Of a DNA stretch of 42,563 bases, positions 1 to 42,563 are shown piece by piece. This DNA comes from Bdellovibrionales bacterium (GTDB lineage: Bacteria > Bdellovibrionota_C > UBA2361 > RFPC01): assembly GCA_020434495.1 (NCBI GenBank), contig JAGRAT010000001.1:1-42563 (forward strand). Direction: 5' to 3'. Numbering within the stretch: position 1 is the stretch's first letter; each line of letters starts with the position of its first letter. The translations under genes were made by a program, and so were the position numbers. The notes beneath the pieces are model-generated. The model was not told the origin of the DNA, did no database searches, and worked only from the letters and a program-made list of their open reading frames with translations.

Positions 1-219
1 GTTCTCTTTGTTCGCTCAAAAACTTCAATCGAGTTTCTCTTGCTCATCGCTGGACTTGCAGCATTCCTTGGTAAGCGTGAACTTTGGCACGCAACGAGTT
101 TTCAAGAACTTCGAGTCTTAAGTGAGTGTATCTGGGTGCTTATCTTACCAACTCTTTGTGTCCTATTCCCTAAGCTTTATGGCTTGGATAGTGATAACTC
201 CCCCGAACAGCTTGAATAA
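1..219 (+). CDS. 3' end of a membrane-protein gene entering from upstream of the window (partial; absent from the supplied ORF track)
   Basis: Frame +1 is open from base 1 to TAA at 217-219. The translation ...SIEFLLLIAGLAAFLGK...CIWVLILPTLCVLFPKLYGLDSDNSPEQLE shows two hydrophobic helices. It sits at the head of a polysaccharide locus, but the family cannot be identified from 72 aa. Confidence 0.4.
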   Translation, partial: VLFVRSKTSIEFLLLIAGLAAFLGKRELWHATSFQELRVLSECIWVLILPTLCVLFPKLYGLDSDNSPEQLE

Positions 220-262
220 TACTGCCCACCAGGTACACTTCCCACCTCAATAGGAATCCGCT

Positions 263-1156
263 GTGAATATTCTTTTAACTGGAGGAACAGGTTACTTGGG
301 GAGCATGCTCTGTGAGCGCTTGGTCGCGCTTGGGCATGGGGTAACCGCATTGGTTCGGCAGGCGGCTAGTTCGTCCTCTCTTGTAACGCTAAGGGAGTCC
401 GCTGGTGAACGCTTAGAGCTCGTAGAGCTTGATTCAGCAGATCTTGAAAACGAGCTCGGAACAAAGAGCTTTGATCTTTGCATTCATGGGGCAACTCGGT
501 ATGGACGTCCACCAGAGACGGAGGAGGATGTTCGGGAGACGAACTTTGAGTTTGCGAAGAGGGTTTATCAAATGTCCGCAAGGATAGGGATTAAGAGCTT
601 TGTGAATCTTGATACTCCTATTCCTCCAGAAGTCAGCGCCTACGCTCGATACAAGCGAGACTTTCGAACGTTTTTGCGGGCTGACGAGGCTATTCCCCAA
701 AGGATAAATATTGTTCTTCAGTATATTTACGGGGAGTCCGAGCCACAGGGACGCCTTGTGCGTTCCTTGGTTGAAGTATCGTATGAGCAGAACGGAGCTT
801 TTCCGATGTCTCCGGGAGAACAGAGAAGAGATTTCATTCATATTGATGATGTCGTAGCGGCGTTCGAATCTCTTGTTTCAAGTTTGAGCGAGCTCCCGAA
901 TGGATTCACCCAACTCGATCTTGGAACCGGTTCGGCAGTATCTCTTCGAGAGCTTGTTGCGTTGATTCAGAACCTTAACCCGAAAAGCTCGGCCGATTTT
1001 CAGTTTGGTGCGTTGCCGTACCGAAGCGGTGAGCCGATGGAGGTCAAGGCGGATAATGCATATTTGAAGACAGTTTTCGGGTGGGCTCCAAGGGTAAGCC
1101 TCGAGGAAGGAATAGCGCGTGTCGTAAATGTCGTTCGAGAAGGAAAGGGAGTGTAG
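263..1156 (+). CDS. NAD(P)-dependent SDR sugar reductase, CDP-paratose/abequose synthase-like (RfbS/RfbJ-like)
   Basis: GTG start with AGGAA 6 nt upstream. N-terminal Rossmann motif MNILLTGGTGYLGS. Catalytic-type SAYARYK (S..Y...K) and GEQRRDFIHIDDV. Size (~297 aa) and position directly upstream of rfbE match the rfbS-rfbE arrangement. Confidence 0.7.
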   Translation: MNILLTGGTGYLGSMLCERLVALGHGVTALVRQAASSSSLVTLRESAGERLELVELDSADLENELGTKSFDLCIHGATRYGRPPETEEDVRETNFEFAKRVYQMSARIGIKSFVNLDTPIPPEVSAYARYKRDFRTFLRADEAIPQRINIVLQYIYGESEPQGRLVRSLVEVSYEQNGAFPMSPGEQRRDFIHIDDVVAAFESLVSSLSELPNGFTQLDLGTGSAVSLRELVALIQNLNPKSSADFQFGALPYRSGEPMEVKADNAYLKTVFGWAPRVSLEEGIARVVNVVREGKGV

Positions 1157-1158
1157 CG

Positions 1159-2184
1159 ATGAGATTTTTAATAACTGGCGGTTGTGGATTTTTAGGCTCG
1201 AATCTCTCGGCTGAGGTGCTTAACCGCGGGGATGAGCTTTTTGTAGTTGATAACTTATATCGAACCGGAAGCCGCGATAACCTCGCGTGGCTCAAGAGTT
1301 TGGGAGAGTTCAGCTTTCACGAGCTGGATACGCGGGACCGTGACTCTCTCGCGAAAGTTGTGGCAGAAGTGAAGCCCGAAGCGATTTTTCATCTTGCTGG
1401 GCAAGTTGCAATGACCACTTCGATCGAGAATCCTCGCTTTGATTTCGAGACCAACGTTGTCGGTGGTTTTAATGTTCTAGAAGCTGTTCGCGAACATTCT
1501 CCGAATTCAGTAGTGTTTTATTCGAGTACGAATAAAGTATACGGGGATTTGGAGCATATTCCTGTCGAAGAGAAGGACTCCCGTTACATTACTCCCGATT
1601 ATCCTCAGGGATTCAAAGAAAATATTCCACTTGATTTCCGATCTCCGTATGGGTGTTCCAAAGGTAGCGTTGATCAGTACATGCTTGATTATTACCGCAT
1701 CTTTGACATTCAAACTGTTGTTTTTCGGCATTCATCTATTTTCGGCGGACGACAGTTTCCTACTATCGATCAAGGATGGATCGGCTGGTTTATCCAACAG
1801 GCATTGGAAACAAGGAAAGTTCCTGCTCGAGCTCCCTTCACTATCTGTGGAAATGGGAAGCAGGTGCGGGATGTGCTTTTCGCGGAAGACCTTTTGCGTT
1901 GTTACTTTGGGGCTTTCGATAAGGTGTCGGAGTGTGCCGGACAGGCCTTCAACATCGGTGGAGGAATAGAGAACAGTTTGTCTCTCCTTGAGCTCTTCCG
2001 ATTCCTCGAAGAGGAACTCCAAGTAAAAATGAACTTTCAGCAGCTACCGTGGCGCGCCAGTGATCAGCGCGTTTTTGTTGCAGATGTTTCAAAGGCTCGC
2101 GAGGTATTTTCTTGGGAGCCGCAGATAGATAAAGTCGAAGGAATGCAACAGATGATTTCTTGGCTTTCAGGGGTTGGACAGTAA
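1159..2184 (+). CDS. rfbE: CDP-paratose 2-epimerase (CDP-tyvelose epimerase)
   Basis: True start is ATG 1159 (MRFLITGGCGFLGSN), 2 nt after the upstream stop; the ORF-track start at 1081 is an extension overlapping the upstream gene. Collinear with remembered Salmonella RfbE: HLAGQVAMTTSI, YSSTNKVYGDLE, SPYGCSKG..DQYMLDY, VVFRHSS..GGRQF...DQGW.GWF, GNGKQVRDVL, SLSLLELF, SDQRVFVAD. Confidence 0.85.
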   Translation: MRFLITGGCGFLGSNLSAEVLNRGDELFVVDNLYRTGSRDNLAWLKSLGEFSFHELDTRDRDSLAKVVAEVKPEAIFHLAGQVAMTTSIENPRFDFETNVVGGFNVLEAVREHSPNSVVFYSSTNKVYGDLEHIPVEEKDSRYITPDYPQGFKENIPLDFRSPYGCSKGSVDQYMLDYYRIFDIQTVVFRHSSIFGGRQFPTIDQGWIGWFIQQALETRKVPARAPFTICGNGKQVRDVLFAEDLLRCYFGAFDKVSECAGQAFNIGGGIENSLSLLELFRFLEEELQVKMNFQQLPWRASDQRVFVADVSKAREVFSWEPQIDKVEGMQQMISWLSGVGQ

Positions 2185-2921
2185 TGGGTAATGCAGTGGA
2201 AAATTTCTCTCCGGAAGCTTCTCATGCACAAGTTGAGCTGAGTGTTGTTGTTCCCTCTTACCTTGAAGAGGAGAATCTTCGACTGCTCCTCCCGAGGATT
2301 ATAAAAACCGCTACGGAGCTCACTCCAGAGTTTGAAGTGCTTATCATCGATACTATGGAGCCTCTCGATAATACCCGCGCGGTGTGCGAGCAGTTTCCGC
2401 AGGTCCGTTATATCCAGCGTAAGCATGGAAATATGTTTGGTGATGCCGTACGGACCGGTATTGATCAATCAAGAGGGAAATACGTCATATTCATGGACGC
2501 TGATGGGTCTCACTCGCCGAGTTTCATTAAGAACTTGTACCAACACAAAGAGGAGGGCGAAGTCGTTATTGCGTCTCGTTACGTCAAGGGGGGCTACACA
2601 GAGAATAATCCTTCTCTTATTTGGATGAGCTATATCCTTAACTGTGCTTACCGGGTAGTGCTCAATTTGAAGTGTAATGACGTCTCAAACAGCTTCAAGC
2701 TTTATAGAGGGGATCAGCTGCGATCGCTCAAGCTCAAATGTTCAAATTTCGATATCGTTGAAGAGATCTTGTTTAAGCTGAATCGAAAGTACTCGATTAA
2801 GATTAAGGAGCTTCCGTTTACTTTTCGAAAGCGGATGTTTGGAGATACAAAGCGTAATCTGCCACTTTTCATCCTTACCTATGTCTGGACCCTTGCTCGA
2901 CTGCGGTTATCTATCGATTAG
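2184..2921 (+). CDS. Family 2 glycosyltransferase, polyprenyl-phosphate sugar transferase-like (Dpm1/GtrB/ArnC type)
   Basis: ATG 2184 overlaps the rfbE stop (TAATG). LSVVVPSYLEEENL, IIDT.EPLDNT, IFMDADGSH (DxD) and ASRY are typical of GT2 GT-A enzymes of ~240 aa. Hydrophobic C-terminal tail LPLFILTYVWTLARL. Confidence 0.8.
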   Translation: MGNAVENFSPEASHAQVELSVVVPSYLEEENLRLLLPRIIKTATELTPEFEVLIIDTMEPLDNTRAVCEQFPQVRYIQRKHGNMFGDAVRTGIDQSRGKYVIFMDADGSHSPSFIKNLYQHKEEGEVVIASRYVKGGYTENNPSLIWMSYILNCAYRVVLNLKCNDVSNSFKLYRGDQLRSLKLKCSNFDIVEEILFKLNRKYSIKIKELPFTFRKRMFGDTKRNLPLFILTYVWTLARLRLSID

Positions 2922-3043
2922 GCGTTGATCTGAATTTGGGATCTGAACTTGGTTGCGATGTTTGCAGGAGGCTCATTTCTGTGCCCGGCGAACAGGCCAT
3001 AACCTATTTGATTTGCTTGGGTATTCTAGAGATCCATGGTGAT

Positions 3044-3072
3044 TTGAAAACCCCTCTTTGAATCGGTAAGAT
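3044..3072 (+). promoter_or_regulatory. Putative sigma70-type promoter for the rfbF-rfbG-rfbH unit
   Basis: TTGAAA (3044-3049), a 17-nt spacer, then TAAGAT (3067-3072), about 38 nt upstream of the rfbF start. It lies in the only sizeable gap (2922-3109) of the + strand arm. Pattern match only. Confidence 0.3.
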
Positions 3073-3109
3073 TCGTCCTCCACTTTTGACCTAGGAATGA
3101 GGGAATCTC

Positions 3110-3880
3110 TTGAAAGTCGTTTTATTGGCCGGTGGCCTCGGTACCAGGATCAGTGAAGAGAGCTATCTGAAGCCGAAGCCCATGATTGAGATCGGTGGAA
3201 AGCCGATTCTTTGGCATATCATGAAGCTCTATTCCGCTTATGGGCTTACCGAATTCATCGTTTGCGCTGGCTATAAGGGGTACGTCATTAAGGAGTACTT
3301 TGCGAACTACTTCCTGCAAAATTCAGATGTAACCTTCGACCTTGCAAATAACAGTTTTGAAGTACATCAGCGCAGTGCTGAGCCTTGGAAAGTCACAGTA
3401 GTTGATACAGGTGAAAAGACCTTTACGGGGGGGCGCATTAAGCGAGTCGCCGAGTATATCGGGGATGAAGATTTTTGCTGCACGTATGGGGATGGTCTTG
3501 GCGATATCAACATTCGCAATCTCCTACAGTTTCATAAGCAGCACGGAGGGCTCGCTACAGTTACCGCAACGCAGCCGCCGGGCCGATTCGGTGTAATGAG
3601 CTTGTCTGGTACCAAAGTACATAGCTTTCAGGAGAAGCCTGAACAGGGTGGGGGTTTGGTAAACGGGGGATTTTTCGTGCTCTCTCCAAAGACTCTGAAT
3701 TACATTGCAGGGGACGAAACGATCTGGGAACGCGAGCCTCTTGAGAATTTGGCAAAGGACGGCGCGATGTATGCTTATCATCATGAGGGGTTCTGGCAGC
3801 CCATGGATACGCTAAGAGATAAGATGCTTCTTGAGCAGCTTTGGAACGAAGGAAAGGCGGCGTGGAAAATTTGGGATTGA
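3110..3880 (+). CDS. rfbF: Glucose-1-phosphate cytidylyltransferase
   Basis: TTG start. [85 protein letters not shown] and [12 protein letters not shown] are near-collinear with enterobacterial RfbF/DdhA. Confidence 0.92.
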
Positions 3881-4995
3881 TACCTGGGTTTTGGAAGGGG
3901 AGAAAGGTTCTCCTTACTGGTCATACTGGCTTTAAGGGATCGTGGATGAGCCTTTGGCTTTCGCGACTTGGGGCGGAAGTAACTGGATATGCTCTTCCTC
4001 CAGAAACCTCTCCAAACATGTTTGGTCTCGTGGAGATTGAGAAAGATCTCAACTCCGTCATCGGAGACATTCGAGACTACTCCTCAATTGAGTCGGCTGT
4101 TCTTCATTCTCAGCCGGAGATAATTATTCATATGGCCGCGCAGCCGCTCGTGCGACGGAGTTACCGAGAGCCCCTGGAAACCCTCGACACCAATATCATG
4201 GGCACGGCGAATCTTTTGCAAGCTGCGCGGGGAGCCAAAGGGTTACGAGCTGTCCTCGTTGTGACGAGTGATAAATGTTACGACAACAAGGAGCGAGAGC
4301 AGGGATACAGAGAGGATGAGCCAATGGGAGGGCACGATCCGTATTCTGTGAGTAAAGGGTGTACGGAGCTTGTTACTGCCGCTTTTCGAGATTCTTTTTT
4401 CCCTCCAAGTAGGTTTGAAGAACATGGAGTCGTCATTGCTTCGGCTCGCGCCGGAAATGTGTTTGGAGGTGGTGACTGGTCTGAGGATAGGCTCATTCCG
4501 GATATCGTCCGGGCAATAGAGAAAAAGGAGAGCGTGGAAATTCGCCATCCCGAGGCCGTTCGTCCTTGGCAGTTTGTCCTTGAGCCGCTCTATGGATACC
4601 TTCTTCTCGCGCAGGCGATGGTGAAAAGAGGACCGAGCTTTGGAGAGGGTTGGAATTTTGGTCCCGATCGAGAAGATGAGGTTGCCGTTCGTACTGTGCT
4701 TTCTGAGCTCAAGGGGATCTTTGGATCGGAGTTCAACTGGAAATCCGATGAGAAGGAAACTCCTCATGAAGCCGGGGTGCTTCGGCTGAACACTACGAAA
4801 TCAAGAAACCAACTCGAGTGGTCTCCGCGGTGGAATCTCAAGAAGGGATTAGAAGAGACTGCGCGTTGGTATAAGGCAGTGCTCGCTAACCCCCATGCTG
4901 CGAGGTCGTTGTCCCTTGAATTGCTTGAGAAATATGTGATTGACGGAAATCGCGGAGAGAATGATTATTCCCGACCACTTGCAGTAGGTGTCTAA
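3862..4995 (+). CDS. rfbG: CDP-glucose 4,6-dehydratase
   Basis: [91 protein letters not shown]. The start is uncertain: GTG 3862 (AGGAAAGG upstream) or TTG 3877 (overlapping the rfbF stop). The ORF track begins at 3841. Confidence 0.9.
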
Positions 4996-5000
4996 ATTCC

Positions 5001-6374
5001 ATGGCAGAGAAGGAAGAAAAATTACGTCGACAGATTCTCGATCTGGTGAAGGACTACTATCGAGAAGTACATAAACCAGCCGGAGAAGTCCCGTTTGTGC
5101 CGGGCGAATCCTTTCTTGGATATGCCGGAAGAATATTTGATGAAGTCGATATGCAGATGCTTGTCGATTCGTCCCTTGATTTTTATCTGACCGCGGGCCG
5201 ATTTGCGAAGCAGTTCGAGAGGGCGTTTGCGAAAAAGCTTGGAGTAAAGCATTCGCTTTTAGTGAACTCTGGCTCGTCTGCAAATTTGGTAGCATTTAAC
5301 GCGCTTACTTCCCCCTTAGTCGGTGAGAGGCGTGTGCGTCCTGGCGATGAAGTCATCTGTGTCGCCGCAAGTTTCCCAACAACGGTAAATCCGGCGATTC
5401 AGTACGGGGCCATCCCGGTTTTTCTTGATGTTACGGTGGAGGATGGCACATACAATCTTGATGTCTCTCAGCTGGAGGAAGCGCTCAGCCCGAGGACGAG
5501 AGCGGTCATGGTCGCTCATACGCTTGGAAATCCATTTAACCTCGGTGCGGTTTTAGAGTTCTGCCAAAAGAATGATCTTTGGCTAGTTGAGGATAACTGC
5601 GATGCGCTCGGTTCTCTCTATGATGGCCAGCTGACAGGAACGTTTGGCGATATCGGCACCTCGAGTTTTTATCCCGCTCACCATATTACGATGGGTGAGG
5701 GGGGCGCGGTGTATATGAGGAAGGGCATGCTCAAGCGAGCAGCCGAGTCTATCCGCGACTGGGGACGTGATTGTTGGTGTGAGTCGGGGAAAGATAACAC
5801 CTGTGGTAAACGTTTTTGCTGGCAGCTCGGAGAGCTTCCTGATGGATATGACCACAAGTACACCTATAGCCACTTTGGCTATAATCTCAAAGTTTCGGAT
5901 ATGCAGGCAGCGGTTGGATGTTCGCAGCTTGAAAAGCTCGATAGCTTTACCGAAATTCGAAGGCGAAATTGGCAACTGTTGAGAGATGGGCTCGCAGACC
6001 TTGAGGAGCTTTTTATCCTCCCTAACGCAACACCGAGATCTGAGCCGAGTTGGTTTGGCTTCCTCCTGAGTGTACGAGATGGAGTCGGTTTTGCTCGGAA
6101 TGAGATCACGAGCTTTCTTGAGGAGCGAAAGATTCAGACGAGAAACTTATTTGCTGGAAACTTACTTCGTCAGCCGGTGTTTGATGAGATGCGAGCAACC
6201 GGAACGGGGTATCGAGTGATAGGGGATCTGAGGAATTCTGATTTCATAATGACGAACTCGTTCTGGCTTGGTGTATACCCTGGTCTGAGTGAGGAGAAGA
6301 TTGAGTACATGGTGCAGTCGGTAAGAGACTTCGTCGATTCCTCCATTCGGGCACCAAAGACTGCTTGCCTCTAG
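5001..6374 (+). CDS. rfbH: CDP-6-deoxy-L-threo-D-glycero-4-hexulose-3-dehydrase (E1; RfbH/DdhC/AscC), PMP- and [2Fe-2S]-dependent
   Basis: DegT/DnrJ/EryC1 fold. [14 protein letters not shown] carries His where aminotransferases have the Schiff-base Lys. Cys spacing counted in the translation is C-X57-C-X1-C-X7-C (NCDALG...[13 protein letters not shown]), which is the iron-sulfur motif I recall for Yersinia E1. Confidence 0.92.
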
Positions 6375-6455
6375 CCCTAGATAGCTTCTAGGCGAAGATG
6401 GTTATTTGGTTCAATATTCATAATTTGGTGATTTCATTAATCTGGGGATGCCTCT

Positions 6456-8051
6456 ATGAGTGAATCGATAGACGATGGGTCTTTCCGTGGTCGGCTCTCT
6501 TTGCGAACGAACACCATCACTCTCGTGTCTTCTCTTTTCAGCGCGCCATTTCTCTTAGGGCTCATTGCTTCAGTAATCCTTGCCGTATGGTGTGCTTGGA
6601 AGATTTACCTTATGCATGCCCTCGAGTACACCTCAGACCTGCTGGTGCATGTTCAAAAGGCACGGAGTTACCTTTATGGATACCCGCTGCTTTATGACAA
6701 TTTTTACGGGCCTCACCCGTATCACAATACTTTTACTCAATTGCTTTTTGCTCCGTTTACTCATTTGTATGGAGCTATTGGACTCTTTGTCCCTACGACT
6801 CTGATTTACGCTCTTTCGATTTACTTGATCATTTCATTAGCGAGTAGGCTGGAAGTCGAACGCAGGTGGACTCTATACGTAGTATCAATAGTCCTCATTC
6901 TTGGACCTATTGGGTTTTGGATGTTCGACGATCCTGTGTATGGATGGCACCCTGAGCCCCTCGTATTTCCGCTTGGTATTTTCTTTGCTTTGAGTCTCGT
7001 TACTCGTAAGAGGGTCGTTTCGATTCTTATGGCGATGCTAGTCGCGCTTACTCATGAAGGTGGGCCGATTCTCGCGTGGTCTATCCAGACGATGTATGAG
7101 CTGATAGTGAACCGATCGAGATTTTTTAGTGCTCGGAAAGCATATCTTATGCGCCTGGGAACCATTCTTATCTTTTGGGCACTTTTGTTTGTCATTGGGG
7201 TGATCGTTCAACGGACCTGGGATCCGGCTGGCGCAGGACGATTCGATCAGGTGATAAACCTTATCCGACAGGACTATCAGGCTGTGCTCATGGGACTTCT
7301 CGTTATCCTTGGGCGTTTGGCCTTGTTGCTCACCGCATGTTGTTTTATCGGCTTTTTTGTGGGGCTGCAATTTAAGGAGATGTTTATCACCATACTTTGT
7401 GTGCTGCCACTAGTGGCGGTTGGTATCTTTGGGAGTCTTGCATACAGCGCGGATCTTATAGGCAATTTTCACAACATATTTTGGCCATCACGATTCGCAT
7501 TCGTATGGGGAGCGGTTATCTCAGGACTGATCATTTCAGTTTCTTCTTCGACTTCTTTCTCTCCTCAGCCGCTTCTTGGGCTGCGATTGATTCTCCTCTG
7601 TGTTGTTTCATTGCCGGCGCAGTTTTATTGGCTGAAGGAGTATAGGGATTATGACCTGTTCGAACGCTTTGAACGTCCTTTCGATGAGAAGAGTATGGCA
7701 GCGAAGTTTCGCGATGATGAACTTGCGCTCGTAGAATGTCTTGGTGATAGCATCCCGAATCGAGTTCCTATTCTGGTCACAGCAGTCTTGCGGGGAGCAT
7801 TTCATAGTCATTTTCTGATTGGAGGGAATAAGGATAATCCGTACAGATCAGAGCCTCAGATATACATCTGTGAGTTTCTTGTTCGAGACCCGTACGACCG
7901 AGAGTGCCAAGAGCAGCAATTGCATTCGATCGAAGAGCTCGGATATCGAAAGCGTGAAGTCTATGGCATTCGAGTTTCGTACACACGTGATGCGAGGAAG
8001 CTCGTAAAGGCGTGTATGCCCGGTAAAAAGCAGGGAGCTGCCCACAACTGA
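6456..8051 (+). CDS. Polytopic inner-membrane protein with a C-terminal soluble domain; possible GT-C-type glycosyltransferase
   Basis: More than 10 hydrophobic helices. The loop motif WMFDDPVYGWHPEP resembles the FDD...HP motif of the 573-aa protein at 11753-13474. About 130-aa non-hydrophobic C-terminus. No family confidently recognised. Confidence 0.7.
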   Translation: MSESIDDGSFRGRLSLRTNTITLVSSLFSAPFLLGLIASVILAVWCAWKIYLMHALEYTSDLLVHVQKARSYLYGYPLLYDNFYGPHPYHNTFTQLLFAPFTHLYGAIGLFVPTTLIYALSIYLIISLASRLEVERRWTLYVVSIVLILGPIGFWMFDDPVYGWHPEPLVFPLGIFFALSLVTRKRVVSILMAMLVALTHEGGPILAWSIQTMYELIVNRSRFFSARKAYLMRLGTILIFWALLFVIGVIVQRTWDPAGAGRFDQVINLIRQDYQAVLMGLLVILGRLALLLTACCFIGFFVGLQFKEMFITILCVLPLVAVGIFGSLAYSADLIGNFHNIFWPSRFAFVWGAVISGLIISVSSSTSFSPQPLLGLRLILLCVVSLPAQFYWLKEYRDYDLFERFERPFDEKSMAAKFRDDELALVECLGDSIPNRVPILVTAVLRGAFHSHFLIGGNKDNPYRSEPQIYICEFLVRDPYDRECQEQQLHSIEELGYRKREVYGIRVSYTRDARKLVKACMPGKKQGAAHN

Positions 8052-8060
8052 GAATGCCAT

Positions 8061-8105
8061 CCCTCTTAAGAGGGCACCTTTAAGAGGGCACCTTTAAGAG
8101 GGCAT
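8061..8105. repeat. Palindrome CCCTCTTAAGAGGG followed by about 2.5 tandem copies of a 14-bp unit (CACCTTTAAGAGGG); probable bidirectional terminator region
   Basis: Read directly: ccctcttaagagggcacctttaagagggcacctttaagagggcat. It lies between convergent genes (stops at 8049-8051 and 8094-8096). The last repeat copy supplies the final codons and the TAA stop of the minus-strand gene. Confidence 0.6.
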
Positions 8106-9539
8106 TGACACTTTACCGAGCTTAATTCTGAACAATCCGATCAGTGTCATTTTTAGGAGCATGAGGCCGTGGCGGAAGCGGCTAATATTGGTGCTTCCGT
8201 ATGTCCTATCTCGGTATCGGATAGGAATGTCGATTATCCCAAGGCCGAGTACTGAGGCTGGGAAAAGGAGTTCGTAGTCGCCAAATGGATCAAAGTCTCC
8301 AAAATCGTCTCGCCACTTCATGCACCGTTCGTAATCGATTTTAGAGAGGAGCTTGGTGCCGCAGAGAGAATCCCCTAGTCGGTTGCCAAGGACGAAGCTT
8401 AGCGCTTTGGCGAAGAAGATATTCCCCATGAGGTTCAGTGGCCGCATGGCATTACCTTCCATCGGGTACACGAGACGACTTCCATTTATGAAGTCAGCAA
8501 GACCTCTTCTGTAAGCGCTGTAAAACCGCTCTAAGAGTTCCGGTGGCATCGTTAGGTCAGCATCGAGGATGGTGAGCAATTCCCCAGATGCCTCACGAAA
8601 TCCCAAACGGACAGCATCAACTTTTCCTTTTCCCGTCTGTTGGAAAGCTTTTAACTTGAAGCGATCCTTGTATTTCTCAACTACTCGCTTGATCTCTCCC
8701 CAAGTATCGTCGGAGGAATGTCCTTCGACATAGATTACCTCAATATCGGCACCATCAAATTTCGGCATTCTCTTTAGGGCATTCTCGATATTCCCTTTTT
8801 CATTCCGGGCTGGAATCACGATGGAAAGGGAAGGCTTTCGCTTCTCCTTTCTGACTGGTCGTAGAAATAGAATTGTGACGAGGCTCAGGTAGTTTAAGAG
8901 GGGAATTGCAGGAATGATTTTATTAATGACATCGCCGATCCCAAACAGCTTCCATGGGATGTAAACGGCTGGACGGCTCCTGACGAGATCGTAACCTGCG
9001 AGCTTCGCAATGTTTTCGAGATCTACAAAAGTGACAAAGGTGTCAGGTTCCGGACCTTTCCGAATTCCTAACTTGCTCGCAAGGGAGTAGAGGAAGCGGA
9101 AATAAGGGTTGTAGGCGACAATGCCGACTCGCGAGTGCCGGTTAAGCCCTTTTCGAATGCCAGCAAGGGTGTCCTCAATATTGTAGTCGTGGTTTATGTT
9201 TGCGTTTAAGAGTACGAGTGAGCGAAGGCCCTCTTTCTCGTTCATTTTCTCAAGCGCTTCGACCTGAGACGTCTCAAATTTCTTCTCACAGTCGAGAGCT
9301 GCCAGGAGTGCGCCGGTGTCTTCTTCTCGTCTCTTCCACTGGACTGTCACATCCATGTATCGGCTTACGTTGGAGACCTCAGAGGCGATGATGCTGTTTA
9401 CATACTGACGCCAAGCGGGGAGTCCCTTAGGTGCTGCCCCGACAACATGGAGGTAGGGCACTGCGGAGTCATTTTCACGCTTTCCTTCACTGTCTAGTTC
9501 CTGCCCTTTGAATAGCTCTTTTGCAGCTGAGTCACTCAT
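8094..9539 (-). CDS. Fusion protein: degenerate methyltransferase-like N-domain + membrane linker + family 2 glycosyltransferase
   Basis: The C-terminal half has LSIVIPARNEKGNI, VIYVEGHSSDDT, LTILDADLT (DxD) and SLCGTKLL. The N-terminal half (LVLLNANINHDYNIEDTLAGIRKGL.RHSRVGIVAYNPYFRFLYSLASKLGIRKG) resembles the post-motif-I part of proteins annotated as bifunctional class I methyltransferase/GT2. I see no GxGxG SAM motif. Confidence 0.8.
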   Translation of the reverse strand: MSDSAAKELFKGQELDSEGKRENDSAVPYLHVVGAAPKGLPAWRQYVNSIIASEVSNVSRYMDVTVQWKRREEDTGALLAALDCEKKFETSQVEALEKMNEKEGLRSLVLLNANINHDYNIEDTLAGIRKGLNRHSRVGIVAYNPYFRFLYSLASKLGIRKGPEPDTFVTFVDLENIAKLAGYDLVRSRPAVYIPWKLFGIGDVINKIIPAIPLLNYLSLVTILFLRPVRKEKRKPSLSIVIPARNEKGNIENALKRMPKFDGADIEVIYVEGHSSDDTWGEIKRVVEKYKDRFKLKAFQQTGKGKVDAVRLGFREASGELLTILDADLTMPPELLERFYSAYRRGLADFINGSRLVYPMEGNAMRPLNLMGNIFFAKALSFVLGNRLGDSLCGTKLLSKIDYERCMKWRDDFGDFDPFGDYELLFPASVLGLGIIDIPIRYRDRTYGSTNISRFRHGLMLLKMTLIGLFRIKLGKVSMPS

Positions 9540-9717
9540 CTTGCTTGTACGCTCATGAATATTAGATTGATAAAGTTATGCTCTGCTAAGAGCCTAATGC
9601 CGCAGTATTTTTCAGTCAACTCTACCGCAAGAGGTATGCTTGCAAGCTGCTAAGAGCGTGGAAAAGCGTCGAGTTTTTCTACAGGTCGATTCGCTGACTC
9701 GAGAGGACGCGATCTCC

Positions 9718-10653
9718 CTAATCCAGCGAGCCATTCTTCAGCGCCCACTCGTAGGTTCTTTTCAGACCTTGCTCTAGCGAGTGGTTGGGTTTCCACCCGA
9801 GTGCCTTTATCCTGGAAACATCGAGAACTTTTCGAGGGGTACCGTCTGGTTTGGAAGGATCAGTCTTGATTTCCCCCTCAAATCCTACTGTCTTTTTCAT
9901 GAGCTCAGCGAGATCCAATATGCTGCAATCGATACCAGTTCCAACATTGATAGTTGTTGGTTCTTCGTATTTGTCCATCAGCACGATAATTGCTTCGGCC
10001 AAATCCTCGATAAAAAGAAACTCGCGCCTTGGGCTGCCTGTTCCCCAAATGGTGACATCTGGTTTGCCGCTGAGTTTCGCTTCATGAAATCTGCGCATCA
10101 TGCCGGGTATGACATGAGAGTGATCGGGGTGGAAGTTGTCCCCTGGGCCATAGAGATTTGTAGGCATGACCGATGTAAATCGTTTCCCGTACTGTTCCCA
10201 ATATTTCTCGCAAAGCTTTAGGCCGGCAATTTTCGCTATGGCATATCCTTCGTTTGTTGGCTCGAGGGGGCCAGTCATGAGGTAGTCTTCTTTTATCGGT
10301 TGAGGAGCCATTTTCGGGTAAATGCAGGAGCTTCCAAGTAGCAGGAGCTTTTTCACCCCATGCTCAGCTGCTGCATGAATGACATTTGTCTCGATCACGA
10401 GATTCTCATAGAGAAAATCCGCTTGGTTGGAGAGGTTGTAGAGGATGCCACCTACTTTAGCCGCGGCGACAATACAGTAGTCAATTTGTTGCTCTTCAAA
10501 GAATCTGTGAACAGCGGCTTGATTCAAGAGATTGAGTTCGGCTCGGGATCTCCCTATGACATCCGAGTAGCCCTGTTCCTTCAAAGCAGCCATCACCGCT
10601 GACCCTACGAGCCCTCCGTGGCCAGCAACGTAGATCCGACTGTCTTTCTCCAT
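9718..10653 (-). CDS. fcl: GDP-L-fucose synthase (GDP-4-keto-6-deoxy-D-mannose 3,5-epimerase/4-reductase)
   Basis: IYVAGHGGLVGSA, AAAKVGGI, NLVIETNVIHAA, LGSSCIYPK, EPTNEGYAIAKIAG and PTNLYGPGDNF are collinear with Fcl/WcaG. Confidence 0.9.
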   Translation of the reverse strand: MEKDSRIYVAGHGGLVGSAVMAALKEQGYSDVIGRSRAELNLLNQAAVHRFFEEQQIDYCIVAAAKVGGILYNLSNQADFLYENLVIETNVIHAAAEHGVKKLLLLGSSCIYPKMAPQPIKEDYLMTGPLEPTNEGYAIAKIAGLKLCEKYWEQYGKRFTSVMPTNLYGPGDNFHPDHSHVIPGMMRRFHEAKLSGKPDVTIWGTGSPRREFLFIEDLAEAIIVLMDKYEEPTTINVGTGIDCSILDLAELMKKTVGFEGEIKTDPSKPDGTPRKVLDVSRIKALGWKPNHSLEQGLKRTYEWALKNGSLD

Positions 10654-10801
10654 ATCCCCTACCTCTACAATTCGGTGAACCCATAGTGTTTCTAGTTGCG
10701 CGGGAAATTACAACCCTTTGGAGGCACAACTGTATCGAGGGGAGTTCTTCGTACTGACGCACCACGTGGCTGGAGGTGAAATCTTTGAGAGGGCTTGCTC
10801 C

Positions 10802-11647
10802 TTAAGAGCTCTTCTTTCGTATTACGACACGAAATGTAGTTTTCTCCCTCTCGGGACCTCCGAAATATGAACGCCAGGAGCACTGGTTATACGCCAACTC
10901 GACACCGTCGTAGGAATGGAATACTGCGGTTTCCGGTTCGAGATTGTATCGCTCGGCCAGTGCATCGATGCTTCGCATGATCCCTGCCGGTGTCGGGATG
11001 TGGTAGTCAGATAGACTTGAAATTTTGTACTTTAACTCCTCTCCCAGTCGATACGGATTCAAAGCAGAGCAGAGCAATGCGATGAGCACATCTCGTATTC
11101 GACGGGGAAGAAAATGGATGTACTTGATGTCAGTGTGTTGTTCAGTTGGGAAATACCTGTTTGGGAGCTCGAGAAAGATGATTCCTCCCGGCTTTACGAC
11201 TCGGTAAAGTTCGGCGAGGTATAGCCCAACGTTTTTTGTATGTTCAATGACGTGCATACTAAAAACGATATCAAAAGAGTTGCTTGGAAGCGGAAGGATA
11301 TTTCCGTCGTATGTTTGAATTGACACGAGCTCTTCAAAAGGAGTTGCCTGAAATCGAGCCTTTGCGAGGCGAGCTAAAGATTCATCAACTTCAATTCCTG
11401 TAGCAGCGGCGGCGCCCCATTCCATGAATGTGTAAAGATCCCCAGCTGATCCACATCCGGAAGAAAAGACATGGCTGCCCGATATCGGGTGGAATTTTGA
11501 TAACTGGTCAATCCACGGACCAAAGCGTGATATGTCGAGATGATTCTGAACGACATTCTCGAAATTGAAATCATCTCTGTAGTCAGCGAGTTCCTCTTCT
11601 ACAAGAGAGCGGAAGTTGTTCATCTGAATTTCTGCTAATGCTGGCAT
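10802..11647 (-). CDS. Class I SAM-dependent methyltransferase
   Basis: Motif I-like VFSSGCGSAGD, then GIEVDESL, FDIVFSMHVIEH and VVKPGGIIFLELPN. Confidence 0.8.
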   Translation of the reverse strand: MPALAEIQMNNFRSLVEEELADYRDDFNFENVVQNHLDISRFGPWIDQLSKFHPISGSHVFSSGCGSAGDLYTFMEWGAAAATGIEVDESLARLAKARFQATPFEELVSIQTYDGNILPLPSNSFDIVFSMHVIEHTKNVGLYLAELYRVVKPGGIIFLELPNRYFPTEQHTDIKYIHFLPRRIRDVLIALLCSALNPYRLGEELKYKISSLSDYHIPTPAGIMRSIDALAERYNLEPETAVFHSYDGVELAYNQCSWRSYFGGPEREKTTFRVVIRKKSS

Positions 11648-11752
11648 GAGTCACGTCGCTCCTTATCGCCGTCATGCGATATTACGAGAAGGGATGAAGT
11701 CCGAACATTCGTCCAAAGCAATATCCCATACTCCTTCAGACCTTTCAAACTT

Positions 11753-13474
11753 CTACTGGAGAGAAGTCTCCGTCCCGTCATTGGGGAGTTGAAAAAGAAG
11801 TACAGCGCCATGCCAGGTCCGGATTGGTTTGTTGTTGAAGGCTCCATGAAAGGTGAAAGGCCAGCTTTTCCTGAGGATAATGTGATTGGCTCTAGGACCG
11901 AGTACCCCTTCTGCTTGTTTTATGAAACTCGCGGTGTCTATTTCGCTGTAGTGGTGGTTGAAAATCCAGCGGATCGGGTAATGTTCCAGAAGTTCTGCTG
12001 TACTGCCTGTGCGAATAGCCCGCGCATATTGAGCCGAGTTGACAACACCGTCCAGGTTGATAACACGGTTCTTTGAAAAGTACCCAACAATCCCAGCGTC
12101 CCAAGAGGCGATGATGTCGTTTGGATCGATCTGTTTGTTTATCCAAAGTGCCGCTTCGTAATTCACCTTTCGGATGGAGTAGCTGTTTGAGTTTAGCACC
12201 GAAGTCCATGAAGTGGTGATTAGCCACAATACTGGAACAGCGAAAATTGTGGAAATAAGGAGTGTTTGTCTACGTCTTTGATTGGCGTTCTGGAATTGCT
12301 GATTAAGTAACAAGTTTGCAAAGTCCATCGTAAGGGCGAAATAGGTGAGTACGAGGCAGGTAAAAACGGGGACGAAATGCCAGAGGCGAGGAAAACTCTG
12401 AAGAAAGAGATAGTAGCCGAAAATTGTACCTGCAAAGAGGTATAGCCATCCAAAAGTGTTTGCCATGCGTTGTAGAGTTGCGAAGCGCACCTGCTGAGTC
12501 GCTCGATACCATCCGAAGGCGAAGGCCCCAAAACACCCAGCAAAAAGCACTATACGCCTCGGGGTTCTAGGAATCTGCTTGACCACACCGCTCACTTGCA
12601 CCGGAGTATCAAAGAGGAGCCAGTTTGTGACGAGAAATAGAGCAATAACAAGAACTGGGAGTATGAGAATCTCCAATAGCTGGCGTACTGTTCCCGCTTT
12701 GGTTGTCCACCACCAAATGAGATAACAGGGAATTAAGAGGCCTGCATCTGTGCGACTAAGAAAAAGCAACGCAAAACAGGCTCCGAGTGCGAATCTCCAA
12801 GATGGGGACTGTGTATACTGCCCGCAAATGACATTCCCGGTCTCGTCGTCGAAAGCTGATCGCTCTCCGCTGATTCTACGGGCAGTATTTGTCGTCCCTC
12901 CGGGGGACCTCCCGGCAACTTCAGTTGCCTTTGGTATAGATTGAAGCTCGAATGATTTCACGCTGTGTATCCAGAGTGCGATGCTGAGAAAAAACAGCAC
13001 GAGAGTGGACTCAAGCCCGTTTACCGCAAAGCGCATCGTCATAGGGCTCATTGTTATTCCAAGCAGAGTCAGGAGGGGGATAACCCCCGGCCCTCTTCGT
13101 TCCGGCCGCAGTGCCGCAAGTGCTTTCCCGACGATAATGATCGATAAAGCAGCGAGTGCTACTTGGAAGAGCAGCAGCACTCTTACAGCTTCCATGTCGC
13201 TGAATGACAGAAGATAGGGAATAGCGCACAGAATAAGCCAAAGGGGATGGAAGCCGTTAGTCTGGCTCAAACCATCAAAGGTAAACCCCAGCCCCTTCAC
13301 CCAGTTGCGTGCGATGGTGAAGTAGTAAAAGGAGTCATCGAAGGTTGCGATCAATGGATAGTCTTGCCAATTGATTATGGCCACTACCCAGAATGCCAAA
13401 GTTCCCAAGGTAATGGTGATAATGGGTAAGTGAAAGTGATCGCCGGAGCTGGTTGGTGTTGAATTGTGTTGCAT
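11753..13474 (-). CDS. Polytopic membrane protein, GT-C/PMT_2-like putative glycosyltransferase
   Basis: Many hydrophobic helices. First-loop motif ATFDDSFYYFTIARNWVKGLGFTFDG..TNGFHPLW. Soluble C-terminal domain (ASWDAGIVGYFSKNRVINLDGVVN). Confidence 0.7.
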   Translation of the reverse strand: MQHNSTPTSSGDHFHLPIITITLGTLAFWVVAIINWQDYPLIATFDDSFYYFTIARNWVKGLGFTFDGLSQTNGFHPLWLILCAIPYLLSFSDMEAVRVLLLFQVALAALSIIIVGKALAALRPERRGPGVIPLLTLLGITMSPMTMRFAVNGLESTLVLFFLSIALWIHSVKSFELQSIPKATEVAGRSPGGTTNTARRISGERSAFDDETGNVICGQYTQSPSWRFALGACFALLFLSRTDAGLLIPCYLIWWWTTKAGTVRQLLEILILPVLVIALFLVTNWLLFDTPVQVSGVVKQIPRTPRRIVLFAGCFGAFAFGWYRATQQVRFATLQRMANTFGWLYLFAGTIFGYYLFLQSFPRLWHFVPVFTCLVLTYFALTMDFANLLLNQQFQNANQRRRQTLLISTIFAVPVLWLITTSWTSVLNSNSYSIRKVNYEAALWINKQIDPNDIIASWDAGIVGYFSKNRVINLDGVVNSAQYARAIRTGSTAELLEHYPIRWIFNHHYSEIDTASFIKQAEGVLGPRANHIILRKSWPFTFHGAFNNKPIRTWHGAVLLFQLPNDGTETSLQ

Positions 13475-13672
13475 TAAGCGAAGCTAATTGGTGAGCATTC
13501 TGATTCCGTCTGCATATGTTCGCATGATGTTTAACTATGAGGTACGGTAAATTTTTCTTGTCGGGGAAACTTCCCCGTCAAGAGATACTGGATGGATTGT
13601 CGCTGATAGAAATGGTGAAGCAGTCGCCTTCGGAAGGATGGAGCTTAAGATGGACGACGGAGGAGATAGTCT

Positions 13673-16669
13673 TTAATAGCCGCCGAGTGAATTGAGGCGA
13701 GATTTTATAAAGCGTTTAAGCGTTACAAACTTTTTGCCTCTAGCTTTTAGTAAACTTTTCACTCTTTTAGTCGTTGTCTGAACGAGACTTTGAAACTCAG
13801 AAGCGGTCGTGGCCTCAATCGTTTCTGAAAATGAGTCAGCAGAGGTTCTAAACAGAAGGAGAGCCTGCTGCGTCTCTTTTCGGAGCACTCGCTGACGCTT
13901 TCGAGCTTTGCGTTTTTCTCTTGGTGGAAGTGGTCTAACGGCCTGTACCAAGGCTTGGAGCTCGCTCAGGGATTTTTTAAACACTTCAGTATCGCTTCCG
14001 CTCGGAGGATTCGCAGTTGGGGAAGGACCAGGCTCCTGAGTTGGGATCTCGGATGGAGTTGGATTCGGAGTGCTGGACGGAGTGGAAGACGGAGTCGGTG
14101 ATGATGTCGGCGTTGCGCCATCCTCTGGAACTACGACGGTGAAAGAGAGAACTGTATCAGAGTCGACTGCAGGAATCTGAGAGATAGGAGCAAGAGAGAA
14201 TCTTCTATACGCATCCATCTCGCTATACCCTAGGCCAGCACGGTTGTGTTTCCTCCAATAGGTGCCCCATTCGATATTTGCTTGATCATAAAGTCCAGGA
14301 TAAAGAGCAAACGGGCTTATTGGAGGCCCGTATGGAAGGTAAAACACCTCATCATCAAAAGAGATCAGCTTTAGCGGAGATACCGAGAAAGTTCGAGCCT
14401 CACAGAGAAACCCACCCATGCCGTCTGGTTGAAGAACCACCCAAGCAGAGCTTCGTGAGCCGGCACCAGGACCAGAAAAGTCTTCGGCAACAACAACACC
14501 ATTGTTGACCATTCTCAGAACTTGGCTATACGTCGTGATGCCGCGAGCAACACACTTGTCGGTTAGAAAGGTGATACCTTTGCGGAGCTGTTCCAACAAG
14601 AATGCAGCTGAGGGTAGGTCTAAGGCATTTTGCATTTCAGTGCGCGAAGCGCGATCTGTATATAACAGAAAATTTCTTACCGTAGCTGGAGTCGGTAGCG
14701 TCCCTCTGAGAATATTTTCCATTTGAGGTTGGAGATAAAGGATTAATATCTGCTCAAGGGAGTCGCGCATGTCACCCTCATGGACACGCAGCAATTCTAC
14801 GGCTATGGAGACTATTGGGATCTCTCCAGAAGGAACGACGGTAGCTCCAAACTTATCAAACGAAGCAACAATAATTTCCAAGAGCTTCTTTAGTCTTCCG
14901 CCGTGAGTGCCCGAGGCAAAGTGAAAAACATCTTGCTTGTTCATTGGGGTATCACGATGAGCAAGCTCAAAAGTTTTTAGTTGCAATTGCCGGTGAGTTT
15001 GACGACCTGGATCCATATGTGAAGGCACCGATGGTGGCACTTCGCATCCGCCTGAAAGAGCGCCGTTGTCCGCTGCTGCGTGTCGCTGTTCTGCGCAGTA
15101 CGATGTTGGTCGAACACCTGTTTTTAGGTACTGTGGTACAGGGGGATTGACGGTGAGTCCATCAATGGTGTCGGAGCCGGCAACTTCATCAACCCAACCT
15201 TGGTTAAGCGAGAAGTAGGCAAGGCGCTCAACATCTTCTGGACTGCGAGAAGGAGCAGAGTGGCAACCAGCTTCTCCGTAGTGAGGTATTGCTTTCTCTA
15301 GAACTTGTAAATACTCATCCCCGTCTTCATGTAATCCCGCGAGAAACCTACGCCACATCCCATCAACAAAGCTGGAGGGACTTTTTTGTCGAATGGTGAT
15401 TGCGAAGTATTTTCCACTGAATTTAACGAGAAGAAAGACTTTCCCAAATCCAGGCACGTAATACTCGGTAATCGTCTCAGTCACACCATTTCTGATCACA
15501 TCGAGAGGACGCGATTCGAGTGGGTACCAGACATCTTGATACTTGTAATTAACGCCGTCGGTTTCGACATAAAAGGTGAATGCTGATGCGGTAGGACCTG
15601 CAGTGCCGGTGGTCGAATTGCCGGCCGTGTTTTGTAAGCCGATAAATCCTGGGTTTGTTCCGTAGACACCGAGCACGAAGGGCTTATAGCCATTAGCGCC
15701 ATCAGAAACCCACCCTCTCGATACATTCATCTTTTGCCCTGCGCCAAAATTTGTGTCAAACGAGGACATTTGATGCGGCTCTCCCGTCGAGAAGCATTTC
15801 AGTTTGCTTGGATCGCTAATGTCTCGATAAGTTCCTGCTGCACCGTTAGAAGCGCCAATCGGTGTATCGAAGTGTTCTTGAAATTGAACCAATGGAGATT
15901 GCTCGCTCAGCGAGACGGTTTCTAGAAGCGGTGGAAGGGGATGTCCCAATTCGTTGTGGACAAGATCATCTCCAAATGCAGCGGCCAAAGCAGAGACGGT
16001 TCCCAAATCGTGAAATTGAGCGTACAGAGCGTAGGCGATCAAAAAGTCACGTGGCGTGCGCTCATAAAAATATTGAACAATATTGGTTGGCTGAAGCTCA
16101 GGATTCGCCGCATAAAAAGCAGCTTCAGTTTGTCTCGCTTGAAATTGAGCTCCTTTCACCCACTGTGTAAACAACCGGAGAACTTGTGGATCCATCGATT
16201 CAAGTTCAGAGTCGACCCAAGCATCGAGCCCCCACCAGCGAGCATAGGTCGAGATATCTTCAAGTTTTCTATCACCAGAGACTTCTTCTTCAACCGTTCC
16301 ATCGGAATCTACCTTGCGCGGTATTGAAGGAATGGCAAAAAAGACCTTCGAATAGCGCGGTGAGTTCCCGTTGATGATCTCTTCTAGGATTGCCTGATTC
16401 AAGGTGCTACCGTGGTCGGTTGCAGTTAAGCTATTCGCTAGCATCGTTAAAGGCTGTCCGTTGTATTGAGCGACTCCGAGCGCATACGCAAGATTAAACA
16501 GACTTTCTTCGGTCGTGCTTCCTCCGTTTGCTGTTTCAGCTACGGTAATTTCTCCGTATTTGCTGATTTCGACCCGCACTTCGGCTGGAGTAGCTAGACA
16601 AGTGAAGGGAAGGAAAGCCAGAGCCGGTAAGATAAGCCGGCAAACTCTATAGTTCATCGGTCTGTGCAT
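13673..16669 (-). CDS. Large secreted protein of unknown function with a C-terminal Pro/Thr/Ser linker and a basic helical tail
   Basis: The likely start is ATG 16669 (MHRPMNYRVCRLILPALAFLPFTCLA, signal-peptide-like) or 16657; the ORF-track start at 16813 adds 48 unlikely residues. Low-complexity TPTSSPTPSSTPSSTPNPTPSEIPTQEPGPSPTANPPSG is followed by a K/R-rich tail. Confidence 0.75.
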   Translation of the reverse strand: MHRPMNYRVCRLILPALAFLPFTCLATPAEVRVEISKYGEITVAETANGGSTTEESLFNLAYALGVAQYNGQPLTMLANSLTATDHGSTLNQAILEEIINGNSPRYSKVFFAIPSIPRKVDSDGTVEEEVSGDRKLEDISTYARWWGLDAWVDSELESMDPQVLRLFTQWVKGAQFQARQTEAAFYAANPELQPTNIVQYFYERTPRDFLIAYALYAQFHDLGTVSALAAAFGDDLVHNELGHPLPPLLETVSLSEQSPLVQFQEHFDTPIGASNGAAGTYRDISDPSKLKCFSTGEPHQMSSFDTNFGAGQKMNVSRGWVSDGANGYKPFVLGVYGTNPGFIGLQNTAGNSTTGTAGPTASAFTFYVETDGVNYKYQDVWYPLESRPLDVIRNGVTETITEYYVPGFGKVFLLVKFSGKYFAITIRQKSPSSFVDGMWRRFLAGLHEDGDEYLQVLEKAIPHYGEAGCHSAPSRSPEDVERLAYFSLNQGWVDEVAGSDTIDGLTVNPPVPQYLKTGVRPTSYCAEQRHAAADNGALSGGCEVPPSVPSHMDPGRQTHRQLQLKTFELAHRDTPMNKQDVFHFASGTHGGRLKKLLEIIVASFDKFGATVVPSGEIPIVSIAVELLRVHEGDMRDSLEQILILYLQPQMENILRGTLPTPATVRNFLLYTDRASRTEMQNALDLPSAAFLLEQLRKGITFLTDKCVARGITTYSQVLRMVNNGVVVAEDFSGPGAGSRSSAWVVLQPDGMGGFLCEARTFSVSPLKLISFDDEVFYLPYGPPISPFALYPGLYDQANIEWGTYWRKHNRAGLGYSEMDAYRRFSLAPISQIPAVDSDTVLSFTVVVPEDGATPTSSPTPSSTPSSTPNPTPSEIPTQEPGPSPTANPPSGSDTEVFKKSLSELQALVQAVRPLPPREKRKARKRQRVLRKETQQALLLFRTSADSFSETIEATTASEFQSLVQTTTKRVKSLLKARGKKFVTLKRFIKSRLNSLGGY

Positions 16670-17116
16670 CCTCAGATGTAACTCCGAACGGCGAATCAGG
16701 ACAGCAAACGCAAGTTGGCATGTTGACCAGAAAATTAAACTGCTTGAACTTCCCCACGAAGCTGATAACGACAGTAAGGGTCGGTACTTGCCAAATACAA
16801 CTAAAGATGCCACCGCTGATCGACAGGGTTTATGGCCAGCACACCACTTTCAATATCGTTCGCTGCAATAATTCTGCCAAGTCCTTGTGGGGGGCGAAGG
16901 CGTGAAAGTCCACGATATTAGGTGAGGGTAACTGCTATGTTCCTCAGTGATTCTATTAGTTTTGTGGTTAGACCTGATTGTCTGTGTGCGAAGGATGCCG
17001 GGAATTGCGCAGGTCAATAAAGATTAAGTAAGGGAAGTTGAAAGTTTGATAGAAAAGACCACGTTCCGGGCTGTGAAGTTGACAATGAGAATCCAATTGC
17101 CAAAGAGCAGGATTGT

Positions 17117-17944
17117 TTAATCCGGGGAAGCGGAGGAAGGGACTGATGATGCTAAGGCAACGGGCATTTCGAGTACACGGAAGTGCTTACAGACACTAAC
17201 ACCGCGGCCAGGAGAGGAAGTGAGTGCCACATCAAGGTCCGAGCCACGGACCACGAATGTTCTGCTGGCAGTAACTTTGAGGAGAGTCCCTGTATTTCGA
17301 GTGTTAAGACGCTCACAAGCTTCGGCGATAGCTATGGCTCCAAGCGGAACAGCGCCATCGTGGTCTTGTCCTTTTTCACTTCTCGTATTTGAAGCAGAGT
17401 CAGTTGCGATCTTAAATCGGTAAGTTCGCCCTGGGTGTGTCTCAAGGCTGGGGTTCTTCTCATATTTCGCCCAGAAGGTCTCATATCTTTCGTTAAAGAC
17501 GGGGGATGTCATGTTTTTCTCTTTGGCGGCAGCATTAAGCAATTCTCCAGCTTGCTGGATGGTCGTACCAACTGGAAGAGTGATTTCAATCACTCCACCC
17601 TCCAGCTTTTTGAATCCCTTCAGAATTTTTTCAGCGGTTACTTCTGTTTCAACGGCAGCCCCTCCGAGTTCGAGCACGCTCCTTAACTTTTGTAGTTGTT
17701 CGGACGCGCTTCTCAGCGACTCTTCATCGCCCGTTTCTATTAGTTCTATAATTTCTCTTGCCGCCGCAGGAGTAAATTCTGCTCTAATTGGTTTAAGAAC
17801 CTCTGCGACTTTCTCAGCCGCATCTGGATGTAGTGCTCTTAGTTCAGATATGAATTTCTTGCTTGCTGCATCGAATGCCTGGCCTACCAAATCTTCAGTT
17901 TCGGTAGCTAATGTCTTTGTCGCTTGGTTCCGTGCCTCTCTCAT
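17117..17944 (-). CDS. Hypothetical protein (275 aa)
   Basis: Long ORF with an alpha-helical-looking N-half and a Ser/Thr-rich C-half. No recognisable motif. Its start lies 2 nt after the stop of the upstream small ORF. Confidence 0.6.
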   Translation of the reverse strand: MREARNQATKTLATETEDLVGQAFDAASKKFISELRALHPDAAEKVAEVLKPIRAEFTPAAAREIIELIETGDEESLRSASEQLQKLRSVLELGGAAVETEVTAEKILKGFKKLEGGVIEITLPVGTTIQQAGELLNAAAKEKNMTSPVFNERYETFWAKYEKNPSLETHPGRTYRFKIATDSASNTRSEKGQDHDGAVPLGAIAIAEACERLNTRNTGTLLKVTASRTFVVRGSDLDVALTSSPGRGVSVCKHFRVLEMPVALASSVPSSASPD

Positions 17945-17946
17945 CG

Positions 17947-18144
17947 CTATCGCTCTCTAAAAACAATCTTAAACTCTTCAGGGACATGAGGATGAGCGAG
18001 AAGTGCCGCAAGCTCTTTTTCAAGCTTACTTTTTAACTCGCTAATTACGCACTCCTTCTCTTTGTTTGTATCAGAATCGTTCTCGCTATTATGTCCTTCC
18101 ATGATGGATATCCCAATCGATCGGGCCAGACAGGCCGTTTCCAA
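17947..18144 (-). CDS. Small acidic hypothetical protein (51-65 aa), possibly co-translated with the 275-aa ORF
   Basis: ORF ...MEGHNSENDSDTNKEKECVISELKSKLEKELAALLAHPHVPEEFKIVFRER. Start is ATG 18144 or ATG 18102, with no clear SD for either. Confidence 0.35.
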   Translation of the reverse strand: METACLARSIGISIMEGHNSENDSDTNKEKECVISELKSKLEKELAALLAHPHVPEEFKIVFRER

Positions 18145-18213
18145 GTTTCAAGAGAGAAGGAGCAAGTGTCGTTCATCGGCTCTCTATGAGGCTATTCTAC
18201 CTAAACTCTTTTA

Positions 18214-18232
18214 TAATGCAAAATAATTGCAT
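18214..18232. promoter_or_regulatory. Operator-like inverted repeat TAATGCA-N7-TGCAT upstream of the 18144<- operon
   Basis: taatgcaaaataattgcat: ATGCA/TGCAT arms with an AT-only 7-nt spacer. It is 16/19 identical to a site at 29772-29790. Confidence 0.3.
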
Positions 18233-18655
18233 AACAAAACCCTATCGTTCAGATTATGGTATTATCTCTAAGTTGGAAGAAGGAGTGATGGACCATGACA
18301 ACGTGAGCGAGTTTCTATAGCATCACTGCATAGAGGCGGAAGTGGATTTAAGACTCTCTACTCTAAAGAGGGTCATCGACTATGATGATCGAATTAATTC
18401 TGGCGGAGAGTATGCGGAGATCGCTGTTAGCTTTGTGATATGCATGACGGTCTGGAACCGTCTCTCTCTGGCGGCGACGAGTACGCTTTATAAAGCGCTG
18501 CTTTAAAATTTTTCTTTGAAGTGCTTCGTTCCACACGACCTCACTATATCCCCACGCAGCGATCGAAATGATTTGAGGGATTCACGGGTCAAGCAAAGAT
18601 GTCGCTCGCAGGTGATAAATGGAACAACAAGAAGTCTTATCGGCATCAAACGATG

Positions 18656-18952
18656 CTAAAACTCAAAGAGATACTCCTCGAGATTCACCCGAAGTTTGTC
18701 TGAAACCGCGATCCCCTCTTTCCGAAGAAGACGGGCTTTCTGGTCGACACCGAAGGCGTATCCCCCAAGCATCCCATCCGACTTCACCACGCGGTGACAA
18801 GGCACTTGAGGAGCATTTGGGTTTTTGCGACAAGCATTGCCAACTGCGCGAGCACCGTTTGAACCAAGTGCTTTAGCTAAGTGCTTGTATGTCGTTACTT
18901 TTCCTTCGGGAATTTTCTTTAAGAGTTCGTAACATTGTTCTTCAAAATTCAT
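18656..18952 (-). CDS. ogt: Methylated-DNA-[protein]-cysteine S-methyltransferase, single-domain (MGMT/Ogt C-terminal domain only)
   Basis: Start is ATG 18952 (MNFEEQCYELLKKIPEGKVTTY). Active-site VPCHRVV, then GGY and LL.KEG. About 98 aa, so it lacks the N-terminal domain of Ada/Ogt. Confidence 0.85.
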   Translation of the reverse strand: MNFEEQCYELLKKIPEGKVTTYKHLAKALGSNGARAVGNACRKNPNAPQVPCHRVVKSDGMLGGYAFGVDQKARLLRKEGIAVSDKLRVNLEEYLFEF

Positions 18953-19226
18953 CCTGCCTCTCCGTTGGAGTTCGCCGCACGGTAGCAACAGTTTTGGCCG
19001 AGATCCATCTTTTTGCTGGGGGGAATCTGGGCGTATTCTCTGGTAGCAGTGTTATGTTACACCCTACTTTGGCCGTACTTTGATAGTGGGAAAGATGAGC
19101 CGAGAAATCTCTTGTGGCATTCCCGGCCGTAAAATTGTAGAGGAGGGTGTCACTTTGCGGTATGAGAATAGATTCTGAGACGAAATCTTTGTCGGAAATC
19201 GGAGCGAAATCGAGGAGTGGGGCGAG

Positions 19227-20042
19227 GTGATAGAAGAGTTAAGTCAAAAGCGCGAAGCGATCGCAGAAGTATTGCAACATGCCTCTCTTGAGTTGATGAG
19301 CTATTGGCCAGGTGCTGGCTCGGGAAGAGCGCTCGGAATAGAGGAAAAGGCAGATAAGAGCCTGGTGTCTAAGGCGGATTATGCAAGCAATGAGGTTCTT
19401 GTAGGAGGGTTGTCACGGCTCTTCCCTGATATCCCAATCAAGAGTGAGGAGAGCAATAGCACCAAAGCGCTTTCTGGAGATTATTGGCTGATTGACCCCC
19501 TAGATGGGACTTCGCGATTTTTAGATGGAGCGGATGATTTTGCAATCCTCGTGGCGTATATCGGAACGGATGGAATTCCCGAGGCAGGCTGGATTGTTTT
19601 CCCCGCTCAGAAGGTATGGTTTTGGGCTATCGGGGCTGAATTTGGAGTAGAGGGGCTGCAGGAGAAGGAAGCGATTGGACTTTCCCAGGCAGTTGAGCTT
19701 CGGCCTGGCTCTGTTTATGTGAGAGCGAGGACTCCAAGCGAAGAGCTTGTGAAGTTGGATCCTCGAGTAAACGTAGAGGGCCTTCACTCGGGTGCAGCCT
19801 TCTTTCACTTCTTGCTTGGAAAATTATCCGGAGTAGCGCTCTTTATGGGGCGTCTTGGTCCGTGGGATATCGCCGCGCCAGCAGCAGTAATTCACGCATT
19901 GGGAGGTGCAACGTATAATCAGTTGGGAGAACCATATCGGTTTGGAGAAATAGATGAGGAGGTCTTCGTCGCAGTTCCGAAGCAGCTTCGTGTCGAGCTG
20001 ATATCGTTAGTAGGACAGCTTTTCAAGGATGCAGATGAGTGA
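19227..20042 (+). CDS. Inositol monophosphatase / 3'(2'),5'-bisphosphate nucleotidase (CysQ) family protein
   Basis: GTG start. KADKSLVSKADYASN, SEE and WLIDPLDGTSRFL (the DPxDGT metal motif), plus WDIAAPAAV. Confidence 0.8.
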   Translation: MIEELSQKREAIAEVLQHASLELMSYWPGAGSGRALGIEEKADKSLVSKADYASNEVLVGGLSRLFPDIPIKSEESNSTKALSGDYWLIDPLDGTSRFLDGADDFAILVAYIGTDGIPEAGWIVFPAQKVWFWAIGAEFGVEGLQEKEAIGLSQAVELRPGSVYVRARTPSEELVKLDPRVNVEGLHSGAAFFHFLLGKLSGVALFMGRLGPWDIAAPAAVIHALGGATYNQLGEPYRFGEIDEEVFVAVPKQLRVELISLVGQLFKDADE

Positions 20043-20934
20043 TTCACTAGCTGAAGTTTTAACCGATGTAACAATACGTGAGGGGTCTCAGCAGAAAAGT
20101 GACCTCTGGGGGGTCGGTTCACAAAAGAAGCTGGAGATCGTCCGTCTTCAAAAGGCGGTTGGGATTAAATCTATCGAACTGACTGCATTTGCCCCCGGGG
20201 AGTGGTTTGCTGATGCCGATGAGCTCGCAGAAGGGGTGAAGGGATGCTGTGGGAAAATGGTTGTTAAGGCGCTCTACTTTAATGTCCGTGGAGCGGAGAG
20301 ATTGCAACGGTATCCCTATCTTCAGCAGGCTGGAATCGTGCACACAGCCGTCACTGAGGGTTATCGAATAAAAAACTATAACCAGCAGTCGATAGATGAT
20401 GCGCTGTTAAAGCTTCGTGGTTTTGTAGAGTGGTTTTCCAGTAACGGATTTACATTTGATGTGCTGCTCTTTTCTACTTCATGGGGAGACAAGAGCACAG
20501 GGATTCTAGACTCCGCAACCTCCATGCGTTGTATCGAAAAGTTTATGAATGAAGCCGAGAGATGCGGATCTCTGCCGACTCAGATAACTCTTGCTGATAC
20601 GGAGGGTGTCGTGGACCCGCGATCACTATCGGAGCTTGTTCAGCAGGTGAAACGCGCTTTTCCTGAGCAGAAGATCTGCCTCCATCTCCATCCTTCCAGG
20701 GAGGCCGCCGTTGCAGTGGTAGAAGCTGGCTTGGAGGCTGAGGCTGATTTGTGGGAGGGTGCCTGGTTGGGGATTGGGGGCTCACCTCTTGCGGATGGAG
20801 CAGGGGGGAATCTTGATATCCGAACTTTGGTGGAGGTGTACCAACAAAATGGTATCCCCACTGGATTTGATCCTGTTCAAATAGAGAGTCTCGAAAAAAG
20901 GATTGCAGAGATACGCTCTCCACAAAAAAAATAG
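20029..20934 (+). CDS. DRE-TIM metallolyase (HMG-CoA lyase-like) family protein
   Basis: VTIREGSQQ (in place of the usual RDG.Q), IELTAF, LADTEGV, ICLHLHPSREAAVAVVEAGLEA and GIGGSP follow the HMGL-like pattern. Overlaps the upstream gene by 14 nt. Confidence 0.65.
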   Translation: MQMSDSLAEVLTDVTIREGSQQKSDLWGVGSQKKLEIVRLQKAVGIKSIELTAFAPGEWFADADELAEGVKGCCGKMVVKALYFNVRGAERLQRYPYLQQAGIVHTAVTEGYRIKNYNQQSIDDALLKLRGFVEWFSSNGFTFDVLLFSTSWGDKSTGILDSATSMRCIEKFMNEAERCGSLPTQITLADTEGVVDPRSLSELVQQVKRAFPEQKICLHLHPSREAAVAVVEAGLEAEADLWEGAWLGIGGSPLADGAGGNLDIRTLVEVYQQNGIPTGFDPVQIESLEKRIAEIRSPQKK

Positions 20935-20986
20935 CGGGGTAACATACTGAAATAAAATGAATAAGTGTGCGCCCTCATTTTTTTTC

Positions 20987-21015
20987 TTGACTTCATCAGT
21001 GCCCTTTGATATTCT
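20987..21015 (+). promoter_or_regulatory. Putative sigma70-type promoter in the gap after the HMGL-like gene
   Basis: TTGACT (20987-20992), 17 nt, then TATTCT (21010-21015). Pattern match only. Confidence 0.3.
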
Positions 21016-21069
21016 TCTTTTATACCGATAGTCGATTTTCAAGATATCGCCAAGTTAAGATTCAAGTAG

Positions 21070-21089
21070 CCAGCATTGCTGGTTTTTTT
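21070..21089 (+). terminator. Rho-independent terminator
   Basis: CCAGC-ATT-GCTGG hairpin (21070-21082) followed by seven T (21083-21089). Only the + strand has the U-tract. Confidence 0.5.
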
Positions 21090-21210
21090 GTGCCTGAAAT
21101 CTCGCTTCAAAAATCTCCTTTTTGAATATCTGAGAATTTCATCAGGTGTCTTTATCTAACCCGTTGTAATTATTACTTAAATGTTTCGATAGATCAATAA
21201 TATCAAGCAG

Positions 21211-21870
21211 TTAGAGGGTATCTATTTGCCGCCGGAATTGATGGTGACCAAGGTGGGCATCTGTTCGATCAGAGATTGGAATACCGAAACTCCCTTCGCA
21301 GTGGTCCTGAACAATACACCGCTGGCACTTACGAGGATGAGGTTTCAAGGAGGCCTTTTGACCATCCTCCGCGATAAGTCGCATTTGGTGTAGCTGCTCA
21401 GAAAGCCAGTCCTGGCGCTCCGACGTGTTGTATATTTTTACCTTTCGCGAATTTTTTCCAATGATGAGGTATCCGTATGGAGGGCGTTTGCCCTCAAACT
21501 CTTCTACAAGCCTCATATACACTAGGAGCTGAGCAATATGCCGGTCTCGGACCTTGTTCCCATGAGCCTTTCTTTCCACTGGGATGAAATATCCACTTTC
21601 TAACAGCACGGCATCGGGTCTTCCGGAGATACCTTGAATCTCTGAGATATAGGTTTTTCCTTTGTGGCGCTTCGATCCATCAACATTGATAGCTAGTGCT
21701 GTGGATGCTGAGAGCCCACTTTTCTTTGATTTTGATTTAATAGCTCGCAGTACATCATCAACAACGATAAGAGCTGAAACGATCAGAACAGTGTAGAGAA
21801 TAAGATCCGAGTCCAGCTGCACTAGCTGATGAAGCACACGTATTATGCTCTCCCGAAAATGCTCTCTCAC
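21211..21870 (-). CDS. Cas4/DUF83-type PD-(D/E)XK nuclease, C-terminal (catalytic) part, with an N-terminal hydrophobic helix
   Basis: GTG 21870 with GAGG 8 nt upstream. Hydrophobic LILYTVLIVSALIVV, then GRPDAV...IPVERK (D...ExK), AQLLVY (QxxxY) and KCQRCIVQDHC (C-X2-C-X5-C). Confidence 0.72.
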   Translation of the reverse strand: MREHFRESIIRVLHQLVQLDSDLILYTVLIVSALIVVDDVLRAIKSKSKKSGLSASTALAINVDGSKRHKGKTYISEIQGISGRPDAVLLESGYFIPVERKAHGNKVRDRHIAQLLVYMRLVEEFEGKRPPYGYLIIGKNSRKVKIYNTSERQDWLSEQLHQMRLIAEDGQKASLKPHPRKCQRCIVQDHCEGSFGIPISDRTDAHLGHHQFRRQIDTL

Positions 21871-22133
21871 GTGTTGTGCCTCAGAATTAGAAGGAGAACG
21901 GTCGCAGCACTTATGAGCGCGGCTACAAGACGTAGCATTCGCCCAAGAGTAAACTCATACTCAAGGTCTTCTGCCCACTGTTTGTGGATCTCCTCTCCTT
22001 GCTCCATCTCTGGTCCCTCAAGGATCGGTTCACGCGACATGCGTTTTAGGTACCAGGCATTCGGGCACACGGTGTATTCTGCTACTTCACTAGCTGGAAA
22101 TATGTGTTTTCCCGAACTTGTCTTATGCGGCAT
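21867..22133 (-). CDS. Cas4/DUF83-type nuclease, N-terminal part (first Fe-S cysteine), ending in a hydrophobic helix
   Basis: ATG 22133 has GGAGG 7 nt upstream; the ORF track extends to 22205. ASEVAEYTVCPNAWYLKR and GEEIHKQW match the Cas4 N-terminal segment. C-terminal LRLVAALISAATVLLLIL. The stop overlaps the downstream start as GTGA. Confidence 0.62.
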   Translation of the reverse strand: MPHKTSSGKHIFPASEVAEYTVCPNAWYLKRMSREPILEGPEMEQGEEIHKQWAEDLEYEFTLGRMLRLVAALISAATVLLLILRHNT

Positions 22134-22280
22134 TGTACTTCCTCCGGAGCCGGCAAGAGTGAATTGCCCCACGCTGATAAGGTCGTGATGAGGCTCCTTC
22201 TCCATATCCGGAGTGGAAGCGAAAATGCTTCTTCCTGAATTTCACCAGGGATTTGGGGCAAGGCTAGTAATATCAGATGC

Positions 22281-22814
22281 TTACTTGTCGTTGGGGTCGA
22301 ATGAGCGAACGATCTTGTCGATCATCGACTCAAAGCTATCAAACCATTTCTTGTTTAAATTAACCGATTTAGAGGCGTGATCGATGGAGAGAGGGTTATC
22401 AGAGCTTTCATTGGCGAGTTCTCGGAGGTCGTCACTTGTCTGAAATCCCAGCCAAGAATCCTCTGAAAGGGGGATGTGCGCCGTCTCTAACACGTACTGC
22501 GCTTCCGGTGCCTGGTCATTGGTAATTCGCCAGAAGGCGTAACGAGCGCATGCAGAGAGAAAGTGGCATCGAAGGATAAAGGCGAGATCTTCCCCAGAGT
22601 TGTCAATATTCACGGCGATCAGGTAATCCGACTCGCAATCTAGTAGAAAGTGACTCTCTAGAGTTTCAATCCATACCCGCTTTGCTCTATGGGCAGAAAG
22701 TTCGTCCGCGTATCGAGCCTGGATTGCAATAGCCTCCACATCAAAGATGATCTCTGACAGTTGAGGTGATGAGCTGTCACTAAATGAATATTTACGGGTG
22801 GTTAGCATAGTCAC
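22281..22814 (-). CDS. Hypothetical acidic protein (177 aa)
   Basis: Long ORF, D/E-rich, with no recognisable motif. It lies about 150 nt upstream of, and is co-oriented with, the split nuclease genes. Confidence 0.55.
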   Translation of the reverse strand: MTMLTTRKYSFSDSSSPQLSEIIFDVEAIAIQARYADELSAHRAKRVWIETLESHFLLDCESDYLIAVNIDNSGEDLAFILRCHFLSACARYAFWRITNDQAPEAQYVLETAHIPLSEDSWLGFQTSDDLRELANESSDNPLSIDHASKSVNLNKKWFDSFESMIDKIVRSFDPNDK

Positions 22815-23472
22815 TCAAACATTCCTTCTTCAAAATAGTCATCGACTAAGGGAGGAAAACTCTTGAGGGTTCAAGTGGTGCCTGACCGGGGCTAAGATGT
22901 AAGATCTTGAAATGATACGGGGAAATTATGAGCGATATGCCTTCGGCAACTAGACGCCCGCCACCATGTGGAATGTGTGATTACTTCACTCTGGCGCTCC
23001 GTGAATGAATTGCAGGTCAGCACAGCGCTAATTAAAGGCCCTCAGAGCGGTGGAGTATTCGACTCTAAATCTTTTTACGGTCGCGAGCTTGTGCTAGAAG
23101 TAGAGGGCACGAGAGATGGCAAGGCGTATGGTTGCCTAGCCCTCAAAATGTCGGCACTAGATAGCTTGAGACTCATTTTCAAAGTCCGCTAAATAGTAAA
23201 GCCAAACTAGAGTGATGCTAATCCCAGAGACTACAAACTTTGGGTACCTTTTTAGTAGCCTAGCTAATTCTAGCCAAGTTTGAAGCCGGCTTCTTTGATA
23301 TTTGGCTGACGAGTTTTAGTCGGCTCTATTTAGGACAACTGAACTGAAGTTTTGCTCGTTTTAAAGCTTCACGAAATATAACTGTTAATCCATTAAATCC
23401 TTTGCGACGCCGGTACATTTCTACCGCACTTACAGTGATGAATTTTGCCAAGGTGAACACGTAAAGGAGCCA

Positions 23473-24276
23473 TTGAGAGAAGGAACTATGAGAGGAAAGA
23501 ACTATAGAGGCGGCGGAGGTGGTAATCGTCGACGAGGTAATGATGGTGGCGACAGCCGTGGTGGCCGCGGAGGTCGCGGTGGTCGAGGCGGCGGCGGTGG
23601 CGGCCGTGGAGGTCGTGGCGGCGGCGGTGGTGGCGGCGGCCGTGGTCGTGGTCGCGGACGAGGTCCAAGAAACTCAGGTACTGCAGAGAGTGGTAACAAA
23701 CGCGAGCGGATTCAGGTAGAGAGCGGCTCACTCGTTCTTATTGATCAGTTTATGTTGGCAAATCCTCAAGTGCTCGAAAAGTTGCAAGAGCTTCTTGATG
23801 AAGGACCAGAAACGAAGGATGCACTCGTTGCTGAGTACGGGGGCGCGGTTGTTTCTCTTCCTCCTGATATCTACCGAATTGAACGCGATCCTTATGCTTC
23901 AACGATTGTGATTCATCCTGATGGGGATAAGACGGATGCGAGTTCTCTAAAAGACGAACTTGATCAGCCGATGGGTCGAGTATTTATTGATACTCGATGT
24001 CTCGCCATGATCGATCGTGAATTGCTTGATGATATTAGCTTGCTCGAGAAATATCAGCAGCTATGGGTGAGTGGTAAGGACAAGGCGTGCCGGGATCTCT
24101 TGAGAGATAACGGAGGGGCCGTTCGTTACGGATTCCAACGTTTCGGCGATGAGCTCTCTGTTCATGCAGACAAGGATCTAAACGTTATCGCACTCTGGCC
24201 TGATGTTATTGAAGGTGGCTTGGACGATCCAAAAGAAGTAGAGGCGGAAGCTGCTGCTGCTGAGGGGGGTGCCTAG
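23473..24276 (+). CDS. Protein with an N-terminal Arg/Gly-rich (RGG-box-like) region and a ~190-aa C-terminal domain of unknown function
   Basis: Start is TTG 23473 (AAGGAG just upstream) or ATG 23488. Residues ~12-66 are almost only G/R (RGGRGGRGGRGGGGGGRGGRGG...RGRGRGRG). The rest is ordinary globular-looking sequence. Confidence 0.75.
   Translation: MREGTMRGKNYRGGGGGNRRRGNDGGDSRGGRGGRGGRGGGGGGRGGRGGGGGGGGRGRGRGRGPRNSGTAESGNKRERIQVESGSLVLIDQFMLANPQVLEKLQELLDEGPETKDALVAEYGGAVVSLPPDIYRIERDPYASTIVIHPDGDKTDASSLKDELDQPMGRVFIDTRCLAMIDRELLDDISLLEKYQQLWVSGKDKACRDLLRDNGGAVRYGFQRFGDELSVHADKDLNVIALWPDVIEGGLDDPKEVEAEAAAAEGGA
23506..23670 (+). repeat. (GGN/CGN)n low-complexity coding tract encoding the RGG region
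   Basis: A run of GGT/GGC/CGT/CGC/GGA/CGA codons, visibly far more GC-rich than its flanks. It generates spurious ORFs on both strands (23486-23731, 23502-23699, 23519-23719). Confidence 0.8.
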
Positions 24277-24289
24277 CGCGCTCTAAGAA

Positions 24290-25915
24290 TTAGCGGCCGT
24301 CTCTGCTAATACGAGAGCGGCCCTTTTTCTTGGGAACCTTTTGCGAGACTGTAGCGAGATCCCCAACTGAAAAGAGGAGAGTTGAGCCCTTCTTCTTTCG
24401 GGGTACTGTCAGTTCGGCCACACCGTCAACATTGGTTGTTAAGGTGTCGAAGTCTTTTACAGATCGCTTCATACCCTTAAGTTGCACTGTGACCTCCTGG
24501 TCCGAAACTCCCGCTCCACTCTCTGCCCGAACTTGAATAGTGAAAGTGATGCTATTCTTTGAGGTAGTGGTTGTCACATCAAAAGCAACCGGGATTTCCC
24601 CTTCATTGACCGATCCATTTTCACTTGTTGGTGTTTCGCCTGAGCCATTAGTGGACCCATTCGGATTTGTTCGATAATTGGCGGCCATCGCTGATACCAC
24701 TCGGAGAGTAGCCGCATTGTTTGCTAGGGTGGAATCGCCAGTTGAAGTACCTTCGTACGCAATCTCCGGATTTGAGAAAAATGGAACTCGAATTCCTGGT
24801 GAGTACGCCATGACACTTCGGTATTGAACGCTATTCGTTCCTGTCCATCGGAAGCCATACGAAGCTTCGTAAGCTGTTGTTGATGGTGCATTTGATTGAT
24901 CATGTTGAAGGCCGAGGTTATGACCAACTTCGTGTTGAAAGCTATAGTTCAATACGCAATTTGAACCAACCGCGCTGAAAGCGAAGTTCCCGCCGGTCAG
25001 TCCAGCAACGGTCGTCGGGCTGTAGCCAATCCCACAGTATTCTCCGGGTGATCGCATGAGTACTACCATATCCGCAGAGTGTTCATTTCGAAGGGCGTGT
25101 ACCTCATCGAAAAAGCCATCCTCTGCAGCTTGGAGTCGGTTCAGGTCGGTTGGGAAGTCTTCGCCTTCATTGTCTGCGGTTTGAGCTGAGTGAACGAGGT
25201 TGAGTTGGAGTGCGACTTCGCTATTCACGTAGCTCGTATTCGCAAGGGAAATTGCCTGACCAATTAGGGCCTCCATCGCAAGCGTCCCTCCAGCGTATGT
25301 GGCTGCCTCGGGAGTGTACATAACAAGAACGTCAAGTTGTACGGAGCTTTGAGTCGTCGAGCGTGGCGAAATTGAACGAAGCTGTGGCGAGTCCAAATGG
25401 GAATCGTCAAGCGCATGTTCGTCGTGTCCGCAGTCGCTCATCTCCTCCTGGTCGTACTTTCGAAGAACGCTCTCTCCGCCGGAGTTGGTTGTAATCGCAA
25501 AATGTTCGCCAGTCTCTGTGATAAACGCAATGTGACGAGCAGTTTGCCCTTGTCGAGCTGATTCTGAAACAAAGAAGTAGCCGCTCTTACTTCCTTCGCT
25601 GTTCAAGAGAACGCCTGAAGTAGAAGATGTTCTCGCCCCAGTATTGCTGCGACGAGATCTGTTTCGCTCCTTGTTGGCAACTGCGATGTACTGTTGTCCA
25701 CTTAAGCTAGCAGTAAAGAATGAGGTATCAACGTCATGAAGAGTTACAGCTTGTTCAAATTGCACTCCCGGAGCGAGCCGAGAAGTGGAGTTTGTTTGAG
25801 CTCGGGCTGTAGAGAACAGACTCTCTTGAGCAAATGTTGGGAGGGCAAGAGCGAGGAGCGATAGCAAGAAGATGAACTTCTTGGTGTTAACGGAGATGTT
25901 TGTTTGATACCGCAT
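24290..25915 (-). CDS. Secreted zinc metalloprotease, metzincin (reprolysin/M12B-like)
   Basis: Start is ATG 25915 (MRYQTNISVNTKKFIFLLSLLALALPTFAQE signal peptide). HEVGHNLGLQHD is the HExxHxxGxxH/D motif, with a Met-turn candidate YRSVMAY. Beta-rich C-terminal domain and a basic tail. Confidence 0.85.
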   Translation of the reverse strand: MRYQTNISVNTKKFIFLLSLLALALPTFAQESLFSTARAQTNSTSRLAPGVQFEQAVTLHDVDTSFFTASLSGQQYIAVANKERNRSRRSNTGARTSSTSGVLLNSEGSKSGYFFVSESARQGQTARHIAFITETGEHFAITTNSGGESVLRKYDQEEMSDCGHDEHALDDSHLDSPQLRSISPRSTTQSSVQLDVLVMYTPEAATYAGGTLAMEALIGQAISLANTSYVNSEVALQLNLVHSAQTADNEGEDFPTDLNRLQAAEDGFFDEVHALRNEHSADMVVLMRSPGEYCGIGYSPTTVAGLTGGNFAFSAVGSNCVLNYSFQHEVGHNLGLQHDQSNAPSTTAYEASYGFRWTGTNSVQYRSVMAYSPGIRVPFFSNPEIAYEGTSTGDSTLANNAATLRVVSAMAANYRTNPNGSTNGSGETPTSENGSVNEGEIPVAFDVTTTTSKNSITFTIQVRAESGAGVSDQEVTVQLKGMKRSVKDFDTLTTNVDGVAELTVPRKKKGSTLLFSVGDLATVSQKVPKKKGRSRISRDGR

Positions 25916-26245
25916 TTTGCTCTCTCTCTTCGGGTCAACCCGCGTACTGGAGATATCGAGAGAGAGTCCTGTTCTCTTTGGATCTGAGCGCACAAAATGG
26001 GCTCAGGGTGAGCAAAAACACAAATAATATTAGCTGGTTAAGTGATATTCATAAGAGTCGCTCGGTAATGTGCGCAGGGGAAAATCGCGCTCACTGTGCA
26101 CTCTCGTAGGGCACTCTACGAGAAACTCCGGGATCTCTTCTATTGAACTGTTCGATTCATGCTAACTGTTTTGGTCGCTGGCGGTATTGATCTGTTCCGA
26201 CTGATACGCTTTTGTCAGAAGGAAGAGCTCGATTCTGACAGTTGG

Positions 26246-27415
26246 TTACAGGGTGGGACGCTCAATCTTCAGTCGTTCAAACGCAGCGCGAATGCGATCG
26301 AATTCTCTCCGTGAAACCGTCATGAGTTCCGAGGGGAGATCTTTGGAGACAAGCTTGTCTTCATGGAACACCTTTATCAATCTCCGGTAGTTTGCTTTCA
26401 GACGATCGTCATTGTCATCGGAATAACATCCGAGGATTCGATATGCCTCCCGAAGAGTCGGGAGTTCTATTATCTCGGTTGGGAGTTTCACCGGTTCATC
26501 TTCATCGTAAAGATCCGTTGGGGCCTCGGTTTGCTTTGATCCCCTTTTTTTAATGAGGAGAAGGCCAGCTAGTGAGAGAAAGAGCAGAGTCAGTGGCAGT
26601 AAGAGTATATAAAGTGAACTTGATAATAGCTCGGCCAAGATGCTGAGCGCTGAGCTCGCGGCTTGTTGAGCGGTCTCCATCAACTGTTTTACCACGGGGA
26701 GGGATTTTTGCTCTTCTGAATCAAGTAGTGCGACTTCTCTCGGAGCAAGCCTGATGGCTGTTGGCGCTTGATACTCCCCTGAGTAGGTGAAACAGCTATC
26801 TTGAGATGAAAGTCTCAGCTCTTCTTCAATGAGTGACTTGAAAGCGAGAGAGGAAGAGCTTTCATCATCGCTAAGCAGATTGCTCTGTTGGTCCACAACA
26901 AAGCCGTGAAGTCGAAATGGAAAAGGTCGGCTACTTTGCCTATCAGTGTTACTTTGTCTATTCATGGTCGGGGTGACTTCAACTGTATGCGCAGTCTTCG
27001 TCTCGCGAAATTCTATTATTGAGGAGGCTCCTTCTTCTGTAACGCCTTCATTCAGTAGGGAAATCTCAACTCCTCCCTCCATTACGAGAACGATTCGTTG
27101 TTTTTCCTCATAGGCGCCCCCTCGAACGCGATCAATACCATGCGCATGAAGAATCTTCGCAAAAGTGGTCGGCTTCTCTACCCCGGAGATATCCATTACC
27201 AAGCGCGCAGGATCTGAAAGGGTGAAAGTTGTTACCGATAACTCCCCCTTGCTTGCAAATTCTGTCACGAGCTGATCTCTGTTGTCTTCTGTGAGTGAGA
27301 CAACTAAAGAGAAATCTGGTTGAACAACACGTACGATGACCTCTGCGAACGCAAGGCTTGGCAGCAAGCTAACAGTTGCCAAAAAGATTGGCAGATAGCG
27401 GGCAGAAGACATCAT
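26246..27415 (-). CDS. Signal peptide + AMIN domain + single TM + C-terminal J-like domain protein
   Basis: Start is ATG 27415/27412 (MMSSARYLPIFLATVSLLPSLAFA). AMIN-like LSDPARLVMDISGV...IDRVRGG....QRIVLVMEGG. TM helix LYILLLPLTLLFLSLAGLLLI. C-terminus AYRILGC.....DRLKANYRRLIKVFHEDK is J-domain helices I-II with HED where HPD is expected. Confidence 0.72.
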   Translation of the reverse strand: MMSSARYLPIFLATVSLLPSLAFAEVIVRVVQPDFSLVVSLTEDNRDQLVTEFASKGELSVTTFTLSDPARLVMDISGVEKPTTFAKILHAHGIDRVRGGAYEEKQRIVLVMEGGVEISLLNEGVTEEGASSIIEFRETKTAHTVEVTPTMNRQSNTDRQSSRPFPFRLHGFVVDQQSNLLSDDESSSSLAFKSLIEEELRLSSQDSCFTYSGEYQAPTAIRLAPREVALLDSEEQKSLPVVKQLMETAQQAASSALSILAELLSSSLYILLLPLTLLFLSLAGLLLIKKRGSKQTEAPTDLYDEDEPVKLPTEIIELPTLREAYRILGCYSDDNDDRLKANYRRLIKVFHEDKLVSKDLPSELMTVSRREFDRIRAAFERLKIERPTL

Positions 27416-27548
27416 TCTCAGCGAAACCTGCAAATTTGAGTTCCCGTAAACCGCTGATCGGCTTTAATAGTCAGTGGTCAGTATATTAAGATGACGTTAA
27501 ATTCTGGACCGTTTCGTACCCCGTTTTATTCTGGTGAGGAGGAGCTAA

Positions 27549-28355
27549 GTGCCTGAACTTCCCGAAGTTGAGTCGACTGTTCGCTCATTGCAGCGTGATG
27601 TCATTGGAAGGCGGATTCTTCATGTGGAGGCTACCTGGCCTAGGATGATAGAGCCGTACTCGCCATCTGAACTTTCACTTCGACTTGTATCGAAACGGAT
27701 AGCTGCTGTTTGGCGAAGGGCAAAGTATATTGTGGTGGAAGTTCAGGGACAGAACGAACGAGAGATTCTCCTTCTTCACCTGCGGATGAGCGGTCGGTTG
27801 CTGATTAACAGAACCCCAAGCAATCACGATCGAATCACTGTTACGCTCAGTGGTGGGAAAACCATGCGCTTTGTCGATCCGAGGAAGTTTGGACGCTTCA
27901 CGCTGCTCGATAGAGGCGAGTTCAACGAGAGAATGGAGAAATTGGGTCCAGAACCGCTGGAAGACACTTTTCGATGGCAGGATCTCTACCAGATCCTCAC
28001 CTTTCGTGCTCGGACACTAAAGCCACTATTGCTTGATCAAAGTATCATTGCTGGCCTTGGGAATATTTACGTAGATGAGTCGCTCTGGTCATCTGCTTTG
28101 CATCCTCTTAGAAACTCAAAGACTCTGACACCGGAAGAGGTGAAGAGGCTTCACCAAAACATCCGTCGTATTCTGAAACGTGCAATTTCACTTAACGGAA
28201 CAGATTTTGGAGACGGGGTGGTCCATAACGGGAAGTTCGTTCCTCAGGTGTATGGAAGAGCAGGGGAGGAATGCAGGCGTTGCGGATCTGAATTGGAGCG
28301 TTTAGTAGTTGCCACGCGGGGTACAGTCGTCTGTAATAACTGTCAAAGAGTGTAG
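27549..28355 (+). CDS. mutM: Formamidopyrimidine-DNA glycosylase
   Basis: GTG start with GGAGGAG upstream. MPELPEVE N-terminus, LGPEP, GLGNIYVDE, and the C-terminal zinc finger CRRCG...CNNCQ. Confidence 0.92.
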   Translation: MPELPEVESTVRSLQRDVIGRRILHVEATWPRMIEPYSPSELSLRLVSKRIAAVWRRAKYIVVEVQGQNEREILLLHLRMSGRLLINRTPSNHDRITVTLSGGKTMRFVDPRKFGRFTLLDRGEFNERMEKLGPEPLEDTFRWQDLYQILTFRARTLKPLLLDQSIIAGLGNIYVDESLWSSALHPLRNSKTLTPEEVKRLHQNIRRILKRAISLNGTDFGDGVVHNGKFVPQVYGRAGEECRRCGSELERLVVATRGTVVCNNCQRV

Positions 28356-28365
28356 GTGATGCCCA

Positions 28366-28689
28366 ATGAATGTCCCAGCGGAGTTTAACGAAATAAAAGA
28401 CAGATACGAGAAGTTCCTCGCTGCACCCTTTCCGATGGGGCATCGATCAAAGATGGTTGGGAACCGGAGTCTTGCGCTCGTCCAGTCCGAGTTAGGCGGA
28501 TTTATCCTGACCTACTTACAAACGAGCGGTTCATTGGGATCGCGGCAACGGATTTCTATGGAGCAGACCGTAGCCGATCTCAAGGCTGCCATGAGCGACT
28601 TTGCAGAGGAAGGTCAAACGTTCTTTTCCGAGCTTGTCTCCATTTCTGAAATGGTATTGCGCTCAGCTCACGATCAACCATCTTTTTAG
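28366..28689 (+). CDS. Hypothetical protein (107 aa) 10 nt downstream of mutM
   Basis: ATG-started ORF tightly following mutM. No recognisable motif. Confidence 0.5.
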   Translation: MNVPAEFNEIKDRYEKFLAAPFPMGHRSKMVGNRSLALVQSELGGFILTYLQTSGSLGSRQRISMEQTVADLKAAMSDFAEEGQTFFSELVSISEMVLRSAHDQPSF

Positions 28690-28811
28690 GCAGCCATCTT
28701 TTTAGGCTAGGAAGCCCTCTCTTTCGGAGTCCATAGCTAGACGGTTAAACAACTTAAATTCTTGTAACTCGTATTTCGGTGCGGAGTTGCTATGCCAGAG
28801 CGAAAGGCGAG

Positions 28812-29459
28812 TTATCCGACAGACTTCCACTCATCCGACGCTTCAAAGTTTGCCTTCATCCGATTGTGATCGAGTAGGGTGTAAGTGAGTACTATTGTTT
28901 CTGGCTTTTTGAGAGTATTGGCCAGACGTTGCATTAATGCCCAAGGGGCAGCCTTTTCGCGGAAGCTTAAACTGATTTCCCCCTTCTTCACGCTCGCCGA
29001 TACCGAAAATCTATCGAAGTCCAATTTCTGGTTTCGCGTTTGCCGGGATGTCAGAGAAGTGAGGCTCCAACTTTTGACAGTTTCCCCTGTACGGAAGTCT
29101 TGAATTTCATAATAGGCGTCTGCGCCGGCGTTGCCCTTGATGCTGCATTTTACGCCAAGACGAAAATGAACACGGGCATCGAGTTCAACAAGCTCAGTTG
29201 GATGTATATGCTGAGAATGAGCGCCGCGGGTTGAGGGGAGGCTCCCAGCTGGAGCCGCAGGTAGTCGGGCATCGAAAGCTCCCCCGATCACACGAAATTG
29301 ACTGCGAAGTTCAAGGGCTCTCCTGTTCTCAAGCTCCTTTTCCGCATCTGATAGTCGAGGGACGCCAGCCTGATCCGCATAGGCGTCACCTCCTTCGAGT
29401 TGTTTAAACTGCTTTCGTAGCTGGCGAGCACGCCTGTCCTCGGAGGGACCAAATGTCAT
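28812..29459 (-). CDS. Hypothetical protein (215 aa)
   Basis: ORF with a charged, probably disordered N-terminal ~90 aa and a beta-looking C-terminal half. No recognisable motif. Confidence 0.55.
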   Translation of the reverse strand: MTFGPSEDRRARQLRKQFKQLEGGDAYADQAGVPRLSDAEKELENRRALELRSQFRVIGGAFDARLPAAPAGSLPSTRGAHSQHIHPTELVELDARVHFRLGVKCSIKGNAGADAYYEIQDFRTGETVKSWSLTSLTSRQTRNQKLDFDRFSVSASVKKGEISLSFREKAAPWALMQRLANTLKKPETIVLTYTLLDHNRMKANFEASDEWKSVG

Positions 29460-29771
29460 TGAGCTTTTCTCCTACTTTGCGAATGGCTCGGCAGCCGTAC
29501 AACCATCCGAAAAAATATATCTCCAAATTATCCTCTCGGAGCGATTTCTTTGAAGAGTATCATCGACTGTGTTCTGGAACGAGAAGAATTCGCTCTGAGC
29601 CCACCCTATAATTGCTCGAATGAGATTTTTTTGTTTTGCGGAACATCCTCCGAGTAAAGCAAGGAGCGGTGAAGGGCCTCAAACTACGACTCAGATTCTA
29701 TTCGGTAAATAGTCAACGAAGAAGATGGGCCCCTCTCCCCTGTATGTTTTGGAGGATTCCACCATATCATT

Positions 29772-29790
29772 TAATGCATATTTATTGCAT
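29772..29790. promoter_or_regulatory. Operator-like inverted repeat TAATGCA-N7-TGCAT upstream of the NxxGxxAF-repeat gene
   Basis: taatgcatatttattgcat, followed by a further tgcat. It lies 93-111 nt upstream of ATG 29883 and is 16/19 identical to 18214-18232. Confidence 0.25.
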
Positions 29791-29882
29791 TGCATGGCAT
29801 AACGAAGAGAGTTCCTTGCTGAAGAGCTACGGCCTCTCGCGCCGGATTCTCGAAGAGGAATATCTTACTGGGAGGATTTCGA

Positions 29883-31394
29883 ATGACAATGAAGTGGCAA
29901 TTATCCTTGCTAGTGCTCAGCGTACTCTGTCTGACTACTACGGCAGCGCTAGCACAAAATAAGAAGCACAGTGAGTTCGACCAAATACGACTCGATGCTC
30001 CAGTGCCTCCTTCAGTCACGGGAGCCATGCAAAAGCTCATCGCCTCAAGCGCCGCAACTGTCTATCCAGCTGCATATTCCCAATCCCTTCGTTCTTCCAG
30101 CTTTTCGGCGGCCTGCCAGCAGAGGACAAATTCACAGATCGAGATAAGCTCTTACTCAGGAGAGTCTCTTATGGGAGGTGGGACACTCCAGCTTACGGGA
30201 TATGACTCTCCACGGCCAACCCTAGGTGGACTTTTTGAAGTTCAACCGGCAAGTTTTCTCGGTATCGCTTCTAGTCATGGCCTGTTAGTTGGAGATAGAA
30301 GTAACGCGTTTCCGGCGGTTCGTGGATGTGGAGGCATTGGAGGCAGCGGAGTTCCAGGAAATGGGTGCGGAGATCCTAGTCCAGTAGGTGGGCGCTTCAG
30401 TGGCCTTTTCGGTACTTCTCTGCATGCTGTCGATACTAATGATCAAGGAGATACGGTTTTTCTGAGTGACATAGACCAAGGTTCTACTACTCGCGGGTTG
30501 TTCTTATTCGATATCTCTACCATGACTACAAGAACCATAGCGTCACTAGGAATGTCATCTCCTATCGGGTCGATTGTTGAGTTAAGCGGTGGAACCATAA
30601 ATTCCTCGGGAGATGTCGTTTTTCTTGCTAATTCTCAAAACTCAGAAGCCGTGCTGCATTGGAGCAAACAGAGCGGTTTGATAACAAAAATTGTCGCTCT
30701 TGGAGATACCCTGCCTACTGGCACGGTAACCTGGATTACTCAAAATCTCTTTCGACATCCAGATCAGAGCTTTACGATAGCGGGCCCTCGTCCGGCCATT
30801 AACGATCGTGGAACAGTGGCATTCGTGGCCGAGGTCAACAATAACCAGTGGGGCTACTATGTATATCGAGGTGGCCAATTCACTGTCTATGCACTTGAAG
30901 GAGACATTTTACCGTCGGGTGCTACACTTCTATACAATGGGTTTGGCGAATCAGTTATTCTGAACAATCAGGATCATCTTGGCTTTAGTGCTGGAGAATT
31001 CTTTTCAAGCACGAACCAGCTGAGTCGTTGGTTCTTTGTAACTGCACCACGAATATACATTCCACGCTTGGGACATCGTGATCAACTATTCGGCGAAAGA
31101 GTCACGAGCATCGCCATTTCGCGCGGTCCTCATCAAGCGATTGACGATTGTGGTAATTCCGTTTTCTGGACTGAGACGGATAATGGAGTTCAACTTACCG
31201 AATCCATCATCCTCATCGACGTTCACGGTGTCGTGCATCGCATTGCGCAAACGGGACAGCCAACTCCTTTAGGCGGGACGTTTAGCATCCTAGACGCGTC
31301 GCCCTCTTTTGCCAAAAGTGGCAGGCAAGGAGCGTTCCGGTTCTCTCAAGCGGGAGGCCTCTCTTCCTCTGTTATAGCCAAGTTTTCTTACTGA
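29883..31394 (+). CDS. Secreted repeat protein of the NxxGxxAF tandem-repeat type (probable beta-propeller)
   Basis: Signal peptide MTMKWQLSLLVLSVLCLTTTAALAQ. Five spaced repeats: NDQGDTVF, NSSGDVVF, NDRGTVAF, NNQDHLGF and DDCGNSVF. Confidence 0.72.
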   Translation: MTMKWQLSLLVLSVLCLTTTAALAQNKKHSEFDQIRLDAPVPPSVTGAMQKLIASSAATVYPAAYSQSLRSSSFSAACQQRTNSQIEISSYSGESLMGGGTLQLTGYDSPRPTLGGLFEVQPASFLGIASSHGLLVGDRSNAFPAVRGCGGIGGSGVPGNGCGDPSPVGGRFSGLFGTSLHAVDTNDQGDTVFLSDIDQGSTTRGLFLFDISTMTTRTIASLGMSSPIGSIVELSGGTINSSGDVVFLANSQNSEAVLHWSKQSGLITKIVALGDTLPTGTVTWITQNLFRHPDQSFTIAGPRPAINDRGTVAFVAEVNNNQWGYYVYRGGQFTVYALEGDILPSGATLLYNGFGESVILNNQDHLGFSAGEFFSSTNQLSRWFFVTAPRIYIPRLGHRDQLFGERVTSIAISRGPHQAIDDCGNSVFWTETDNGVQLTESIILIDVHGVVHRIAQTGQPTPLGGTFSILDASPSFAKSGRQGAFRFSQAGGLSSSVIAKFSY

Positions 31395-31692
31395 GTTTAT
31401 CGGGGGTATTCGAGCTGGTTATGCACAGGTGTGTAATCCTCTGGGGGCTGTCCGAAACGAATGATGGTTCGGTTGGGAGCTAAGGGTCTTTGCTCGGTCT
31501 TGCGTTCGGCAAAACCAGACGTCGAGCAACTGCAGCAACATCAATCGCATTCTTGTTTTACGTTGCGGTCAGAAAGGTTTGGCGTAGCTCATTGTTTTCA
31601 TAATTTGGAGCGGTTAGGTGAAAAGATGTTATGGCACAACGGTTCGCTTCCCGGGCATAACGAGCTAGGGACGGGGATTGGGTATTGCTCCT

Positions 31693-32757
31693 ATGATGAA
31701 TTCAATTCGCATCAGCCCTTTACCGGTGAGCGGTCAGATTCTTGATGAGACAGAGGCGGAGTTTCGACCGCTAACGCTTGACGAGTCTTCAAGTTTTGGC
31801 CTCGCAAGTGACTCGACCGAGTTTGTGAAAAGGGCATTCGCCCGTTACGGATTAGGGTCAACCGAGTACGTGCGCTTAACAACAAAAGAAGACTCCCCTC
31901 GAGTCTTTCAGGGCCACTTTCAAGGGAGCATGGATGCTGAAGGTTCGATAACCTCTTTTGATCGGTCACTTCCTGAAGGTGTCAGCTCAATTCGAGAGCT
32001 CCCATTTCACGAGCAGCTACCTATCGATCGAGTCCAGGCTCTTGTAACTTTCCATGGATTTGGTTGTGAGCTTAGGAGTGCTTGGATAACACTTTTTGAT
32101 TCAACCTATGATGAGTTAGGAGGGAGCGGTAAGGAGCGATTACGAGCTTGTGCTGGAAGTGTGGCAGAAGTTAAAGCGCATGTTAGTGATGACCCTAGCG
32201 AATCAATGACCCTTCGAGGACGAATTGTTCCAGAGAAGAACGGCAACATTCAATTGGTAGATCCTCTTCGTCGTGTATCTGTCGCGCCTACTGTTAGAGA
32301 CTGCCACATAGTGACCTCGATCGAATTGCTACAACTCCCCACATTTTGGGATAGAGCAATAGCTGCAGGATTTCTTGGTAGAGGCAACGGAGAAGAGTTG
32401 CTACCGCATCTCTTTGAAAGAGGAGCTGCGGTAACGATTACCTCAAAGCCAATAGATGTTGCCTCTTCTTGGCGGGTAGAACCTCCTCAGGTGTATGATG
32501 TTAGCGGTAAGTTCCTTGAAGTTGCTCTCGATAATCTCGGTGAGAGATCCGTATTACTTAAAACAGAGCGCGGTATATGTGCATTTCCTGTTCGTCAGAT
32601 TGAGAGCATGCACACCGAGGGCGTTACCCGGGAAGGGTATGTGGCAATCCTTGAAGCTGCAAAGCTCTTGCAGAGTGATCGGGACTCCGAGGTAAGAAGT
32701 CGCCGTCTGACGTTTGAGTCGGTAGTGGTCCAGAGCATAACTGGACTCTCGGACTAG
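31693..32757 (+). CDS. Hypothetical protein (~354 aa)
   Basis: Long ORF; the first ATG is at 31693 (MMNSIRISPLP), while the ORF track begins at an alternative start at 31678. No recognisable motif. Confidence 0.6.
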   Translation: MMNSIRISPLPVSGQILDETEAEFRPLTLDESSSFGLASDSTEFVKRAFARYGLGSTEYVRLTTKEDSPRVFQGHFQGSMDAEGSITSFDRSLPEGVSSIRELPFHEQLPIDRVQALVTFHGFGCELRSAWITLFDSTYDELGGSGKERLRACAGSVAEVKAHVSDDPSESMTLRGRIVPEKNGNIQLVDPLRRVSVAPTVRDCHIVTSIELLQLPTFWDRAIAAGFLGRGNGEELLPHLFERGAAVTITSKPIDVASSWRVEPPQVYDVSGKFLEVALDNLGERSVLLKTERGICAFPVRQIESMHTEGVTREGYVAILEAAKLLQSDRDSEVRSRRLTFESVVVQSITGLSD

Positions 32758-32851
32758 TTCCGATGTTTTCGGGGTCTTCTTAACAGGGATAATCTGTCGA
32801 AATTGCTAATTATTTTGTGGTCATTCGGGAGGAGTTGAGTTTGAATTCATA

Positions 32852-32867
32852 ATATTGTATACAATAT
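32852..32867. promoter_or_regulatory. Perfect 16-bp palindrome ATATTGTATACAATAT; probable GntR-family operator
   Basis: Read directly. It contains the GT-N-AC core typical of GntR/FadR-family operators and lies 26-41 nt upstream of the GntR gene start at 32893. Confidence 0.6.
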
Positions 32868-32892
32868 ACAAAACTACGTATGGATCGATCTC

Positions 32893-33546
32893 ATGCTTAA
32901 AAGAGAAAGCCTTCGTGACCAGATTCGTGAAGAGATTCGCACCCGCATAATCAACGGTGAGCTTACTGAGTCCACCGGGATCTCTGAAATTGAGCTCGCC
33001 AAGCAACTTGGAGTAAGCCGGACTCCGCTACGGGAGGCGCTCATCACCTTGGAACAAGAAGGGTTTCTTGAGGCCTCACCAGGAAAGGGGTTCTCGGTTT
33101 TGCCGATGAATAAGAGTGAGTACCTGAACCTCGTTCCGATTATTGGAGCGTTGGAGAAGCTCACATTGCTCGCATGCCCGAAGCTGAGTAAGGAGGAAGC
33201 TGCTGAACTTCGGGATATCAATGCTGAGCTACTTGCTACCGATCAGCTAAGAGATCACAAAGAGCGTATAACAACACGGCTACGAACGGACCTCTTGTGG
33301 CATGAAGTGCTTTTAGAACGCTCTACCAATGACAAAGCGCTCCAACTTCTCAGGCAACTGAAAGCACAGTGGAGACGTTATGAATACATTTTTTGGGAGT
33401 ACACCGATACAACCGAACGATCCGTCCGTGAGCACGAAGAGATCGTAAAAGCTCTCTTGGCGGGAAAATCGGAGAAAGCCGGAGAGTTAATTGATAAGCA
33501 GTGGCGACTCTGCTTAGTCGATAGAATTGGAGAGAGGGTGCCATGA
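32893..33546 (+). CDS. GntR-family transcriptional regulator (FadR/FCD-type C-terminal domain)
   Basis: Winged-HTH ISEIELAKQLGVSRTPLREALITLEQEGFLEASPGKGFSV, followed by an all-helical ~140-aa C-domain. Confidence 0.88.
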   Translation: MLKRESLRDQIREEIRTRIINGELTESTGISEIELAKQLGVSRTPLREALITLEQEGFLEASPGKGFSVLPMNKSEYLNLVPIIGALEKLTLLACPKLSKEEAAELRDINAELLATDQLRDHKERITTRLRTDLLWHEVLLERSTNDKALQLLRQLKAQWRRYEYIFWEYTDTTERSVREHEEIVKALLAGKSEKAGELIDKQWRLCLVDRIGERVP

Positions 33547-34421
33547 TGCAGCTCTTCTTTTTGCGGCTTGGCCCTATTTGGGCAATTGTGCTTGCGAATC
33601 TCTGGTGGGGCATTTCTCCGGTGTATTGGCACGAGCTGGCAGCGTTGCCAGCGCTTTTTGTGTTGTCTTCGCGAGTAGTGTGCTCGCGAATCGCTTTACA
33701 GTTTATTCCGATTGAAATTCCCCTTGAGCAGCGGAGTCCGAACTGGCGCTTGGCTCTGGTCACAGCAGCGCTCATCAGTCTTAATTGGGGATTGTACATT
33801 TATGCGATCTTGCACGGTGAAACTGTACAGGCAAGTCTGGGGTATTTTCTTTTGCCGCTTATGGCTGTGGGGTTTGCTGCGCTCTGGTACAAAGAAGTAT
33901 TGTCGCGTTATGACCTGGCGGCAGTGGTGCTTGCTGTAGTTGGAGTGTTTTTTGTCGCTGTAAAAGGTGAAGGAGTTCCGGTTATCGCACTGGGGCTCGC
34001 GCTCTCTATGCTTTTCTACACCGCTATTTACCGCTCCTCTGGGATTCATCCGGTAGTTGGTTTGCGTGCGGAGACAACTTGGCTCGTCCCTTTTGCGCTT
34101 GGATACATCATCTGGTCTTGGGAAGAGGTTGGTATCTCAATGTCGAGTTCTGAGCTCGTTTTTCTGATGCTCAGTGGTGTTGTTACCGTAGTACCCCAGT
34201 ACCTCTTTCTCAGCGCAGTAAAGGAGATTGATTTCGCTTCGGTGGGCTTTTTACAGTTTATTGTTCCGCTCGCAAAGCTGATAGTTGCCGTTACAGTACT
34301 CGGAGAAGCCTTAAGTCGGGCAGATATCGTGAGTTTTTCGCTTATTCTGGTGGGCGTTACTCTGTACTGCTATGGGCGGTATTTTCGACCGACGAAACTT
34401 GGAATCCGAGTGCTTTCATAG
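33543..34421 (+). CDS. rarD: EamA/DMT-superfamily transporter, RarD-like
   Basis: ATGA overlap with the GntR gene. About 10 hydrophobic helices, with GISPVYW near the N-terminus as in RarD. Confidence 0.75.
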   Translation: MMQLFFLRLGPIWAIVLANLWWGISPVYWHELAALPALFVLSSRVVCSRIALQFIPIEIPLEQRSPNWRLALVTAALISLNWGLYIYAILHGETVQASLGYFLLPLMAVGFAALWYKEVLSRYDLAAVVLAVVGVFFVAVKGEGVPVIALGLALSMLFYTAIYRSSGIHPVVGLRAETTWLVPFALGYIIWSWEEVGISMSSSELVFLMLSGVVTVVPQYLFLSAVKEIDFASVGFLQFIVPLAKLIVAVTVLGEALSRADIVSFSLILVGVTLYCYGRYFRPTKLGIRVLS

Positions 34422-34956
34422 TGCCTAGAGCGGCATCTTTGGTGACTTCTTTGTCTGGATGGGTAGCTACGAGTAATATCCCCTGTTCAGCTAAATAGGT
34501 CACAGCGAACCATTCCTGCTTTTGAGCGGTGAGGAGCAACAGGTCATCAACTTCGCCATCCTGAAAGCGAATGGAGATAGAATGTTTGATCTCCGCTCTT
34601 CTTGGATCGACATTTGCCGCCAGGTATCGGGTGAGGAACCCAGGCCGCTCTCCACCGGAGACACGATAAACTTTCGCTTGACGAAGAAGTGCAGCAGTTG
34701 AGTCTGCTTCAAGAGGCTCCTTTGCACTCTTTACAACGTGCACACGAAGCTCGTGAGAACGATCGATTCCAACAAGGATGTTCCCTTCCTCTGACGAGAT
34801 AGACTGTTCGACTTGAAAGTCTTCAGGAAGAGCGTTCCCCAGTATCTCCTCCGGAGCTACTCGAAGGGAGCCAAAGAACAGCTCGCCACCAGAGAAGATC
34901 ACAGCAAGAAATATGAGAAACGATAACGCGACAATAGAGAAGGCAAGTTTCCCCAT
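34357..34956 (-). CDS. Hypothetical membrane-anchored protein (199 aa)
   Basis: N-terminal helix LAFSIVALSFLIFLAVIF followed by a soluble domain. Its 3' end overlaps the rarD 3' end by 65 nt. Confidence 0.5.
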   Translation of the reverse strand: MGKLAFSIVALSFLIFLAVIFSGGELFFGSLRVAPEEILGNALPEDFQVEQSISSEEGNILVGIDRSHELRVHVVKSAKEPLEADSTAALLRQAKVYRVSGGERPGFLTRYLAANVDPRRAEIKHSISIRFQDGEVDDLLLLTAQKQEWFAVTYLAEQGILLVATHPDKEVTKDAALGTMKALGFQVSSVENTAHSSTE

Positions 34957-34991
34957 TTTATACTCCTTCTTTCAAAAATGCTGAGTGCTTC

Positions 34992-35186
34992 TTATAACCC
35001 ATCAATTCTGAGGCCAGGAATGATGTCGCCGATCTTTCTAAGGATGAAGAAGAAAATGTCATCAATGTAGGGTAAAGGGAGCTGGTATCCGAAAATGAGG
35101 AAAATAACTTTAATCACAAAAAGTACAACAAACGCCTTGAGACCAAGAATCATCCAGTCGTACAGCTTTTCCCAGAATGCTTCCAT
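34992..35186 (-). CDS. Small hydrophobic protein (64 aa)
   Basis: MEAFWEKLYDWMILGLKAFVVLFVIKVIFLIFGY... has one or two TM helices. It lies 35 nt upstream of, and is co-oriented with, the 199-aa gene. Confidence 0.4.
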   Translation of the reverse strand: MEAFWEKLYDWMILGLKAFVVLFVIKVIFLIFGYQLPLPYIDDIFFFILRKIGDIIPGLRIDGL

Positions 35187-35808
35187 GTCGGGAGTCTACT
35201 CGGCTCGACGTGTGAATAGTAGCTAGAAAATGGAGGGAGGGGGAAATGGTGTCCGTTTTACTCCTTAAGAGGGTTAACAATCACTAAGATAGAAAAAGTT
35301 GTGGCTGCGGGGGGAGTCTGCTGTCCATCAATGCGTTCAGAACAATAAAAAAAGAGAGAAACAAATAAAAGTGGGAGCAATAGCTCAACCGGGATCCTTC
35401 TTTTCCTAAACCCAGAGCGAGACGAAACAACACCTCAACGGTGGTGTTCGAACCACTTGGGTTTACGAATAGAAGGACCTACTATCTTTTATCTGTGTTT
35501 CCAAAATTCATGGCAGTTGGCCGGTTTCCCGTCCGTCTCACCACTATCCTTTGAACACATGAAACATTAAAAATCCTGCTTAAAAACCCTTGCAATATCT
35601 CCTATTGCAGCCAATCTCTTTACTCTACTGGTTCAACAATATGGCCCGTCCGTCTGTGGTGGACTTGGCTAACATGCTGTAACTATTAAGCAAACAGATC
35701 GGCTGTAACTGGTGATTACGCCAATAGCAAAGTATGGTGACAAAGCACCGGTTCTTACTCAAAAATTGTTTGAACTGAATTTACTGAGTTGATAGGAGAA
35801 GTGAGGAG

Positions 35809-36225
35809 ATGGGAGTTAAGATTTCAGGGACTTACAAGGGGCAGAAGCGGGTGGAGCTCCTGCACGATGATTCTGGCGCAAAAATAATTACCGACGCCCC
35901 AAAAGATAACAATGGTGAGGGCCAGAGTTTCTCCCCCACGGACCTCTGCGCGGCTTCCTTGGGGAGCTGCATACTCACAACGATGGCTATAAAAGCCGAG
36001 AAGAGCGGTATGGCGGATCTTACCGGTTCTTACTTCAAGGTTGAGAAGATAATGGTTTCAGAGCCTAGAAGAATCGGAACAATAAGAGTGGAGCTGCATT
36101 TACCCTCATCCCTGGATGCTCGCCAGAGAGAAGTGTTGGAGCGAGTCGGAAACGCCTGCCCTATCCACAAAAGTCTTCACGAAGATGTTCAGGAAGAGAT
36201 TTCTTATCTCTACGATGTGTCATAA
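35809..36225 (+). CDS. OsmC/Ohr-family peroxiredoxin-like protein
   Basis: GAGGAG directly upstream of the ATG. Two conserved Cys contexts, ASLGSCILTT and NACPIHKSL. 138 aa. Confidence 0.88.
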   Translation: MGVKISGTYKGQKRVELLHDDSGAKIITDAPKDNNGEGQSFSPTDLCAASLGSCILTTMAIKAEKSGMADLTGSYFKVEKIMVSEPRRIGTIRVELHLPSSLDARQREVLERVGNACPIHKSLHEDVQEEISYLYDVS

Positions 36226-36295
36226 CCATTTAAAAATGCTTGCTATTATTTGTGGATAGCAAATTCTCTTAGATTTTAGAGCACACAGTCTGAGT

Positions 36296-36340
36296 ACCGA
36301 GCATAACTGTTTCAGAGTTTTCGCTCGGTTCTTTTTTCCC
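36296..36340 (+). terminator. Possible rho-independent terminator after the OsmC-family gene
   Basis: ACCGAGC (36296-36302) pairs with GCTCGGT (36323-36329), followed by TCTTTTTTCC. The 20-nt loop is larger than typical. Confidence 0.35.
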
Positions 36341-36409
36341 AATTTTTCAAGGTTTTCCAAATGAACTCGGCAGGTAGCTAGTGGCCGCCGTCATTTATGG
36401 GAAGACTGT

Positions 36410-36766
36410 ATGTTAACCGGACTTGATATCTCAAACAGTTCATCAATTCGCTCTGCGCTTGTACTTGAAAACAAGGAAGACCTTATCCCCGAAGGGAAGC
36501 CAGTCTCTATCGGCAAAACCCTTGAAGCTTGTTGGGTACGGGAGCTGAGAAAGGCCTATCTCAACCTCTTTAAGCGATTTGTAAAGAGAACCGTTTTAGC
36601 GTTCCTTCTTTTTGTCGGATCGGTGGTTTTCTTCTTCGGAGTTGCTACCGCTGCTGAACAGGTAGGTTTGCTCTATCAAACTGCCTCAGCGCATACGCAT
36701 GGTGCATCAACGATAGAGTCAGGCGTTACCTGTGAGAAGGGGACGGGCTGTTCTTATCTCGCTTAG
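36410..36766 (+). CDS. Questionable hypothetical membrane protein (118 aa)
   Basis: ORF with one hydrophobic helix (VLAFLLFVGSVVFFFGVA). Its 3' end overlaps the convergent selU gene by 48 nt. No motif. Confidence 0.3.
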   Translation: MLTGLDISNSSSIRSALVLENKEDLIPEGKPVSIGKTLEACWVRELRKAYLNLFKRFVKRTVLAFLLFVGSVVFFFGVATAAEQVGLLYQTASAHTHGASTIESGVTCEKGTGCSYLA

Positions 36767-37912
36767 TCGGGGAAGAAGCTCTGCAAGCTCATCAGGGTGA
36801 ATTGTATCGGTGATGAGTGGACGAATTTTTTGGAGGTGCTTCTCATAGAGAGGGTCGTAGTACCAAACGAGAAGCATCTCCATCCATTTTTTGTGAACAT
36901 CGATATTCGCATAGTGTTCATGCTCTAAGCAGGCCTGCTCGACCATTTTTTTCATTTCACCATGGCGAACCCCCCCAAGTTTCTTTTGTATCTTTGAGAG
37001 ATTGATGACGAGTGCTCTACGAAGCATTTGAAAAGGGGAAACACTTCCAAGAAATTCAAAATTCGAATATTGGGTAAAAGCCTCGAGCTGAAATGAAATG
37101 TACTCTTCTAAGAGGATGTCTACTCGCTCTTCCACTGGACGGACAAGCTCTATTCGCGGAGCTATTTTCATCGCCTCGAAAAATGAATCCGGGAGCTCTA
37201 TCCGGCCCACCATTCTGCTTTCATCCTCAACGAGTACCGATTGTTGATCTGCTTTGTGCCGAAGTAGAGCGATAGCGAGAGCGTTTTCAAAAGCTGCTTG
37301 CGCGGGCTGTTGGCCATACACCCCACCAAATGCAGACCCCTTATGATTCGCGAGACCCTCGAGGTCGAGGACTGGAATGATCGGTGCGAGCTCATGGAGG
37401 ATGCTCGTCTTTCCACATCCGGTTTTCCCAGTAAGGAGAATCATCCTGATGCCAAGCGCATGTGGGTTTAAGTGCTGAAGAAGAATTTTTCGAAGAGCTT
37501 TGTACCCTCCCGAGACTCGGGGTAACGCTGTGCCGTTCTCCAAAAGCCACTGCTGGGCTAGCTGGGAACGTAGTCCTCCGCGAGCGCAGAACAAGGCGCA
37601 AGGGCGGTGAGCATTAGCAATCTTGATCCAGCTAGCAATGCGGAGCTGTCGTGTTTCGCCGCTAACGAGCCAGTGCCCAAGTTCCTGAGCCTTGTTAGGA
37701 CCATCCTTTTTATAGATGGTTCCCACGGCATCCCTTTCGGCATTCAATAGAATTGGGCAGTTGAGGGTGTTCGGCAACTTGGCAACGGAATATTCGCCAG
37801 GCGAGCGAACATCGAGCAAGGGAGCTCCGTTTGCGAGGAAGCTTAAGGCGTCATAAGCATCTATCTTCAATTCACCCGTTGCCATCGAGGTAGTGTATAG
37901 CAACTTTCTCAC
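36719..37912 (-). CDS. selU: tRNA 2-selenouridine synthase
   Basis: Rhodanese domain with LLDVRSP.EY and the active-site motif CARGGLRS. P-loop LTGKTGCGKTS, then LEGLANHKGSAFG, VEDESRMVG and YYDPLY, collinear with E. coli SelU/MnmH. Start is GTG 37912 or, better aligned with E. coli, ATG 37885. Confidence 0.88.
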   Translation of the reverse strand: MRKLLYTTSMATGELKIDAYDALSFLANGAPLLDVRSPGEYSVAKLPNTLNCPILLNAERDAVGTIYKKDGPNKAQELGHWLVSGETRQLRIASWIKIANAHRPCALFCARGGLRSQLAQQWLLENGTALPRVSGGYKALRKILLQHLNPHALGIRMILLTGKTGCGKTSILHELAPIIPVLDLEGLANHKGSAFGGVYGQQPAQAAFENALAIALLRHKADQQSVLVEDESRMVGRIELPDSFFEAMKIAPRIELVRPVEERVDILLEEYISFQLEAFTQYSNFEFLGSVSPFQMLRRALVINLSKIQKKLGGVRHGEMKKMVEQACLEHEHYANIDVHKKWMEMLLVWYYDPLYEKHLQKIRPLITDTIHPDELAELLPRLSEIRTARPLLTGNA

Positions 37913-39621
37913 TAACGCAGCCGGACCCGTCGGATAAGCTCTTCGCAGGTATCTGGGGAGAGAAACTGTTGCAATCCCCGATGCTTACTTTTTGTTCTCA
38001 TTCCTCGTATTCGTAACTCTCGAAGATTGCTCTGTTGAAGTGTCGAGATGGTGAGCTTGTTGGCTGGGAGATCTCGAGGTATGCGTACGACTATTCTTCG
38101 GACTCCTTGGGTGTTGAGAATGGTTTTCCAGGGGGAGCAGGTGATTGTGCGACGCTGGTCGAGCAGTTCAAACGATATGTCTACTGATTGAAGCGGAGTG
38201 CCTCTGACTGAAAATCGAAATCTTCCACCGCGTTCGATGCTCTTGTGATCAGCACTGGTGGTTTTCAGTTTTGTGATAGTAACTGTAGGATCTTTGGGCT
38301 TTTTCGGGACGCCGGGAATAGGGGCGGTTTGTTCATAGATCTCTTCGACAGCTCTTCTTGCATTGAGGCGAGAAGAGCTTGAGACAAGGCCGTAGTATCC
38401 TGTAGAACGAACTCCACTGCGGAGGAGATTGTCCCGAAGCTGACCGGGGGTTAGCTCTGGTCGCTCACTGAGAACCAGCGCCGCTACTCCAGTGACATGC
38501 GGTGCAGCCATCGAGGTGCCGCTATATCGGGCATACCCGCCCGGTATCGTGCTGAGGATGTCGCTTCCTGGAGCGACGATATCTACTGAGTGCTCTCCGT
38601 AGTTTGAAAACCAAGCGATGTTTTCGTCTTCATCGCTTGCAGCTACGGAGATGATATTCTCAAGGGGAAATGCAGCTGGATACTCGGGACTACTATCGAT
38701 ATCTATTCCATCGTTCCCAGCGGCTGCAACAAGAGTTATCCCCGCAGCATTGGCTCGCTCAATGGTTTGTTCTAGCAGGACCGAAGGATAGCCTCCCCCA
38801 AACGACGCATTGATAATTTTTACATCGTTCTCTATTGCGTAATCTATGGCTGACAGCGCGCTGAAAATATTTCCTGTGCCTCCAGATCCCAAAAACTTTA
38901 GGGCCATGAGTTTCACGTTCCAGGCGATTCCGGAAATGCCCGTTGCGTTATTTGTTACTGCTCCAATGATACCAGCGCAGTGAGTTCCGTGCCCGTTGTT
39001 ATCCATCGGATCCCCCGAATCGGCCGACGTATCAATGCCAAAAACGTCGTCGATAAATCCGTTCTCATCGTCATCTATGCCGTTGTTTGGAATTTCACCT
39101 GGATTCCTCCACATGTTCGCTGCGAGGTCGGGGTGAGTGTAATCGATGCCGGTATCAAGCACTGCAACAGTGATGTCGCGAGAGCCGGTCGTCGTATCCC
39201 ATGCAACGGTCGTCTCGATTGAACTCAGGGATTGCTGGTTCGAATAGAGTGGGTCTACTGGAAGGGCGTTTGTTGCAACCACAAAATTTGGCTCGCAGTA
39301 CCACCCCTCTCCGATACCGTGGCCGTACGCTCGTAACAGGTCGTCGCATCGGCTGCGTTGACTCTCTTCGTCTACAAACTGAATCGAATCTGTACGACTC
39401 TCCGAGGGCAGATAGGACTGTGGTCCACCGGCCTCCGGAAAATCCTGCCAGCTGACGAGTGAGTGCGAAGTTGTATTGCTCTGGTTACGGATTGGGGCAA
39501 TTACGAACTGGGAGGAGACCGCGAGCGGTAGGGCTAAAACAATGTTTGGCAATAGCTGCAAGAGCAGGAGGCCCTTCCAAATCGGAGAGGGGCAAGAGCG
39601 GAACCGATACCGATCCAACAT
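37912..39621 (-). CDS. Secreted subtilisin-family (S8) serine protease
   Basis: Signal-like LLLLQLLPNIVLALPLAVSS. Catalytic triad contexts VAVLDTGIDYTHPDL, HGTHCAGIIGA and SGTSMAAPHVTGVAAL. C-terminal beta-rich extension with a basic tail. Confidence 0.9.
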   Translation of the reverse strand: MLDRYRFRSCPSPIWKGLLLLQLLPNIVLALPLAVSSQFVIAPIRNQSNTTSHSLVSWQDFPEAGGPQSYLPSESRTDSIQFVDEESQRSRCDDLLRAYGHGIGEGWYCEPNFVVATNALPVDPLYSNQQSLSSIETTVAWDTTTGSRDITVAVLDTGIDYTHPDLAANMWRNPGEIPNNGIDDDENGFIDDVFGIDTSADSGDPMDNNGHGTHCAGIIGAVTNNATGISGIAWNVKLMALKFLGSGGTGNIFSALSAIDYAIENDVKIINASFGGGYPSVLLEQTIERANAAGITLVAAAGNDGIDIDSSPEYPAAFPLENIISVAASDEDENIAWFSNYGEHSVDIVAPGSDILSTIPGGYARYSGTSMAAPHVTGVAALVLSERPELTPGQLRDNLLRSGVRSTGYYGLVSSSSRLNARRAVEEIYEQTAPIPGVPKKPKDPTVTITKLKTTSADHKSIERGGRFRFSVRGTPLQSVDISFELLDQRRTITCSPWKTILNTQGVRRIVVRIPRDLPANKLTISTLQQSNLRELRIRGMRTKSKHRGLQQFLSPDTCEELIRRVRLR

Positions 39622-39834
39622 GCAAAAAGACCTTTGTTTTTTAACCTTTCACTTCTGCTATACGGCACTTTTACTTCCACCCCACACACAGCTCATGGTT
39701 TGTCAGTTTCTTCAGCAAGAAGCGCACCAGCTAAAGATCTGCAAAGACCTCAACTGGAAACTGAACTTGTTACCTGCTAGGCAAAATTCGCCGGACATTT
39801 CTTCTCGGGCGCAGAGATGGCTGAAAACCGCAGC

Positions 39835-41082
39835 TCACTGTTCTTCTGAATCCGATTCTTCCTGAGCGAGTACGGGGAATTGAATTGTGAATTCGGCCCC
39901 GCCTTCGTCACGATTTTGAACAGTGATTTTCCCACCGTTGTCTCGTATTAGGCTCTTGCTGATTGCTAAGCCAAGTCCGGTGCCCTTACCTTCTTCTTTT
40001 GTGGTGTAGTACGGTTCCCAGATGGTGTTGAGTTTGCTTCGTGGAATTCCTGGGCCATTGTCTGACACAGTTACGGTAACCCATTCGGAGTCAGCCCAGG
40101 TGCGGACAAAAATTTTCGCTCCCTCCTGTCCTTCAAGGGCGTGGCTCGCATTTACAAAAAGATTGATGAGAACCTGTTCGACTTGCTGTGGTTCTACACG
40201 GACAAATGGAATCTCCTCCTGCAGAGTTGTCACAACCTCGATCCCGTATTTCAGATTGGCAGCACACATCTCAAGGGCGGTCTCAACGCTGGCGTTGAGA
40301 CTGTAAAATTTTTTGGATCCACGGGATGAACGCGCAAAGTTCTTCAAGCCCTGCATCAATTTGTCGATACGTTCAAGGCCGTTAGAGATACGGTCCAGAG
40401 CTTTTGGAACACGGTCAAGTATCCGAGCTTTTGTTTCATCATCCAGGGTCTCTTCCGCGTTGTCTCCACTGAGGAGCTTTGAAGTCTGTTCCCAGTAGAT
40501 TTTTGTGGTTTCGAGACTTGTAGAAATGTATCCAAGAGGATTCTTAATTTCGTGAGCAAGCCCAGCTGACATCGTGCCCAAAGTTGAGAGTCTCTCGGCA
40601 TGAAAGAGCTGACGCGCACGCTCGGCAGAAAGACGATCGACATGTCGAGCGTACCGCTCCATTACCTGTGCAGACTCCGCAAGAACCCTTCTATCCACTA
40701 CTATTTGTCTTGCAACTTCAAGCTTTGCCTTTAAGAGCGCTTCATCAAATGGAGAAGTCAAAAAGTCATGAGCGCCTTGTCCGAGAGCTTTAAGAAGATG
40801 GTTCTGGTTTTCCTGATCTCCAAATACGAGTGCATGAAAGGGGAACTCATGCCTTGTATCCCAAATGGCCTGGAGAAAGAGATTCGACTCAGAGAGTTGT
40901 TCGGTCCATTCGAAAAAGAAGAGTTCTGGAGGATGCTCATCGGTAAGAATTGCCCAGGCAGCGTCGGTATCAGTGAAGGGAATGACTGAAAAACCCCAAG
41001 AAGTGAGCCTCTCTTCAAGCTGCTGCCGTCGGATAGCTTCCGAGGTGATCGAGAGAAATACAGAGGTTGTCACTGGGATCAT
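39835..41082 (-). CDS. Cytoplasmic histidine kinase with an N-terminal degenerate receiver-like domain
   Basis: H-box LGTMSAGLAHEIKNPL. N-box LINLFVNASHAL, G1 VSDNGPGIP and G2 GKGTGLGLAI. The N-terminal ~120 aa has a receiver-like pattern but lacks the conserved acidic and Lys residues. No TM helix. Confidence 0.85.
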   Translation of the reverse strand: MIPVTTSVFLSITSEAIRRQQLEERLTSWGFSVIPFTDTDAAWAILTDEHPPELFFFEWTEQLSESNLFLQAIWDTRHEFPFHALVFGDQENQNHLLKALGQGAHDFLTSPFDEALLKAKLEVARQIVVDRRVLAESAQVMERYARHVDRLSAERARQLFHAERLSTLGTMSAGLAHEIKNPLGYISTSLETTKIYWEQTSKLLSGDNAEETLDDETKARILDRVPKALDRISNGLERIDKLMQGLKNFARSSRGSKKFYSLNASVETALEMCAANLKYGIEVVTTLQEEIPFVRVEPQQVEQVLINLFVNASHALEGQEGAKIFVRTWADSEWVTVTVSDNGPGIPRSKLNTIWEPYYTTKEEGKGTGLGLAISKSLIRDNGGKITVQNRDEGGAEFTIQFPVLAQEESDSEEQ

Positions 41083-41535
41083 TCCTGCTTGTCGTACTAG
41101 GGAGGTATCGACCGAAAAGCCGGAACTTCTTTAGTGAATTATAGAGAAATTACTTATGCCGTCGTACCTCAACTTGGCACTCCTGCTGAGTCTCTAAATG
41201 TATGAAATGAATGATTATTTACGAGATACCGGAGCGGATGAGAAGAACTGAACCTGAAGTCCATTCTTTGAGGCCACGCTCATATGAATGCTGACGTGTA
41301 TTCGCGGTTGATAGCGCCCTTTCTATGAGGCGGCAAAACGGGAAAATGAGTTTCGAAAATAGGGAACTGCAGAAATTCAACTCAGGGATTTGTGAGTATC
41401 TTCGAAGGTCTTTTCAGAAGCTATCTCCAAGACACCACATGCTATGAACTCGAGGAAGGAGTTGCCTCCGGTGGTACTACATTTTTTCTGCCAGACTGTT
41501 GTGAGGTTTGGACAGGTGCTACCGTCAAAGTGGTC

Positions 41536-42563
41536 ATGAGAAGAATTATTTTGTCTGTTATTTCGGTGGTTCTCCTGAGTGGATGTTCGCCTTATCAGGT
41601 GAGAGAGTTTTCTACCCCGAGTATTGAACCGCCGGTCCACTTTAGTGAAAAGTTTGACCAGCCCCTGCTGAACCTCGAAGGGAGGAAGACGGCGCCTTAC
41701 TGGACCCAGTACGGTGCCCCCAAGCTTGAAACTCTCGTATCAGCCGCCTTCGAAAATAACTTTTCCCTCTCTGAGGTGATTGCGCGAATAGAGCAGGTGA
41801 GAGCCCAAGCCCAGGTAGCAGGGGCAGGCCGTTTCCCTCAACTTACAGTTGAAGGTACTGGTCGACGTACACGGGTAGAAACTCGAACGCCAATTTTCGC
41901 AGGTGGATTCACCCCCGCTACTCAGATTATTCAGAATCAGTTCGCTGTGAGTAACGGGCTCTCGTATGAACTCGATCTTTGGGAACGGGTAGCATCTACA
42001 AATCGTGCCGCACTGCTTCGGGTTCGTGCTACCGAAACAGAGCTTGAAAGCTCGGCCCTTTCCCTGTCTGGAGAAGTATTTCGACAGTGGATGACCGCGC
42101 TGGAAGCCGTGCAACTAGAACGAGTGTTAGAAGAGCAAATCGAGACGAGCAAGACTTTTTTAGAGCTTACAGAGCTCCGATTTTCGCTGAGCCAGGGGAC
42201 GGCACTAGATGTTTTCGACCAGCGGCAGCAGCTCGCTTCGCTTCGAACACAGCTGCCACGTGTTGAGATGAGTCGAGATCAAGCTCTACACCGATTGGCG
42301 GTGCTTACTGGTCAAGCCCCTGGAGCCGTCACTCTTGAAGCTGTTGGAGATTTTTTTCATGTTGTACCAGAGTGGATTCCAGATGTGAGGCCCGCGGACC
42401 TCATTGTGCTCCGCCCAGACCTGCGTTCGATACTGTTTCAGCTTCAAGCGAGTGAGTATGATGTTGCCGCTGCTGTAGCTGATCGCTTTCCTCGTTTAAC
42501 GGTTGGGTTCCAGTACAATTTTACAACTCCCGACCTCGATTCTCTCTTTCCGAACAAAACCCT
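41536..42563 (+). CDS. RND-efflux outer-membrane factor lipoprotein, NodT family (5' partial; runs off the window; absent from the ORF track)
   Basis: My own translation from ATG 41536 gives MRRIILSVISVVLLSGCSPYQ (lipobox LSGC), then ...LETLVSAAFENNFSLSEVIARIEQVRAQAQVAGAGRFPQLTV...YELDLWERV...LELTELRFSLSQGTALDVFDQRQQL...LAVLTGQAP... The frame stays open to base 42563. Confidence 0.8.
   Translation, partial: MRRIILSVISVVLLSGCSPYQVREFSTPSIEPPVHFSEKFDQPLLNLEGRKTAPYWTQYGAPKLETLVSAAFENNFSLSEVIARIEQVRAQAQVAGAGRFPQLTVEGTGRRTRVETRTPIFAGGFTPATQIIQNQFAVSNGLSYELDLWERVASTNRAALLRVRATETELESSALSLSGEVFRQWMTALEAVQLERVLEEQIETSKTFLELTELRFSLSQGTALDVFDQRQQLASLRTQLPRVEMSRDQALHRLAVLTGQAPGAVTLEAVGDFFHVVPEWIPDVRPADLIVLRPDLRSILFQLQASEYDVAAAVADRFPRLTVGFQYNFTTPDLDSLFPNKT

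Follow-up and report, generated by a model that had tools for sequence, protein, structure and literature searches.

A probable two-subunit, membrane-inserted solo-Cas4 nuclease encoded by overlapping genes in Bdellovibrionota

Background

Cas4-family nucleases that are encoded outside CRISPR-cas loci and other characterised contexts have been termed solo-Cas4 (Hudaiberdiev et al. 2017, PMC5704561), and about 20% of bacterial genomes and 90% of those of archaea encode a Cas4 or solo-Cas4 (PMC5704561). A solo form has been described in Methanosarcina mazei under the name Solo-Cas4 (PMC12501428). In the described forms the protein is one soluble chain of about 170-220 aa, and together Cas4 and solo-Cas4 count among the least understood of the widespread nucleases. 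The two studies cited contain no mention of Bdellovibrionota or of a split or transmembrane Cas4, and in the literature on Cas4, on PDDEXK nucleases and on membrane-bound nucleases we found no membrane-inserted or split Cas4 described.

Here we report the analysis of a nuclease locus in a 42.5-kb stretch of DNA, referred to below as the window. An earlier note made from the letters of this DNA had been unable to match the locus to any described system, in agreement with what we found in the literature. We propose, with a probability of roughly 0.75, that the locus encodes a two-subunit solo (non-CRISPR) Cas4 nuclease into which a membrane hairpin is inserted, its gene being split within the hairpin loop.

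The window nuclease resembles solo-Cas4 in its D, ExK and QxxxY residues and its one plus three cysteines, in having no adjacent cas genes, and in its vertical inheritance in a 'regular gene' context; its location outside CRISPR, mobile-element and characterised contexts is the one by which solo-Cas4 is defined. It differs from the described forms in an insertion of approximately 90 residues that contains two helices, and in being encoded by two genes in half of its lineage. Its best profile and fold matches are CRISPR Cas4 proteins (8D3L and 8D3Q of type I-C, from Cas4-Cas1-Cas2, 7MI4 of G. sulfurreducens, 4IC1 and 4R5Q), from which it is set apart by having neither Cas1/Cas2 nor an array beside it, by the predicted membrane hairpin, and by a fold carried on two polypeptides. 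In the nuclease domains of AddB, Dna2 and AdnAB, one N-terminal and three C-terminal cysteines likewise bracket a RecB-type fold, but there the cluster staples parts of one chain in a large helicase-nuclease, whereas here it would staple two small membrane proteins. The 'iron staple' concept for Fe-S nuclease domains is said to come from Yeeles et al. in 2009.

SNIPE, a constitutively membrane-localised nuclease that tells entering DNA from the chromosome by its location and not by its sequence, offers a functional analogy. No homology to SNIPE emerged from the profile searches, run against libraries without a SNIPE model, and PADLOC matched the window proteins to Cas4 and DruK models only. 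As a defence gene, SNIPE is mobile and was tested in E. coli, whereas the window family occupies a conserved housekeeping neighbourhood.

Results

Two overlapping genes and their signals

Two ORFs on the minus strand overlap by four nucleotides: a small ORF of 88 aa (22133..21867, with its ATG at 22133 and its TGA stop at 21869-21867) and a large ORF of 219 aa (21870..21211, with a GTG start at 21870). The genes and their signals are as follows.

21867..22133, minus strand: small-subunit gene, 88 aa plus stop (orthologous small ORFs, profile matches)
21211..21870, minus strand: large-subunit gene, 219 aa plus stop (Pfam PF01930, TIGR00372, PADLOC; starts of orthologues align)
21867..21870, minus strand: GTGA start/stop overlap of the small and large genes (read from sequence)
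22141..22145, minus strand: GGAGG ribosome-binding site, 7 nt upstream of ATG 22133 (read from sequence)
21879..21882, minus strand: GAGG ribosome-binding site, 8 nt upstream of GTG 21870 and within the small gene (read from sequence)

The two ORFs, their starts, their ribosome-binding sites and the GTGA overlap had all been listed in the earlier note and were recovered unchanged, as was every Cas4 residue that it had distributed over the two polypeptides. The overlap suggests translational coupling of the two ORFs, and a -4 overlap (ATGA or GTGA) is also found in five other split loci. From its N-terminus, the small subunit consists of the N-terminal Cas4 segment (Cys23, His50), a C-terminal predicted transmembrane helix and a 4-aa tail; the large subunit consists of an acidic N-tail of approximately 22 aa, a predicted transmembrane helix, a K/R-rich linker and the Cas4 catalytic core. 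Where the large ORF has GTG 21870, its orthologues open with M[RK]E, and by comparison the start in the database gene call P0001 (208 aa) is 11 codons too late. A longer small ORF from ATG 22205 was considered and found to be unsupported, all 34 of 34 orthologues having M[AP][RK] as their first residues where ATG 22133 lies. Annotation can easily overlook the 88-aa subunit and labels the large one just as 'Dna2/Cas4 domain-containing protein'. A scan for promoters and terminators around the locus yielded background-level signals only.

Cas4 profile matches and key residues

Profile searches returned Cas4 / PD-(D/E)XK matches for both ORFs and for their fusion, by which we mean the small and large ORFs joined in silico, and thus bore out the family assignment made in the earlier note. 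Against Pfam Cas_Cas4 (PF01930), the family of COG1468, the large ORF scored 32.1 bits and the fusion 40.5 bits (cut-off 22.7). With the PADLOC Cas4 model PDLC01250, the large ORF matched profile positions 50-168 of 168 (E = 1.5e-17) and the small ORF positions 2-48 (E = 2.9e-5); judged from these matches, the two ORFs jointly cover the complete Cas4 profile, far beyond what would be expected by chance. The NCBIfam model TIGR00372 gave 56.0 bits for the large ORF alone, 19.2 for the small ORF alone and 71.6 for the artificial fusion, the equivalog cut-off being 65; the small ORF was placed at profile positions 3-43 and the large ORF at 63-179. As an equivalog model, TIGR00372 represents CRISPR-associated Cas4. 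Among all window proteins, the only PADLOC matches were to Cas4 and DruK models.

The small ORF contains ASEVAEYTVCPNAWYLKR with Cys23, GEEIHKQW with His50, and the hydrophobic C-terminus MLRLVAALISAATVLLLIL. The large ORF contains the hydrophobic segment LILYTVLIVSALIVV, followed by RPD (D86), VERK (E99, K101), QLLVY (Q114, Y118) and C182-X2-C185-X5-C191. The residues predicted to form the active site and the cluster are encoded as follows.

22065..22067, minus strand: codon of Cys23, predicted first 4Fe-4S ligand (invariant; aligns with the N-terminal Cys of 8D3L)
21984..21986, minus strand: codon of His50, predicted metal ligand of the nuclease site (invariant; aligns with the His of 'GQHLHKK' in 8D3L Cas4)
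21568..21615, minus strand: catalytic D86 ... E99-x-K101 (RPD ... VERK) of the large subunit (invariant columns)
21298..21327, minus strand: C182-X2-C185-X5-C191, three predicted C-terminal Fe-S ligands (columns C270, C273 and C279 invariant)

Cys23 is invariant in 35 of 35 split homologues and in all single-chain homologues examined. Columns D174, E187 and K189, which correspond to D86, E99 and K101, are invariant in both alignments A1 and A2, and the D, ExK and QxxxY columns (D86, E99-R-K101, Q114-LLV-Y118) show no variation in 49 homologues. All four Cas4-type cysteines are present and invariant, spread over two chains (C23 on the small, C182, C185 and C191 on the large). The catalytic segment aligns with 'PVEYK' of 8D3L and 'D...PVEIK' of Pcal_0546, and the CX2CX5C motif with CNNCSLQSIC of 8D3L Cas4.

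When the full-length profile was compared with PDB sequences, it matched type I-C Cas4 8D3L (8.7e-5) in an alignment that pairs the Cys, the His, ExK and CX2CX5C. A profile built from 20 small-subunit sequences found no match among PDB sequences even at E = 10, and the equivalence of the Cys and the His therefore rests on the full-length 8D3L alignment together with the PADLOC and NCBIfam matches. The Cys-to-His spacing in the small subunit is 27, versus about 31 in SSO0001 from Cys31 to His62. His62 of SSO0001 is a Mn ligand (PMC12501428).

AF2 modelling of the joined halves as a single-chain fusion, not as a heterodimer, gave a pLDDT of 80.3, with values above 90 in the core. The top Foldseek matches of this model in the PDB were Cas4 8D3Q_J (4e-7), 8D3L, Dna2 5EAN, 7MI4 (Cas4-Cas1), SSO0001 4IC1 and Pcal_0546 4R5Q, with AdnAB also among the matches; the modelled fold is thus that of Cas4 and RecB nucleases.

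A predicted membrane hairpin

At one point of the Cas4 fold, between profile positions 48 and 50, the family carries an insertion of approximately 90 residues with two strongly hydrophobic helices, which canonical Cas4 does not have. In the window the two helices lie on different subunits, and the hydrophobicity that the earlier note had ascribed to each half is reflected in their Kyte-Doolittle values.

21882..21938, minus strand: predicted transmembrane helix 1, small-subunit residues 66-84, MLRLVAALISAATVLLLIL (Kyte-Doolittle 2.48)
21760..21804, minus strand: predicted transmembrane helix 2, large-subunit residues 23-37, LILYTVLIVSALIVV (Kyte-Doolittle 2.39)

Hydropathy was calculated on the Kyte-Doolittle scale with a 19-residue window, and topology was read from hydropathy and charge bias. 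In every member of the family both hydrophobic segments comprise 17-20 uncharged residues with values of 1.6-2.8, and the equivalent of helix 1 reaches 1.6-2.5 in all 29 single-chain homologues; the sequence of the helices drifts across the family while their hydrophobicity is kept. In the AF2 model they sit inside continuous helices of 48 residues (41-88) and 31 residues (109-139, fusion numbering). On family average, the net charge is +2.8 over the 15 residues that follow helix 2 and -0.8 in the loop, and the split large subunits have acidic N-tails; the charges flanking the hairpin obey the positive-inside rule. Small ORFs end 0-8 residues beyond the helix, as in tail-anchored proteins.

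Single-chain homologues are ordered as Cys segment, TM1, loop, TM2 and core, and because these relatives carry the same hairpin, it is to be regarded as an insertion into the fold. At the same site, more distant relatives have a longer loop or a number of hydrophobic stretches, estimated by eye at about 4 and about 8. The objection that the hydrophobic segments might be buried core helices, raised in the earlier note against its own reading, fails: they fall within the insertion, their sequence drifts while hydrophobicity is conserved, AF2 places them in long helices, and the flanking charges are of the positive-inside kind.

Conservation of the split

The survey covered 66 related genomes, almost all of them uncultured Bdellovibrionota-type MAGs (67 loci with the window). 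The earlier note had left room for a frameshift in a gene that is intact elsewhere. The Cas4 domain proved to be divided over two polypeptides in 34 of the 66 genomes as well as in the window, always in the hairpin loop, while in the other 32 a single ORF with the same hairpin is found and the single-chain forms make up a distinct sister clade. The 34 split loci stem from species-level genomes and include one on a 1.25-Mb contig (L053).

Across the split loci the junction stop codon is TAA in 11, TAG in 12 and TGA in 12, and the second ORF stands in frame 0 relative to the first in 8 loci, in +1 in 7 and in +2 in 20. Most junction spacings lie between -19 and +26 nt and the widest is +152, two loci being gapped by 52 and 152 nt. 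The 34 orthologous small ORFs are 83-94 aa long with C23, P24, W27, G46, H50 and W53 invariant, a pattern that points to clear protein-level constraint; in a representative library of 1.8 billion proteins, small subunits appear as separately predicted proteins of 89 aa.

Every one of the window's closest relatives (45-67% identity) has the short form, with an M[RK]E start at the same aligned residue. The single-ORF homologues, of 271-311 aa and covering approximately 90% of the joined sequence, form one clade with 35-41% identity to the window; they reveal the hairpin as an insertion and do not make the window gene a broken one. In an outgroup-rooted tree with 200 bootstraps, the single-chain Bdellovibrionota clade received 84%, the deeper nodes were without resolution, and the split forms were never monophyletic. 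An evolutionary order of fission followed by re-fusion is only suggested by this tree.

Genomic context

TRF, a direct-repeat search, Rfam and profile searches detected no CRISPR array, Rfam element or cas gene anywhere in the 42.5-kb window, consistent with the description of the nuclease in the earlier note as an orphan with neither CRISPR nor cas1/cas2. The repeat searches returned an RGG coding repeat (23506-23658), a 14-nt tandem repeat (8066-8104) and nothing else. Window neighbours include genes for polysaccharide synthesis, IMPase, an HMGL-like gene, an M12B peptidase and Fpg, and those in related loci include fmt, def, purC and similar housekeeping genes. The recurrent neighbour families, sampled up to about 6 kb from each of the 66 related loci, include no cas genes. 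Judged by these surroundings, the locus is most likely neither a CRISPR adaptation module nor a mobile defence island. The protein tree is cleanly structured, and the nuclease is inherited vertically in a housekeeping context.

Two further genes recur beside the nuclease.

22281..22814, minus strand: conserved upstream gene, 177 aa (directly upstream in 58 of 67 loci)
23473..24276, plus strand: divergent gene, 267 aa, RGG-rich (present in 51 of 67 loci)

The upstream gene, of approximately 175 aa across the family, is common to the split and single-chain clades, and its product is a probable partner or operon mate of the nuclease. Its family comprises 766 'hypothetical' proteins and has no Pfam domain. 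The 177-aa protein of the window matched nothing in Pfam, NCBIfam, PADLOC or the PDB sequences, and its AF2 model, with a core pLDDT above 95, retrieved no PDB fold in Foldseek (nothing better than E = 0.011). The spacer between this gene and the small ORF measures 0-325 nt in most loci and 1,089 nt in one (L002), and on inspection the spacers contain no shared element. Synteny of this kind could partly stem from shared ancestry instead of function. The 267-aa protein is rich in RGG/RG at its N-terminus and highly conserved in its C-terminal domain, and has no match in Pfam or NCBIfam; its association with the nuclease is syntenic only.

Discussion

We consider the locus to encode a PD-(D/E)XK enzyme with a predicted 4Fe-4S cluster, in which a predicted membrane hairpin separates the N-terminal Cys/His helix from the catalytic core. 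In the lineage of the window the gene is cut within the loop of the hairpin, which would face outward, and forms two genes that are probably coupled in translation. The 88-aa small subunit would be tail-anchored and would provide the first cluster cysteine and the invariant histidine predicted to bind the catalytic metal; the 219-aa large subunit would expose its acidic N-tail on the outside, cross the membrane with one helix and hold its core (D, ExK, QxxxY, CX2CX5C) in the cytoplasm. The chains would have to pair in the inner membrane, where their interface on the cytoplasmic face would complete the Fe-S cluster and probably also the metal site. Both this membrane topology and the inter-chain Fe-S cluster are what we infer from hydropathy, charge bias and the positions of the invariant residues.

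The existence of single-ORF homologues of 271-311 aa, to which approximately 90% of the joined sequence can be aligned, and the placement of the window ORFs in different frames with a 4-nt overlap would both be expected if a 1-nt indel, introduced by sequencing, assembly or mutation, had recently broken a single gene of approximately 300 aa. We give almost no credence to such an artefact or pseudogene: 34 independent species-level genomes are split alike, with three stop codons, three frame relations and widely varying spacings, the closest relatives all share the short form and its M[RK]E start, each window ORF has its own Shine-Dalgarno sequence, the small ORF shows protein-level constraint, and the forms with a single ORF make up another clade. 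Stop read-through or programmed frameshifting at the junction could likewise restore a single chain, and the compact overlap in the window, as well as eight split loci in which the two ORFs share a frame and are separated by one stop codon and 0-12 nt, would suit such recoding. It is nevertheless extremely unlikely, as the junctions have in common no frame, stop codon, spacing or conserved slippery motif, two of them are gapped by 52 and 152 nt, the large subunits open with a conserved Met/Val-Arg/Lys-Glu, preceded in the window by a Shine-Dalgarno sequence, and the Rfam search found no element.

Two other alternatives concern what the enzyme does and where it resides. That it is a conventional adaptation Cas4, acting in trans with a distant cas1-cas2 pair and bearing its helices as an incidental decoration of the lineage, would fit with CRISPR-associated Cas4 being the best match in sequence and fold (TIGR00372, PADLOC, 8D3L/8D3Q, 7MI4) and with the visible portion of the genome amounting to 42.5 kb. 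We regard it as very unlikely, given that no cas gene or array is seen in the window, nor cas genes among the neighbour families sampled at 66 loci, that the conserved partner is the protein of approximately 175 aa and not Cas1 or Cas2, and that a membrane tether is hard to square with a Cas4-Cas1-Cas2 integrase working on a chromosomal array. Alternatively, the enzyme might be cytosolic, the hydrophobic helices forming a soluble or coiled-coil interface that joins or oligomerises the chains; a split domain does need a strong association element, and Cas4 SSO0001 is an oligomeric toroid according to the title of PDB 4IC1. This, too, is unlikely: segments of 17-20 uncharged residues stay at Kyte-Doolittle values of 1.6-2.8 in every member despite sequence drift, their charges follow the positive-inside rule, the small ORF stops 0-8 residues after the helix, and the approximately 4 and 8 hydrophobic stretches of distant relatives make sense only as membrane domains.

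For the membrane-inserted two-subunit nuclease, our best guess as to its role is that the tether confines a nuclease dependent on DNA ends to DNA at the inner membrane, for example ends that are entering the cell or are membrane-associated, sparing the bulk of the chromosome, and it probably works together with the upstream protein of approximately 175 aa. A more far-reaching and rather doubtful possibility is that of a phylum-wide, vertically inherited 'entry-gate' nuclease of the inner membrane, whose active site and cluster would form only when the subunits pair and which, with the partner of approximately 175 aa and possibly the RGG protein, would degrade or process DNA ends that arise from phage injection, conjugation or uptake on the cytoplasmic side of the membrane, telling self from non-self by location. 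As regards its surroundings, a vertically inherited housekeeping context is atypical of anti-phage systems, and nothing ties the locus to DNA uptake.

Conclusions

The conservation of the split implies a real two-subunit gene pair and not a sequencing error. The family constitutes a natural experiment in protein fission, in which a one-domain enzyme has been cut inside a predicted membrane hairpin so that one predicted Fe-S ligand and a putative metal-binding histidine reside on an 88-residue tail-anchored peptide. The occurrence of split and single-chain states in sister lineages should be useful for learning how Fe-S 'staples' and membrane helices permit domains to be split and re-fused. The family also provides solo-Cas4 with a predicted inner-membrane address and a conserved partner gene, which makes its function approachable by experiment. 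If the role is DNA surveillance at the membrane, SNIPE-like discrimination by location would be extended to another fold and phylum. Should the entry-gate reading be true, this would be the first Cas4 nuclease with a catalytic centre assembled across two chains, and its cluster-dependent assembly might place nuclease activity under redox or iron control.

A Cas4 domain encoded by two overlapping genes

The candidate nuclease is encoded on the minus strand by a small and a large ORF, the stop codon of the former overlapping the start codon of the latter in GTGA:

ATG 22133 to TGA 21869-21867, minus strand: ORF-N, small subunit, 88 aa; GGAGG 7 nt upstream
GTG 21870 to 21211, minus strand: ORF-C, large subunit, 219 aa; GAGG 8 nt upstream

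Reading of the two sequences recovered every Cas4 motif quoted in the earlier note. ORF-N carries Cys23 within ASEVAEYTVCPNAWYLKR and His50 within GEEIHKQW, and closes with a hydrophobic stretch, MLRLVAALISAATVLLLIL, and the tail RHNT. In ORF-C, LILYTVLIVSALIVV lies close to the N-terminus, ahead of RPD (D86), VERK (E99, K101), QLLVY and C182-X2-C185-X5-C191, in this order. The database gene call puts the start of the large subunit at GTG 21837 on the minus strand (P0001, 208 aa); orthologues and the GAGG site indicate that GTG 21870, yielding 219 aa, is the start instead.

Profile searches bore out the proposal that a Cas4 nuclease is spread over two chains, as both ORFs matched complementary positions of the same models. 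ORF-C scored 32.1 bits against Pfam Cas_Cas4 (cut-off 22.7). In the 168-position PADLOC Cas4 model PDLC01250, ORF-N residues 13-60 matched positions 2-48 (2.9e-5) and ORF-C residues 64-192 matched positions 50-168 (1.5e-17); NCBIfam TIGR00372 was tiled likewise, at positions 3-43 and 63-179, respectively. One complete Cas4 domain is therefore covered by the pair, and the artificial fusion scored 71.6 bits against TIGR00372, whose equivalog cut-off is 65. The end of ORF-N and the start of ORF-C constitute about 90 extra residues at a single point of this domain. The family profile matched type I-C Cas4 (PDB 8D3L), bringing into register the N-terminal Cys, the His of 'G..lH', ExK and CX2CX5C, and the alignment with Pcal_0546 spans D...ExK...C. 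An AF2 model of the halves joined as one chain, built from an alignment of 49 sequences, had a mean pLDDT of 80.3 (core >90), and its best PDB fold matches were Cas4 (8D3Q/8D3L), Dna2, Cas4-Cas1 (7MI4), MGME1, SSO0001 and Pcal_0546.

Reality and evolution of the split

Two length classes emerged when the joined sequence was used as a protein query. Proteins of ~271-311 aa (36-41% identity) cover ~90% of the fusion and carry, between the Cys segment and the core, two hydrophobic helices joined by a ~20-aa loop. Those of ~195-230 aa (45-67% identity) cover only the ORF-C part, and their N-terminus, M[RK]E, aligns exactly with GTG 21870, in the inter-helix loop. The 88-aa small ORF was absent among the 120 matches listed; an exhaustive search of representative proteins contained two independently called 89-aa small subunits (P0357 and P0376).

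We then surveyed one genome per GTDB species, sorting loci as single or split by HMMs. Among 66 loci, from MAGs assigned nearly all to Bdellovibrionota, Oligoflexia or 'Deltaproteobacteria', 32 have a single ORF and 34 are split, the small ORF lying immediately upstream of the large one in all 34. Including that of the window, the 35 split junctions differ in stop codon (11 TAA, 12 TAG, 12 TGA), in frame relation (8 frame 0, 7 +1, 20 +2) and in spacing (33 within -19 to +26 nt, the other two at 52 and 152 nt), with an ATGA or GTGA overlap at six, the window's among them. Junctions this varied rule out an assembly error or recent frameshift as the origin of the split; with 34 relatives likewise divided, the reservation that the pair might be a frameshifted pseudogene or an assembly artefact falls away. 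Programmed recoding is very unlikely on the same evidence of variable stop codon, frame and spacing. All 35 small ORFs are 83-94 aa long, begin with M[AP][RK], end 0-8 residues past the hydrophobic helix and retain C23, P24, W27, G46, H50 and W53 without exception. The two-gene split is real and old.

In a tree of the soluble domain, the single-chain Bdellovibrionota forms fall into one clade and the remainder are split forms. With distant single-chain relatives as the root, the single-chain clade was monophyletic in 84% of 200 bootstraps and the split forms in none, which points to few changes of state. The nesting of this clade (loci L007-L065) among split lineages suggests either re-fusion of a split gene or several independent fissions; possibly, fission was followed by later re-fusion.

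Proposed composite catalytic centre and predicted membrane hairpin

In SSO0001, Mn is bound by His62, Asp99, Glu113 and the Ile114 carbonyl (PMC12501428). By alignment, the counterpart of that N-terminal His is the small subunit's invariant His50, and D86, E99 and K101 are all on the large subunit. With Cys23 and His50 on one chain and the remaining residues on the other, we infer that the chains would have to pair before the Fe-S cluster (1 + 3 Cys) is complete, and probably the metal site too.

The two window helices have 19-residue Kyte-Doolittle scores of 2.48 and 2.39, and all 29 single-chain homologues score 1.6-2.8; hydrophobicity is conserved although the sequence varies. In the AF2 model the hydrophobic segments lie inside continuous helices of 48 (41-88) and 31 (109-139) residues, too long for burial in a domain of ~200 residues. 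The mean net charge is +2.8 over the 15 residues after helix 2 and -0.8 in the loop, and the large subunits of split loci have N-tails of net acidic charge, a pattern that, judged from sequence, is consistent with a loop in the periplasm and a nuclease in the cytoplasm, where an Fe-S DNA enzyme would need to be. Helix length, retained hydrophobicity and charge bias together speak against buried core helices, and the insertion has the look of a hairpin of two membrane helices.

Genomic context and conserved neighbours

The orphan status claimed in the earlier note holds: repeat, Rfam and gene-family searches turned up neither a CRISPR array nor an Rfam element nor any cas gene within the 42.5-kb window. 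Its genes include a polysaccharide-synthesis cluster, IMPase, an HMGL-like gene, an M12B peptidase, an AMIN/DnaJ protein, Fpg, a GntR regulator, a subtilase and a histidine kinase, and related loci are adjoined by fmt, def, purC and similar genes. The nuclease gene is chromosomal and inherited vertically, and it fits the definition of a solo-Cas4 in PMC5704561.

Positions 1-11647 hold the sugar-nucleotide/polysaccharide biosynthesis cluster (epimerases/dehydratases, DegT aminotransferase, GT2 glycosyltransferases, nucleotidyl transferase, methyltransferase), an ordinary chromosomal context. A perfect 14-nt tandem repeat, TTAAGAGGGCACCT x2.8, occupies 8066-8104, in the short interval that separates two convergent genes, 6456..8051 (+) and 8094..9539 (-). 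Five large ORFs are lineage-specific proteins:

13673-16813, minus strand: 1046 aa, no Pfam or NCBIfam match
11753-13474, minus strand: 573 aa, no Pfam or NCBIfam match
6456-8051, plus strand: 531 aa, no match in Pfam scan
36719-37912, minus strand: 397 aa, no match in Pfam scan
31678-32757, plus strand: 359 aa, no Pfam or NCBIfam match

Two genes accompany the nuclease in both split and single-chain clades:

22281..22814, minus strand: 177 aa (~175 aa in the family), directly upstream of the nuclease on the same strand; 58/67 loci
23473..24276, plus strand: divergent RGG gene, 267 aa (~233-267 aa across loci); 51/67 loci

The 177-aa protein, one of a family of 766 'hypothetical' proteins lacking a Pfam domain, bears the invariant motif C.F..AC.RYAFWR.T..Q.PE.Q...ET.H.P, and its C-terminal helix is basic or amphipathic. 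It had no match in Pfam, NCBIfam, PADLOC or PDB, and its AF2 model (core pLDDT >95) matched no PDB fold; a functional partnership with the nuclease is probable. The 267-aa protein, which matched no known family, combines a long N-terminal RGG/RG-rich tract with an extremely conserved C-terminal domain (SGNQRERI..ESG.LVLIDQFMLANPQ ... IDTRCLAM.DRELLDD ... RDLLRDNGGAVRYGF); a DNA repeat at 23506-23658 lies inside its gene. RGG tracts are unusual in bacteria, and this one suggests nucleic-acid binding.

Proposed mechanism and role

We propose that the two chains make up an inner-membrane-anchored, heterodimeric Cas4-type nuclease. Translational coupling would help joint production of both chains; the small subunit would insert as a tail-anchored peptide and the large one with its N-terminus outside, their hairpin helices pairing within the bilayer, and at the cytoplasmic face the Fe-S cluster would staple the small-subunit N-terminal helix onto the large-subunit core.

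The suspicion that such an enzyme matches no described system was upheld by the literature: neither the Cas4 phylogenomics paper (PMC5704561), the PD-(D/E)XK superfamily survey, the solo-Cas4 biochemical paper (PMC12501428) nor keyword searches yielded a description of a split or membrane-inserted Cas4. In databases these proteins are named 'Dna2/Cas4 domain-containing protein' or 'CRISPR-associated protein Cas4'. Distant relatives vary at the same insertion site, with a longer loop in P0244, P0264 and P0272 and several hydrophobic stretches in P0328, P0330 and P0338 (about 4 and about 8, by eye); some ~170-aa forms (P0310, P0312, P0315) open with a hydrophobic helix and have no N-terminal Cys segment. 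The generic cas4 model alone recognises any of these relatives, for which there is no dedicated family model, and membrane-embedded Cas4-like nucleases may form a wider, undescribed group.

The proposed tethered Cas4 resembles the SNIPE membrane nuclease in logic, not in ancestry. Its housekeeping surroundings favour a core function specific to the lineage over a mobile defence module, and our preferred guess is that the tether would restrict a DNA nuclease that acts on ends to the DNA found at the membrane, either incoming DNA or membrane-associated ends.
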